Shown here in pieces: positions 1-54,417 of a stretch of 54,417 bases of DNA. Position 1 is the stretch's first letter, and every line of letters starts with the position of its first letter. Location: positions 1-54,417 of the forward strand of contig DATMVO010000425.1 in assembly GCA_035563115.1 (NCBI GenBank), read 5' to 3'. The position numbers were made by a program, and so were the translations under genes. Source of the stretch: Solirubrobacteraceae bacterium (lineage in GTDB: Bacteria > Actinomycetota > Thermoleophilia > Solirubrobacterales > Solirubrobacteraceae). The notes under the pieces are model-generated. The model was not told the origin of the DNA. It saw only the letters and a program-made list of their open reading frames with translations, and made no database searches.

Positions 1-120
1 TGGCCCAACCACCAAACCAGAGACCGCGCCCTGTCATCGTTTCTGCGCTACTACAACCGCCGCAGACCCCACACCAGCCTCGGCGACCGGCCACCCATCA
101 GCCGCGTTCACCAACTCTGA
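1..120 (+). mobile_element. 3' end of an IS481/IS3-style (rve, DDE) transposase gene, cut by the window edge
   Basis: Frame +1 reads WPNHQTRDRALSSFLRYYNRRRPHTSLGDRPPISRVHQL* (stop 118-120). The YNxxRPHxxLGxxPP tail is the conserved C-terminus of rve-domain transposases. Confidence 0.6.
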
Positions 121-384
121 AGGCAGGACAGCTAGCGGCGGAAGACGCTCGTTACGTCGCTCGCTCCCGTACGGGCCGGCGAAGTCCGCGAGCACGGGGA
201 CCTCACCCCCTCTGCGATAGGGCGGGAGCACGTCGGCCGACGGGTAGCCGTTCAGTTCGCGCTCCACCCACTCGCGTAGCTCGTTGTGGTCCAACCGTGC
301 TGCGAGCAGCATCGTCTTCCGCAGGACGGTCGCGAGCGGCGTGTCAGATGTCGCGTCAGCTTGGATGTCGCGCAGCAGCGGCAA
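34..384 (-). pseudogene. AbiTii-like abortive-infection protein, N-terminal part only (probably truncated by the IS)
   Basis: MPLLRDIQADATSDTPLATVLRKTMLLAARLDHNELREWVERELNGYP fits the N-terminal AbiTii pattern. The ORF then runs antisense into the transposase tail (34-120), so its distal codons are unlikely to be native. Confidence 0.4.
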
Positions 385-449
385 GGGACCGCAAGGGTTA
401 CAGCGCGCCCGGCGGAACAGGCGAACAGGAGTTCCCCCGCCGAGCCCGG

Positions 450-845
450 CTACGCGCTGCCGATCCCGCCGGTCGAGTAGATCCTGACCGTCGCCGTCGG
501 CTGCAACTCAATCCGGTGAAGCCACCGGTGAACGACATTCCGCACGTAGGCCTCCTGGGATCCCTCCCACTTCGCGTGCCCGGCGCGGTTGACGACAGCC
601 ACCGTCGACTTGAAGTGGGCGAGCTCGGCGGCATGCGCCTTCGGCATCTTGTTGTCCCAGGTCACGAGGACGCAGGGCTCGAAGTCGGTCGCCAGCGCCT
701 TGAGGACGGCGCCGTCCTTGAGGTCCTCGAGCTCCTCGAGGTAGAGCGCGGTCGCGTCCACCCGCCCGCGCTTTCGCAACTCGTGCGCGAGCTTCCAGTT
801 GATGCCCTGGTCGAGAACGACCCTGCGACGCTCAGGCGGCGGCAA
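450..845 (-). CDS. PIN-like (DUF5615/Mut7-C type) putative toxin
   Basis: 131-aa ORF. VVLDQGINWKLAHELRKRGRVDA...DGAVLKALATDFEPCVLVTWDNKM follows the DUF5615 PIN-like pattern. Its start overlaps the stop of the upstream DUF433 gene by 14 nt. Confidence 0.5.
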   Translation of the reverse strand: MPPPERRRVVLDQGINWKLAHELRKRGRVDATALYLEELEDLKDGAVLKALATDFEPCVLVTWDNKMPKAHAAELAHFKSTVAVVNRAGHAKWEGSQEAYVRNVVHRWLHRIELQPTATVRIYSTGGIGSA

Positions 846-1473
846 CGGCAGCGACGTCCTGCTCGTACGCCACGGCGTCGTCGATCTCTGCCTCGGAGAG
901 GCCGTAGTCCTCTCTGAGCACCTCGCGACCGCCCGGCTCAGCGGCCATCGACGCGACGAACGCCGTCGTGATGCGCCGGCCGCGGATCACGGGCGCGCCG
1001 GACTGACGGTCCGGATCGACCTCGACGTGGTCACGCGGATGCTCGATCGAGACCCATCCGCCGCGTCCCAACGCCTCCCGAATGACTCGGAGGTTGAGCA
1101 GCGTGCCCCCGAGCAGCTCGTGCCCAGGCTGATCGACCGAGACGTAGACCTTCCGCGTCGGGTCCCAGACGACGACGAGCTTGCCGTCGTGCGAGAGCGG
1201 CGCCGTCGCGAGCGGCCAATCCCCGTAGGTCTCGCGCAGCAGGTGCACGATCGCCTTGATGTCGCGCGGCTTCTTGCCCTCGCGCACCAGGTAGTGCGCC
1301 AGGATCGCCTCGCCCGCGTCGGCGTAGGAGTAGACGTTCGGGCGGCGCGAGACACTCGGCAGGATGATCTCCTCGCGCGCCCACCGTCCGATGCGCTGCG
1401 GCGAGACGCCAGCGAGCCGCGCAACCTCGTTCGCGGTGTAGTACCCGATCGCGGTAGGGCTCGCCGAGGACAC
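832..1473 (-). CDS. MerR-like HTH + DUF433 domain protein (putative antitoxin)
   Basis: N-terminus YYTANEVARLAGVSPQRIGRWARE is a MerR/excisionase-type HTH. C-terminus DPDRQSGAPVIRGRRITTAFVASM...DYGLSEAEIDDAVAYE is the DUF433 signature. Confidence 0.6.
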   Translation of the reverse strand: MSSASPTAIGYYTANEVARLAGVSPQRIGRWAREEIILPSVSRRPNVYSYADAGEAILAHYLVREGKKPRDIKAIVHLLRETYGDWPLATAPLSHDGKLVVVWDPTRKVYVSVDQPGHELLGGTLLNLRVIREALGRGGWVSIEHPRDHVEVDPDRQSGAPVIRGRRITTAFVASMAAEPGGREVLREDYGLSEAEIDDAVAYEQDVAAVAAA

Positions 1474-1539
1474 GTCCGGAGGTTACCCCGTCACCCCGCT
1501 GTCTCCTTCCTCGCACGCAGGCGATCTCCCGCGGCCGTC

Positions 1540-1806
1540 TCAGGCGGAGCGGCGCCGCGGCTGAGGGTCGACGTCCCAATCGCCGCCGCGGATCTGCTCT
1601 GCTCGCTCCACCAGCTCCACCGGCGAGACGTCGAGCGCCCCGGCGAGACGGATCAGCGAGCCCCACGCGGGATTGGACCGGCCAGATTCCATCTGGGAGA
1701 GCCAACTGCGGGCGACGTCGGCACGATCGGTCACCTCAGCCTGCGAGAGCCCGCGCTCGAGGCGCAGCGTGCGCAGCGCGAGGCCCATCGCCTCCTGCGG
1801 CTCCAT
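1540..1806 (-). CDS. XRE-family HTH regulator (copy 1 of a tandem pair)
   Basis: MEPQEAMGLALRTLRLERGLSQAEVTDRADVARSWLSQMESGRSNPAWGSLIRLAGALDVSPVELV is a classic HTH_3 pattern. I chose the start at the MEPQ Met shared with the paralog. Confidence 0.7.
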   Translation of the reverse strand: MEPQEAMGLALRTLRLERGLSQAEVTDRADVARSWLSQMESGRSNPAWGSLIRLAGALDVSPVELVERAEQIRGGDWDVDPQPRRRSA

Positions 1807-1854
1807 CCGGCGTCCCATGGAGCGGACGCTCTCGGACCTCGGTCTCTGACCGTT

Positions 1855-2124
1855 CTAACTGACAGGTCCGCGACGCGTTCGCGTTTCGAACCTCAGCTCA
1901 CCCGACGCGATCCGCTCGGCGCGGTCGACCAGCTCGACCGGCGACACGCCGAGCGCCGCCGCGAGCCGGACCAGCGAGCCCCACGCCGGGTTCCCGCCCC
2001 CACCCTCCATCTGCGAGAGCCAGCTCCGCGCGATGTCGGCCCGTTGGGCGACCTCAGCCTGAGACAGGCCCCGGTCGAGGCGGAGCGAGCGCAGCGCGAG
2101 ACCCATCGCTTCCTGAGGCTCCAT
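1855..2124 (-). CDS. XRE-family HTH regulator (copy 2 of a tandem pair)
   Basis: MEPQEAMGLALRSLRLDRGLSQAEVAQRADIARSWLSQMEGGGGNPAWGSLVRLAAALGVSPVELV is near-identical to copy 1 over about 65 residues. Confidence 0.7.
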   Translation of the reverse strand: MEPQEAMGLALRSLRLDRGLSQAEVAQRADIARSWLSQMEGGGGNPAWGSLVRLAAALGVSPVELVDRAERIASGELRFETRTRRGPVS

Positions 2125-2191
2125 GCGGCGCGCCACCAGCGGCACGCTGGTGGACCGCACGTCTTGACCGATCTAACTAACATCATGGCGC

Positions 2192-2770
2192 GTGGCGACC
2201 GCCGACGAGGAGCGCACCCCTGAGCAGACCGCTCGGCGAAGCAGGGGTTCCCGGCCTCCCGCGTCGCGCGTCGCGGCTACGACCCCGGTCGCTCGCGTCT
2301 CCCCGCCTCCGGACGCGGTCGAGCCCCGCGCGCTGGCGCATGAGATGCGCGGGCTGATCCTGGACACGTTCGGCGGCCGCACGATGAGTGCGGTGCAGTT
2401 GGCGGACGAGCTCGGCCGGCCGCTGGGGACGATCGCCTACCACGTGCGCGCGCTCCTTCGCGCCGGCGTCGTTCAGCACGGATGCCCGAGCGACGGCGCC
2501 ACAAGCACGAGCGAAGAGAACGCTCTGGCAGCCACCGCGCTCGGACACGTCGTCCGCGAGACGCGGCAGGCACACGGCTGGTCTCAGGAGGACCTCGGCG
2601 CACGCGCCGGCTTCCACTGGTCCTACGTCAGCTCGATCGAGCGCGGCCGGCGCAACGTCGGCCTCTCGACGCTCCTGCGGCTTGCCACCGCGCTCGAGAT
2701 CCCCGCCGCTGACCTCGCTGGACGCGCCGAGCGCGCCCTCCGCGTCTCGAAGGAGCCCCGTCACGAATGA
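2192..2770 (+). CDS. Two-HTH regulator: ArsR-like winged helix + XRE HTH
   Basis: The middle segment ILDTFGGRTMSAVQLADELGRPLGTIAYHVRALLRAGVV is ArsR-like. The C-terminal LGHVVRETRQAHGWSQEDLGARAGFHWSYVSSIERGRRNVGLSTLLRLATALEI is XRE-like. It is divergent from the XRE pair. Confidence 0.6.
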   Translation: MATADEERTPEQTARRSRGSRPPASRVAATTPVARVSPPPDAVEPRALAHEMRGLILDTFGGRTMSAVQLADELGRPLGTIAYHVRALLRAGVVQHGCPSDGATSTSEENALAATALGHVVRETRQAHGWSQEDLGARAGFHWSYVSSIERGRRNVGLSTLLRLATALEIPAADLAGRAERALRVSKEPRHE

Positions 2771-3144
2771 GCACCTCCCCTGCTGCCGATCCCGCGCCAT
2801 GTCCGTGTGGAAGCGGCCAGACGTACACGTCCTGCTGCCTGGCGGAGTGGTCGCGGAGCTTCCTCGAGCGGATCACCCGGGAACCGCGGTTCGCCGGACC
2901 GCAGAAGCTCGTCGACGGCGTGGAGGTGGAGACGCCGGACGGCTGGCGATCGCTGGTCGACGTCGACCGCGGCACGCTCGGCCCGGACACGCTGATGCGC
3001 GTCAAGATGTCGCCGCTCGGTCAGGAGCTGGCTCGCCGGTTGGACGAGGCGGGGCTGTACGCAACCCCGCGACCGCATCCGAGCCGCCGGAAGCCGCCGC
3101 CTCCGCCGCCACGCAAGGCGCGGCCGCGTCGGAGGCGCCGGTGA
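2767..3144 (+). CDS. SEC-C motif (CPCGSGxxYxxCC) metal-binding protein, function unknown
   Basis: The N-terminus PCPCGSGQTYTSCC is the SEC-C zinc motif. The ATG overlaps the upstream stop (ATGA, 2767-2770). The C-terminal tail is Pro/Arg-rich. Confidence 0.5.
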   Translation: MSTSPAADPAPCPCGSGQTYTSCCLAEWSRSFLERITREPRFAGPQKLVDGVEVETPDGWRSLVDVDRGTLGPDTLMRVKMSPLGQELARRLDEAGLYATPRPHPSRRKPPPPPPRKARPRRRRR

Positions 3145-3482
3145 GGCTCGCGTTCTTCGCGGTCGCCGGCGGAGCGTTCGCGTGCCTCGTGTGGTTGGGC
3201 GGCGGCGTGCTGATGTCCGCTTTGGCGGCGCTGGGAACCGGCGGGCTCGTGGTGGTCTCGGCCATCTCCGCGATGCACCTCGGGCGACGGCGCGGCGGCG
3301 TGACCGCCGCTCTCGGCGCATCGGTCGGTCCACTCGTGGCGCTGACGGCACCCCAGGTCACCGGTGAACTGGCGCTCGCGCTGAGCGTCAGCTCCGTGTA
3401 CCTCGCGCTGTACCTGCGTGCGGAGGTCTCACGTGCGCGAACGACCGCTGGACCGAGGGGCTGGATCCGCGCTCGGTTCTAG
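3141..3482 (+). CDS. Small polytopic membrane protein
   Basis: A GTG at 3141 overlaps the SEC-C gene stop (GTGA). It encodes VRLAFFAVAGGAFACLVWLGGGVLMSALAALGTGGLVVVSAISAM...LALALSVSSVYLALYL, about 3-4 hydrophobic spans. This is the only plausible part of the long 2388..3482 ORF. Confidence 0.45.
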   Translation: MRLAFFAVAGGAFACLVWLGGGVLMSALAALGTGGLVVVSAISAMHLGRRRGGVTAALGASVGPLVALTAPQVTGELALALSVSSVYLALYLRAEVSRARTTAGPRGWIRARF

Positions 3483-3589
3483 CGCGCCTCCGCTGACGCC
3501 AAACCCGTCGGGGGGAGGACTGCAACCGCCAACGACAAGAGGGATGACACCCACGACCGAGGCCCGAGAGCCAGGCCAGGAGCATCCCC

Positions 3590-5341
3590 ATGCAGCATGA
3601 CTTCACAAGCGGACAGCGGGCCGAGCCGACGTTGGCGACCGGCGCGCTACGGCTGTTCGACGAGGAGCCACCGAGCTTCGGCGAGGATCCGCCACGCGAG
3701 GAATCGCCCACCGCCGCCGTAGCCGAAGCCGAACGGATCGTACGATCCCGAGCGGCGACCCGTGCCGTGCGCGCCGATGTCCTTCGACAGATCGCACGCC
3801 CGTGGGCGCCCGCGACGCCGTCCCCCGATCTGCCGCGCCTGCCGAGCTCGGTCGAACTCGCACTCGGCACTACCCAGGACCCGTACGCGCGAGTGCTGTT
3901 GAAGCTCGACAGCTCCCCGCGTGTGTTCGGGCAGGCGACGGCCGACGCGGTGCCGCCGTTCGATGAGCCGGTGAACGACGGAGCCGTCCCCGCTGCGCTC
4001 ATGGTCCAGGCGCGGCTCGCGAACATCGACCTCGTCCGTACGCTCGGCGGTCTTCCGGCGGCCACCTTCCGCCGGGGGACGCAGCGGCTCGACGGAGCGA
4101 GGAAGCGTGCGACCGGCGGGCTGCCCTCGCGCGTCACCGAGACGATGCTGCGGATCGCGACGGTGCTCGAGCGCGGCGGAGCGCAGCCGATGGACGTCCT
4201 GGTCCGCTTCGCGACGCGCGGGAAGCCACCGACCACGCGTCACGCGGTCGCCACGATGCAGGCGTACGGCCTGGTCGAGTCGCTCCAGATCCGCGACACC
4301 CTGCGAGGCACGTTCGGCCGCCCGATCATGGTCCACCAGCTCACGGCCAAGGGCTTCAAGCACCTCGTCCAGGATCGGCTGCGCACGAGGCGGTGGTCCT
4401 ACACGCCCCGTCCGTCGTTGAACGCCCCGCAGCTCCGCGTGCTCGGGCACCACGTCGGCGCGGTCTCGTGGACGGTCGAGCTCCTCGACGCCGTCGGACC
4501 GCTGGCCGAGCCGTGGTTTACGCCGGCGTGGGCCGACGGTCACCTCGACGTGCCGACCATCCGGGTCAACGGCGCCCGCGGCCGGATGACGCCAGACACC
4601 GCGCCGCGGACGGACGGCCTGAACGCGACGACGACGATCGCCAGCGTCACGGAGTTCAAGCCCGACGTCCTGGTGTGGGTCGACGCCGCCTTCGCCGACG
4701 GCACGCCTGGACGCCTCCCACTCATGGTCGAGTACGACCGCGTCGCGGAGCTGCCGTACAACCTCCGGAAGATCCTGAACTGGGAGGCGTGGCGGATCGC
4801 GATCATGCGCCACCACCCCCTCTTCACCGGCCTCGGCGACCACCTCGGTGCGCTCGCGGTCGTCGTGCAGGACCGCGCGTTCCTGCTCCGCCTCATGCAG
4901 GCGCTCGACCAGGGGCACACGACCGCGACCGGCGAGCACTTCCCTCCGCTCCGCGGGAACGTCAGCCCGACTGGGACGCCGGTCGCGTACTACGCCGGGC
5001 GCGAGAACCTCTACTTCATCCTTGAGGAGGACCTTCATCGGGGGAGCGTCCGCGCGTTCCAGATCCCGCCCATGCCACCGAAGGAGCGCGGGCGCGTCGG
5101 CCAACCGACCGACTTCCGCTTCCACCGCACCACGCTGTTGCGCGGGCTCGACACCGACCTCCGCGGTACCCAGGGCCGCGACTACACGGGGCTCCCGCGA
5201 ATGCCGAATGCCGAATGCCGAACGATGAGCCTCGCCTCACCCTCGAGATCTCCGCAGGAGGTGCCGTATCTTCACAAGTGGGGCCTCCGCTCCGCTCGAT
5301 CGACGCGCGGAGCGCCGAGGGAGAACGCAGTACTCGTCTGA
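3590..5341 (+). CDS. Replication-relaxation-like protein (wHTH + PD-(D/E)xK-like core), large variant
   Basis: TRHAVATMQAYGLVESL...MVHQLTAKGFKHL (wHTH) is followed by LGHHVGAVSWTVEL...FKPDVLVWVD...LPLMVEYDRVAELPYNLRKILNWEAW. This matches the H...PD...E.D...K..Y layout of the Replic_Relax family. Codon bias is good over 583 aa. Confidence 0.5.
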   Translation: MQHDFTSGQRAEPTLATGALRLFDEEPPSFGEDPPREESPTAAVAEAERIVRSRAATRAVRADVLRQIARPWAPATPSPDLPRLPSSVELALGTTQDPYARVLLKLDSSPRVFGQATADAVPPFDEPVNDGAVPAALMVQARLANIDLVRTLGGLPAATFRRGTQRLDGARKRATGGLPSRVTETMLRIATVLERGGAQPMDVLVRFATRGKPPTTRHAVATMQAYGLVESLQIRDTLRGTFGRPIMVHQLTAKGFKHLVQDRLRTRRWSYTPRPSLNAPQLRVLGHHVGAVSWTVELLDAVGPLAEPWFTPAWADGHLDVPTIRVNGARGRMTPDTAPRTDGLNATTTIASVTEFKPDVLVWVDAAFADGTPGRLPLMVEYDRVAELPYNLRKILNWEAWRIAIMRHHPLFTGLGDHLGALAVVVQDRAFLLRLMQALDQGHTTATGEHFPPLRGNVSPTGTPVAYYAGRENLYFILEEDLHRGSVRAFQIPPMPPKERGRVGQPTDFRFHRTTLLRGLDTDLRGTQGRDYTGLPRMPNAECRTMSLASPSRSPQEVPYLHKWGLRSARSTRGAPRENAVLV

Positions 5342-5620
5342 GGATCGGCGCCCGATCGGCCGTGTAGCGAGCGACGACCCTTCTGTCGGTAAAGCCGACC
5401 CTTCTTGCCTGGAGAATGGGTTCCTCGGACCGCCCATGCACGTGAAGTACACCCGGTCTGCGCGCATTGCCGCCCGGCTTGTGCTGTGTCGTGGTGCTGG
5501 CATGCGATATGCCAGGCAACCCTTGTTCCGAACAGCCGCAGATGCGCGATCAATTCGACGCGAACGGGTAGCGTGCGCGGCCGGCTTGGCGCGTCCCCTC
5601 GGCTGTGAAAGGCTGGGCCG

Positions 5621-6634
5621 ATGAGCCTGCCGATCGTCGTCATGGACGAAGCCGGGCACACCGGCGAGAACCTCCTCGACGCCACGCAGCCGGTGTACGC
5701 CCTAGCGGGCCTGCGGATAGAGCCTTCATTAGCCGAGACGGCCGTGAGAGCAGCGCTGAGCCGCACGCAGAAGACGACCAAGGAACTGAAGTTCAGCTCG
5801 CTGAGGAAGAGCAACGTCGGCCGCAAGAACATGCTGGCGCTGCTCGAGGAGATCGACTTGAAGTCTCTCGACGCCGCCGCAGCGGTCTTCCACAAGCCGT
5901 GGATGGTCGCGGCGAAGATGATCGACGAGTTGGTCGACCCGCGCATGCTCGCGAAAGGTATTCAAGGCGCCTGGTACGCCGGTGGTGCGGCGAAGAACAT
6001 GACCGACGCCTTCTACAGGTTCGCACCGCGGGCGCTCGGTTCCCTCTACGACGACCTGGCGTGTGCGTTCATGATGATGGTTCGTGACTACACGCCGGAG
6101 GCGGGCGCGGCTTTCCTCAGTGCCTTGCAACGGTGCAAGATCGCCTGTCGCGACGGGCAGGTACACGAACTGCTCTCCGTGATGATCGATACCCAGACCG
6201 AGCTCGATGCAGAGTTCGCCGGACGCGAGGATGCGCTCGACCCTGCCCTCCCAGCGCTGTTCTGGCAGGGGTCGCACTGGTCCGAACGGCTAAGCGAACG
6301 ATTCGAGATCCTCCACGACTCAACACTCGTCCGGCGGTGGCAGGAAACCGTCTTCGGCGAGATCCAGGCGAACATGGCTCACCGGACGGAACCGGAGTCC
6401 TACGCGGTAGGCGAAATCACCATCGGGCTGCCGACTCTCCTCAACGAGATCCGCTTCGAGACATCACACAATGACCCAAGGGTGCAGGTAGCAGACATCA
6501 TCGCCGGTGCAGCTGCGCACGTGTACTCCGTCTCAAGTGAGAGCCGCCGAGACGAAGGCGACTTCGCGAAGCGCCTTGCCCGGGCGGGCGTCGGAGCTCT
6601 GCTGGAACATGTGGTCGGGCCCCCGATTGCCTGA
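5621..6634 (+). CDS. DUF3800 domain protein
   Basis: The N-terminus PIVVMDEAGHTGENL resembles the DUF3800 'ID.ESGn.g' start, and the C-terminal HNDPRVQVADIIAGAAAH resembles the conserved 'lQlADllag' end. G+C is lower than the surroundings (about 57% in two hand-counted 60-nt lines). Confidence 0.55.
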   Translation: MSLPIVVMDEAGHTGENLLDATQPVYALAGLRIEPSLAETAVRAALSRTQKTTKELKFSSLRKSNVGRKNMLALLEEIDLKSLDAAAAVFHKPWMVAAKMIDELVDPRMLAKGIQGAWYAGGAAKNMTDAFYRFAPRALGSLYDDLACAFMMMVRDYTPEAGAAFLSALQRCKIACRDGQVHELLSVMIDTQTELDAEFAGREDALDPALPALFWQGSHWSERLSERFEILHDSTLVRRWQETVFGEIQANMAHRTEPESYAVGEITIGLPTLLNEIRFETSHNDPRVQVADIIAGAAAHVYSVSSESRRDEGDFAKRLARAGVGALLEHVVGPPIA

Positions 6635-6636
6635 CG

Positions 6637-7533
6637 TCAGCGCGGCTTGAGCTGCGTTTCCGACGTGAGCCTCGCGAGGGCCGCCGGATAGAGCGACGCC
6701 GGATGGTGGCCGGCGAGCGTCACGAAGCGCAGCACCCCGTAGTTCGCCAATCTCGCAGCCGCACTGAGCGAGCGAGTGATTCCCGCCGGATCCGGCTGCA
6801 TCGCGGCGCGGAAGTAGCCAGGCTCGTACTCCGTACCGACCGTCGTCCGATAGCCGACGTGCTGGAACCAGTTCTTGCCGTGCGCGGCAGCGCTCATGCC
6901 GCGCCAGAGCACTTCAATCTCCGCGGGCTCCAGGTCGACGGCTTCAGCGCACTCGCGGACCATCATCGAGTACTTGGGCTCGCCCTTCTTGATCGCGCGT
7001 ACGGCCTCGGCATCCCCGACGCGTTGCTCGACCAGCGCCATCCGCTCACGTACTGCGGGCGCACGCTCATCACTCGCCGCCTCGAAGGCGAGCGCCATCT
7101 GGCGCAGGTCGTGGTACAGCAACCGCAGATGCCGATCAACACGCTCCGCTGACGTCGGCTGACCGAGCGTCCAGACCGCCTGCGCTGCAGCTTCAAGTCC
7201 GCCACGCGCCAACGTGTAATACGGCCGCGGCGGGTTGCGCACTTCCATGCCTTCGAACACCGTCTGCGGCGCGACGATGTTCGCCCAGACGATGAGGTGG
7301 TCCAGAGCCGCGACCAGGGTGGACCTCATCCAGGCTGAGCACTTCTCCCATGGGTATGCGTCGTCGTCGGCCGCCAGTGGTGTCCCCGGCCGCGGATCGC
7401 GGACTTCCGCGAGGACGTAAGAGGCAACCCTCGCGGTGTGCGCGGCCGTGACCCAGCGAGTGATCTCCTCATCCCCCACACGCTCCAGTTCCTCACTCGC
7501 GGCGGGGGTTCCCTGCTCCGAATCGTCCGTCAC
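6637..7533 (-). CDS. Hypothetical 298-aa protein translationally coupled to drmC (sixth gene of the DISARM operon)
   Basis: A GTG at 7533-7531 overlaps the drmC stop at 7532-7530 (GTGA). The ORF has good codon bias and is predicted largely helical by eye. I recognised no family. It contains RGMSAAAH, a weak R-x6-H HEPN-like match. Confidence 0.65.
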   Translation of the reverse strand: MTDDSEQGTPAASEELERVGDEEITRWVTAAHTARVASYVLAEVRDPRPGTPLAADDDAYPWEKCSAWMRSTLVAALDHLIVWANIVAPQTVFEGMEVRNPPRPYYTLARGGLEAAAQAVWTLGQPTSAERVDRHLRLLYHDLRQMALAFEAASDERAPAVRERMALVEQRVGDAEAVRAIKKGEPKYSMMVRECAEAVDLEPAEIEVLWRGMSAAAHGKNWFQHVGYRTTVGTEYEPGYFRAAMQPDPAGITRSLSAAARLANYGVLRFVTLAGHHPASLYPAALARLTSETQLKPR

Positions 7534-8279
7534 GACGTCTCGAGTGCTCCAGCCTTCATAAGGCCGAGCACGTGACTCTCGAGTTCACCCGCGACTTCAG
7601 GGTCGCGAACGAGAAGACCCGCTTCAAGGTTGGCGCTCAGCGCGCGGTGCGTCAGGTTCGCCGACCCGAGGAGCGCGCGACAGCCATCCACCACGAGCAG
7701 CTTCGCGTGAAGCGCCGCTCCGGCGGGACGCTGATCGGCAGGCCACCGCCAGCGGCGAATGCCCTCGACGGCTCCGAACGGAGTGCTATGCGGGCCGTGA
7801 TAGCCGCCGGAGCTGTCCTCTTCTGTCTCGAAGACCACGTCCACGGTGCAGTCTCGGGCCACTGCGTCAGCCAGATCGGCAGCGAGATCGGACAGCGTGT
7901 AGGCCGCGTAACTGACGAGGAGAATGCGTTCGCGGGCGCCGGCGACGAGCTCGTGCAGCACGCTGGCGGTCAGCCGCTGCTCGCCTGTCGCGCCCGGTCC
8001 CGTCCAAACGGGCAGCGCTCGACGTGCGCGCGCATCGACGCGTGCGAGCAGCCCGACACGAAGTGCGAGTGCGATTCCTGGTCCGGTAAAGCCGTCAGAT
8101 GCAGCCCACTCAGTAGCAAGCGCCTTGACCGCCTCGCGACTCGCAACCGTTCCGCCGACGACCGAGGCGGACAGCGCGGCCCCAGCCCCCGGGCCGGTGT
8201 CGCACACGGCCGCGAGCGCTTCGACCTGTCCGTCGCTCAGATGATGGAGGACTCGACCGACGGCTCGCTCGAGACTCAT
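7530..8279 (-). CDS. drmC: DISARM DrmC, phospholipase-D (HKD) family nuclease
   Basis: HAKLLVVDGCRALLGSANLTHRAL is a single HKD motif (about 7683-7709). The ATG at 8279-8277 overlaps the drmB stop (ATGA). The N-terminal extension of the longer ORF is Arg-rich junk. Confidence 0.85.
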   Translation of the reverse strand: MSLERAVGRVLHHLSDGQVEALAAVCDTGPGAGAALSASVVGGTVASREAVKALATEWAASDGFTGPGIALALRVGLLARVDARARRALPVWTGPGATGEQRLTASVLHELVAGARERILLVSYAAYTLSDLAADLADAVARDCTVDVVFETEEDSSGGYHGPHSTPFGAVEGIRRWRWPADQRPAGAALHAKLLVVDGCRALLGSANLTHRALSANLEAGLLVRDPEVAGELESHVLGLMKAGALETS

Positions 8280-10084
8280 GGCACGGGGAAGTAGGCGGTG
8301 TTCGTGTCCGCGAGGGTCGGGATGAGTGCACCGCGGTCGAGGAACCGGTTGCCACGCTCGCACGACGTCTCGGAGGCGAACTGACAGGCATGACACGCGG
8401 CGACATGGACGGAGCTGTCGCTTCGCGGATCGTGCTCGGCGCACAGTGGGTCGGACGAGCACAGTTGCGCTCGCTCGAGCGCCTGCCGGAGCAGCGGTCC
8501 GAGCTCGTCGGGCTCGCCGAGCGACACGAGCCCGCCGAGCGTGCCCTCGCTGTCCGGCGCAGCCGTGTAGAGCAGGACTCCTGCCATTGGCTCTTCACCC
8601 GCCGCTGCGTAGATGCGCTCGCGGATCGACGATGCCGTGTACCCGCATTCGAGCGCGAACTCGCGGATGAGCGCGTGCGCGAAGCTGTGCAGCAGCACGT
8701 AGCGCTCCCCCGGCCAGCCCTCGTCGGGATCGAGGCCACGGCGTTCACGCCAGGCCCGGTGCGCCGCACGCAGTTTCGTCGCCGCACCGCTCGCGCGGTA
8801 CTGACCTTCCCACTCGATCACGCGATCCTCGCGGAACCGCAGGAAGATGCCTTCGCCCCGCACCTCGCTGCATGGCAGCCAGCGGGGCTGGTCGCGCGCG
8901 AGCCGGACGATCGCGCCACCGCGCGTCCCGATGTCGTCCGGGGCGTTCAGCCTGGTGAAGCCTCGGAGAGCACTGACCTCGCGCAGTCGCTCGACGAGCA
9001 CGACATCGGCGAGAGGGTCTGCGAAAGCTCGCGGTAGCTCCACCCGACGCAGCCGGAATTCTGGAGTCTCCGGTGCGTCGCCGGCCGCGCAGAACACGTC
9101 CCACTCGGGACCACGGAGGTCCGTCGGATCGCCGTCGCTGAGCCCATTGCGGCGCTGCTCGATCGCCTCGACCACGGCGTCCTCGCCCTCGTCATTCGCG
9201 AGCATGCCGAGCCGCTTCAGCCCCGGGACGTTGCGTAACGCGTACCGCAACATCTCCGCCCCGGGCGGCAAGGGCTCGAGTTCTGCCCATGCCTCATTCA
9301 CCGCGTTGGCGATCTCGCCTGCGCGCGAAGGGATCGACAACGCCGAGATCTGCACGGGGAACCACGAGTTGCTCGCTCCGAGCAGGATCGTCACCGGCTC
9401 CTCGGTGCACTCGTCCGTGACACCGAGGTGTGGGTGACGACCACGACACGCAGGCGGGAGGAACGGCCGTGCCTCGATGCCGAACGCCTGCGACAGCCGG
9501 CGACGTCGACCGCACCCATCGCAGGACAGCTGGATGTCACCCGGTCGCCCGCCCTGGCCGAGCTCGACCAGTCGGAGCGTGCCGCGGCACGCCACCGGCC
9601 CGTGAACGAACTCGACCCAGGGGAAGTCGTCAAGGTGCCCGTTTGCGCAGGTCATCAGGTAGCGGGCGGGATAGGCCGTCGGCGGTCGACGCGAACGGCT
9701 CTTCGAGCAGCCCTCGTGGACGTAGGTCGTGCGCTCCGGCCGCCACGGGTCGGGCTTGAGCTTGAAGAGGCCGTCGTCGATCGGCGCTAGCAGGTTGCAG
9801 ACCGGGCACCGCAACCACCGCGGGAACGGTGCCACCGGCACGCCCGCGCTCTCTCCCTCGGGGACGACGGGCGGTGTGAGGAGACGCTCGACCTGTTGCC
9901 CCACCTCGGCCCGGACCGCGGCGAGCAAGCGTGGCTCGGAGACCGCGTGCCCGAGGACCTCAGGCCACTCGTCGAGGCCCAGGACGAGGGTGGTCAGCTC
10001 AGGCAGCTCGACGGTGGAGCCGACGCCGAACGTGTGGAGGAGCTGACTCGGTCGCAGCTCGCCGACGTGACTTTGAGCTCTCAT
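8276..10084 (-). CDS. drmB: DISARM DrmB, DUF1998 protein
   Basis: 602 aa. It has Cys clusters (CPVCNLL, CDGCGRR) and the C-terminal DUF1998 signature VHVAACHACQFASETSCERGNRFLDRGALIP. The ATG overlaps the drmA stop (ATGA, 10081-10084). Confidence 0.85.
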   Translation of the reverse strand: MRAQSHVGELRPSQLLHTFGVGSTVELPELTTLVLGLDEWPEVLGHAVSEPRLLAAVRAEVGQQVERLLTPPVVPEGESAGVPVAPFPRWLRCPVCNLLAPIDDGLFKLKPDPWRPERTTYVHEGCSKSRSRRPPTAYPARYLMTCANGHLDDFPWVEFVHGPVACRGTLRLVELGQGGRPGDIQLSCDGCGRRRRLSQAFGIEARPFLPPACRGRHPHLGVTDECTEEPVTILLGASNSWFPVQISALSIPSRAGEIANAVNEAWAELEPLPPGAEMLRYALRNVPGLKRLGMLANDEGEDAVVEAIEQRRNGLSDGDPTDLRGPEWDVFCAAGDAPETPEFRLRRVELPRAFADPLADVVLVERLREVSALRGFTRLNAPDDIGTRGGAIVRLARDQPRWLPCSEVRGEGIFLRFREDRVIEWEGQYRASGAATKLRAAHRAWRERRGLDPDEGWPGERYVLLHSFAHALIREFALECGYTASSIRERIYAAAGEEPMAGVLLYTAAPDSEGTLGGLVSLGEPDELGPLLRQALERAQLCSSDPLCAEHDPRSDSSVHVAACHACQFASETSCERGNRFLDRGALIPTLADTNTAYFPVP

Positions 10085-13000
10085 CGCGCACCATCGGGGT
10101 CAGGGACCGGAGCGGACCGCTCCGGAGCAGACCACCCTTCGCGCGGTCGCGCGATCCCGTTCTCACGCAACGCGAGCGGCACGGCGGTCTCCACATTGCG
10201 CATCGAGGTCGGCACCGTCCACATCGACCATCCTTCGATGTCGGGTTCGTGCAGCAACGAGTAGTCGGTGTCACTCTTGCCGCGGCGCTGGTAGACGAGC
10301 GTTCGCTGACCGACGTCCGCTTCCTTGTGCCAGGCGTCGAGCAGCTTCGCCACACGATCAGCCAGATCGTCGGCGGCGGCCTGGCCGATCGAATCGGCCG
10401 CACGTTGCCGAATCGTCTCCCTTACGCGTCCCGCTTCAGCACCGGCGGGGTCGACGAGCGCCGCGCCTGGGTTGTCGTTATACGTCGGCCCGCACAGGCG
10501 GAGAAGGGACGCGACGACTCCGGTCAGCCCGCGGTCCAGCGCGCGCGGGGCGAACGGCGTCACCGAGAGCGCCTCGACCTGCCGGTACAGGGTGCGGTGG
10601 TAGTGCCCGAACGTCTCGTAGTGCGACAGGTCCCGTGGCCGCGCCCAGTTGTACACCGTGAGCACGAGTCCCGGATGAGACCTGCCGACGCGGCTCGTCG
10701 CCTGGATGTACTCGCTCGTGCTCTTCGGCTGGCCGGCAACGACCATCGCGCCCAGGCGAGGCACATCGACGCCGACGGAGATCATGTTCGTGGCCAGCAG
10801 CACGTCGACCGACGGGGGGTCGTACTGCTGGCCCGGCTTCGGAATCGGTCGCTTGTCCTGCGCGAGGCGGCGGACACCGAGCTGGTCGAGCGTCTCGGGG
10901 ATGTCGGCCGCTGACTTGCGCGACGTGAGCTCTTCGAGCACCAACCGCCCGCGGTTCTCCTCGCCCGGACGGAAGAGCCGGCTCTGAACGTCGTCCTCCA
11001 CCAAACGCCTCATGCCGCCCAGCTCGCGGAGCGAGTTGAAGTAGCCGACGAGCGTCATGTAGGCGTCGGCGCCTTCACCCGGTTGACGGCCGAGGACCGT
11101 CCACGCAGCCCGTAGCTGCGCGACGTAGACGCGAATGAGGACCTGCTTGTACCGCCGCCCGGGCGCGCAGACGCCGAGGTAGCGCCGGCCGGGCTTGGCA
11201 TCCTGCTCCTCCGGTCGGTCACGCTGCAGCGCGAAGAACGAATCGCGCGCGTCGAGACCAGGGGGCGGGAAGACGGCGAGCTGTCGGTCGAACAGCCTCT
11301 TGACCTGATCGCCTGCGCGCCGGATGGTGGCCGTCGAGGCGACGATCTTCGGGCGGACGCGGCTCCCGTTCACGTTCCACGACGAGAGCTCATCCACCGC
11401 CGTCTCGTAGAGCCCGACGAGGCTGCCGAGGGGGCCGCTGATCAGATGCAGCTCGTCCTGGATGATGAGGTCCGGTGGCCGCAGCGGGTCGCAGTCGGCG
11501 ACGGTGGCCGCTGGAAGCCCGGCCCGAGCTCGGTGCTGACCGGCGTGCTTCTTGGACTCGCCCGGGGTGAGGAAGCCGTGTCGCTCGCACTGCCGGGTCA
11601 CCTGGCCGAAGAGCGCGGCCGCACGTCCTTCCCACGGCATGCGCGCGAGCTTGTCGACCGTCGCGATCACGAGCGCCGGCAGCAGCCGGTACACCTCCTC
11701 GTCGACGACCACGACGGGCAGCCCCTCGTTGGGGCTGTTGCGCGGGGTGAACGCACACTCACCCGAGCTGTCGGAGCACGTCAGGAGCGTTCGGCCGCGA
11801 AGTGCGTTGACCTCGATGTCCCGGCCGCCACGCAGCTCCGAGCCGCACCATGGGCAGCGAGCGAGCTGCATCGGTGAGGAACCGCGCGCGCTGCTCTTGC
11901 CCCCGCGCTGCCGCGCCTGCGTGACCCAGCGGTCGGCGTCGTCCGTGCTGTTCGGTGTGGACGTCCGCCCGACCCAGAGCCCGATTCGCATGGGGGTGGC
12001 GCCCCAGCGTCGCTGCTCCTCGGTCTTCCCGTCGCCGTACAGCTTGCGACGTCGGAGTTCGCACGCGCAGAGCAGGGCTGCCGCCCGCTGGAACTGCTGG
12101 AGCGTCAGCAGCCGAAGCGTATAGCGCATGAGCACAGCGACGCCGTTGCGACCGTCGCGCCCCTCCACGATGCCCTGGAGGCGCCGAATCGCGATCGTGA
12201 ACGCCGTGAGCCCGAGGTAGGCCTCGGTCTTGCCGCCGCCCGTCGGGAAGAAGAGGAGATCGACCAGGCCCTGCTTGCCCGCCCCTCGTTCAGCGTGGGT
12301 CGGCTCAGCCACGGCCGGAAGGTTGAGGAGGACGAACGCGAGCTGGAACGGGCGCCACGATCGGTTCCTCGGCACATCGGCGTCGCGCACGGCCTGATGC
12401 AACTTGAGCTTGTCGTCGCGCCGACGGGCCTCGGCGGCGAGCGTGTGAACGCGCTGCTGCCACATCGCGTGGTTCGCGAAGCGGAACGCGTCGGCGACGT
12501 CGGAGTCCGCAAGCGCCTCGATCCCGGCCCGGATCCGGGCAGCCGCGTGGCGTGCCTCATCCATGTGACGCTCGACGGCTTCGGCGTGTCCGTCGAGGCG
12601 CGCCGCCGGGTCGACGACCCGTTCGGACTGCATCACGATCCACGACTCGTAGGCATCGACCAACGGCATTAACAGACCGACGAACGCATCATCGGGCGCC
12701 TCACTGAGAGTCTTCATGTCGAGCGCGGCCTGCGCGGCGGCGAACGGCGTTCGAATCTCATCGTCGGCGAAGTCGTCAGGACCGGGCGCCTCGCTGAGTG
12801 GAACCTCCTCGGCCGGCATCACTGCGGTGGCGAGCCGGATCCCGCGATCAGGGCGGTCCTGTGCATACGTCGTCTCGACCGCGACACCGTGACCGACTGC
12901 GAGCTCGACGTTCGAGCGGTACAGCATCTCGAGCCCGGCGAGCTCCTCACGGTCGACGGCTGGCGCCAGCTCGGTGGCGTCGATCGCGCGGCGGACGAAG

Positions 13001-13713
13001 ATCGGGCCGCCGTCGGGTGCCGCTACCGAGAGGGATGTCTGGCACAGCCACCGCCCAACGGACCGTCCACCGTCCGACAGCTGGCCGTTGAGCAGGAAGA
13101 GCGACACGAGCCGGTGACCGTCGCGTTCCCGGACGATGCCGCGCACGACGACCTCGGGCTCGTCGGGGTCGGGAGCGACAGCACCCATCGCGCCCGGACC
13201 GTCGACCTTGATGGAGACCGTGCCGCCGCAAGGACGGCGCTTCCACACACGCGCCGGACGGCCTTGGGCATCGATCCGTTCTTCGCTGCTTTGACGCGAG
13301 TACGCGCCCCAGCTCGTCGTCACCGTCAACTCCGAGCACTCGGGCGAGACCGCGAACGTCAGCCCGAACGCCGAAGGCACGAGCTGGTCGACCGCTGGCG
13401 GACGGTCCTCGGCCGTTCCCTCCTCCCCCGAATCCGCCGACACATCCCCGGCGGCGAGCGCGTCGTCCGGCTGAGCGTCCGCGGCGATTGGACCTTCGTC
13501 GTCATCCGCGGCCGGGCCTTGGCCGGTCGTCGCAGCCGAAGTCGCGGGGAACGAGAACCGCGGCGCGATCAGCCCAAGGAGGTACTGATCGATCGGAGGG
13601 TCGTGCAGCTCCTCCTCATCTCCGCCGAGCGGGCCGATGAGGTCGTCGCGCATGAGCTGCTCGACCTCCTCACGCAGCTCGCGCCTTGACTTCGCCAACC
13701 GCCCGTCAGACAC
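10081..13713 (-). CDS. drmA: DISARM DrmA, large superfamily-2 helicase
   Basis: 1210 aa. Walker A is FFPTGGGKTEAYLGL, the DExH box is IIQDELHLISGPLGS, and motif VI is YIQATSRVGR. The position between drmMI and drmB is canonical. Confidence 0.85.
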   Translation of the reverse strand: MSDGRLAKSRRELREEVEQLMRDDLIGPLGGDEEELHDPPIDQYLLGLIAPRFSFPATSAATTGQGPAADDDEGPIAADAQPDDALAAGDVSADSGEEGTAEDRPPAVDQLVPSAFGLTFAVSPECSELTVTTSWGAYSRQSSEERIDAQGRPARVWKRRPCGGTVSIKVDGPGAMGAVAPDPDEPEVVVRGIVRERDGHRLVSLFLLNGQLSDGGRSVGRWLCQTSLSVAAPDGGPIFVRRAIDATELAPAVDREELAGLEMLYRSNVELAVGHGVAVETTYAQDRPDRGIRLATAVMPAEEVPLSEAPGPDDFADDEIRTPFAAAQAALDMKTLSEAPDDAFVGLLMPLVDAYESWIVMQSERVVDPAARLDGHAEAVERHMDEARHAAARIRAGIEALADSDVADAFRFANHAMWQQRVHTLAAEARRRDDKLKLHQAVRDADVPRNRSWRPFQLAFVLLNLPAVAEPTHAERGAGKQGLVDLLFFPTGGGKTEAYLGLTAFTIAIRRLQGIVEGRDGRNGVAVLMRYTLRLLTLQQFQRAAALLCACELRRRKLYGDGKTEEQRRWGATPMRIGLWVGRTSTPNSTDDADRWVTQARQRGGKSSARGSSPMQLARCPWCGSELRGGRDIEVNALRGRTLLTCSDSSGECAFTPRNSPNEGLPVVVVDEEVYRLLPALVIATVDKLARMPWEGRAAALFGQVTRQCERHGFLTPGESKKHAGQHRARAGLPAATVADCDPLRPPDLIIQDELHLISGPLGSLVGLYETAVDELSSWNVNGSRVRPKIVASTATIRRAGDQVKRLFDRQLAVFPPPGLDARDSFFALQRDRPEEQDAKPGRRYLGVCAPGRRYKQVLIRVYVAQLRAAWTVLGRQPGEGADAYMTLVGYFNSLRELGGMRRLVEDDVQSRLFRPGEENRGRLVLEELTSRKSAADIPETLDQLGVRRLAQDKRPIPKPGQQYDPPSVDVLLATNMISVGVDVPRLGAMVVAGQPKSTSEYIQATSRVGRSHPGLVLTVYNWARPRDLSHYETFGHYHRTLYRQVEALSVTPFAPRALDRGLTGVVASLLRLCGPTYNDNPGAALVDPAGAEAGRVRETIRQRAADSIGQAAADDLADRVAKLLDAWHKEADVGQRTLVYQRRGKSDTDYSLLHEPDIEGWSMWTVPTSMRNVETAVPLALRENGIARPREGWSAPERSAPVPDPDGAR

Positions 13714-16700
13714 CGTCGAACCCCAACGTCATCTCCTGCGCCAGCGCCTTCGCGCGCTTGGCCTTCGGCTTCGCCTTCGCATGAAGCCCTTGGCGGACCT
13801 CCTCGGCGTACCGCTCGTGGTTCAGCTCGAGCAGCCGATCGAGGATCTCTTGGCGCGGCACCGGCGCGAAGGTGTACCGGACACCGAACTTCGTCTCGTG
13901 GAAGTCGTGCCCGAGGTCGAGATCGGTCCAGCCGTACGCGTCGCGCACCGCGTAGTCGAGTTCGACGTGCAGCTCCCGCAGCCGCTCGACCTGCCTCGCC
14001 CTCTCGTCCGCGTCGTGCACCCTGTTGTACGTCTTCGTCAAGCCTTCCTGACTGTCGCGCATGAACGCGGCTCGCTGTGCGTGCAAGGCGCAGCCAACGT
14101 CGCCGATGGCTTGGGTGAGCGGCGGATGCACGAAGGTCTCGAAGCAGTCGGTTGGCGTGTAACGGATGTCGGTCCGCATTGTGGAGGCGTGTGTCACCGT
14201 CCACCACCAGTGAAAGCCGCTCGACAGCAGCCCAAAGTGCCCATCGTCGTCATACGCGAAGATCGCGAGGCCGTGCGAGTAGACCGCATCGGCTTGGGCG
14301 AACGCTGGCTGCACGATCTTGCTGTGAAGCGTGATTGCCATGCATCGATCGAGCGGACGAAGCGCTCGGTACAGGTCCGGAGTCGGTCGCTTGAAGCGCC
14401 ACCACGTCTCCTGAAGGCGTCTGTCCTTACTGGCGGATCGCTCCGCGGGCAAACGCGCTTCAACGTGCTCGAACGGGAGGCGATACTCACGCGCTCGCTC
14501 CTTCGACCAGTCTTGGAAGTTGATGATCCACCGCGCCGCGGATCCTTCCGGACGGCTCGTGAGGTCCTCCCCAGCGAGATACGGCCTAACAACCTGGGCG
14601 TTGCGCGAGTCTGCGGCGATCATCTCGGCGGCTTCATGCTCCGACAGGACGAACCCCATCCCCAGCGCGTAGGACCCGATGAAACACCGGCCAGAGTTGG
14701 CTCGAAGCCGGTGAGGCAATCCGGTGACGCGGCTGCGGGAAGTTAGAGCGGACGTGATTCCGCGGACGTCTTCGCCGTCCAGCCACACGCGACCCAACCA
14801 GGCGCGCCGCGACGCCCACACCGTCGCCATCTCCAGGTTCGCTCCTCCTGGCCAAGGAGCGCTTGACACCGCTCGGTAAGGGACCCACCCTCGCTCGACG
14901 AGTTGGTCCAGACCTACCTCGCGGGTGTCTCCCTGGGCCAGAGTGTTCGTGGCAATGAGCCCCATCCCACCCAGCGCCTTGATGAGGCCGTCTGCTCGCA
15001 GGTAGAAGTACGCAACGAGGTCCGCACTACCGCGAACGTCAGCGGCAAGCCATCGCACCAAGAAGTCGCGGTACCCACTGCCTAGAGCCCCCGTGATCTT
15101 GGAGCCGCCCTGGAACGGCGGGTTGCCGACGATGGCGTCGAAGCCACCCTGCTCCCAGACCTCCGGAAACTCGAACGCCCAGTGAAACGGGTGGCGGTCA
15201 ACGAAGACCACCTCGGGGACGTTGCCGACGGCGCGGCGGGTCTCAACGAGCCAGTCTCCGGCGAGCTTTCTGATGTGGTCTCGCGCGACGGTGCGATTCG
15301 TCTCCGACACGTCGGGAGCGAGCATCACGCGGACGTGGGCCGGGTCCATCGCAGCAAAGGGGTCCGCGTCATCCACCTTCGCCAGCGCCGCGGCGACCAC
15401 GAGGTCGCCGAGCAAGCGCGCGTCGTCCAGAGCCTCGTCGGCCTCGGCGAGCATCTGGGCCTTCCGGTCCGCGTCCTGAGCGTCGCGGACGACGAAGGCC
15501 TCGAGGTCCCGGCGAAGCGACAGTGCGCGCTTGACCGCAGCGTCGACGGCGGCGAACGCGTCGACGTCGCGTTGGGACATCTGACGCTGCCACGCCGGGT
15601 CGAGGTGCATGACATGGAGCTGCTTCAGGCTCGTTATGCCCAGCAGCGAGTCGCCAACCCGCAGCGCGTGATCGACGAACGAGAAGGGGCGGTCCTTGGC
15701 GAGCGTGATGAGCCAGAGCGAGAGCTTGGCCATCTCCACCGCCATCAGGTTCCGGTCGACGCCGTAGAGGCAGCGCTCGGAGATCAGCCGGTGAGCCAGT
15801 TGCTGGCGTTCGTCGGGGTCCGCCGGCACCGCGATCTCCTCAGGCGCATCAGCCCGTGGCTTGCCGAACGCCGTCCACTCGCCCTCGCCGAGTGCCTCCC
15901 ATGCCTCGAGCAGGCGGGCGGCGAGGTACCGGCACGACGCCACCAGGAACGCGCCTGATCCCATGGCGATGTCCGCGACCTTGAGGTCAAGAAGCTCCGC
16001 GGCAGGGCGCAGTCGCCACGCCGCCGGGTCTCGTTCCTCGGCTGGACCAGGCGCGTATGCCACCGGGTCGAGCGTGTGGCGGACGACGTCCTCGGCGAGC
16101 TGTCGCGGGGTGTAGTAGGTCCCAGACGCGCGGCGGTCGAGCGCCTGGGTGACGAAGAGCGCCCCCGCGAGGAACACCAGCGGATCTCCGCGCAGGTCCT
16201 CCCGAAGCAGCGTTGCGTACGGCAGCACGCGCGCCGTCAGGGCGTCATCGTTGCCGCAGGCGGCTCGCAACCTCGCGCGACGCTCGTCGTCGACCTCCTG
16301 GATCAGGGCCTTCTGCACCGCCGACGCCGACCGTCCCGTCGCCTTCGACAGATGCTCCACGAGCACGTCCTCGCCGGCTGCGGCCCAACCGTCGATCTCG
16401 CCCAGCCGCAACTCAGGTTCGAGCTTTCCACCGAGCCCCAGGGACGTGTCGGTGACCCGAACAGCGGTGTGATCGAGAAGACCCTCGTAGACGTGCCCGA
16501 TCTGCTCGACGTCCAGCGCCTGGTACGAGAGGAGCACGCGCGCGCCGCCCTGCTGGAGCGTCTGCAGCGCGTCGAGCAGGTGGAGCATCGTCCGGTCATC
16601 GACTGGGAGCGGCGACGCCTCTGCCTCGTGCCAGTTCGATCCGGGCAGTCTCCCCTCCAAAAACGGGAACCGGTCCGGGTCGAAGAGTCCGCCCCCGTAG

Positions 16701-17758
16701 GCGGGCAGGCGAAGCGTGTCGTGCTCGATGCCGCCGTGGACGGCGCGGAACAGGGCAAGGACCCGGTGCCACGCAGCGGTCGAGCGCTCCAGTGGATCCT
16801 CGCCGTAGCGATCAGCGCGCTCCTGAAGCTGTGCGCGCAAGGTGCTCGCCGCGAGTGTCTCGGCGTACCAGGAGTCGTCGATCGGCAGCAAGCGGCGCTC
16901 CTCGGCGACGAAGAGGAACACCAACCGCATCATCACGGTCGTCGCACCGCGGTACACCTCGGCGCCGTCGAGGTTCTCGAGCAGGGCACCGTGCCGATCA
17001 CGGTCCTCCCGGTCGAGTGTTGCGATGAGCAGCTCGACGGCACGCCGGACCTGCGCACCGAGCTGGTCCGCGACCTCCTGCTGCTTCGCGGCGCTCTCCT
17101 CGAGCAGCCGGACGAGCGCCTGCTCTTCGGGCACGGCGAAGAACCGGCGGGAGCCCAGCAACGTGACGAACGCCCGCAGCGTGATCGGCTCCTCCAGCCA
17201 CAGCTCCGCACGCCATGTGCATGTCCCGGTCGTCTCGCCCTCGCGCGCCCACACGAGCGTCCAGCGCGCACCGTCGGTGACGAGAGCAAGCTCGACCCTG
17301 CTCGCGCGAGCCAGTTCGGCAGCCCGATCGATCGGGCTCGCGGACCACACGTCGCCCGCCACGGGCCGATCGAGCGGCACCCCCGAGGGCACCGCATGGA
17401 CCAGCATGACCGGCGGCTCGCCGTCACGTCCTCGATCGCGGACGACGTACGTCGGCCTGACCTTCACTCCGTGCTCCGCTACGTGGTGGCTCGGGTCGGC
17501 GTCGGTCGCATCCTGCACCGCGTCGCCCAGCTCCAGCACGGCGTCGAGCACCCACCGGATCCATCGCAGCCTCAGCGTGGGGTCCGCCCGCCACTCGGCG
17601 TGAGCGAGACGCAGCGACCGGAGTGCAGGAGGCGCGGCGTCGAGCCCGGCCGCCAACGCGCGCTTGAGCGTCGGAATCGTCAGGAAGGGACCGCTCGTCT
17701 CGACCAGCGACAGCCACTCGGCGTGATGATCCTCGGCGCGAAGCCGGCTCCGGGCCAT
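13706..17758 (-). CDS. drmMI: DISARM DrmMI, Eco57I-like N6-adenine DNA methyltransferase
   Basis: 1350 aa. The SAM motif is DIAMGSGAFLVAS and the catalytic motif is IVGNPPFQGG (about 15110-15127). The ATG at 17758 directly abuts the drmD stop (17759-17761). Confidence 0.85.
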   Translation of the reverse strand: MARSRLRAEDHHAEWLSLVETSGPFLTIPTLKRALAAGLDAAPPALRSLRLAHAEWRADPTLRLRWIRWVLDAVLELGDAVQDATDADPSHHVAEHGVKVRPTYVVRDRGRDGEPPVMLVHAVPSGVPLDRPVAGDVWSASPIDRAAELARASRVELALVTDGARWTLVWAREGETTGTCTWRAELWLEEPITLRAFVTLLGSRRFFAVPEEQALVRLLEESAAKQQEVADQLGAQVRRAVELLIATLDREDRDRHGALLENLDGAEVYRGATTVMMRLVFLFVAEERRLLPIDDSWYAETLAASTLRAQLQERADRYGEDPLERSTAAWHRVLALFRAVHGGIEHDTLRLPAYGGGLFDPDRFPFLEGRLPGSNWHEAEASPLPVDDRTMLHLLDALQTLQQGGARVLLSYQALDVEQIGHVYEGLLDHTAVRVTDTSLGLGGKLEPELRLGEIDGWAAAGEDVLVEHLSKATGRSASAVQKALIQEVDDERRARLRAACGNDDALTARVLPYATLLREDLRGDPLVFLAGALFVTQALDRRASGTYYTPRQLAEDVVRHTLDPVAYAPGPAEERDPAAWRLRPAAELLDLKVADIAMGSGAFLVASCRYLAARLLEAWEALGEGEWTAFGKPRADAPEEIAVPADPDERQQLAHRLISERCLYGVDRNLMAVEMAKLSLWLITLAKDRPFSFVDHALRVGDSLLGITSLKQLHVMHLDPAWQRQMSQRDVDAFAAVDAAVKRALSLRRDLEAFVVRDAQDADRKAQMLAEADEALDDARLLGDLVVAAALAKVDDADPFAAMDPAHVRVMLAPDVSETNRTVARDHIRKLAGDWLVETRRAVGNVPEVVFVDRHPFHWAFEFPEVWEQGGFDAIVGNPPFQGGSKITGALGSGYRDFLVRWLAADVRGSADLVAYFYLRADGLIKALGGMGLIATNTLAQGDTREVGLDQLVERGWVPYRAVSSAPWPGGANLEMATVWASRRAWLGRVWLDGEDVRGITSALTSRSRVTGLPHRLRANSGRCFIGSYALGMGFVLSEHEAAEMIAADSRNAQVVRPYLAGEDLTSRPEGSAARWIINFQDWSKERAREYRLPFEHVEARLPAERSASKDRRLQETWWRFKRPTPDLYRALRPLDRCMAITLHSKIVQPAFAQADAVYSHGLAIFAYDDDGHFGLLSSGFHWWWTVTHASTMRTDIRYTPTDCFETFVHPPLTQAIGDVGCALHAQRAAFMRDSQEGLTKTYNRVHDADERARQVERLRELHVELDYAVRDAYGWTDLDLGHDFHETKFGVRYTFAPVPRQEILDRLLELNHERYAEEVRQGLHAKAKPKAKRAKALAQEMTLGFDGV

Positions 17759-20700
17759 CTAGAGCCGCATCCCCTCGGGCACGAGCAGAGTCACCGAGGC
17801 CGGAAACAGGCGGTGCGTGGGCTCGGCGTAGCGTCCCGCGATCGCCTCCTGCTCGGCCGCGATCTCGGCCGGAATGGCGTCGAGTCGTCGCTGGAGTGCT
17901 TCCACGTCGCGCTGCACCTGACGTCGGTCTCCGGCATCCAACTCGAGCCCGGTGATGAGCGACAGCTGCGCACCGTCGTCACCGAACGCCACACGCCGGA
18001 TGGTCGTTGCAAGCTCGGTCAGCGTGGCCTCCACGTGCTCCTGCTCCGTGCGGGCACGAGCGGCGAGCGTCGCCGTCAGCTGACGTGCCCGATCGCCCGC
18101 CCTGGCGATCAACGCAGCACGTAGAGCGTCGGCCGTCTGCGCGACCTGCGGAACCAGGCGATCAGCGAGGGGCGCGGGAATCGCTGTGCTGCGTCGATGC
18201 CCGATCGCGGCGTCCGTGGCTTCGACGCCTAGCCGCTCCGGCCGGTCCCCTCCGAGACGGAGGCCCGCGAAGATGACCTGTTCGTGAAGCCGATGGCCGG
18301 CTCGCCCCGTGATCACGAGGCGCCCGTGTGCGACGGCCACCGGCGAGCCGAGCGCCGGATCGGCGTACTGCGCGGTGACGCGGTGAAGGCGATTCCCGCC
18401 CCAGACCTCAGCACGAAGCAGCGTCAGCGACAGCTGGACGAGCGGATGGCCCAAGTGAGCGAGCACGACGTCAGTTCGATTGCGCGCGACCTCGTGGTCG
18501 AACGTGATCGGCCGGCGCTCGTCGCGGCGCGCAGGATGCTCAAGTCCGATGGTCGCGCGCGACCAGCTGTCGGTCAGCGCCGGGACGATCCACGTCCCCG
18601 GCTCCGTGCCGGCCTCAAGCGGAAGTTGCCGGGCAAGGGCAAGCGCGGTGGTGACGACGCGCTCGATCCTGCCGGGACGAAGGTGCAGCGTCTCTCGGCT
18701 GGAGTGCAGCTCGTCCCGCAGGGTGGCAAGCCGCTCGCGCATGCGGCGCTCCTGCACCAGCAGCGACCTCGCGGCGCTGCGGTCCAGCAGCCGAGTCTCG
18801 TCCAGCGACGTACGCCGACCAAGCATCGCCTCCTCGATCTGCGCAGCGATGACCGGTCCGGCGCTGCCGAGGTCCAGGCGGATCTGCTCGACCTTCTTGA
18901 CGACGCGGGCGAGGAAGTCGAGGTCACCATCGAGCGCGCCGCGACCACCGGTCTCCCATCCAGCGCTGACGGTGTGATGCACCAGCACCTCGGCGGCAGG
19001 CTGACCGTGCCGGTCGATCCGGCCGTTGCGCTGCTCGAGTCTGTTCGGGTTCCACGGGATCTCCGCGTGGGCGAGCAAGTGGCACTGCCGCTGGAGCGAG
19101 ATGCCCTCGGAAGCCGCGTCCGTAGCCAGGAGCACCCGGACCGGGTAGTCGCTCGGCGGCTCTTGCCACTGGCCCTTGATGCGCTCTCGCTCGTCGGGCT
19201 GAGTCGTTCCGTCGAGAAGCTCGACGCGCTCCCCCGCGATGCCGCGAACAGCCAGGCGCTCTTGCAGGTACCGCTGCGTCGCGCGGTACTCGGTGAAGAC
19301 GATGACCCGCTCGTCTCGTCCGACGTTCTCCTCGACCCAGTCGAGCAGCCTGGTCGTGCGGGCGTCCTCGGCCGTCTCCTTCCGGCGGGCCCAGTCGAGC
19401 ATCCGGTCGAGAAGCCTGAGCTCCTCGGCAGTCGGCTGATCCTTCTCCGCCCGTGCCGCTGCCTCGATCGCCTCGCGGGCCGCGTCTCCGACGCCGTCCT
19501 CGGCGGACTCCTCACCGGGATCGTTCGCGGCGTCCTCGAACAGCCGTTGGAGGACGTTCGGGGTCGGTGCAGCCACGCTGCGGCGCCCGGAAAGCAGCGT
19601 CTCGCGATGCACCTCGAGCGTGCGAACGAAGGCCCTCGGTGACGAGAAGAGGCGCTTCTTGAGGAGCGTCACGATGAAGTCCGCCGCCGCGGTCCCTGCC
19701 GGGTCGGTGCCGAGGCGCCGCGCGCGAGCGGCGCCGTAGGCGGCCAGGTCGGCGTGCACTGCGCGCTCGTTTTCGGGGTGCTCGACCTCGAGCATCTTCA
19801 CACGCCGCCGCGCGAAGCGCGGCGAGCCGTCCTCGTTGACCAGCTCCTGCTTGAGCCGGCGCACCGTCACTTCCTGGACCGCCTCAGGCGTTGGGCGGAT
19901 CCCGCGCGCGAAGCGGTGCGGATCGAGGAGCTCGAGCAGGGCCGCGAAGGAGTTGTCGTAGCCGTTGTGCGGCGTTGCGGAAAGGAACAGCCGATGTTCG
20001 CAGTGCGGTGACAGCGTGCGGATCGCGGCCGTGCGCAGCGTGTCCCGCGCGTACCGACCGGAAGAGCCGGCCGGTGCGCAGTTGTGGACCTCGTCGACGA
20101 TCAGCACGTCGTAGCTCCGCGGGATCTGCGGGTGCGCGGGCAGGACCTCGCGAAGCAGCCGCATTCCGAGCTCGCCCTTCAGCCAGTCGATCGAGACGAT
20201 GAGCCGCGGGAAGTGCGCGAACGGGTTCGCTCCGACGCCCCGAGACCGGCGGAGCCGACCGAGGAGCTCTCGGTCGACAATGCGGAACTCGAGCCCGAAC
20301 TTGTCTCGCATCTCGTCACGCCACTGCACCTGGAGCGACGCCGGGCAGACGACGAGCGCTGTCCTCGCGCGGTGCCGCAGCAGCAGTTCCTGCATGACGA
20401 GCCCCGCCTCGATCGTCTTGCCGAGACCCACGTCGTCCGCGACGAGCAGCGTCGTCCGTGGCATACGCAGGGCCCGGACGACCGGTTCGAGCTGGTAGTC
20501 CTCGAGGACGATGCCGCTGCGGAAAGGGGCCTGGAGGGAGCGCTGATCCGCGCTCGTCACCGCGCCCCAGCGGACCGCATCGAGGAACGCCTCGAGCTCA
20601 GCCGGGTCGTCAAGTCGGTCAGGTGCGATATCGGGCAGCTCCGCACGCTCGACGACTGCGGTGCCCGGCTCGATCTCCCACACGACGCTGAGCTCTTCGC

Positions 20701-20881
20701 CGGTGGCGTCGTCCTCGACCGACACGAGAGAGACGAGGTGCTGCACTGGGCGATCGTCGAACGACGCTTGCGCGTCGCGAACGACGTCGCCGACCACCCA
20801 CATCCGTCCACGCACGCGCGCGAGCTGGCCGGGCTCGGGAGCTCGCGCCCGCGGAGTGACCTCGGGCTCGTGGATCGTCAC
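17759..20881 (-). CDS. drmD: DISARM DrmD, SNF2-family helicase
   Basis: 1040 aa. It has LLVADDVGLGKTIEAGL (motif I), LIVDEVHN (motif II), and the helicase-C motifs LLATDAASEGISLQ and NRLEQRNGRIDRHGQ. Confidence 0.85.
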   Translation of the reverse strand: MTIHEPEVTPRARAPEPGQLARVRGRMWVVGDVVRDAQASFDDRPVQHLVSLVSVEDDATGEELSVVWEIEPGTAVVERAELPDIAPDRLDDPAELEAFLDAVRWGAVTSADQRSLQAPFRSGIVLEDYQLEPVVRALRMPRTTLLVADDVGLGKTIEAGLVMQELLLRHRARTALVVCPASLQVQWRDEMRDKFGLEFRIVDRELLGRLRRSRGVGANPFAHFPRLIVSIDWLKGELGMRLLREVLPAHPQIPRSYDVLIVDEVHNCAPAGSSGRYARDTLRTAAIRTLSPHCEHRLFLSATPHNGYDNSFAALLELLDPHRFARGIRPTPEAVQEVTVRRLKQELVNEDGSPRFARRRVKMLEVEHPENERAVHADLAAYGAARARRLGTDPAGTAAADFIVTLLKKRLFSSPRAFVRTLEVHRETLLSGRRSVAAPTPNVLQRLFEDAANDPGEESAEDGVGDAAREAIEAAARAEKDQPTAEELRLLDRMLDWARRKETAEDARTTRLLDWVEENVGRDERVIVFTEYRATQRYLQERLAVRGIAGERVELLDGTTQPDERERIKGQWQEPPSDYPVRVLLATDAASEGISLQRQCHLLAHAEIPWNPNRLEQRNGRIDRHGQPAAEVLVHHTVSAGWETGGRGALDGDLDFLARVVKKVEQIRLDLGSAGPVIAAQIEEAMLGRRTSLDETRLLDRSAARSLLVQERRMRERLATLRDELHSSRETLHLRPGRIERVVTTALALARQLPLEAGTEPGTWIVPALTDSWSRATIGLEHPARRDERRPITFDHEVARNRTDVVLAHLGHPLVQLSLTLLRAEVWGGNRLHRVTAQYADPALGSPVAVAHGRLVITGRAGHRLHEQVIFAGLRLGGDRPERLGVEATDAAIGHRRSTAIPAPLADRLVPQVAQTADALRAALIARAGDRARQLTATLAARARTEQEHVEATLTELATTIRRVAFGDDGAQLSLITGLELDAGDRRQVQRDVEALQRRLDAIPAEIAAEQEAIAGRYAEPTHRLFPASVTLLVPEGMRL

Positions 20882-20995
20882 GCTGGGTCGCTGAGCGACA
20901 TCCGGGCCGCCGTGTCAGAACCGCGGTTCATACAGAGCCTTGTGTATCACGGACGCCGCATGCTCGACGGCTCTGCATCGAGTCGTCCGGTCCGC

Positions 20996-22159
20996 TCAGC
21001 CTCGCTTCATCGGCGGTCCATGCTCCTCGATCGCAGCGAACGTCGACGCCACCCAACCTCCGAGGCTCTCGCCCTGTTCGGCGAGCGTGCCACCGCGGAG
21101 GACCTCGTGCGGAAGCGCGACGCGCTGCAGCCGTTCGTGGTCGCCACGCCATCGGCGGAGCGTCACCCGCTCGTCACCACGTCGCAGCCCTGACGTCAGG
21201 CGCTCCCGCCAGTCGTGGTCATCACTCGTGAACTCGCCACCCCGCGGCTTGCTCAGCCCGGCCATCACGAAGACCCGGCCGGCGGGAACCCCGAGGTCGC
21301 CTCCGCGCGATTGGTCCAGCTTCCAGTCAAGCCACGCGCCGTCCCAAGCATCCCCTTCCTCCGATAGATCCAGCGGCCAGGTTTGCCAGTAGCCGACCCC
21401 GTAATGGGCTCTGGAACCGCGACGACGTTCGTCGTTGCACGTCCCGCGCGCCTGGACCAGCAGGTCCGACGCCGCCTCCACGACGACGGTCAGCGCCTCG
21501 CGGGCCTCCGCCCCGTACGCGAGGGCGGTCAGGTGCTCGGGCCCTAGGGCGTCCAGGTCCATCAGGTTCTCCTCCTGCAGATAGGCGATCCATTCGTCGA
21601 CGAGGAACCGTTGCACCGCGTCGCCGACCTTGAACGTCGCAGCCTGCGCAGCCGTCGCCTGCCACGACCGCTGGGGAACCGCGGTTGGAACCTCCCGCTC
21701 GGGGGCGGGAAGGTCAGGCCGCGGCGCCAGAAGAACGACGGCACCCGGATGGTCGGGGCGCAGCTTGACGTAGTCATGCAGCTGGCCAGTGTGCGGCGAA
21801 GTTCCGTGCTTTACCTCGACCCAGACCACCGCCGCAGTGGGACTTGTCGAGTGCGACTCGTGAAAGCGCAGCTCAAGATCGACGATCCGGGCAGCGGCAC
21901 GCACCTGGGTCCGGACCGTGACCGCGGCATCCGGCGGAAGCCGAGCGATCACACCGCACGCATCCGCCGTCAAGGATGTTGCTCGCTCACGCCCCGCGAC
22001 ACGGCCCGGATCCAACCATCGGAGAGCGAGGGTGCGAGCGAGCCCGCCGACGCGCTCCAAGACGGCGGCCGTGACCTCCGTCAGCCGATCTTCGCCAGGG
22101 TCCACGGCATCCGTCGGCACGTACTTCGTCACTCGCGAGAAGACGCTGCTGCGACGCAC
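20996..22159 (-). CDS. Hypothetical protein with a PD-(D/E)xK nuclease-like core
   Basis: 387 aa. GEDRLTEVTAAVLER ... RIVDLELRF ... AAVVWVEVKHG gives a D...E.K arrangement typical of restriction-endonuclease-fold proteins. It is on the same strand as drmD, 114 nt upstream. Confidence 0.4.
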   Translation of the reverse strand: MRRSSVFSRVTKYVPTDAVDPGEDRLTEVTAAVLERVGGLARTLALRWLDPGRVAGRERATSLTADACGVIARLPPDAAVTVRTQVRAAARIVDLELRFHESHSTSPTAAVVWVEVKHGTSPHTGQLHDYVKLRPDHPGAVVLLAPRPDLPAPEREVPTAVPQRSWQATAAQAATFKVGDAVQRFLVDEWIAYLQEENLMDLDALGPEHLTALAYGAEAREALTVVVEAASDLLVQARGTCNDERRRGSRAHYGVGYWQTWPLDLSEEGDAWDGAWLDWKLDQSRGGDLGVPAGRVFVMAGLSKPRGGEFTSDDHDWRERLTSGLRRGDERVTLRRWRGDHERLQRVALPHEVLRGGTLAEQGESLGGWVASTFAAIEEHGPPMKRG

Positions 22160-22209
22160 GTAGCGGACCGTAGTCCTTACGCCCCGGACGAGCGCGCGAG
22201 GGGAACCGC

Positions 22210-23069
22210 CTACGAGCCGGTGAACGGCGGGAGGCGCTCCGCAAGCCGGCGCGCAGCCCGGTCCACGGCCGCCGGAGAAGCCTGTCCTGCGAGCCGAAGA
22301 CGTGTAAGTACCTGCGCAGGCGTCAGCACCGGGACACCATCAACTTTCGGCACCCCCAGCCTCACGAACCGTCCGTGGGGAAAACACAGAAGCGGCGTCA
22401 CCGGCTGCGCGTGCGTGTCGACGCCATCGAGCGCATTGGTGACCGCGTCGGTCTGCCCCCGCATGCCGGAGACGAAGAGGGTCTTGTCTCGGTCGTCGAC
22501 GTACAGCCGCGCGCCGCGGAGCGTGTCGCGCCGCTCCACCCGGCCCGCGTGAGCCTTGACATCGATGATGTAGATCCCCGACGGCGAGATCGCGAGCAGG
22601 TCTATGTCCCCTTTGCCGCCGGGCATCTGGCATCCGCTGAGGATCACGACGTGTGCATCTCCGAGACCTGCCTTCAGGTAGCCCGCTACGTCGTGCTCCG
22701 CCTGCCCCCGGTGTCGAACCCGAAGGCCCACGGTGAGTCTGCGGGCTGCACCTCGACGCGCACGCCGCCCCGCATCGCGATCGCCGCGGGCCCACGCCGC
22801 TTTGCAGCGGCACGACGGCTCGCGTGGGCTATCGCCGCCGGCCGACCGCCGGCGATCCCGGTCACGAGGGTGTCGCTGTTGATGCAGCGATGACACTTCC
22901 AGGCCCCTCCGGGCCCGCTCCACGCTGGAGCAGGAGCGGGCAACACCATCCGGCACTCGCAACACAGCTTGCTTCGGCCTCGCACCGGCACGCGCTTCCA
23001 CATGCGTCCGTTGTCGGTCCGGTGCGTCCAGCTCCTGACCAACCGCGGCTGCTTCTCGACGGACGTCAC
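22210..23069 (-). pseudogene. Zn-ribbon + NERD nuclease-related domain protein with an apparent 1-nt frameshift
   Basis: The N-terminal frame (23069-22686) gives CCECRMV...WKCHRCIN (zinc ribbon) and ...SPWAFGFDTGG. The NERD frame continues QAEHDVAGYLKAGLGDAHVVILSGCQMPGGKGDIDLLAISPSGIYIIDVKAH... The frames meet at a C5 run (22705-22709). Confidence 0.6.
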
Positions 23070-23249
23070 GGACCGTGGGCGTCATCTGGGCACCTGCGCA
23101 CGCGATGTCTCCCGTCGCGGGAAATGGCGGGAAAAACGATGGCCTCCCCGAACCGTCTCCACCGGTTCGGAGCCGTCAGAACGAAGGCACGCGAAGCTGG
23201 CGGCCCGGCCCGGTAAAGTCCTGCTCCGAGCGCGGATCGCCAGTCTCTA

Positions 23250-23314
23250 GGCGGAGGGGGAGGGATTCGAACCCTCGGTAGCGGGGTTACCGCTACAACG
23301 GTTTTCGAGACCAG
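23250..23314 (-). tRNA. tRNA-Ser(CGA)-like 3' fragment (anticodon arm, long variable arm, T arm, 3' acceptor strand); no matching 5' acceptor strand found
   Basis: The minus strand reads CTGGT-CTCGAAA-ACCGT, then GTAGCGG-TAACC-CCGCTAC (7-bp variable arm), then GAGGG-TTCGAAT-CCCTC, then CCCCTCC-G-CC. The required 5' strand GGAGGGG is absent upstream (ACACGGGGCG...). Confidence 0.5.
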
Positions 23315-23491
23315 CGCGCACGCTGCCGTACGCCCCGTGTTCAAGCCATTTTACGGCAGTTCGGGCGGGCTGTGGGGCACGATTTGGGACAGTCGACCGC
23401 AGTTGCACGGCGGTGAGCTTCAGTGCGTCGCCGCGTCGCGCCTCCCCGGCCCGCTGAACGTGCAACCAATGGGGTAGGCCCCCGTATCCCC

Positions 23492-23911
23492 GTGCGGCAT
23501 CCCCCAAACCCGTTTCAAGCAGAGTGGCCGGCCTCCCCGCGGTCGGTCGCCGACGCGCGTCACGAGGTCATGGCCGTCCTACGCGCGCACGCCACCGCCG
23601 ATCCCCCGTCCAGCGACATCGAGCTCGTGGTCTCCGAGGCGGTGTCCAACGCGATCAACCACGCCTACGTCGGCCGCGAACCTGGCCCGGTCAGGGTGCG
23701 CGTCACGATGGGCGACGAGGAGATCGAGCTCATGGTCGAAGACGACGGCAAGGGGATGAGCCCGCGCGTGGACTCCCCCGGCCTCGGACTGGGTCTGCCC
23801 CTCATCGCCCGCATGGCCGAGCGGTTCGACATCCAGAGCCCCGCGAACGGCGGCACGCGCGTGTTCGCCTGGTTCCGCCGGGACCCCGCCGCGGCCACGA
23901 TGCCCGCCTGA
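23492..23911 (+). CDS. RsbW/SpoIIAB-like anti-sigma serine kinase (HATPase_c_2)
   Basis: SVADARHEVMAVL...ELVVSEAVSNAINHAY...VRVRVTMGDEEIELMVEDDGKGM...GLGLGLPLIARMAERFDI. The start is uncertain (GTG 23492, or the ORF-track start at 23423). Confidence 0.65.
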   Translation: MRHPPNPFQAEWPASPRSVADARHEVMAVLRAHATADPPSSDIELVVSEAVSNAINHAYVGREPGPVRVRVTMGDEEIELMVEDDGKGMSPRVDSPGLGLGLPLIARMAERFDIQSPANGGTRVFAWFRRDPAAATMPA

Positions 23912-24001
23912 CCGTCCTCGCCGCCAGGTCAACCGGCGGGGAGCCGCCCGACCCTGGCCGGATAGAACGACCGAGCCGCGAGCACTACCTTCCTCGACAC
24001 G

Positions 24002-25261
24002 ATGACGACCGCGATCAGCGAGATGCCCGAGGATGAACTTGCCTCGGCCGCGGGCCTCGCGCTGCTGGAAGTCCTCAGGCGCACCCACCTGAGCGCTGCG
24101 CACGACCTGAGTACCGTCGTCGCCGAGGAAGCGCGCACGATCGGCATCGCTGGCCTGGTGATGTACCTGGTCAACCTCGAGCAGACCGAGCTGATTCCGG
24201 TCCCCGGGCCAGACACCGGCGAGCGCGAGCCGCTGTCGCTCGGCGGCACGGTCGGCGGCCGCTCGTACACCGGCGGAACGATCCTCGACACCGTGACCAA
24301 TAGCGGGCGCCGGGTGTGGCTGCCGCTGCTCGACGGGACCGAGCGCCTGGGCGTCGTGGAGCTGCTCATCGACGACCCGGACGAGCTGCCCGAGCACGTC
24401 GTGGCGATCCTCGAGCGCTATGCGCACTTCGTCGCCGGTCTCATCGTCACGAAGGACCCCTACAGCGACGTCTTCGAGCTGCTGCGGCGAAGCCAGCGGA
24501 TGACCACCGCCACCGAGCTGATGCGCGACATGGTTCCCCCGACCACGATCGCCACCGACGACTTCGTCCTCGGAACGATGCTCGAGCCGGCCTACGACGT
24601 CGGCGGCGACGCCTACGACTACGCGCTGAACCACGAGATCCTGCACCTCGGCATCTTCGACGGCGTCGGACACGGCCTTGCGGCGGCGGGCGTCTCGACT
24701 TTCGCCCTGTCGGCCTACCGGCACGCGCGCCGCACAGCGCAGGATCTTCCCGCGACGTACGCGGCCATCGACGCGGAGGTCGCCGAGCAGTACCCCACCA
24801 GCCGGTACGTCACCGCATGCCTCGCCCAGCTCGACGTCACCACCGGCCACCTGCGGTGGATCAGCGCGGGCCATCCCGCCCCGCTCCTGCTGCGTCGCGG
24901 CCGGTTCGTCAAGGAGCTCGGCGTCCACCCCTCTCCGCCGATGGGGCTCCTGTTCGCCAACCGCCCCCCGGTCATCGGGCAGGAGGCGCTCGAGCCCGGC
25001 GACATGGTGCTCTTCTACACCGACGGCCTCACCGAGTCCCGGCGGCCCGACGGCCGGCTGTTCACCACCGAACGCCTCGCCGAGTTCATCGAGCGCCAGG
25101 CCGGCAGCGGCGAAGCGGCTCCCGAAACCCTGCGCCGGCTCCGCGAAGCCATCATCGAACGCGGCGAAGGAACGCTGCGCGACGACGCCACCGCCATGCT
25201 GCTTGAGTGGCGCCGCGGCGCGCAGGAGCGCGTGCTGCCCGAGACCGTTCTCGCCGACTGA
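24002..25261 (+). CDS. GAF + PP2C/SpoIIE-family phosphatase (RsbU-like)
   Basis: DVGGDAYDYALNHEILHLGIFDGVGHGLAAAGVSTFALSAYR...VLFYTDGLTESRRPDGRLF...DDATAMLLEW are the SpoIIE motifs. The N-terminal roughly 150 aa is GAF-like. Confidence 0.75.
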   Translation: MTTAISEMPEDELASAAGLALLEVLRRTHLSAAHDLSTVVAEEARTIGIAGLVMYLVNLEQTELIPVPGPDTGEREPLSLGGTVGGRSYTGGTILDTVTNSGRRVWLPLLDGTERLGVVELLIDDPDELPEHVVAILERYAHFVAGLIVTKDPYSDVFELLRRSQRMTTATELMRDMVPPTTIATDDFVLGTMLEPAYDVGGDAYDYALNHEILHLGIFDGVGHGLAAAGVSTFALSAYRHARRTAQDLPATYAAIDAEVAEQYPTSRYVTACLAQLDVTTGHLRWISAGHPAPLLLRRGRFVKELGVHPSPPMGLLFANRPPVIGQEALEPGDMVLFYTDGLTESRRPDGRLFTTERLAEFIERQAGSGEAAPETLRRLREAIIERGEGTLRDDATAMLLEWRRGAQERVLPETVLAD

Positions 25262-25397
25262 CCGCCGTCCACCGGGCCGCAACCGAACGCATGGACACGC
25301 ACCGCGTCGGATAAGTGACCACCATCAGCTCAGTCACGGAACGACAAAGCGATAAGGCGCACGGGGCCACGCTCGCGCCCGCAGGAGGAGCGCAGCG

Positions 25398-26123
25398 GTG
25401 ACGACGTGGTGGAGGGAAGACGAGCAGACAGCGCGCGCGCTCCCGCGAAACGGACAGCTGCTCCACGCCCTGCCGGAGATGCTCGAGGCCGTCCCCCCGG
25501 AAGACCGCCACCTCGCCGTACGCGTCCTGGCTGCGCCGTTGCTGACCGCTCCTGACGGCGCTCTCGCCGACGTCCTCGCGCCGACCGACGGAGGAGCGTT
25601 CGCCTTCGTCGTCATCGACGGCGTGGTGCTGAAGGAGACGACGCTCGCCGCCAGGTCAGCGCTCGAGATGCTCGGTCCCGGCGATGTGCTCGCGCTCCCG
25701 CTCAACGCATCGCAGCAGCTCACCTCGCGCGCGGTCAGCCGGTACCTCGCCCACGGACCCGTGTCGCTCGTCGCCCTCGACGAGCGCTTCCGCCAGGCCG
25801 CCCGCCGGTGGCCGAACCTGTCCGACGTGCTGAACGACCGCCTCGCCCAGCAGACGCACCGCGCCTCCATGCACATGGCGATGCTTCACCTGCCCCGCGT
25901 CGAGGATCGGATCAAGACCTTCTTCGCCGATGTCGGCGAGCGTTTCGGCCGGATGACCACCGACGGCATCGTCATCGAGATCCGACTCACCCACGAGGCC
26001 ATCGGCCGCCTCGTCGGCAGCCGTCGACCGACCGTCAGCCTTGCCCTGAACGACCTCGCCGCAAGCGGCGAGCTCCGACGCCTCGACGGGGACGAGTGGC
26101 TCCTCCGCCCGACGGCCGACTAG
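25398..26123 (+). CDS. Crp/Fnr-family transcriptional regulator
   Basis: A cNMP-binding-like N-terminal half is followed by the C-terminal HTH IRLTHEAIGRLVGSRRPTVSLALNDLAASGELRR. Confidence 0.7.
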   Translation: MTTWWREDEQTARALPRNGQLLHALPEMLEAVPPEDRHLAVRVLAAPLLTAPDGALADVLAPTDGGAFAFVVIDGVVLKETTLAARSALEMLGPGDVLALPLNASQQLTSRAVSRYLAHGPVSLVALDERFRQAARRWPNLSDVLNDRLAQQTHRASMHMAMLHLPRVEDRIKTFFADVGERFGRMTTDGIVIEIRLTHEAIGRLVGSRRPTVSLALNDLAASGELRRLDGDEWLLRPTAD

Positions 26124-26128
26124 TCGCA

Positions 26129-26863
26129 TCAGCCTCGGACGGATCCGGCCGAGAGGACCGGCGGGAGCGTCGGCGACCGGCTTCCTTGCGGCGGCTCGGC
26201 CGTGACCACGAGCTCCTCCACGCCATCAAGCCGTGGGAGAGCGACGACCGCCGTGCCTTCGTCGCTGACCGAGAACAGCCGGTTCGTCGCCGCGAGCGGC
26301 CGGCCCGGACGGCGCAGCCACAGCTGGTAGACCTGACCGCGCGGCGGCGGCCCGAGCTCCTCGAGCACGAGCTCGGCGACGCCCGCCCGCTCGCGGAGCG
26401 TCGCGACCGCCTCGGTCTCCCGCACGGGCAGCCGTCGCTCGCTCATCGCGTCGCCGCCGTCGGACGTGACCGCCTGGCCGACCGCGAACCCGATGCCCAG
26501 CAGGGCGACGCTCGCAACCGCCGCGAGGGCCAGACGCGCGCGCGGCCTGCGCCGCGCTGCCGGCCGCGGTGCAGAAGAAGACACGAGCACGGGCCTGGCC
26601 TCCGGCGCCCGAATGTCCCCCCGGCGCGCGTCCGCGCTGACGATCTCCATCAGCCGGCGCTCCAGCGACGGCGGCGCAGCGGCGGGTTCGGCGGCGTCAA
26701 CCAGCGTGTCGGCACCCACCTGCATGAGCGCGACCTCCTGCCGGCACTCCTCGCAGGTCTGCAGGTGACGCGCGAACGCCTCGGCCTCGTCCGGCGGCAG
26801 TGCCCCCAGCACCCAGGCCGCGCACTGCTCGGCGAACGTCTCGTCGTGCGCGCCGCCGCTCAT
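26129..26863 (-). CDS. Anti-sigma factor, zf-HC2 + RskA-like domain
   Basis: The zf-HC2 motif is HLQTCEECRQEV, followed by a TM segment LALAAVASVALLGIGFAV and the RskA-type motif GQVYQLWL. The ATG overlaps the sigma gene stop (ATGA, 26860-26863). Confidence 0.7.
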   Translation of the reverse strand: MSGGAHDETFAEQCAAWVLGALPPDEAEAFARHLQTCEECRQEVALMQVGADTLVDAAEPAAAPPSLERRLMEIVSADARRGDIRAPEARPVLVSSSAPRPAARRRPRARLALAAVASVALLGIGFAVGQAVTSDGGDAMSERRLPVRETEAVATLRERAGVAELVLEELGPPPRGQVYQLWLRRPGRPLAATNRLFSVSDEGTAVVALPRLDGVEELVVTAEPPQGSRSPTLPPVLSAGSVRG

Positions 26864-27489
26864 CGGCTCCACGCTCCGTCGTCGAGGCGCTCGCGCAGCT
26901 TGAGCAACGCCAGGCGCATCCGTCCTTTGACGGTTCCGAGGGGGAGGTCGAGGCGCTCGGCGATCTCCGCGTGCGTGAGGCCGGCGAAGTACGCGAGCTC
27001 CACGACCTCGGCCTGCTCCCGGGGCAGGGTGTCCAGCGCCGTGCGCACCGTCCGCGTGTCCTCGTGACGGAAGACCTGCGTGTCGGGCAGCGCGCCCTGC
27101 GACACCGCCTCGTCGATGCCCTGCGGCCCGCCGTGGACGCGGCCGTAGGTCTCGGCGCGCCGCAACGCATCGAGCGCCCGATGGCGCACCACCCCGAGCA
27201 GCCATGCGCGGCCGTCGCCGCGGGCGGCATCGAAGCTCGCCGCTGACCGCCAGACGACCAAGAACGCCTCCTGCACGACGTCCTCCGCGCGCCCGCGAGA
27301 CTTGACGATCCGCAGCGCGAGTCCGAACGCTGCATCGGCGTGACGGCGGTAGAGAACCTGGAAGGCGATGTCGTCCAGCTCGCACAGTGCGTCGATGAGC
27401 TCGGCGTCGGCCCAGGTGTCGTCGGCGTGACCTCGGTGCGTCACTCGTCCGTCGCTACCCGGCACGCGTGGCCCACATGCTCCGGCCAA
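26860..27489 (-). CDS. ECF sigma-70 factor (SigK-like)
   Basis: Region 2 is FQVLYRRHADAAFGLALRIVKSRGRAEDVVQEAFLVVW. Region 4 is REQAEVVELAYFAGLTHAEIAERLDLPLGTVKGRMRLAL. The exact start is uncertain. Confidence 0.8.
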   Translation of the reverse strand: MAGACGPRVPGSDGRVTHRGHADDTWADAELIDALCELDDIAFQVLYRRHADAAFGLALRIVKSRGRAEDVVQEAFLVVWRSAASFDAARGDGRAWLLGVVRHRALDALRRAETYGRVHGGPQGIDEAVSQGALPDTQVFRHEDTRTVRTALDTLPREQAEVVELAYFAGLTHAEIAERLDLPLGTVKGRMRLALLKLRERLDDGAWSR

Positions 27490-27543
27490 GCCGGCCGGCG
27501 GCTGGTGTCGCGGCCCGCATCGAGCCGCGACACCCGGACGATC

Positions 27544-27726
27544 TCACGCAGAGATCCGGTCCTCCCGCTCGGCGCCTCGGTTCTCGCCGCCGGAGAGCGA
27601 GCTCTTGAACTCGCGCAGTCCGGAACCGAGCGAGCGCCCTGCATCCGGCAGCTTCTTCGGGCCGAGCACCACGAGCGCGATGATCAGGACGATCATCAGC
27701 TCGGGCAGGCCGATCCCCATCGGCAT
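27544..27726 (-). CDS. tatA: Twin-arginine translocase subunit TatA/E
   Basis: [44 protein letters not shown] is the canonical TatA TM and amphipathic helix. Confidence 0.8.
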
Positions 27727-27728
27727 CG

Positions 27729-28556
27729 CTAGGAGAGCGTGCGCGTGTTCACGCCCGACGGGTCCGGCGTGCGCGCCGAGACCGCGTCGAACTCGAAGAA
27801 CGTGCCGGGCTTGCTGCCCTCCTTGCCGAAGCCGAAGCCGGCGGCCTCGAGCTGCGCGACGGCGCCCGTGATGTCGTAGAAGCCGGGCTGGCCGCTCGAC
27901 GGCAGGCCCGGAACCTCCTCGCGCTGGGCGAACCGCATGAACGCGCGGTCGTTGCCCAGCTTGCCCAGCGACTGGAGCGCGAGCGCGCGGTGCACGGCCT
28001 CCGCGCCCATGAACTCGGCCAGGTAGCGGGCGAACTGCGAGCCCTTCGAGCCGACGCCCATGCCCGTCCGCGCGAAGACGGTGATGCCGAGCAGGTAGGC
28101 GTTGATGAAGATCTGATCGCCCACGACGAGCGTGCCGAGCAGGCCCTCCTTCGTCGCCAGCGCGTCGTTCGGGACCCAGATGCGCTTCGTGATCTCCTTG
28201 CCGCCGACGGCGCTGGAGGTGAGCGTCTGGTAGTGGATGAGCTCCTCACGCGCGGCCGCGGCGAGGTTGGCCTTCGTCGTCGCGTCGATGCCGAGCTTGT
28301 CGGCGTTCTCGAACCCGACCGTGTTGACGATCGTCGCGAGCACCTCGGCGGTCGCTGCGACGTTGGCGATCGTCGCGGCGTCGTTCGCCGCGGCACCGCT
28401 GTCCTGCGCCTGTGCGGCGCGGGTGGCGAAGCCGAGCATGCCCATCGAGCCGAGCGCGGCGGCGGCGCCACCGATCAGCGTGCGGCGCGTCGCGGCGGGC
28501 TTGTCGCGGTGGACGTCGTCGAGGGTCTCGTAGACGTGGTTCAGGGCGTCGGTCAT
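27729..28556 (-). CDS. Tat-signal ferritin-like domain protein
   Basis: Starting at the ATG at 28556, the protein has a twin-arginine signal [23 protein letters not shown]. The body ([19 protein letters not shown]...EELIHYQTL...[12 protein letters not shown]) resembles secreted Ferritin_2-type proteins. Confidence 0.6.
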
Positions 28557-28690
28557 GCGGTCCTCCTTGAACAGTGCGTACACCCGCGATGTGCGTCCCG
28601 GACCGGACCGGATGCACCATGACGTCAAGTTGGCACCAGACACCCGATCGTTGCCGTGATCCATCAGCGGGCTTCGCGCACATCGCAGGC

Positions 28691-29101
28691 ATGCCCGCGA
28701 CCTCGACACGCGCGTCGACCTTACGCCGGCGGCGCGCGATCCACCGAGACGCCGTCGCCGTGCTCGAGGCCGACTGCGGCCCGACGATGACCATCGACGC
28801 GGTCGCCCGTTCGGTCGCCACGTCACGGCGCCAGCTGCAGCGCGCGTTCGACGAGGTCGGCGGCACGACGTTCAGCGCCCACCTCACAGCCGTGCGCATG
28901 CGCCGCGCGGCGGTCCTCCTCTCGCGCACGTCCGCGACCGTGGCGGAGATCTCCGAGACGGTCGGCTACCGCGAGCCGTCGCAGTTCCGCAAGGCATTCA
29001 AGCGCCGGTACGGACTGACGCCCGCCGGCCTGCGCCGCTCGGCTGGTGACCGCGCGACGACCCTCCCCGGGCTTGGCGCCACGCGATCACGGGAAGCTTG
29101 A
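28691..29101 (+). CDS. AraC-family HTH regulator (short)
   Basis: MTIDAVARSVATSRRQLQRAFDEVGGTTFSAHLTAVRMRRAAVLLSRTSATVAEISETVGYREPSQFRKAFKRRYGLTPAGLRR is an HTH_18 pattern. I chose the start at ATG 28691. Confidence 0.65.
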   Translation: MPATSTRASTLRRRRAIHRDAVAVLEADCGPTMTIDAVARSVATSRRQLQRAFDEVGGTTFSAHLTAVRMRRAAVLLSRTSATVAEISETVGYREPSQFRKAFKRRYGLTPAGLRRSAGDRATTLPGLGATRSREA

Positions 29102-29805
29102 GCGTCGTGTCCGCGCTCGCACTTCCCGCCGATGGGAACGATCCGCTCGCCCTGCTCGGCCGCGCATTCGACGCGCAGCGACACGGCGCTCCGCCGCACG
29201 TCGAGCACGTGCTCCGCTGGCACGACGGCTCGGAGGCGACGGTGAAGGTCGCACGGTGGATCGCCGACCCCACCCCGGAGGAGCTCGCGCTTCTGGACCG
29301 GGTTCGCGGGCCGGTGCTCGACGTCGGGTGCGGCCCCGGCCGGCACGTCTCCGAACTGCAGCGCCGTGGGATCCCCGCACTCGGCGTCGACGTCCTGCCC
29401 GAGGCCGTGCGGTTCGCGCGCGCCCGCGGGGCCCGAGCGTTGCAGCGCTCGGTGTTCGCCCCGCTTCCGGACACCGGCCGGTGGCGGACCGCACTCCTGC
29501 TCGACGGCAACGTCGGCATCGGCGGCGACCCCGCCGCGCTCCTGCGCCGCATCCACGCGTTGCTCGGCGCCGGCGGCATCGTGCTGCTGGAGGCCGAGGA
29601 GCACGGCATCGGGCTGCGCTGCGGCACCTGCCGGCTCGAGACGCCGGCCGGCAGCAGCACGCCCTTCCGCTGGGGCCGGGTCGGCATCGACGCGGTGGAC
29701 ACCCTCGCCGCCGCCTGCGGCTTCACCGTCAGCGACGCGTGGACGGTCGGCGGCCGTTGGTTCGCCCAGCTCACCGCCGACCACCGCCCGACCGTCGTCC
29801 GCTAG
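29098..29805 (+). CDS. Class I SAM-dependent methyltransferase
   Basis: Motif I is VLDVGCGPGRHVSEL, then GVDVLPEAV and ALLLDGNVGIGGDP. The start is TTG 29098 (overlapping the AraC stop) or GTG 29107. Confidence 0.65.
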   Translation: MSVVSALALPADGNDPLALLGRAFDAQRHGAPPHVEHVLRWHDGSEATVKVARWIADPTPEELALLDRVRGPVLDVGCGPGRHVSELQRRGIPALGVDVLPEAVRFARARGARALQRSVFAPLPDTGRWRTALLLDGNVGIGGDPAALLRRIHALLGAGGIVLLEAEEHGIGLRCGTCRLETPAGSSTPFRWGRVGIDAVDTLAAACGFTVSDAWTVGGRWFAQLTADHRPTVVR

Positions 29806-30089
29806 GAGCGCGCGAGGAAGTCCAGCACGGCCCCCGGTTGAAACTCCTCCGGGTGGCTGACGTTGGAGCCGTGCGGGGCGCCCGCGATGACGTGCAGCTC
29901 GCTGCCCGCGAGCGCCTCGTGCGTGCGCTTGCCCGAGCCCTCGAACGGCACCGTCGCGTCACCGTCGCCGTGCACTACGCCGACAGCTTCGGCCACGACC
30001 GGAAGTCCGGCGCGGCGTTCAGCGAGGACGAGTACCGCGTCGAGGTCTGGCAGCCACCCGGCCTGCGTCTCCCAGGTCGTTCTCAGCCG
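29802..30089 (-). pseudogene. C-terminal remnant of an alpha/beta-hydrolase
   Basis: Only the last roughly 95 codons look native (VVHGDGDATVPFEGSGKRTHEALAGSELHVIAGAPHGSNVSHPEEF..AVLDFL). Upstream the ORF becomes Arg/Ser-rich and overlaps the next plus-strand gene. Confidence 0.4.
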
Positions 30090-30198
30090 GCGCCCTGGAC
30101 CTGACGTTCCGCGCCGGGCCGGCGTCCTTCTCCTGGAAGGCGCCGCCTCGTCGGCGCTCTTCGGGTTCTCTTGCCCCGGTCGATCACGGTGAATCTCC

Positions 30199-31428
30199 AT
30201 GCCCCGAACCGTCCCGCTTCTCCTCGCGCTGCTCCTCTGCGCGCTCGCCGCCGCGCCCGCGCCCGGCGCCGAGGTCGGCATCTCCGACCAGAACGCCGCA
30301 ACGTGGTCGGACGCGCGCGTGCGCGCGCTCGGGCTCGAGAACGCGCGGCTCGTCGTGCCGTGGAACGCCGCGACGACCGAGCCGGACCGCGTGCAGGCGT
30401 GGCTCGACGCCACCGCCGCCGCAGGCCTCGAGCCGCACATCGCGTTCGAGCACGCCCGCGGGACGCAGTGCCCGTCGCGACCGTGCACGTATCCGACGCG
30501 CGCCGCGTACGCCGCCGCGGTCCGCGCGTTCCTCGCGCGCTTTCCCCGGGTGCGGACCTACACGACGTGGAATGAGGCGAACCACGTCACGCAGCCCGTG
30601 TCCGACCGGCCGGAGACGGTCGCCGGCTACTACGAGGACCTGCGTGCCGCATGCCCGTCGTGCACGGTGGTCGCCGGCGACGTGCTCGACTCCGGATCGT
30701 ACGTGCGGTGGCTCGAGCGCTTTCAGGCGGCGACCGACAGCGACCCTCAGCTCTGGGGGCTGCACAACTACGGCGACGTGACGTACGGGCGCACCACCGG
30801 CACCGACCGGGTGCTCGCCGCCGTGCCCGGCCGGCTGTGGCTCGAGGAGACTGGCGGGATCGTGACGCTCCGTGGTGCGGGCGGGCGGGTGACGCTGCCC
30901 AGCGACGAGGAGCGGGCGGCGCGTGGTGTGACGCAAGCGTTCGCGATGGCACGTGTGCGGCCGCGGATCGAGCGGCTCTACGTCTACCAGTGGAAGGCGC
31001 TCGCGCTCGATCGCTTCGACGCGGGGCTCGTGCGTCCGGACGACTCGACCCGCCCGAGCTACGCGGCGATGCTCGCCGGGATGCGCTCCGGCGCCGCACA
31101 GCCCGCGCCGCGGTGGCGGACCTGGTGGGCCGGCCAGCACCTCAAGGTCAAGCTCACGTGCCGTGCGAGCGACAAGCGCTGCCGAGGGACCGCGCGGATC
31201 GTGCTGCGCACCCGGGCGAAGGGCACGAAGCGGTGGACGGCCCGTCTCCTCGCGACGAGGACCTACCGGACCGTCGCGAGCAAGGGCACGGTGACCCTCC
31301 GGATCAAGGTGCCGGCCACCCTCCGCAAGCGCGCACGGCAGGCGCAGTACCGGCGCGTGGCGCTCACGGTGCGAGCGACGACGCCGGCGGCCGAGGCGTC
31401 GAAGGTCGCGCTCACGCTCCGTCGCTAG
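30199..31428 (+). CDS. Secreted glycoside-hydrolase-like (TIM-barrel type) protein
   Basis: The signal peptide is MPRTVPLLLALLLCALAAAPAPGA. TTWNEANH resembles the GH clan-A acid/base NE motif, and LWLEETGG is a possible nucleophile region. The C-terminal roughly 110 aa is basic and beta-rich. Confidence 0.45.
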   Translation: MPRTVPLLLALLLCALAAAPAPGAEVGISDQNAATWSDARVRALGLENARLVVPWNAATTEPDRVQAWLDATAAAGLEPHIAFEHARGTQCPSRPCTYPTRAAYAAAVRAFLARFPRVRTYTTWNEANHVTQPVSDRPETVAGYYEDLRAACPSCTVVAGDVLDSGSYVRWLERFQAATDSDPQLWGLHNYGDVTYGRTTGTDRVLAAVPGRLWLEETGGIVTLRGAGGRVTLPSDEERAARGVTQAFAMARVRPRIERLYVYQWKALALDRFDAGLVRPDDSTRPSYAAMLAGMRSGAAQPAPRWRTWWAGQHLKVKLTCRASDKRCRGTARIVLRTRAKGTKRWTARLLATRTYRTVASKGTVTLRIKVPATLRKRARQAQYRRVALTVRATTPAAEASKVALTLRR

Positions 31429-31545
31429 ACGGTCCACGGCGCGCCACCGCTCGGACGGCCTGGGGCCCGGCGGAGAACGACGAACGGGGCGCCGTCGCCG
31501 GCGCCCCGTTCGCTGCTTCGCTGTCGTGTTCGCTGCGCTGCCCGG

Positions 31546-31842
31546 TTACGACCGCGCGGAACGCGCCGCGCGGGCGCGCGCACGGGCACGGGCGCGGGCG
31601 CTCTTCGACCGGGCGGACCGGGTGCTCGCAGCGGTCGCCGTCGCCGTCGACGTCGTCGAGTCCGAGCTCGTCGACTCGCCCGGGTACGTGCCGGCGCTCT
31701 GCGACGTCGTCTCGCCCGGGTACGTGCCGGCGCTGTCGCCGTCCCGGTCCGGGCAGGCCGCGAACGCGGCGGTGCCGCCCGACATCGCGAGCGCCCCGGC
31801 GGCGAGGCCGGCGACGAGCGAGCGGTTCTTGATGGTGAGCAT
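31546..31842 (-). CDS. Small secreted repeat protein
   Basis: The signal-like N-terminus is MLTIKNRSLVAGLAAGALAMSGGTAAFAA. It has a duplicated SAGTYPGE(T/S)TS unit encoded by a perfect 24-nt direct repeat (31675-31698 and 31711-31734) and an (AR)n tail. Confidence 0.4.
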   Translation of the reverse strand: MLTIKNRSLVAGLAAGALAMSGGTAAFAACPDRDGDSAGTYPGETTSQSAGTYPGESTSSDSTTSTATATAASTRSARSKSARARARARARAARSARS

Positions 31843-32128
31843 GGGTCCTCCTGGAGGGTGGTTTCCCTCACAAGGACGCTTTGGCCAGGCGCGACGTCAG
31901 GTGGTTCATGCACACCTCTTCGCTCAGGAGCTCACACGTTCCTCTCGGGTCGTGCTCACCGGTCACATCGACCATGGGCTGCATGAACCCGGTCGAGCAT
32001 CACCTCGCCGTCGACGACGCGATGGGACACCGCAACTCGCCGGGGAGCCACATCGCCGCTCAGGCGCGTCCGGATGTCGTCGCCTTCCACGACGCCGTTC
32101 TCGCCTGCGTCGCCGACCTTCGAACGCA

Positions 32129-32716
32129 GTGACAGCCTTCCCGCCCCACCATGTCGTCCGCGACGAGGTCCTCGCGCGGCGGGCGGCGGCGGGCGACGAG
32201 GACGCTTTCGCGGTCCTGGTCTCACGCCACCACCCGCGCATCGAGCGGTATTGCCGGTCCATCGTCCGTCATGACGAAGACGGCAGCGACGCGGCGCAGA
32301 ACGCGATGGCGAAGGCGATGCTCGCCCTTCGGAACGGCGCGGGTCCGGACCAGGCCGTACGGGCCTGGCTGTACCGCATCGCGCACAACGAAGCGATTTC
32401 CCTGCTGCGCCGGCGCCGCGACGAGCCGGAGCTGAGCGATCGGATGCCGACTCAAGGCGACTCCTTGACGGACACGGTGGAGCTTCGCGACGACGTGGCG
32501 CGGCTCATGGACGCCGTCCGGCACCTACCGCCGGGCATGCGCAGCGCATTCCTGCTCCGTGAGCTCACCGGGCTGGATCACAGGACGATCGGCCAGGTCC
32601 TCGGGATCAGCCAGGGCGCATCCCGTCAGGCCGTCTGCGAAGCGCGTCAGTCGCTGCGTCGAGCGACGTCCGCCCACGTCATGCACTGGCGACGGCCACC
32701 GGCGCTCCGCTCATGA
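32129..32716 (+). CDS. ECF sigma-70 factor
   Basis: Region 2 is DEDAFAVLVSRHHPRIERYCRSIVRHDEDGSDAAQNAMAKA...WLYRIAHNEAISLLRRR. Region 4 is LPPGMRSAFLLRELTGLDHRTIGQVLGISQGASRQAVCEAR. The start (GTG 32129) is tentative. Confidence 0.7.
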   Translation: MTAFPPHHVVRDEVLARRAAAGDEDAFAVLVSRHHPRIERYCRSIVRHDEDGSDAAQNAMAKAMLALRNGAGPDQAVRAWLYRIAHNEAISLLRRRRDEPELSDRMPTQGDSLTDTVELRDDVARLMDAVRHLPPGMRSAFLLRELTGLDHRTIGQVLGISQGASRQAVCEARQSLRRATSAHVMHWRRPPALRS

Positions 32717-32978
32717 GCTCGCTCGAACCGCGCTTGTCACGCCGCCGCTGGAGCCCCTCGATGCCTGTCGTCACGCGCCGTCGACGAACGAACGAGCGAG
32801 CGCCGCGATCATCGCCACCCCTACTCTGACCATCAGGAGCGAGGTGAGCGGGCCTGCTGCGCCGTTCAGTTTCCGTCGAGCGCTTGGACGCCACGACGCG
32901 CCTTATGTAGCGGGCGGGTGTTCGGCGCGGGGCATTCCCGCCGATGACTGACTTGAAGTCATCGTCTGTCCCGCCATC

Positions 32979-34337
32979 GTGCTCCTACGCTCCAAGCTCT
33001 TTGTCGCGGTCCTGACCGCTACGTGCCTCTTCGCTGCGATGGCGGGTCTGGCTCTGCTCTGTGGACGTCTCCTCGGCAGCGGTGTCCGCGACGAGGCACT
33101 TGCGAGCGCATCGCGCACCGCGGACGCAGTCGCAACCGTCGCGCTCGCTGACAGCCAGCAGAACGATGAGGCGGACCCCACCGCTGTGCTGCAAGGCTAT
33201 GTCCGACGGGTCGATACGCTCGAGGCGTTGATCCTGCGCGCGGGCGACGGCACACCTCTGGCGAGCGCCGGCTCGGCCGCCGCAAGGCGCATCCCGGACG
33301 CGTCGCGTTCGCCGAGGATCGCCGGCAACCACCTGGTCGTCGACGTTCCGCTCAACGGACAGATCCCCGAAGCATCGACCCTCACCGTCGTCCTCGCCTA
33401 TAGCCCGGTCAAGGCGTCGATCGACCGGAGCACCGGACAGATCGACCTTGCCCTCGCCCTCGCCGCGCTCGCCATCACACTCGCGGTCCTCCCACTCGTG
33501 CTGCGCGCGATGAACACCGTCGCCTCGCAGGAGCGCCGCCGCGACGCGGACGTCGAGCGCAGCATGCGAACAGCGCTGAACGAGAATCGGTTCGAACTCC
33601 ACTACCAGCCCATCTTCCGGACGTCAGACGGCGTCCTGCGGGGCGTCGAAGCGCTCGTTCGCCTGCGCACACCGGACGGCACGCTCGTGCCGCCAGGCGC
33701 GTTCATCCCGGACGCCGAGCGCACCGGGTTCATCCGCGAGCTCGGTGCCTGGGTCCTCGACGCCGCGTGCCGACAGGCCGCCTGTTGGCGAGCCGACGGT
33801 CATTGGATCGCGACCTCCGTCAACGTCTCACCCGAGCAGATCCGCACGACGGACATGCCCGCCCTCGTGCGCGAGACGCTCGCCCGTCACCAACTTCCCG
33901 CCGAACTGCTGTGGCTCGAGCTGACCGAAAGCGCGCTGCACACCGACATCGGCCGCGCCCGCGACACCCTCTCAGCCTTGGCGGAACTTGGCGTAGCGTG
34001 CACCCTCGACGACTTCGGAGCCGACTGGTCCTCACTCGCACGCCTGCGCGACCTCCCGCTCCGCGGCATGAAGATCGACCGTGCGTTCTTCACTGGCGTC
34101 CCCAATGACGATCGTGCGACGCGCCTGCTCGACGCCATCGTCGCCCTCGGTACGGCGCTCGAGCTGCACATCGTCGCCGAAGGCATCGAGACGGCCGACC
34201 AGCTCGCCTACCTGAACCGCACCCCCTGCGGTTACGCGCAGGGCTTCCATCTCGGTCGCCCGACACCCGCGTCGGAAGTACCGCTCGGCCTGGCGGAGAC
34301 GGAGCAACTCTCCCCGGCCCGCGCGATGATCGCGTAG
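32979..34337 (+). CDS. Membrane-anchored EAL-domain protein (c-di-GMP phosphodiesterase type)
   Basis: An N-terminal TM and a second TM flank a periplasmic-type segment. The EAL core is FELHYQPIF...GVEALVRL...FIPDAERTG...SVNVS...LELTES...DDFGADWSSLARLRDLPLRGMKIDRAF...AEGIET. Confidence 0.8.
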   Translation: MLLRSKLFVAVLTATCLFAAMAGLALLCGRLLGSGVRDEALASASRTADAVATVALADSQQNDEADPTAVLQGYVRRVDTLEALILRAGDGTPLASAGSAAARRIPDASRSPRIAGNHLVVDVPLNGQIPEASTLTVVLAYSPVKASIDRSTGQIDLALALAALAITLAVLPLVLRAMNTVASQERRRDADVERSMRTALNENRFELHYQPIFRTSDGVLRGVEALVRLRTPDGTLVPPGAFIPDAERTGFIRELGAWVLDAACRQAACWRADGHWIATSVNVSPEQIRTTDMPALVRETLARHQLPAELLWLELTESALHTDIGRARDTLSALAELGVACTLDDFGADWSSLARLRDLPLRGMKIDRAFFTGVPNDDRATRLLDAIVALGTALELHIVAEGIETADQLAYLNRTPCGYAQGFHLGRPTPASEVPLGLAETEQLSPARAMIA

Positions 34338-34474
34338 CGTCGTCCGTGTCGCCGATGCCGCGTCGTTGACGAGAGGCCGACCAGCCGAACCGCGCGAACG
34401 GCCCGCGCGGCGGGCTTCATCCGAACCACCGCGAACGTCCCCGAAGAGCTTGAGACCGACGCTGGGCGAGCCGG

Positions 34475-35149
34475 TCAGCCCGGCTGACCCTCGGGGAGGT
34501 AACGGATCATCGCCAGCTCGGTCGTGGCCTCCGGCGCGGGATCCTCCACCGAGCGGCGGTCGGCCACGCGGGCCTGGATCTGGAGCGCCTCGGCGAGCGT
34601 GTCGTTGAGCAGCGTGCTGAGCGCGGCGATGCCGCGCTCGTCGAGCTCGAGCCGCTCGAGCCGGTACCGCGCGCCTTCGGCGTCGAAGCCGCCGTTGAGC
34701 GCCGCCTTGCTGGCGTGCTGCCAGATCATCTCCAGCGTCTGGCCGTACAGCGCCTGACGCGCCGTGGCGGGGAGCTGACCCCACTGCTTGTTGGACAGCA
34801 CCGCCCGCGTCGTAGCGCGGTAGTAGTGCTTGACCGCGCCGCGCCGCTGCTCGGTGCGGACGAGCTCGATCGCGCCGTAGTCGCGCAACATCCGGAAGTG
34901 ATAACCCACGTCTCCGAGCTTCTCGTTGAGCTCTTCCGCGACCTCGCGCGGGCTTGCGACCCGCCGGTTCAGGATCTCCAGGATCCGCTGCCGCAGCGGA
35001 TGGGCGAGCGCCTTGACGTACCGGTCGTCGATCTCCGGCGGGGCGCTCTCGGCTTTACGCGGGGGCACGAGGGAGACACTAGTGCCTTGCGGTGAGCGGA
35101 TCGCGGCCAACTCTGTGTAGGTGAACCTTCCCGCTTTCAGCGGGCGCAC
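34475..35149 (-). CDS. ArsR-family winged-helix regulator with C-terminal extension
   Basis: KALAHPLRQRILEILNRRVASPREVAEELNEKLGDVGYHFRMLRDYGAIELVRTEQRRGAVKHYY is an HTH_20/ArsR pattern. Confidence 0.65.
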   Translation of the reverse strand: MRPLKAGRFTYTELAAIRSPQGTSVSLVPPRKAESAPPEIDDRYVKALAHPLRQRILEILNRRVASPREVAEELNEKLGDVGYHFRMLRDYGAIELVRTEQRRGAVKHYYRATTRAVLSNKQWGQLPATARQALYGQTLEMIWQHASKAALNGGFDAEGARYRLERLELDERGIAALSTLLNDTLAEALQIQARVADRRSVEDPAPEATTELAMIRYLPEGQPG

Positions 35150-35378
35150 ATGGTCTTGACGGTGTCGTCGATGAGACGTTCCGTTCCAGCGCGGAGGTCA
35201 CGTGAACCGCGATCGAGCGGTCACCCGGGTTCGCCGGGGGCGAGATCTTCGGCGTCGACACGGATGCCACGTCCACCGGTACACGGGCCGACCCCGTCCA
35301 CTTTGGCACGACTGCGTCGTGCGTGGGACGCGGGGATCGGTCCCGCACCGGGCGGGACCCCGAGCCAGGAGGCGTCTC

Positions 35379-35939
35379 ATGGCTGCCGGTTCCGCGTTCC
35401 TCGACGAGGCCGCCCAGTTGTTCGCCGACTTCCACTCCGAGCTGCGCATGAAGGTGCGCCGGCGCGTGCGGACCAGCGACGCGAACATCGACGACGCGTG
35501 CGCGCAGGCGTGGCTGATCTTCGTGAGCCGGCAGCCCGAGAACGTCGAGACCTTCCGCGGCTGGCTGATCGTCGTCGCCACGCGCCTCGCGATCGACCTC
35601 GCGCAGGAGGAAGCGGGCACGATCTACCTCGCCAACGGCCATGCCGCGCGCGGCGCTCGCGCCGTCTCCCTCGACATCGTTCCCGAGCAGCACGTCACGG
35701 ATGCTGCGCGGATGGAGGTCAAGGACGCGCTGGAGCGCGTCGCCGAGCTCTGCCCGCGCGACCGCCACGTCTTCGTCCTGCACGTCCTCGGCTACAAGTA
35801 CCCCGAGATCGCAGACCTGATGGGCCTCACCCCCACGGCAGTCGACCGCTACCTCCGACGCGCTCGGGCTCAGGTCCGAGGCACGAGCGCCAAGCCCAAG
35901 CGCGGGCCGCAGAGGAAGGCCGCAGCGCGCGTCGCGTAG
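35379..35939 (+). CDS. Sigma-70 family (ECF-like) sigma factor
   Basis: The ATG at 35379 is preceded by AGGAGG. Region 2-like sequence is DDACAQAWLIFVSRQPENVETFRGWLIVVATRLAIDL. Region 4 is RDRHVFVLHVLGYKYPEIADLMGLTPTAVDRYLRRAR. Confidence 0.65.
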   Translation: MAAGSAFLDEAAQLFADFHSELRMKVRRRVRTSDANIDDACAQAWLIFVSRQPENVETFRGWLIVVATRLAIDLAQEEAGTIYLANGHAARGARAVSLDIVPEQHVTDAARMEVKDALERVAELCPRDRHVFVLHVLGYKYPEIADLMGLTPTAVDRYLRRARAQVRGTSAKPKRGPQRKAAARVA

Positions 35940-36281
35940 GGCTCACCCGAGCGCGTGCCGCGTTCGCGCTCGGTGCCCGACCGTCGAACGGCCGAGGTAG
36001 TCGCCTAGCGGCGAGGGCGCGGTCGTGCGGGAGCGTGCCGTACGGCGGTCGGGCACGCCTTCGGCGCGCGCCCTGACGGACGACCGCCTGCATGAGGCGG
36101 AGGGCTGTGTCTCCCGATCCTCGGCCGGGTGCTCGCGCCGTCAAGGCGTGCTGTCGCGGCCAACTTCGTCAGATCAGGAGAACGGCAGAAGAGCAGGGCG
36201 GAAAGTCGTCGCGCCATCAGCCCTGACTGCGCTGCGCGCCTGGCCGGTCTCGGTGATCCACAACCCCAACGGAGGGACACC

Positions 36282-36485
36282 ATGATCACCATCTTCTGCG
36301 ACGTCTGCCGACGCCACGTCCCGCTGAGCGAGACCCGCGGGCTCGGCGAGCTCGAGCTCGGCTTCGACGTCCTGACCCAGTGCCTCGACCGGCCGACCTG
36401 CGAGGCCACGGAGGCGGCCTACGTGGCCGCAGAGCGCGCCAAGCCGCGCTCGCTCCCGGTCCTACCGGACGACGTGCCGTTCTAG
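36282..36485 (+). CDS. Small hypothetical protein (67 aa, Cys-containing)
   Basis: The ATG at 36282 is preceded by GGAGGG. MITIFCDVCRRHVPLSE...TQCLDRPTCE may bind metal. I recognised no family. Confidence 0.35.
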   Translation: MITIFCDVCRRHVPLSETRGLGELELGFDVLTQCLDRPTCEATEAAYVAAERAKPRSLPVLPDDVPF

Positions 36486-36494
36486 CCGGCAAGG

Positions 36495-36520
36495 CGGCTA
36501 GCTCCCTTGCGAGCTAGCCG
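36495..36520. terminator. Perfect 10-bp stem / 6-nt loop hairpin between convergent genes
   Basis: CGGCTAGCTC-ccttgc-GAGCTAGCCG. It lies between the stop of 36282..36485 (+) and overlaps the stop of 36514..36837 (-). There is no U-tract, as is common in high-GC genomes. Confidence 0.4.
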
Positions 36521-36837
36521 GCTATCCCGCGGTGCTGGTCGACCACCTCGCGCAGCGCCTCTAGCCCCTCCGGCGTCGGGCGCACGTACCGCCAGACCAA
36601 CGCGGCGACCAGCTCGCGCTTGTGCACCTTGAGCTCGAACGCCGCGCGGGCGAGCGCGTCGAACTCGCCCGGCGGCAAGCGGACGAAGAGCGCCGGCAGG
36701 TCTCGGGACGACGGACGTGCCGTCGCCCGCCGCTCCTCCGCGCCCGAATGCGGCGGAGCGGCCATCGCCGATGCACCTCCGGCGCCGAGTGCCAGCGGGT
36801 CGTCGACGGCGCTGAGCTTGCGGCGCGGGCCGCTCAC
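36514..36837 (-). CDS. Small ParA partner (candidate ParG/RHH-type centromere-binding protein)
   Basis: The GTG at 36837 overlaps the parA stop (GTGA, 36834-36837). The protein is 107 aa. LFVRLPPGEFDALARAAFELKVHKRELVAALVWRYV is ribbon-helix-helix-like. The assignment rests mainly on position. Confidence 0.45.
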   Translation of the reverse strand: MSGPRRKLSAVDDPLALGAGGASAMAAPPHSGAEERRATARPSSRDLPALFVRLPPGEFDALARAAFELKVHKRELVAALVWRYVRPTPEGLEALREVVDQHRGIAG

Positions 36838-37607
36838 GCGTTCGCTCCGCGCCGCGCCGGCTCGAGCAGCTCATCGGCCAGCCGCCGGTAGGCCACCGCC
36901 CCACGGCTGTCACCTCGCCAGCTCATCAACGGCAACCGCTCAGCAGCCGCGTTCTGGAACGCCGCGGCGAGCGGGATCTGCGCGCGAGCGATCGGGAGGC
37001 GAAGCTCCGGCAGCGAGGCGTTCATCCGCTGGTAGACGAGCCGCCTCGTATCGACCATCGTGCGGACGAGCGCGCGGACGCTGACCTGCGAGTGGCGCGC
37101 GAGCCGATCGACGATCGCCCTGACCTCCGCCGCGCCCTGAAGGGCACCCTCGTCGGTCATGTCGACCGGGACCAGCACCTCGGTCGCTGCGACGATCGCG
37201 TTCACCGTCAGCAACCCCAGGCTCGGCGGGCAATCGATGAGGACGTCGTCCCAGTCGCTGAGCGCACCGAGGAACAGCTCGGCGAGGAACTGCTCACGGT
37301 GATGCTCCCCCGCAAGAGAAAGCTCGAGGCGGGCCAGCTCCCGCCGCCCGGCGACCAGGTCGACGGCCGGCGCGACGTCGCGCACCACCCCGTCCGCCAA
37401 GCTCCCACCCTCGGCCAAGAGCTCGAACGCCGTCGCCGGCGCCGCCGACGGCACCACGCCGAACCGCCTCGTCAGCGCGAACTGCGGATCGAGATCGACC
37501 GCCAGCACCCGCCTCCCCCCCGCGCCCCACGCCACCGCCAGATTCGCCGTGGTCGTCGTCTTGCCGATCCCGCCCTTCTGCGAGCTGACCGCCATCACCC
37601 TCGTCAC
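36834..37607 (-). CDS. parA: ParA/Soj-family partition ATPase
   Basis: The deviant Walker A is MAVSSQKGGIGKTTTTANLA, followed by VLAVDLDPQ and VLIDCPPSLG. I preferred GTG 37607 as the start because a GGAGG lies 5 nt upstream. Confidence 0.85.
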   Translation of the reverse strand: MTRVMAVSSQKGGIGKTTTTANLAVAWGAGGRRVLAVDLDPQFALTRRFGVVPSAAPATAFELLAEGGSLADGVVRDVAPAVDLVAGRRELARLELSLAGEHHREQFLAELFLGALSDWDDVLIDCPPSLGLLTVNAIVAATEVLVPVDMTDEGALQGAAEVRAIVDRLARHSQVSVRALVRTMVDTRRLVYQRMNASLPELRLPIARAQIPLAAAFQNAAAERLPLMSWRGDSRGAVAYRRLADELLEPARRGANA

Positions 37608-37708
37608 CCTTACCTCCGCTTGTTCGACATCGCCATTGCTGGCTATGTCGCGCCGGCCGCGGGCGACCCCACCCCGGGAGTTGCTAGATCGACCGGCCTG
37701 TCGCCTGG

Positions 37709-37918
37709 CCGGTGCTTGACGCCGCGGTGCTCCGACGCACGACCCGATCCCGGCCCGGACCGGTACCGGTGTGGGACCGGTCCGGTACCAACCCGCAATC
37801 ACTACGTAACCGGTGTGCAACCGGTACGGAACCAACGCGCAACCGAACCGGTTCCGATCTGCGGCCGGTCCGGTACCGAATCCGATTCGCTCTGATGCCG
37901 CTACGTCATCGAGCCGGT
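37709..37918. repeat. Cluster of CCGGT-core iterons and short palindromes (candidate parS and/or oriT region)
   Basis: Eleven CCGGT pentamers lie in about 210 bp, including the palindromes CCGGTACCGG (37760-37769), GGACCGGTCC (37775-37784) and GAACCGGTTC (37845-37854). The region lies between the divergent parA and relaxase genes. Confidence 0.5.
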
Positions 37919-38062
37919 CTCGCCGCCGCATGGCCTGACGGCCACGCCCTCCGCAGGACCACCCGCACCGCGCTCAGACCAAGGGCATTCAGACCCCGAC
38001 CGACAGCACAGGCACACACTTGCACCGGGGGTGCGGGCAGCCGTCGCGCGACCCAGCCACCG

Positions 38063-41000
38063 ATGGTCTCCATCGGCAAGATCGACGGCAGCCCGGCGTC
38101 GGAGCGCTACTACACGCACACCGTCGCCAACGGCCGCGAGGACTACTACGCCGGAAGCGGTGAAGCGCCCGGCGAGTGGTACGGCACCGGCGCCGACCAG
38201 CTCGGCCTCACCAGCACCATCGACGCCGAGGAGTTCAGCTTGCTGTTCCGCGGCGTCGCGCCCTCGGGCGAGCGTCTGCGGCAGGAGCCCGACGCCCGAT
38301 CGGTCATCGGCTTCGACCTCACGTTCGGCGCACCCAAGTCGGTCTCGATCCTCTACGGCATCGGCGACGACGAGATCTCGCGCGCCGCCCGGGAGGCACA
38401 CGACGACGCCGTCAAGCAGGCGCTCGGCTATCTGGAAAGCCACGCGACGCACACCCGTCGCGGGCGCGGCGGAGCCGAGATCGTTCGCGGCGAAGGGCTC
38501 GCCGTCGGGCTGTTCCGCCACCGCACGTCCCGCGCCGGGGACCCGCACCTCCACACCCACGCGGTCATCGCGAACACCACCCGCGCGACCGACCGCTGGT
38601 CGACACTCGACGGTCGCGCGATCTACGCGCACGCCCGCACCGCCGGCTTCCTCTACCAAGCAGCGCTCCGGGACAACCTCACCCGCGAGCTCGGCGTCGA
38701 GTGGGAACCGGTCGAGCGCGGCGTCGCAGACATCCGCGGCATCGACCGCGGCCTGATCGAGCACCTCTCCCGCCGCCGGCAGGAGATCGTCGAGCACGCC
38801 CACGAACACGGCGGCCGGACGGCAAAGGCGTTCCAGGTCGCCGCGCTCGAGACACGACGGCGCAAGGAGTACGACGTCCCCGTCGACCGGCTGCGAGCGA
38901 ACTGGCGCGCGATGGCCGGCGAGCACGGCTTCGGCCGCGACGAGCTCACCGCCGTGCTCCACCGCGCGCCCGAGGAGCGCCGCCACGTCCCCGGTCCCAG
39001 TGAGGCGCACCTCAGCAGCCCCGAGGGCGTGACGCGCGAGACGAGCACCTTCGACCGCCGCACCGTCATGCGCGAGTGGGCCGAGCAGCACACCGCGGGC
39101 GCCCCGGTCGCCCGGATCGAGCAGCTCGCCGACGACTGGCTCCGCACCCCCGCCGCGGTTCGGTTGTCCCCGGGCGCGCATCCGTCGATGGGCCCGCGCT
39201 ACTCAACGCCAGAGATGCTCGCCACCGAACGGGCCCTGGTCGCCAGCGCCGAGCGGCGCCGTGGCGAGGGCACGGGGATAGCCGACAAGTCCGATGTCGA
39301 GCTAGCGATCAAGCGCCGTCCGCAGATAGCCGGCGAGCAGGCCGCGATGGTCGAACAGCTCACGACCTCAGGCGACGGCATTCAGATCGTCCGCGCCGCC
39401 GCGGGCACCGGCAAGACCTACGCACTGGAGGCCGCGCGAGAAGCGTGGGAGGCGAGCGGCCACCGCGTCTACGGGTGTGCGCTCTCGGCCCGCGCGGCGA
39501 TCGAGCTGGAGACGCAGGCCGGGATCGACAGCACGACGATCGCGCGGCTCAAGCTCGACTTCGACGCCGGCCACGCGCTCGTCCCGAACAACGTCCTCGT
39601 CGTCGACGAGGCCGGCATGGTCGGCTCGCGCGACCTCCGCCGCCTCGCGGACGAGGCTGAGGCGGTGGCCGCGAAGCTCGTGCTCGTCGGCGACGACCAC
39701 CAGCTTCCCGAGATCGAGGCCGGCGGCGCGTTCCGCGGGCTCGCCGAGCGGCTCGGCGCGGTCGAGCTACACCAGACCCGCCGCCAGGAGCACGAGTGGG
39801 ATCGCCAGGCGCTCGCCGCGCTGAGGGTCGGCGGCATCGACGAGTGGGCGAGCACGTACCGCGAGCAGAACCGCATCGTCGCCGCGCGCAACGCCGACGA
39901 GGCTCGCGGCCAGCTCGTCGCGGACTGGTGGCAGACGGCGAAGGAGGACCAGCTCGACGCGGTCATGGTCGCCCACCGCCGGAGCGACGTCGCAGACCTC
40001 AACCAGCGCGCGCGCCTGCACATGGACGAGGACGGCCGGCTCGGTGCCGACCGTGTCGGAGCGGCCGGCCGCGAGTTCGCGGTCGGCGACCGCATCCTCG
40101 GCCGCCACAACGACCGCCGCACCGGGATCATCAACGGCTCGCGAGGTGAGGTCGTCGCGGTCGACACCGAGAAGCGGACCGTCACCATCGCGCTCCGAGA
40201 AGGCGCCGAGGTCATGGTCAAGAGCGACTACCTCGACGCCGGCCACCTCGACCACGGCTACGCCGTCACCGCCCACGCCGCCCAGGGAGCCACCGTCGAC
40301 CGCGCGTTCGTCCTCGGCAGCGATGACCTCTACCGAGAGTGGGGCTACACCGCCCTGACCCGCCACCGCGACGAAGCGCGCTTCTACCTCGTCTCGCCCT
40401 CCAGCACCGAGCAGGCCCTCCCAGGCCTCGAGCCTGATCAGGAGGGAGATCCGCTCCTCGACGAGCTGCGCGAGATGCTCGGCACCTCGCACCAGAAGAC
40501 GATGGCGATCGCCACGAAGGGGCCGGCCGTCCCGCGCGCGGTCGGCGGCCAAGAGCTGCTCGACCGCTACCGCGCGATGCGCAGCGAGGAGCGACGCACC
40601 GCCGAACGACTCGCCGCCGCCGAGCAGGCCGCCGCCGAAGCTCGCACGCGCGCCGACGCCAACGCCGCCGAGCGCGCGGAGCTCTCGCGGCTGCAGCGCC
40701 GCCGTGGTGCCGAGCTCGACCGCCAGCGGAGCGCCCAAGAGGCTGCGGCCGAGCACTGGAACGGCGAGGCGCAGATTCTTCGAGACCAAGCGGTCGAGTT
40801 GAGCAGCATCCGCGAGACGTGGGTCCAGGCGCACAGGCAGCATCTGCGCACCGCCCTCGCGCACGAGCAGGCCGGTCGCACGGCGCCTAACGCGGACGAC
40901 GAACGCATCCGGCAGGCGCTCGCCAACCCGCACCCAGACGTCTTCGGCACCCGCCCAGACTCGCTCTCCGACCGTCACGCGTGGGCGGAGCAGGCGGCCT

Positions 41001-41068
41001 CGCGCGCGCACGCGTGCGAGATGCCATCGTTCGCCGAGCCGGACGCCGCCGTCGACATCGACCTGTGA
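38063..41068 (+). CDS. MobF-family conjugative relaxase (TrwC domain) fused to a RecD-like helicase
   Basis: The N-terminus is ERYYTHTVANGREDYYAGSGEAPGEWYGTGADQLGL, with the histidine triad GDPHLHTHAVIAN. The helicase has IVRAAAGTGKTYALEAA and VLVVDEAGMV. The C-terminal portion (GYAVTAHAAQGATVD) is UvrD_C-like. Confidence 0.85.
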   Translation: MVSIGKIDGSPASERYYTHTVANGREDYYAGSGEAPGEWYGTGADQLGLTSTIDAEEFSLLFRGVAPSGERLRQEPDARSVIGFDLTFGAPKSVSILYGIGDDEISRAAREAHDDAVKQALGYLESHATHTRRGRGGAEIVRGEGLAVGLFRHRTSRAGDPHLHTHAVIANTTRATDRWSTLDGRAIYAHARTAGFLYQAALRDNLTRELGVEWEPVERGVADIRGIDRGLIEHLSRRRQEIVEHAHEHGGRTAKAFQVAALETRRRKEYDVPVDRLRANWRAMAGEHGFGRDELTAVLHRAPEERRHVPGPSEAHLSSPEGVTRETSTFDRRTVMREWAEQHTAGAPVARIEQLADDWLRTPAAVRLSPGAHPSMGPRYSTPEMLATERALVASAERRRGEGTGIADKSDVELAIKRRPQIAGEQAAMVEQLTTSGDGIQIVRAAAGTGKTYALEAAREAWEASGHRVYGCALSARAAIELETQAGIDSTTIARLKLDFDAGHALVPNNVLVVDEAGMVGSRDLRRLADEAEAVAAKLVLVGDDHQLPEIEAGGAFRGLAERLGAVELHQTRRQEHEWDRQALAALRVGGIDEWASTYREQNRIVAARNADEARGQLVADWWQTAKEDQLDAVMVAHRRSDVADLNQRARLHMDEDGRLGADRVGAAGREFAVGDRILGRHNDRRTGIINGSRGEVVAVDTEKRTVTIALREGAEVMVKSDYLDAGHLDHGYAVTAHAAQGATVDRAFVLGSDDLYREWGYTALTRHRDEARFYLVSPSSTEQALPGLEPDQEGDPLLDELREMLGTSHQKTMAIATKGPAVPRAVGGQELLDRYRAMRSEERRTAERLAAAEQAAAEARTRADANAAERAELSRLQRRRGAELDRQRSAQEAAAEHWNGEAQILRDQAVELSSIRETWVQAHRQHLRTALAHEQAGRTAPNADDERIRQALANPHPDVFGTRPDSLSDRHAWAEQAASRAHACEMPSFAEPDAAVDIDL

Positions 41069-41176
41069 TCTCGGGGGCGAATTCTTCGCTGCCACGACCT
41101 ATCCGGGTCACGCCGAAGCGAACGACATTGAGCCCCAGAGGGGCGGCTGTTCCCCGTCGAATGACCGGCGTTCTCG

Positions 41177-42631
41177 CTACATGTAGTAGGCGTACGTCGG
41201 CTCGAGGTGCGCGTCTTCGGGCAGGTGCTTGATGATGTTTGCGACCCGCCGTGCGGTGCGGAGCGTTACCGGCTCACGGCCGTCAAAGCGCGTCGAGTTC
41301 CAGTTCATCTTCGAGAGCGCTAAGACTTCGTCAGCGATCTCCCGAATGCCGCGTTCGGCGAACGCGGCCCTCAGCGCGACCGGTCGCGGCACGTACATGC
41401 CCGGGTAGCCCTCGTACCACTCGACGGTGCCGCGCGTGTAGAGCACGGCGCTGTCGCGCGCGGTCTCCAACAGCGTTCCCCTCCACGGCGGGTGATAGCC
41501 GCGGCGGTACAGCCGAACGCCCGAGGAGGTCACCCAGACGAGTTCGCAGAGCGCGATGTCGAGGTCATCGGCTGCCGCGAGCATGCCGGCCCGTTCGTTG
41601 TCGTCGAACGGCGTGACCTTGTGAACGACAACGCGTGCAGGCCTGGTCTTGTGCTCGGCGTAGTACGCCTTGACGGCGTCCTTCAGTGCCGCGTACGCGC
41701 CCTTCTCGCTGAGGTGCAGTTGATGATCTTCGTTGGACTTACGAGCCGGTCCACCTCGCACGATCACGCCGTCACCGCGCTGGTTGAAAACCTGAGCGAT
41801 GCTGCTCGCCGTGTCGTTGCCGTCGCCGATGCGGAAGAAAGCGATTCCCACAAAGCACGCCGTCAGATCGGTTGACTCGCGAACGAGACGCCACGGAGTC
41901 CCACCGGCCTTGTAGTAGAGCGCCGTTAGGAAGTTCCAGGCGATCGTCGCGTCGTCTTGACGCTCATCGGCCTTCTGCCCCTTCATGCTTGGCCGGTTCG
42001 GCGCGCCGCGTGTGTAAGCCCGTGCGCGGACAAGCTGAAGCGGGACTCGAAGCGGCATCGCGCGTGCTTTGAGTAGGTCATGGAACGCCGGCGGGCGTTC
42101 TTCATCCGCAGTCTGGCTGTCGATGACATCCAGCTTGGGCTTCGCTCCGGCGCGACGCGGCGTGGCTTCGTCGAGCTCCTCGGGGATGTGGCAGATGACC
42201 ACGTCGACGTTCGTGTCTTGCACCAGCGTCTCGAGCTCCTCGAGATACAGCTTGACCGCCGCATTTATTCGCTTGGTCGGCGAGATCGTCTTGAGGCGCT
42301 CGATGTCGCGGGACCTGATCGGTCGCTGCGTGCGGTCATCCATGACGATCTCTGCGCAGTAGCTGCTGCTCTGGCGGAAACCGGGGAAGTCGGGCCACAG
42401 GCCGGGCTGGCGCTGCTTCATGCCGGCGATCGGCTCTCGCAACGAGGTCAGCCACTGTTCGAGCGCGTCGATGTGCGCTTGGGTTCCGACGATCCCGACG
42501 TTGATCTGCCGGGGAGCGCCCGGCGCTTCCAGATCCGCCGGCCCGTAGGCGACGACGCCAAAGCGTGGGTCGACGTGACGGCCGCCGCCGGCGAACTCGA
42601 GCTGCGGTTCGGGAAGAACGTCGGCTTTCAT
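41177..42631 (-). CDS. Short prokaryotic Argonaute (MID + PIWI only, predicted catalytically inactive)
   Basis: 484 aa from ATG 42631. PIWI hallmarks are NFLTALYYKAGGTPWRL, LSKMNWNSTRFDGREPVTLRTA and the C-terminal YAYYM. GIAF occupies the position of the GxDV catalytic strand. Confidence 0.8.
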   Translation of the reverse strand: MKADVLPEPQLEFAGGGRHVDPRFGVVAYGPADLEAPGAPRQINVGIVGTQAHIDALEQWLTSLREPIAGMKQRQPGLWPDFPGFRQSSSYCAEIVMDDRTQRPIRSRDIERLKTISPTKRINAAVKLYLEELETLVQDTNVDVVICHIPEELDEATPRRAGAKPKLDVIDSQTADEERPPAFHDLLKARAMPLRVPLQLVRARAYTRGAPNRPSMKGQKADERQDDATIAWNFLTALYYKAGGTPWRLVRESTDLTACFVGIAFFRIGDGNDTASSIAQVFNQRGDGVIVRGGPARKSNEDHQLHLSEKGAYAALKDAVKAYYAEHKTRPARVVVHKVTPFDDNERAGMLAAADDLDIALCELVWVTSSGVRLYRRGYHPPWRGTLLETARDSAVLYTRGTVEWYEGYPGMYVPRPVALRAAFAERGIREIADEVLALSKMNWNSTRFDGREPVTLRTARRVANIIKHLPEDAHLEPTYAYYM

Positions 42632-43071
42632 GCCGCGAGTTCGCCCTGCTCGGGGCCTGGCGTCGAGGTCTTCTTTTCCGGCGCCGGCTCCCAGCGCCGG
42701 TCGTCGATGCCGATCGGCAGCTCGACCTGCGTCGGCGGCGCGAGCGTGAGCGCGACAGCGTCGCTTGCAAGGAGTGAAGGTGGTGGGCTTAGTACGTGTT
42801 GCCACAGCGCGAGATGGCTGATGAGCGACTTGTTTTTCTCCAGCCGCTTGATGCCGCTTACAAGGTCATCGGCGAGGTAGTTGGGGCGCTCTCCGTCGTA
42901 GGTGAAGTGGTACTGCGGCTCGACGACAAGGCACCACGTGCCGTCGATGAACTCGAAGGTCGGCCGGAAGGCTTGGTGGGCGCACGTACCAGATGCCCTC
43001 TGCGTGTCTCTCACCAGGTCGCGGACGATTCGGCTGGACCTTGACGACCAGGCGTGGGCCCGACGGGCCAT
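42628..43071 (-). CDS. APAZ C-terminal part (fragment 2 of a frameshifted DREN-APAZ gene)
   Basis: HQAFRPTFEFIDGTWCLVVEPQYHFTYDGERPNYLADDLVSGIKRLEKNKSLISHLALWQHVL has good codon bias. Its TGA overlaps the pAgo ATG (ATGA, 42628-42631). Confidence 0.6.
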   Translation of the reverse strand: MARRAHAWSSRSSRIVRDLVRDTQRASGTCAHQAFRPTFEFIDGTWCLVVEPQYHFTYDGERPNYLADDLVSGIKRLEKNKSLISHLALWQHVLSPPPSLLASDAVALTLAPPTQVELPIGIDDRRWEPAPEKKTSTPGPEQGELAA

Positions 43072-44023
43072 CGACCTCGAGGTTCTTCAGCGGCTTCGGC
43101 CCGGGAAAATAGAACAGGCGATCGCCCTCGTGCCATCTCAGCATGGGTCGAAGCTGATGTTCCAAGCTGCGGCGCAGCAATTGCACCCAGAGCGCGCGTC
43201 GGTCGGAGTCATCGGAATGCGACCAGTCGCTGGACGGATGCGCCTCGACCGTGCTGGTGTCGGCGAAGCGCCGAACTGAGGTTGTGCGGGGGTCGCGGAG
43301 CGTATAGACGCGTCGGTCATGAAGCACAAAGTCCCAGTCCGGGTCGGGGATCTGGGCGTCGACGTACGTGCTGGCGACATGCGCCCGCTTGGTTGCGTCA
43401 GTCTCGACCGACCACAGCGTGCGGGGGTACTCGGTGATCGGAAACAGATTCGACAACACGTGCTCCGGCGGGGGCGGCGGGAGGTATGGGGCGGCCGGCT
43501 CATGGCTGTTTGCGAGGTTCAACAGCAGCGCCCCGCACGATGCGTCGAACCGGTCCGCTTCCTTGTCGAAGATGACCTTTCGTGCGGCCCGTCGTTCCTT
43601 GTCGGCGAACCAGTCGGTCACGCAACGGAACCAGACCTGATGAACCTGCGGGTCGTTTGGATGCGAGCAGACGAGGATCACCGGCTCGGCACTGCGCATC
43701 CAGTAGTCGATGTCGGCAGCGTTGCACAGGAACTCGAACGAAGTCTCGGTCTCGCGGGTGTATGCCGCGTACCCCTTGCTCTGAACGCGCACTTCTCGAT
43801 GCAGCGGCTCGCCGGTACGAGCGTTGCGTAGTTCGATGCGGCCGTCGATGCCCGTGTCGAACGTCCCACCGGTCGACCGCCAGATGAACTCCATGTCGAG
43901 CACGATCCGCTCGATCAGGTTCTCGCCTTTCTGACCGGTGATCTGACCCTGCGTGACCTTCTTTGTCTGACGCCTGCGCGTACCCATCCCAAAGGACAGC
44001 TTGACCGTCAGGTCGGTCGGCAC
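42866..44023 (-). CDS. DUF4365 (DREN, Mrr-like PD-(D/E)xK nuclease) + APAZ N-terminal part (fragment 1 of the pAgo partner gene)
   Basis: GQKGENLIERIVLDMEFIWRSTGGTFDTGIDGRIEL...EVRVQSKG...AADIDYWMRSAEPVILV is the DUF4365 signature. The last roughly 50 codons before the stop at 42866 turn Arg/Pro-rich (out of frame). Confidence 0.7.
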   Translation of the reverse strand: MPTDLTVKLSFGMGTRRRQTKKVTQGQITGQKGENLIERIVLDMEFIWRSTGGTFDTGIDGRIELRNARTGEPLHREVRVQSKGYAAYTRETETSFEFLCNAADIDYWMRSAEPVILVCSHPNDPQVHQVWFRCVTDWFADKERRAARKVIFDKEADRFDASCGALLLNLANSHEPAAPYLPPPPPEHVLSNLFPITEYPRTLWSVETDATKRAHVASTYVDAQIPDPDWDFVLHDRRVYTLRDPRTTSVRRFADTSTVEAHPSSDWSHSDDSDRRALWVQLLRRSLEHQLRPMLRWHEGDRLFYFPGPKPLKNLEVDGPSGPRLVVKVQPNRPRPGERHAEGIWYVRPPSLPADLRVHRRHVVPCRRAAVPLHLRRRAPQLPRR

Positions 44024-44210
44024 CAGACTGCGCGACCATTTCTAGCCGTGAGCACCGACGCGTTGCTTCACGATCGGCTCGGCCACCGGCGCGTATCGCC
44101 GGCGCCCGAGGGGATGTCGAACTTCTCGCCAAGTCCGTCTTGTCACCAAGTGGGTGAACCCAGCTCAGCCCTGCTGAGGCCTCAACCCCGTTGCTCCCGG
44201 TCGCTGCTTC

Positions 44211-44441
44211 TCAGCCCGCCGGCGGGTACGGGTCGTTGCCGTACGAGTTGCGCTCGCCGATCGTGCCGTCCTGGTTGTGGATGACGTGCTCGGTCTTCGC
44301 GTTCTGTGCGAGTTCCCGGCCGCGCGAGACTGCCTCGACCTTGTTCGAGTGGACGCTCGACGCGCGGTCGCCGCCTTCCACCTCGTTCGCCCAGTTTCGC
44401 GTGTCGCTCCGGTAGACCGTGTGGATCCAGCCGCGTGCCAT
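44211..44441 (-). CDS. DUF2188 family small protein
   Basis: GWIHTVYRSDTRNWANEVEGGDRASSVHSNKVEAVSRGRELAQNAKTEHVIHNQDGTIGERNSYGNDPYPP matches the DUF2188 pattern. Confidence 0.55.
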   Translation of the reverse strand: MARGWIHTVYRSDTRNWANEVEGGDRASSVHSNKVEAVSRGRELAQNAKTEHVIHNQDGTIGERNSYGNDPYPPAG

Positions 44442-44519
44442 GCCGACCTCCTTGCTTCCGACGTTGCCAGGCGACTTCGTACCCGACGAGCCCGTCCCGG
44501 AACGTCCCTGCTTACGAGA

Positions 44520-46148
44520 TCAAGCGGCGGCGTCGGAACGCCGGCGAAGCCTCCGCATCTCCCACCACGGACGCCGCTCGACCACTGCCGGAGCGTGAGC
44601 GCCGGAGACGACCAGCACGCGTGTTCCACCCAACTGCTGTAGGGCGCCGGGCTCAGTTCGAGAGTCCGTGCCGCGGTCCGATCGCGCGCTGTCGACCAGA
44701 CCGTCTACGAAGCGTCGCGTCTCCTCGTCACTGATCGGACCCATCAGCAGCTTCGTCGTCGAGTTGGCGAGGACGGTGTCCCCGGCGCGCCCGAACCGCT
44801 CCTGCAACTGCGCGAGCGACTGCCAGACGGTCGCGATCCGGATGCCGAAGCCAGCCGACTGCGAGAGGATGCTCGGGAGGTCGCGCAGAGGAGCGATGTT
44901 CGCGGCTTCATCCATGAGCACACGGAGGGTCGGGTCGAGAGGCCCGACCCTCGTTGCTCGCTCCCGCGCTCCCTCGATCGCTGAGGACATCAGCGCGACG
45001 ATCAACGGGGTGAGAAGCCGCTGATCGCGGTCGCCCGCGACGACGTAGAGCGTCTGCGGGGTGCCGTCGAAGAACAGCTCGGGCGTGAAGCCGGAGCCAG
45101 CGTGCTCGATGACCTCCGGGAAGCGGTACGCCGCGAGCACCGAGCCAGCCGACATGAACGTCGTGCCGCGGTTCCGTGGGTCGAGCTCGAGCACCGCCTT
45201 GAGCTGCAGCAACGCCGCCTCCGCGCCCGCGGCCTTGAGGATGCGCACCGGCTGGTGCTCCTCCTGCTTGTCCAGCCATCGGAGCACCACGTCGACGCGC
45301 TCGCTCTCCAACGCGGCTGCGTGCAGGAGTGGAGCGAGGAGCTTGGCCGCCTCGCCCCGCCAGTAGCCAGCAATCTCCGAGTCACCCTGCTGCGTGGCGT
45401 CGGCGAGCCACTGCGCCTGCCGGAGCGCCGTCGACCAGTCGTCGCAGTCCTCGAGCGGGTTCCAGTCGCATGAGTCGCCCGCGAAGGGGTCGTAGATCCA
45501 GATCCGGCCGAGGCGCTCACGGTGGGCGCGCGTGACGTCCAGGACGTCCCGCTTCGTGCTGGTGACGATCGCCGGACCGTCGTGCTCGAGCAGCCACGGG
45601 ATGATGTACCGCGTCGTCTTGCCGGCGCGCGTCGGGGCGATGAGCGCGACGTGGGCCTCTGGGTCGGACGTCAGCGTCTGGCCGTCCAGCTTCCCGAGCG
45701 AGAAGCCGGTGCCCGTCTTGGTCAGCTCGCGCATGTCGCGTGGGCGCGCCCACGTGCGCGGACGTGAGCCGCGCCATTCGTACGACCGGCGCCCGAGCCG
45801 CGCGCGGGCGATCTCCGGCTCCACCCGGCGAAAGACGACGATGGCGAGCACGACGAGGACCGCGAACATGCCTCCAGCGATGAGCCACCAGGCCGCCGCT
45901 TCAGGCATCTGCTCCCGTGCGGTGCGCGGGTAGGCGGACGCTGGGTCGCTCCACCGGCTCTCGCTGATGATCCTCAGCGTCCCGATCGCCGCCCGGGCGG
46001 CGGAGCAGTCCAACGTCTGACGTGCGGCGACGGCCACAACCGCGAGGGGGACGAGCCACCCGACGAACCCGAGCGCCAGCGCCACGCCGAGGGCAGGAAG
46101 CGGGCTGAGCTTCTCGCTGTCGGCCTTCGTCTTCGCGCGATCGGTCAT
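44520..46148 (-). CDS. Type IV coupling protein (VirD4/TraG/TraD-like)
   Basis: From ATG 46148 there are two N-terminal TM segments, Walker A IAPTRAGKTTRYIIP, and LMDEAANIAPL (Walker B / TraM-recognition region). The ATG overlaps the upstream stop (ATGA, 46145-46148). Confidence 0.8.
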   Translation of the reverse strand: MTDRAKTKADSEKLSPLPALGVALALGFVGWLVPLAVVAVAARQTLDCSAARAAIGTLRIISESRWSDPASAYPRTAREQMPEAAAWWLIAGGMFAVLVVLAIVVFRRVEPEIARARLGRRSYEWRGSRPRTWARPRDMRELTKTGTGFSLGKLDGQTLTSDPEAHVALIAPTRAGKTTRYIIPWLLEHDGPAIVTSTKRDVLDVTRAHRERLGRIWIYDPFAGDSCDWNPLEDCDDWSTALRQAQWLADATQQGDSEIAGYWRGEAAKLLAPLLHAAALESERVDVVLRWLDKQEEHQPVRILKAAGAEAALLQLKAVLELDPRNRGTTFMSAGSVLAAYRFPEVIEHAGSGFTPELFFDGTPQTLYVVAGDRDQRLLTPLIVALMSSAIEGARERATRVGPLDPTLRVLMDEAANIAPLRDLPSILSQSAGFGIRIATVWQSLAQLQERFGRAGDTVLANSTTKLLMGPISDEETRRFVDGLVDSARSDRGTDSRTEPGALQQLGGTRVLVVSGAHAPAVVERRPWWEMRRLRRRSDAAA

Positions 46149-47188
46149 CGCGCTCCTAACGTCAGGACCCACGCGGCCGGCGGACGAGGCGCGGGCGCGT
46201 GATCCCACGAGAGGTGAAGGTGATGGCCGCGCCCGTGGCCTTCGTCGCCGTCGTAGCCCACCCAGCGGAAGGGCCGGCGGGGCTGGTCCGGCGCCGGCTC
46301 GGCCCACGCCGCGAGCCGGTCGATGTCCTCCCACGACCCTGCGGGGCCAGGGACGATGTCGAGGCCCAGCCCGAGCGGGTGCTCACCGGCCGCCGCGTGT
46401 CCGGAGGTGGCGTAGCCGTCCGTGATCGTGAACTTGAAGCGGCGCTGCAGCGCGAGAACGTCGGGAAGGATCCGACTGTCGATCGACTCGCCGGGCGAGC
46501 CGGGGATCGACACGATCTCGCCCCCGCCCGTCACGCGATGCACGCCGCCGCCGAGCGAGGGCGCATCGATCGCGCCAGCGCACCCAACTAGACCGCCGGC
46601 CGCCTCCGCCGGCGCGTCCAACCGCATCGTCCGCGCGACCCGCAGGACCTTCTCGACGTACCACCCAGCGCGGTTGTAGGCGAACAGCGCCTTCCGCCAC
46701 TCGCGCGGCGCCCCGCTCGCACGCAGGTAGTTCGCCGCGCTGTGGATCGCGTCCGCCGCGTTGAACGGATCGCGTCGCCCGTCGCCATCCGCGTCGACCC
46801 CGTACGCCTTCCAGGTCTTGGGCATGAACTGCGTCCACCCGATCGCGCCCGCACTCGACGGCCCCATGTTCTGACCGAAGTTCGACTCGACCTTCGTCAG
46901 CCCGGCCAGGATCGCCGGCCCCTCGCCGCCGAGCTCGTACTTCGCCGCCGCCTCGGTGAAGAGCGAGACGAGCTCCTTCGGCGCTGTGCGCTCCGCCAGC
47001 CGCCCGACGGGGAGCGCCGCCTCGCACGCCGTCCGCGCGCTCGCGCCCCCGGCCGCCGCCCACCAGGCAGCCAGCATCACGAGAACCAGCATCGCTGCGG
47101 CAAGGCCGATCGCGGCGGCGATCGAGCCCTTCACAAGCAATCCGGCTCGGGCCAGTCCAGCGAGGGCGATCGCGAACCGACCGTTCAT
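46145..47188 (-). CDS. Bifunctional cell-wall hydrolase: lytic transglycosylase (SLT) + LAS/VanY-like metallopeptidase
   Basis: An N-terminal TM is followed by the SLT motifs LTKVESNFGQN...GAIGWTQFMPKTW...AANYL...AYN. The C-terminal SGHAAAGEHPLGLGLDI...GHGRGHHLHLSW has an H..D / HxH zinc-peptidase layout. Confidence 0.7.
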   Translation of the reverse strand: MNGRFAIALAGLARAGLLVKGSIAAAIGLAAAMLVLVMLAAWWAAAGGASARTACEAALPVGRLAERTAPKELVSLFTEAAAKYELGGEGPAILAGLTKVESNFGQNMGPSSAGAIGWTQFMPKTWKAYGVDADGDGRRDPFNAADAIHSAANYLRASGAPREWRKALFAYNRAGWYVEKVLRVARTMRLDAPAEAAGGLVGCAGAIDAPSLGGGVHRVTGGGEIVSIPGSPGESIDSRILPDVLALQRRFKFTITDGYATSGHAAAGEHPLGLGLDIVPGPAGSWEDIDRLAAWAEPAPDQPRRPFRWVGYDGDEGHGRGHHLHLSWDHAPAPRPPAAWVLTLGAR

Positions 47189-47283
47189 CTGTGCGTGCCG
47201 CTAACGCAAACCATCACCTCCCTGGTCGCCTGGAGCGGCAAGACACCCCCGTGTCCGTCCGCCCGTCAACTTACGTTCCCTAT

Positions 47284-47754
47284 ATGGCACGTCCGCGCCG
47301 GAATGCCCCTTGCCATTGCGGCAGTGGCACCAAGTACAAGAGATGCTGTGCGACGTACGACGAGTACGCGGAGCGGGCGGGCGCCCTTCCTGCGCCTCCT
47401 CTGGATGAGCTGAAGTCCTTGCTTGGCGATCGGCCCGAGCTTTGTCGAGGCCACGACGCCGAGCGTCTGGCGCGGGTGACCCTCGTTGTCTTCGCGCTGG
47501 TCTACTACCACCGAGCTCGCGACCGACGCGCCGGTCTTCCCAACGGAACCCCCATCGCCTTCGACGATCGCGAGTGGGCGCGCGCAACGGACATCTCGGA
47601 GGAGCACCTTGAGAGTGCCTTTTTCGTCCTTGATTCCTGGGCACCAGATCCACGCAACCTTCCCTTCAGCGATGTCCGGGACCGGGAGGTCAGCGACGTC
47701 ACCGACGCGCTGCGTGATCTCGCCGGTTCGAGCAAGCACCGGTGTCCGGGGTGA
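47284..47754 (+). CDS. SEC-C motif protein (second one in the window)
   Basis: MARPRRNAPCHCGSGTKYKRCC at the N-terminus is the SEC-C zinc motif. It is on the opposite strand to the surrounding transfer genes. Confidence 0.5.
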   Translation: MARPRRNAPCHCGSGTKYKRCCATYDEYAERAGALPAPPLDELKSLLGDRPELCRGHDAERLARVTLVVFALVYYHRARDRRAGLPNGTPIAFDDREWARATDISEEHLESAFFVLDSWAPDPRNLPFSDVRDREVSDVTDALRDLAGSSKHRCPG

Positions 47755-47964
47755 AGCGGCTGGCGCTCGACGCCGTGTTCCACGAGCTTGATGCTGCCGA
47801 GGCAGTTGACAGACGCGTTCTTACGGCGCTCGGTCTGCCGGTGGATCTGGCCGAGAGTCACCAGCTCGACGCAGTTCGCATCCAGTTCGACCCCGAGTTC
47901 GCCGCGGCGATGCGGTCGAGCTCGAAGCCGGCTGACTTCTGACCGGAGTCAACCCTTCATGCCT

Positions 47965-50256
47965 TTACCGACGTCGGTACACGCCCGCTCGGGTGCGACT
48001 GTGGCGCCGATCCTGCCGCAGCCGCTCGCGCTCCTCCGTGGTCCGCGCACGGACCTCCTCGTTGGGGAACCAGCGCGCCGCGCGGTCGGCCTGCGGACGA
48101 TGCGTCCGCTCGACCGTTAGGTCTTCCGCGGCCAACAGGTCACGCTCGCGCGTCAGGTGCTCGGTGACTACCGCGCGCAGCTCGTCGCGGCGTTCGGCTG
48201 GCGCAGCGTGGTACTCGTCAGGGTCGACGCCGGCGGCGCGGAGGTTGCGGTCGTGGTCGACGGGGAGGTCGTGGTCGCGACGACGGGCGGCGCGGTAGTT
48301 GGCGACGTCGCGGTCTGAGACGTCGGTACCGCCGGACGCGCGGTTGCGAGCGCCGTGGCGCGCGGTCTCCTCGGCGTGCTGGAGCTCGGGGTCGTCGAGT
48401 GCCGCGCGCAGACGATCCCGGTAGCCGAGCAACGCCTCCTGCTCGGCGGTCGGAACGGGTCGCTCCTGTCCTTGCGCGCGGGCGACAGCGGAGTTCTCGT
48501 CGTAGCCCTGCAGGCGACGGTCGGTCGCGCGCAGCTCCCGGCGCAGCGCGTCCCGACGTTGAACGCCTCCGCGGGCGGCGGCGTGCTCCGCCCCAAGCGT
48601 CCGGCGAGCGTCGGCGTCGAGGTGCTCGGACGCGAGTGCTGCGGTCGCGGCGGTGCGTGCGGTGCGGGTGTCGGCGCGGTGCTGACGGGCGGCGCCGACC
48701 GCCTGTGCTGGCCGTTCGAGCGCGGCGCCGGTCGCTGCCTTGGCGGCGCGACCGAGCTGCCAGGCGTAGTAGCCCTGCGACAGCGCCTTGCCGGCTCCCC
48801 CTCCTTCGGTCCGGGGGAGCCCCAGCGACGCCAGGCCGATCAGCTCGTCGCGCTTGACGAACGTTCCCCACCAGAACGCGGTCTGGATCAGCCAGGTTCC
48901 GAACCAGCCGAGGTCGAGCTTCGACACCGTCGCCGTCGCGGCGACAACCGCGGTCAGGAAGACGGCGTAGATGAGCTTGGCCGCGATCGCGCCGGCCAGC
49001 TGCTTCCCCCACGCCAGGAAGACCGCGCGCCCCTGGTCACCGAAAGCGGGCGCGAGGAGGACCGCAGGGGCGAACAGGAGCAGCAGGAGCGTCTTGACCG
49101 ACGCGAAGAGCAGGTGCATCGCCGTGTAGCCGTAGAGCGCCCCCGCCCCGGACAGCCCGGCCGCGATGACGGCGAGCAGCGCGAAGCGCGGGAAGGTGCC
49201 GCCGGCTTCCTGCATGCGGACGCGCTCGGGCGCCTCGGCGACGAGCCGCTGAACGTCCTCGTCGAGCTTGGGGTCGGTCCCGCCCGTCAGCCCGAGGGCA
49301 CTCGGGACTGGGAGGGTGAGGGCGTCGATCACGCTCGGGCCACCCTTGGGGTCCTGACCCTTGGTGAGCTTGAGCAGCTCCGCGCGCTCGCGCGACTGCG
49401 CTGGGTAGCGGAGCCACAGGTCGGCGTTCGTGATCTGCTCGCCGCGCTTGGTCGGCGCGTCGCAGTAGTCGACCGAGCCGAACTCCAGCGCACACCACGG
49501 GTCCCGCACCGTCTGGTGGAACACGCCCCCGAGCGCGGAGGCCAACGCCGCGCGCGAGCTGCCGGGATCGCCGGTCGTCCCCGCTGCCAGGACGGACGTC
49601 CCGGCGTCGTTCGCCAGGCGGGAGAAGTGGCCGACCGTCGCAGCCGGCTGCGAGATGATGAGCAGCCCGACGACCATCAGACCGACCGTGGCGGCGAGCC
49701 CAGAGATCGTCTCGCCGGTGCGCCGCTGAACGAGCCCGCGCCAGATGCCCCACAGCCCGGCCACGGAGAGGGCCGCGAGCATCCACGGGGCGCCGAACGC
49801 GTCGCGGTGCAGGCGCTGCATCGTCTGCTGCGCGTCGGGCATCGCCTTGCCCGTGAGGTCGAGCGCGAACGTCCACTCGAGCAGCAGCAGCACACCCTTG
49901 AGCAGGAAGACGATGCCCATCCACACGCCGGCGGCCAGCGACTGCAAGCCGCCGAGGAAGCTCTGGCCCGGATCGGTCAGCGAGAAGTCGACGCGGACGT
50001 CGAAGCCGTAGGAGCTGAGCGGGTACTCGTGGACCGCCGACCCTGACCGGCGGCAGCTCTCGCGCTGCGCGGTCGGCAGCGCCTCGCGGCAAGAGGGTGA
50101 GCCGGCGCCGAGGTCGCGTGTGGGATCGACGTACGCCGAGCCGCTGTCGGCCGCGCCCGCGGGCGCCGCGAGCAGCAACGCCAACGCGAGCGCGGCGGCC
50201 GCGACCGCGCGACGGCGGACATCACGGCGAGGTGAACAGCGGCGTGCGATCCGCAC
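47965..50256 (-). CDS. Polytopic conjugation membrane protein (TrbL/VirB6/TcpH-like) with a long charged C-terminal tail
   Basis: It has a signal-like N-terminus (AAAALALALLLAAPAGA), at least 6 hydrophobic spans, then about 300 aa of Arg/Asp/Ala-rich sequence. It sits immediately downstream of the VirB4-like gene. Confidence 0.55.
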   Translation of the reverse strand: MRIARRCSPRRDVRRRAVAAAALALALLLAAPAGAADSGSAYVDPTRDLGAGSPSCREALPTAQRESCRRSGSAVHEYPLSSYGFDVRVDFSLTDPGQSFLGGLQSLAAGVWMGIVFLLKGVLLLLEWTFALDLTGKAMPDAQQTMQRLHRDAFGAPWMLAALSVAGLWGIWRGLVQRRTGETISGLAATVGLMVVGLLIISQPAATVGHFSRLANDAGTSVLAAGTTGDPGSSRAALASALGGVFHQTVRDPWCALEFGSVDYCDAPTKRGEQITNADLWLRYPAQSRERAELLKLTKGQDPKGGPSVIDALTLPVPSALGLTGGTDPKLDEDVQRLVAEAPERVRMQEAGGTFPRFALLAVIAAGLSGAGALYGYTAMHLLFASVKTLLLLLFAPAVLLAPAFGDQGRAVFLAWGKQLAGAIAAKLIYAVFLTAVVAATATVSKLDLGWFGTWLIQTAFWWGTFVKRDELIGLASLGLPRTEGGGAGKALSQGYYAWQLGRAAKAATGAALERPAQAVGAARQHRADTRTARTAATAALASEHLDADARRTLGAEHAAARGGVQRRDALRRELRATDRRLQGYDENSAVARAQGQERPVPTAEQEALLGYRDRLRAALDDPELQHAEETARHGARNRASGGTDVSDRDVANYRAARRRDHDLPVDHDRNLRAAGVDPDEYHAAPAERRDELRAVVTEHLTRERDLLAAEDLTVERTHRPQADRAARWFPNEEVRARTTEERERLRQDRRHSRTRAGVYRRR

Positions 50257-52666
50257 GGCTCGGAGGGGTCGTGTCGAGCCCGGCGAGCAGCGCCGGGTCG
50301 GCCGGATCGACCTGAACCGGTGCGATCCGACCTTCGTAGTCGCGCATGAAGCACCGCCCGCGTCGGAACCCGCACAGCTGCCGGCGGCGGGCAGGGTCGT
50401 CGGCGTTGAGGCCGACGACGCGCAGCAGCGACTCCGCCTCCTCCTCGGTTTCCACCCCGAACGCGAGGACGCAGCCGACGAACGCGGCGAGCTTGCCGAT
50501 CTCGGCGCCGATCTGCGTCAGGAGCAGCGGCAGCGTGTTCAGGCTGCGCGCGATACGCGCGACGCGCCCGAGCAGCGCGATGCCCGCCGAGTCGCCGGTC
50601 AACGTCCAGACCTCGTCGAAGAGCAGGACCTTGTGCCGCTCCAGGTCGGCGTGCATGAGGTGCAGCGCCCACGCTCCGAGGAGGCGCAGAAGTGCGCGGC
50701 CGGTCCGCTCCTCGGCGGTGTGCTCGGTCCGCGGGGTGCCCGGCTCGGGCAGCGTGAGGTTCTGGACGCGCACGATCGTCACCGGGCGACCGCTGACCTC
50801 CGGCAGCGGCGCATCCGTGTCGGCGAATCCGAGGCGGAGCAGACCCGTGTCGGCGTGCACGCGGATCGCGCGCGCCGCAGCGCGCGCCTCGTCGTCGCCG
50901 CCATCCAGCCGCTCGACGACGCCCAAGCAACTGCGTCCGCCGGCGTCGACCTCCTCGGCGACCGCGGCCCGGATCTCGGTCTGCCACTGAGGCGGCACCG
51001 GAGCGGGCAGCAGCTCGACCAGGAACGAGTAGGCCAGCTCGACGCGCAGGTCCTCGGGGGCGATCCGCAGCGGGTCCAGCGCGCCGCGGTGCTCAGCCCC
51101 GGCGCCGAACTCGACGACGTCGACGTTCTCCGCGCCGACGACCTGGTCGAGGCGGTGGTCGCCCTTCGGGTCGATGTCGATGACCTTCGACCCGGCCAGG
51201 AACGCGTGGTAGGCGACCAGCTGCGCCGCGACCGACTTGCCACCGCCCGACGTCCCGGCGAACAGCACCGAAGGCGGCCGCGACGTCCGGGACGCTTCGG
51301 TCGCATCGAAGAGCACCGGCTGGCGCGAGCCCGAAAGCGTGTACCCGACGTACGTACCGGCCGCCGAGCCGACGGCGTGCGTGGCCGTCGGGACCATCGC
51401 GCCGAACTGCTCCGGCAGGAGCACGTCGTCGTACCGTGCGACCGGCGACAGCTGAGCCGGCAGGTGCGACATGAACAGGCGGAGCTGCTCGCCGAGTGGC
51501 CGTTGAAGGGTGATCGGCGCGTACTCCCGTCGCAACCGCTGCACCCGCGCTTCGAGCTCCTCGCGCGAGTCGGCGCCGACCGCCAGGCCGATCTGGCCGC
51601 GCAGCAGCGGCGGGCGGTCCGACGACGTCAGGTACTCCTCCAGCTCGCGCGCGACACCCGGCCGCGCGGCGGCGGTCGCGGTCGGGCCGTGCTCGCCGTG
51701 GCTCTCCTCGGTGTACGCGTGGTCGGCATCGACGACACGCCGGCGCGTGAGCGCGAGCGCGCGGTCGTTCGGGATCCACCGTGCACCGAAGCACGCGTCG
51801 ACCGGGAACGGCAGCGCCTCCAGCGGCGCGAAGAGCAGCTCGGCCTGTCGGCCCGGGAACGGCGTCGCCTCGGGCAGCGCACCGACGGTGAGGAGAGCCT
51901 GGTGGACGTCGGCGTTCTCGCCACGGATCGTCAGCGCGCGGTCGTCCTGCTCGATCGGCGTGTCGTAGAGCCGCAGCACGTCCGCCTCCAGCGGCCGGAA
52001 CCTCCGCCCGCCGTCCTCATCCTCCGCGTCGAGCACCAGTGCTTGCGGCCGCCAGAACACATCCAGCCACGGCTCGCCAACGCCGCGCGAGAACGCGCGG
52101 CGCACAAGCCATTGGAACTCGCGCGACGCAGCGCGTTCGACGTCTAGGTAGTCCGCGACGCGATCGAACAGCCGCGCCTCGAGGTCGAGCAGCTCGTCCA
52201 GCCGCCGCTGGCTGAGGCCGCGTGCGTCGCCGCGACCAAGCGCCCGGTCGACGAAGCCGACGAGCCCCTCACGCGCGGCGGCAATCGTCGCTCCGAGGCC
52301 GTCGTCGAGCTGCGCGAGCCGCACGGAGACGAAGAGCTCGGGGCGAGCAGGAACGTCGTCCTCCAAGACGGCGACGTGCGTGTCGAGCAGGTCGTCGAAG
52401 CGCTCGGCGTGAGCGTACTCCGGGTCCAGGCCCGCGCGGGCGGCCGCGAGGTAGTCGGGCGTCGACCACGCGCGGGTGACGCGCAGAAGCTGGAAGTCGC
52501 GCTCGAGCGCGCTCGCGAACCCGGCCAGCTCGCCGAGCACCTGGAGCTTCTCCGGCGTCGCCAGCCCTGGATAAGAGCGGGTGTGCACGCGGAACAGCGC
52601 CCAGGCGTCCGCAACGTTCGCGCCGAACACGACATTGCGCCACGCGAACGTCAGCGGCGCCCTCAC
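50222..52666 (-). CDS. VirB4/TcpF-like conjugation ATPase
   Basis: The GTG at 52666 overlaps the upstream stop (GTGA). Walker A is LFAGTSGGGKSVAAQLV and Walker B-like sequence is VLLFDEVW. The protein is 814 aa. The Arg-rich N-terminal extension of the longer ORF was rejected. Confidence 0.8.
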   Translation of the reverse strand: MRAPLTFAWRNVVFGANVADAWALFRVHTRSYPGLATPEKLQVLGELAGFASALERDFQLLRVTRAWSTPDYLAAARAGLDPEYAHAERFDDLLDTHVAVLEDDVPARPELFVSVRLAQLDDGLGATIAAAREGLVGFVDRALGRGDARGLSQRRLDELLDLEARLFDRVADYLDVERAASREFQWLVRRAFSRGVGEPWLDVFWRPQALVLDAEDEDGGRRFRPLEADVLRLYDTPIEQDDRALTIRGENADVHQALLTVGALPEATPFPGRQAELLFAPLEALPFPVDACFGARWIPNDRALALTRRRVVDADHAYTEESHGEHGPTATAAARPGVARELEEYLTSSDRPPLLRGQIGLAVGADSREELEARVQRLRREYAPITLQRPLGEQLRLFMSHLPAQLSPVARYDDVLLPEQFGAMVPTATHAVGSAAGTYVGYTLSGSRQPVLFDATEASRTSRPPSVLFAGTSGGGKSVAAQLVAYHAFLAGSKVIDIDPKGDHRLDQVVGAENVDVVEFGAGAEHRGALDPLRIAPEDLRVELAYSFLVELLPAPVPPQWQTEIRAAVAEEVDAGGRSCLGVVERLDGGDDEARAAARAIRVHADTGLLRLGFADTDAPLPEVSGRPVTIVRVQNLTLPEPGTPRTEHTAEERTGRALLRLLGAWALHLMHADLERHKVLLFDEVWTLTGDSAGIALLGRVARIARSLNTLPLLLTQIGAEIGKLAAFVGCVLAFGVETEEEAESLLRVVGLNADDPARRRQLCGFRRGRCFMRDYEGRIAPVQVDPADPALLAGLDTTPPSRADRTPLFTSP

Positions 52667-53238
52667 GCGACGACCACCCGCTGCCCCGGCTTGAGCAGCA
52701 CGCGCTTCGCCCGGAACGCCGTGCCGTCCGACGGGCGTACGAGGAGACGCCGCCCGCGTGGATCGAGCTCGGCCGGTCGGCGCAGCACGACGGGACCGGC
52801 ACCCTCGATCGCACCGCGCCGGTACTCGACGTGGCGCTCGTCGGGCACGACGAGCACCTCGTTCATCCGTTCTCGCACACGCGCGCGCGTGGAGGCGAAC
52901 GCGATCGATCGCCGTGGCTGGACGCGCAGCCGCATCCACACGACCAGGACGTCGTGTGCCGGCCGCCCGTCGACCTGCACCTGCGTGAGCAGCTGCGCGG
53001 CGCCGATCGGCAGAACGCCGTACCGGATCGGCCACGGCACCTCGTCGAGCAGCAAGCCCAGGACTGGGAGCCGACCCAGGACCAGCACAACCGCCAGTGC
53101 GGCGACCGCGTAAGCGAGCGCTCGCAGCGGCACTCCGTACGGCACCGGGATGCGCCACCGGTCGATCTTGTGGATCCGCCTCTCCAGCTCGAACGCGAGC
53201 CGGAACGATCGGATCGTGACGGTCCCGTCGTCGCTCAC
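52663..53238 (-). CDS. TcpE/VirB3-like small conjugation membrane protein
   Basis: TIRSFRLAFELERRIHKIDRWRIPVPYGVPLRALAYAVAALAVVLVLGRLPVLG has two TM spans. It lies directly upstream of the VirB4-like gene, as TcpE/VirB3 genes do. Confidence 0.45.
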   Translation of the reverse strand: MSDDGTVTIRSFRLAFELERRIHKIDRWRIPVPYGVPLRALAYAVAALAVVLVLGRLPVLGLLLDEVPWPIRYGVLPIGAAQLLTQVQVDGRPAHDVLVVWMRLRVQPRRSIAFASTRARVRERMNEVLVVPDERHVEYRRGAIEGAGPVVLRRPAELDPRGRRLLVRPSDGTAFRAKRVLLKPGQRVVVA

Positions 53239-53540
53239 GCGACCGAGCTCCAGAGGTCGTCGATGACCGACTTCACCGACTCCGGCGCGAAGATGAAGCC
53301 GCCGAGGATGAGCACCAGCAGCGCGACGACGAGGCCGCCGTTGACGTCGCGCCGGCTCAGGACCGGGATCGCCACCAGCGCCGCGACGCCGAGGAACAGC
53401 CCGGTCGCGAGCGCCTCCACCTCGCTCCCGACCTTCTCGCCGAGGTTGCTCGTCTGCGCGAGCACCGGGTCGGCGCAGATGAGCGTCAGGGCCGCAGCGA
53501 GCAACGCGACCGCCCCTCGCAGGATGTGGATCTTGATCAT
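53235..53540 (-). CDS. Small secreted/membrane protein (pilin- or TrbC/VirB2-like candidate)
   Basis: From ATG 53540 the signal is MIKIHILRGAVALLAAALTLICADPVLA, followed by two hydrophobic helices. The gene has 4-nt overlaps with both neighbours. Confidence 0.4.
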   Translation of the reverse strand: MIKIHILRGAVALLAAALTLICADPVLAQTSNLGEKVGSEVEALATGLFLGVAALVAIPVLSRRDVNGGLVVALLVLILGGFIFAPESVKSVIDDLWSSVA

Positions 53541-54364
53541 CGACTGCCTCCGTTCGCGACGGGGTTGGTGTGCACGGTTCGAACGAGCCACCGGCCGCCC
53601 CGCCGGACGACGACCAGCTCGTAACGGAGCGCCAGCCGCAGGCCGCCGCGTCCGCGCGCGGTCACCGCGACGGCGACGCGTCGGCCGCTCCACGTCACGC
53701 CGTCCAGGGACGCGACGCGCAGGCGCAGGTCGGGGAGGGAGACGACGGCGCCGGGCGCCAGATCGGCCGCCAGGTCGTCGCGCTCGCGGGCGAGGTAGTT
53801 CTTTACGACACGGCCGGCGACGGCACGCAGCGCTTCGTCGTCGACCTCACGCTCAACGGTCGGGCGCGCGTCCCGATTCACGATCGGCCCGCCGACGAGC
53901 GCAGGCGCTGCGCCGACTTGCAGGGCACCCGCAGCGCTCCGGTCGACTGCTATCGCGAGGTGGAGCAGCCCAACGGAGGTGTCTGCGACAACGGTCACGA
54001 CGACGCGGCGGGGCGAGACTCGCGACCAGTCGACGACCGCGGTCCACCGCACACGCATCGCCCGTCGTGACGGCTGCTCGAGCGCACCGAAACCTGTAGG
54101 CGCGAACGCGGCGACCGCGGTCGACCACCGCTCAGCTCGGGAGGGATCGACCGTCAGGTACGCCCGCGCGAAGGACTCGGCGAACGTGGCTGCGGATCCC
54201 GTGCTCTCCGCTGCAAGCGTCGTCGGCGCCGGTGGCGGGACCGGCGTCGCGATGAGGCCCTTGAGGCCGCTGAGCGAAAGCACGGCCAGCGCGGTCACCG
54301 CGACGACGCGCGGAGCTCGAGCCGCCGCTCGCACCCGGACCAGCGAGCGCAGTTCGTAGCTCAT
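53537..54364 (-). CDS. TcpC-like conjugal transfer protein
   Basis: An N-terminal TM (VVAVTALAVLSLSGL) is followed by two similar roughly 100-aa modules: FAESFARAYLT...WTAVVDWSRV...VVVTVVAD and VAGRVVKNYLA...VAVAVTARG...RWLV. This matches the twin NTF2-like TcpC layout. Confidence 0.45.
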   Translation of the reverse strand: MSYELRSLVRVRAAARAPRVVAVTALAVLSLSGLKGLIATPVPPPAPTTLAAESTGSAATFAESFARAYLTVDPSRAERWSTAVAAFAPTGFGALEQPSRRAMRVRWTAVVDWSRVSPRRVVVTVVADTSVGLLHLAIAVDRSAAGALQVGAAPALVGGPIVNRDARPTVEREVDDEALRAVAGRVVKNYLARERDDLAADLAPGAVVSLPDLRLRVASLDGVTWSGRRVAVAVTARGRGGLRLALRYELVVVRRGGRWLVRTVHTNPVANGGSR

Positions 54365-54417
54365 CAGAAGAACTCCCTCGGGACGCCCGCCGGAGCCGAG
54401 CGCCGAGCGGGCGGCGC

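Follow-up and report, generated by a model that had tools for sequence, protein, structure and literature searches.

Locus architecture and neighboring genes

The window, a 54,417-nt stretch of the Solirubrobacteraceae contig DATMVO010000425.1, contains a SPARDA-type two-gene operon on the minus strand at 41177-44023, in which a DREN[DUF4365]-APAZ effector gene is followed by the gene for a short MID-PIWI Argonaute (pAgo). The two genes overlap by 4 nt at 42628-42631 on the minus strand, where the sequence ATGA combines the pAgo start codon with the TGA of the upstream open reading frame (ORF) at 42628-43071(-). A sequence-only reading of this DNA had proposed both the SPARDA-type pair and the overlapping start and stop codons; the former is backed by PADLOC, Pfam, and SPARDA chains in the PDB, and the sequence features that it quoted were all found where it had placed them.

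The neighboring genes are those of a conjugative element, hosted by a Solirubrobacterales (Baekduia-like) soil actinobacterium. On one side, a MobF (TrwC-type) relaxase-helicase is encoded on the plus strand at 38063-41068 (Pfam TrwC, E = 1.9e-84; AAA_30, 2.3e-52; NCBIfam MobF, 2.3e-80, over cut-off) and is convergent with the pAgo gene across a gap of 108 nt, as had been suggested. On the other side, a gene for a 76-aa DUF2188 protein (44211-44441, minus strand; Pfam DUF2188, 1.4e-19) stands between the pair and the backbone gene for a VirD4/TraG-like coupling protein (T4CP; 44520-46148, minus strand; Pfam T4SS-DNA_transf, 4.1e-27, and TraG-D_C; NCBIfam). DUF2188, the VirD4-type T4CP, an SLT lytic transglycosylase, and a VirB4/TcpF-like ATPase share the strand of the pair; the sequence-only reading was right about this shared strand, but relative to transcription the pair is located downstream of these genes, not upstream as it had stated. 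DUF2188 and the effector ATG are separated by 223 nt (43988-44210, minus strand), a spacer that holds a GC-rich hairpin, GGGCGCCGGCG-AUA-CGCGCCGGUGGCC (RNA fold z-score -2.4), and may serve as a terminator or as regulatory sequence for the operon itself. A scan for sigma-70-like promoters, ill-suited to this phylum, found none in the spacer.

By gene content, with a MobF/TrwC relaxase, a T4CP, a VirB4-family ATPase, an SLT cell-wall hydrolase, and also ParA found together, the region has what is expected of a conjugative element with a MOBF relaxase and a FATA-like type IV secretion system (T4SS). The TcpF/VirB4-like ATPase scored 8e-47, under the curated cut-off, with AAA_10, and a TcpC-like match was weak. 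There were no tRNA genes and no terminal overlap in the window, and the ORFs scanned contained neither an integrase nor a replication-initiator domain. Relatives of the T4CP are mostly found on Mb-scale Solirubrobacterales contigs, which suggests integrative and conjugative elements (ICEs). A full DISARM system is present on the same contig as the SPARDA pair.

A short pAgo with an intact guide pocket and a broken PIWI tetrad

The pAgo gene (41177-42631, minus strand) is an intact ORF of 484 aa that contains ALYYKAGGTPWRL, VGIAF, and LSKMNWNS and ends in YAYYM. It matched the PADLOC profile pAgo_I over its whole length (1e-158; positions 1-455 of 455) and aligned end to end with SPARDA Ago chains in the PDB, with residues 2-483 corresponding to 4-483 of 9qbp_B (2.9e-85) and likewise for 9jsb_A, the NbaAgo chain (2.7e-75); 9qbl_B and 9om4_B were also matched end to end. 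N and PAZ domains are absent, and the length falls within the about 470-490 aa of short SPARDA Agos, in agreement with the MID+PIWI-only Argonaute first proposed here. The nearest of 2658 homologues is 67% identical, and all family-invariant residues are kept. The sequence-only reading had named Piwi and DUF4365 HMMs as searches bearing on its claims; the first yielded no match to pAgo in Pfam (E < 0.01) or NCBIfam (E < 0.001), and the second matched the effector. This missing Piwi match nominally touches a condition that the reading had set for its own refutation but is not meaningful, as the dedicated pAgo HMMs, the PDB matches, and the 2658 homologues are overwhelming.

Two sites within the protein had been singled out for inspection, the 5′-end pocket of MID and the DEDX positions of PIWI. 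The pocket is intact and of the HK type (H184/K188/Q199/K241), is invariant across 16 family members, and maps to R183, K187, and K240 of the Nba protein, which touch the guide 5′-phosphate (PMC12205087). The tetrad is broken. Alignment of the family profile with TtAgo (hhalign) places V339 at D546 and R461 at D660, while D478 probably corresponds to A264 by motif inspection only (VGFDA vs VGIAF). The PIWI nuclease site is predicted from these residues to be dead, which is what had been supposed of the GIAF-bearing PIWI domain.

The effector gene is interrupted by a frameshift

The 5′ segment of the effector gene (42980-43987, minus strand; Pfam DUF4365, PADLOC, tblastn) encodes residues 1-336 in the original frame and spans the DREN nuclease domain, a linker, and the N-terminal two thirds of APAZ. 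It starts at an ATG at 43987, with a GTG at 44023 as an alternative. The DUF4365/DREN PD-(D/E)XK nuclease domain (43535-43933, minus strand; residues 31-163 of the GTG-start ORF) matched Pfam PF14280 above its cut-off (8.5e-18) and aligned with those of 9qbp_A, 9qbq_A, and 9jsb_D; among PDB SPARDA chains, the effector matched 9qbp_A at 2.5e-50 and 9jsb_D, annotated “DREN-APAZ,” at 1.7e-41. The catalytic residues D48/Q69/K71 are intact and map to D41/Q60/K62 of NbaDREN, which are needed for activity (PMC12205087), and D44 aligns with what is inferred to be E37 of Xau. The nearest database relative of the effector is 49% identical. Together with the Pfam match, the PADLOC nuclease-APAZ profile upholds the earlier description of a DUF4365/Mrr-like N-terminus followed by APAZ.

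The C-terminal ~116 aa of APAZ are encoded by a 3′ segment in the +1 frame (42628-42977, minus strand; PADLOC, tblastn). The PADLOC profile Aga_REase-PNTD1-PNTD2 was matched at positions 2-286 by the 5′ ORF (42866-44023, minus strand; 3.6e-78) and at positions 295-422 by the 3′ ORF (42628-43071, minus strand; 8.7e-32), the latter containing HQAFRPTFEFIDGTWCLVVEPQYHFTYDG. Since the two ORFs are consecutive pieces of one profile, the frameshift is real. In tblastn, the homologue P0122 followed the 5′ frame up to ...VVKV, and its residues 323-436 aligned with the 3′ segment at 52% identity. The site itself is at 42978-42980 on the minus strand, where one extra C gives CCC and homologues imply CC (CGC-CAC-CAA, or R-H-Q). 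More than 40 homologues read through this point as ..YVRH(H/Q)AFRP..; here, the conserved motif is cut, with GIWYVR in frame A and HQAFRP in frame B. The APAZ homology is complete yet split over two frames, and there is no uninterrupted DREN-APAZ ORF of ~430-460 aa; intact relatives are 436-441 aa long and have the identical 4-nt overlap with the pAgo gene.

After the shift, 40 out-of-frame codons lead to a premature stop (42866-42868, minus strand), giving a product of 385 aa from the GTG start. Ribosomes would halt 235 nt ahead of the pAgo ATG, and translational coupling would therefore be lost. Synthesis would still cover the DREN domain and roughly two thirds of APAZ but not the last ~116 residues, which comprise part of the APAZ fold and a C-terminal tail whose predicted position is within the nucleic-acid cleft. 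The 3′ APAZ segment would go untranslated unless a fortuitous ATG at 43071 initiates, so that a split APAZ is conceivable. The operon copy is, by its sequence, most likely non-functional. The frameshift implied in the sequence-only reading is real and present in every assembly on record; its framing as something to be repaired fits less well with a copy that has most likely lost its function.

Recent inactivation versus artefact or bypass

Conserved columns are retained at equal rates on either side of the shift (95/123 and 37/48, 77% in each case), from which we infer a recent lesion and, most likely, an effector gene that became a pseudogene only very recently. The same observation would suit a functional operon in which the extra C reflects an error in sequencing or assembly, or else a rare variant, and in which active SPARDA would protect host and element against multicopy plasmids and phages. 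In favor of this, the lesion stands alone in a short C-run in DNA of 65-70% GC, both genes are otherwise pristine with no further stops or indels, the pAgo gene is fully intact with every family-invariant residue present, and a minority allele could have won the consensus. However, the MEGAHIT-style ENA contig k141_1887679 and two independent per-run Logan assemblies (SRR7497550/SRR7497549) are DNA-identical across the lesion, the same 385-aa truncated product is recorded in JGI/IMG and NCBI, and no intact effector allele was found among the 5.8 billion protein clusters searched. A 3-nt homopolymer is also an atypical site for Illumina error. Though one or two shared libraries may underlie all of these assemblies, we consider an artefact or rare variant unlikely.

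It is also highly improbable that the shift is bypassed by programmed +1 ribosomal frameshifting, or tolerated as a split effector in which the 385-aa product and a 147-aa ORF reassemble with pAgo. The downstream frame does own the ATG at 43071 with a GAGG ahead of it, it ends in the ATGA that couples it to the pAgo gene, and its sequence is undecayed. Against this, only 3 nt separate the GAGG from the ATG, a split is seen in none of the ~40 intact homologues, the 147-aa ORF is called as a gene in no record, and the shift interrupts the conserved YVRHxAFRP motif at its centre. To our knowledge, CGC-CCA-CCA is not a +1 slippery or hungry-codon context, and we know of no transcriptional slippage on so short a C-run. 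The most probable reading is that of a SPARDA-type defence operon, carried as lower-GC cargo of a conjugative element, whose effector was very recently inactivated by a frameshift; it is a SPARDA member by descent and, as encoded, a pseudogene.

The pair occupies a variable cargo slot

A variable cargo segment was delimited at 40728-44736 by blastn of a sister element, L086, against the window and by the GC profile. DNA homology to L086 ends at 40727 and restarts at 44737, and the backbone proteins on which the two elements agree are 79% (relaxase), 83% (ParA), and 77% (T4CP) identical. In this slot, L086 carries ~7 kb of different cargo, also of lower GC, including a SIR2-NACHT protein; the relaxase-T4CP interval is therefore not normally empty, a possibility raised for comparison with related elements. 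The DUF2188 gene had no tblastn match in L086. The cargo slot is drawn from two elements only, as L086 was the only close sister element found.

Composition also sets the locus apart. Its G+C content is 64.5%, whereas the contig has 70.2% and the adjacent backbone 72-73%; its GC3 is 0.76-0.81 versus 0.85-0.89, and no other 2.85-kb segment of the contig is lower in GC. The contrast of 53-63% against 78% reported previously was overstated, though its direction was correct. With GC and GC3 lower and no counterpart in L086, the pair constitutes cargo of distinct composition in the relaxase-T4CP interval, as the sequence-only reading had it.

We considered whether the pair might instead be ancestral and integral to the transfer region, co-transcribed with the T4SS and T4CP genes and with a conjugation-linked role such as killing cells with competitor plasmids during mating. 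Its position on the same strand as, and directly 3′ of, the T4SS-T4CP-DUF2188 genes is consistent with this, as are an analogous placement on the plasmid pOT1-7 and one relative's locus <10 kb from a TrwC relaxase. Such a role is nevertheless very unlikely, given that the sister element has other cargo in place of the pair, that GC and GC3 lie below those of the backbone, that the spacer and its strong hairpin separate the pair from DUF2188, and that the closest relatives are found in chromosomal defence islands (BREX, CBASS, NERD) and not in transfer operons.

Among the closest relatives there is a second frameshift, at residue ~100 in the P0003 locus; it is independent of the one at residue 336 in the window. 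One could speculate that the relaxase-T4CP junction of this actinobacterial MobF family is a dedicated, exchangeable defence slot, and that SPARDA effectors are recurrently lost and pAgo is kept, owing either to the cost of RNA-guided sensing of single-stranded or multicopy DNA to a replicon that is itself transferred as ssDNA or to a nuclease-independent function of the lone pAgo, but we regard this as improbable. We found no description in the literature of the relaxase-T4CP slot of actinobacterial MobF elements as a hotspot.

Comparison with known short-Argonaute systems

The window's operon resembles NbaSPARDA, XauSPARDA, and EaeSPARDA in two-gene architecture and gene order, in full-length homology of both proteins, in the retained DREN D/Q/K residues, in the dead PIWI, and in the kept MID 5′-phosphate pocket and YxxYM end. 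Residue identity to the solved chains is moderate (HMMER alignments), the MID motif is of the HK type in place of the RK type in Nba, the host is a high-GC Thermoleophilia actinobacterium, and the effector gene is frameshifted and probably inactive. The short pAgo/APAZ chassis is also shared with SPARTA (TIR-APAZ, S2A) and SPARSA (SIR2-APAZ), though the effector here is a PD-(D/E)XK nuclease and not a NADase, and the Ago chains of these systems matched our pAgo far more weakly (1e-42 to 1e-21) than those of SPARDA (1e-85). Overall, the top PDB and PADLOC matches are to SPARDA/REase-APAZ and outscore those to SPARTA and SPARSA by >40 orders of magnitude, and these best matches would place the pair in clade S2B, where DUF4365 effectors have been placed (bioRxiv 10.1101/2023.06.08.544223).

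Both SPARDA as a system and its location on conjugative elements were previously known, and the find is fairly ordinary in this respect, although its context was at first thought unusual. In PLSDB, 97 plasmids carry a homologous short pAgo, and conjugative mobility is predicted for 49 of them. On the Haematobacter massiliensis plasmid pOT1-7 (NZ_CP035507.1), a DUF4365-APAZ/pAgo pair likewise lies inside the transfer region, between a virB-type T4SS operon and a convergent T4CP/relaxase block; this plasmid differs in being proteobacterial and MOBP/MPF_T, with an intact effector of 430 aa and a pAgo 37% identical to that of the window. The 4-nt overlap between effector and pAgo genes is found in pOT1-7 as well as in the relatives L090 and L091. 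A fixed backbone slot with different defence genes (SPARDA here, SIR2-NACHT in L086) is also a feature of defence-cargo hotspots, of which hotspot 5 of SXT ICEs is an example. The general concept of such hotspots in conjugative elements has been reviewed (PMC8791490).

Putative mechanism of an intact version and significance

By likeness to SPARDA, an intact ancestor of this operon would be a putative RNA-guided, target-DNA-activated collateral nuclease that forms filaments. As in Nba, Xau, and Eae SPARDA, its pAgo would load 5′-phosphorylated small RNAs from abundant transcripts, and filaments would assemble once the guide pairs with matching DNA from an invader that is multicopy or highly transcribed. 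The DREN domains would then tetramerise and degrade DNA indiscriminately, and the cell would die, providing abortive, population-level immunity (bioRxiv 10.1101/2023.06.08.544223; bioRxiv 10.1101/2025.04.08.647717; PMC12205087).

The sequence-only reading had asked how a self-transmissible element carrying such a system avoids targeting its own DNA. For this element, the question is largely moot, as the frameshift is in all assemblies and the copy is most likely non-functional. Copy-number- and transcription-dependent activation is the conventional answer and already explains much of the paradox: SPARTA is a guide-dependent, copy-number-dependent abortive defence that responds to strongly transcribed DNA present in many copies and stays off with replicons at single or low copy (PMC9097488), and XauSPARDA toxicity rises about 10^4-fold only on pCDF addition (bioRxiv 10.1101/2025.04.08.647717). 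Conjugative plasmids also commonly carry intact SPARDA operons.

This locus opens no new mechanism and resolves no open question, and its practical value is modest: a repaired pair would be a divergent SPARDA with an HK-type MID, testable for guide preference or diagnostics. It does extend the range of SPARDA-type systems to the Solirubrobacterales, a high-GC lineage that has received little study, and adds one further case of defence systems on conjugative elements, here with SPARDA and a complete DISARM operon together. The frameshift in its effector gene provides a natural example of the decay of an abortive-infection module.

Identification of a DREN-APAZ and short pAgo pair

The sequence-only reading had described a 484-aa short pAgo at 41177-42631(-) whose ATG overlaps (ATGA) the stop of an upstream gene, and we found the ORF, its quoted motifs and the overlap as described. 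The overlapping stop ends an ORF at 42628-43071(-), located by ORF scan, which itself overlaps a DUF4365-bearing ORF in another frame at 42866-44023(-). Profile HMM searches bore out the proposed domain assignments in part: DUF4365 was matched in the ORF at 42866-44023 (Pfam, 8.5e-18), neither of the other two ORFs had a Pfam family at E < 0.01, and the pAgo had no match with Pfam Piwi or NCBIfam models, while the dedicated PADLOC profile pAgo_I covered the 484-aa protein over its full length (1e-158). We dismissed the missing Pfam Piwi and NCBIfam matches as a case against Argonaute identity; the dedicated profiles settle the question, as do the PDB matches and the homologues.

The PADLOC profile Aga_REase-PNTD1-PNTD2 matched the two upstream ORFs as consecutive parts (positions 2-286, 3.6e-78; positions 295-422, 8.7e-32). 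SPARDA Argonaute chains in the PDB aligned end to end with the pAgo (9qbp_B, 2.9e-85; 9qbl_B; 9jsb_A, 2.7e-75; 9om4_B), whereas SPARTA (TIR-APAZ) and SPARSA (SIR2-APAZ) Argonaute chains gave much weaker matches (1e-42 to 1e-21). After repair of one base, the effector aligned with chains 9qbp_A (2.5e-50), 9qbq_A and 9jsb_D, labeled "DUF4365 domain-containing protein" or "DREN-APAZ." Given the PADLOC and PDB matches, we judge the DREN-APAZ and short pAgo pair to be real, well above chance. Its nearest relatives are 67% identical for the pAgo and 49% for the effector, which makes it, by sequence comparison, a divergent pair within a well-characterised family.

Catalytic and guide-binding residues

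The catalytic residues D41, Q60 and K62 of the characterised Nba SPARDA, known from its published structure (PMC12205087), correspond to window effector residues D48, Q69 and K71 in HMMER alignments to NbaSPARDA, numbering from the ATG at 43987. By alignment, window D44 is an acidic residue that would correspond to E37 of Xau SPARDA.

In the MID domain, the guide 5'-phosphate contacts R183, K187 and K240 of Nba align with pAgo residues H184, K188 and K241. Because H184, K188, Q199 and K241 are invariant in 16 aligned family members, the pocket of this clade is HK-type rather than RK-type (residues 184-241, about 41909-42082); the first position is R in the solved SPARDA Argonautes 9jsb_A (Nba), 9qbp_B and 9qbl_B but H in the window clade. 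The A1-pocket residues W159, N181 and W201 of Nba are replaced by T157, A182 and R202, and this pAgo may therefore differ from Nba in the 5' nucleotide it prefers.

To assess the PIWI domain, we used Thermus thermophilus Ago from pTT27, in which D478, E512, D546 and D660 were verified. Profile-profile alignment with hhalign placed V339 at D546 and R461 at D660. A pairwise local alignment at D478 was spurious (AVGFDAGG versus ALYYKAGG) and was dropped, limiting our claims to hhalign-supported positions. The proposal that PIWI is inactive thus held at two positions, while the suggested replacement of GxD by GIAF (D478 to A264) is plausible as a motif but lacks a trusted alignment. With at least two of four catalytic positions substituted, the PIWI domain is predicted to be no nuclease.

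A one-base frameshift in the effector gene

The frameshift in the effector gene, implied in the sequence-only reading, was confirmed by the two-part PADLOC match, by tblastn and by further assemblies. In tblastn with intact homologues, the original frame (ATG 43987) matched until ...GPRLVVKV, and the frame that ends at the pAgo ATG matched from HQAFRP on. More than 40 homologues read ...(K/R)Y(V/I)RH(H/Q)AFRP... across this junction, while the window reads ...GIWYVR|PPSL in the first frame and ...CA|HQAFRP in the second. Since dropping one C from the junction DNA CGC-CCA-CCA restores R-H-Q-A (CGC-CAC-CAA-GCC), the lesion is a one-C insertion in the CCC at 42978-42980(-).

The shifted effector retains 336 authentic residues; translation then runs out of frame for 40 residues until it meets a stop at 42866-42868. 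About 116 C-terminal APAZ residues are lost, including the C-terminal tail predicted to lie in the nucleic-acid cleft beside the MID pocket (bioRxiv 10.1101/2023.06.08.544223). Intact effector relatives are 436-441 aa long and likewise overlap their pAgo gene by 4 nt; here, termination falls 235 nt ahead of the pAgo ATG, and translational coupling to the pAgo is therefore lost. The lesion appears young, as residues at columns at least 90% conserved are kept at the same rate before the shift (95/123) and after it (37/48).

Taken together, the operon is probably a recent pseudogene, and we weighed this against two other readings. A functional operon whose lesion is an assembly error or a minority allele is rather unlikely: the window corresponds to ENA contig ERZ27257337 k141_1887679, and the per-run Logan assemblies SRR7497550 and SRR7497549 match it at 100% identity along 4.4 kb that include the frameshift site. 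The 385-aa truncated product recurs in the JGI/IMG and NCBI records and was the sole allele on look-up (as M-start and V-start versions of one sequence); the protein collection contained no intact allele, its next match being 49% identical. Recoding, or an effector that works as a split protein, would reconcile the two frames with function, though we consider this very improbable. Judged by what is generally known of recoding signals, the sequence context has no signs of programmed +1 frameshifting or transcriptional slippage, and both were rejected.

Pseudogenization may not be confined to this locus. P0003, the second-closest pAgo relative (66%), has an intact pAgo, but its DREN-APAZ gene is independently frameshifted by 1 nt at about residue 100, within the DREN domain (...DIDYWMRSD|..PVLLICSHP). 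The disrupted locus is seen in L004:8686-10004 (GCA_030447205.1, JAUJPH010000001.1) and again in L005:1336-2654, an independent Logan contig (SRR24765285), with no obvious conjugative context. The two cases in this small clade, too few to support a claim, hint at recurrent effector loss with the pAgo retained. Separately, the short pAgo on Mesorhizobium huakuii plasmid p_1 (NZ_CP050299.1; L096:8001-9469) gave a tblastn match to the query that was broken into two pieces, and its annotated CDS is just 423 aa beside an intact DUF4365 gene, which suggests a disrupted pAgo.

The conjugative element and its cargo slot

The pAgo gene is convergent with a MobF relaxase-helicase at 38063-41068(+) (gene calls, Pfam/NCBIfam), past which lies a ParA gene. 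The minus-strand order is VirB4/TcpF-like ATPase, large membrane protein, SLT hydrolase, VirD4-type T4CP, DUF2188 and the SPARDA pair, and the pair, earlier placed upstream of DUF2188, the T4CP and the T4SS genes, in fact lies transcriptionally downstream of these. DUF2188 is separated from the effector gene by a 223-nt spacer (43988-44210(-)) with a strong, GC-rich hairpin, GGGCGCCGGCG-AUA-CGCGCCGGUGGCC (fold z-score -2.4), which may be a terminator or operator; a promoter/terminator scan was uninformative at the GC content and in the phylum of the window.

The sequence-only reading had asked whether the relaxase-T4CP interval is normally empty. In L086, a metagenomic sister element (JGI Ga0196960_10000065; relaxase 79%, ParA 83% and T4CP 77% identical), it is not: DNA homology ends at window 40727 and restarts at 44737, and the interval holds about 7 kb of different DNA (GC 0.64-0.68 versus 0.72-0.74 in the backbone), with neither pAgo nor DUF2188. 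Two proteins are encoded by this DNA (L086:11486-17926), one a SIR2-NACHT (STAND-type) protein of 1335 aa and the other of 656 aa and without a family match. Because L086 holds different DNA there, the interval is a variable cargo slot, not backbone, and in either element it houses genes of defence type. Its boundaries are not marked by repeats or IS; when 40.5-45 kb was searched for a cassette signature, for IS and for repeats (direct or inverted) at the flanks, short repeats at chance level were all that turned up. The G+C contrast reported from hand counts is real but milder: at 64.5%, the locus is the lowest 2.85-kb segment of the contig (70.2 ± 2.1%), and its GC3 is 0.76-0.81 versus 0.85-0.89 in backbone genes.

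A T4CP scan of GTDB genomes yielded 78 loci, all in Solirubrobacterales; the closest (L022, a Baekduia sp. MAG, 69%) was the only close one and was discarded as a comparator, being a frameshift-ridden MAG and lacking a detectable relaxase downstream. When 36-50 kb was compared with PLSDB by megablast, the sole match was one of 52 nt in DUF2188; the element is thus without a near relative among sequenced plasmids. No tRNA, terminal overlap or Rfam family was found in the window, and no integrase in the ORFs that were scanned.

The window also carries a complete class-1 DISARM operon at 7530-20881(-) (PADLOC E values 0 to 1e-44), comprising DrmD (17759-20881), DrmMI (13706-17758), DrmA (10081-13653), DrmB (8276-10084) and DrmC (7530-8279), all on the minus strand, which brings the defence systems on the element to two or more. 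A further gene, at 22210-22647(-), has a NERD domain. The region at 23700-37600 is rich in regulators, atypical baggage on a conjugative element: an ECF sigma factor with an RskA-type anti-sigma, a SpoIIE phosphatase, a HATPase_c anti-sigma kinase, a Crp-like HTH protein, two further sigma-70 r2/r4 proteins, an EAL-domain protein, TatA and HTH_20.

Location and activation of SPARDA systems

The setting had been called unusual, but it is of a known kind. In tblastn against PLSDB, the pAgo matched 97 plasmids (91 near full length), 49 of which are predicted conjugative, and 4 of 5 DUF4365-associated examples inspected were on plasmids typed conjugative. Haematobacter massiliensis pOT1-7 has the same topology, with an intact DUF4365-APAZ gene (430 aa) and pAgo between a virB-type T4SS operon and a convergent T4CP/relaxase. 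Defence systems aboard conjugative elements are an established theme (PMC8791490). The closest metagenomic relatives are in ordinary defence islands (BREX, CBASS, NERD, AAA_21/DUF4276) or beside type III R-M/GmrSD and a TrwC relaxase. One close relative, P0023 (62%; L093:1-12125, JGI 3300063428 Ga0599153_0000088), has as its neighbours a UvrD/PD-(D/E)XK helicase-nuclease, a type III-like R-M system (ResIII and N6_N4_Mtase) and GmrSD_C, with a TrwC relaxase within 10 kb and its effector gene cut by the contig end. With two elements compared, the slot between relaxase and T4CP may be a hotspot for defence cargo.

The ancestor of the locus most likely worked, by analogy, like characterised SPARDAs (PMC12205087; bioRxiv 10.1101/2023.06.08.544223; bioRxiv 10.1101/2025.04.08.647717). 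Its DREN-APAZ:pAgo heterodimer would have loaded 5'-phosphorylated small RNAs from abundant transcripts, recognised complementary DNA and polymerised into filaments, gathering DREN domains into tetramers whose non-specific DNA cutting would lead to cell death or dormancy. The truncation in the window copy most likely abolishes complex formation and reduces pAgo expression.

How such an element avoids targeting its own DNA, posed earlier as a puzzle, has a conventional answer in copy-number- and transcription-dependent activation. Replicons present at single or low copy do not trigger SPARTA, even if transcribed; multicopy, highly transcribed DNA is required (PMC9097488). For XauSPARDA, addition of pCDF is needed for the roughly 10^4-fold increase in toxicity (bioRxiv 10.1101/2025.04.08.647717). 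By extension, a low-copy conjugative element would probably withstand the SPARDA that it carries.
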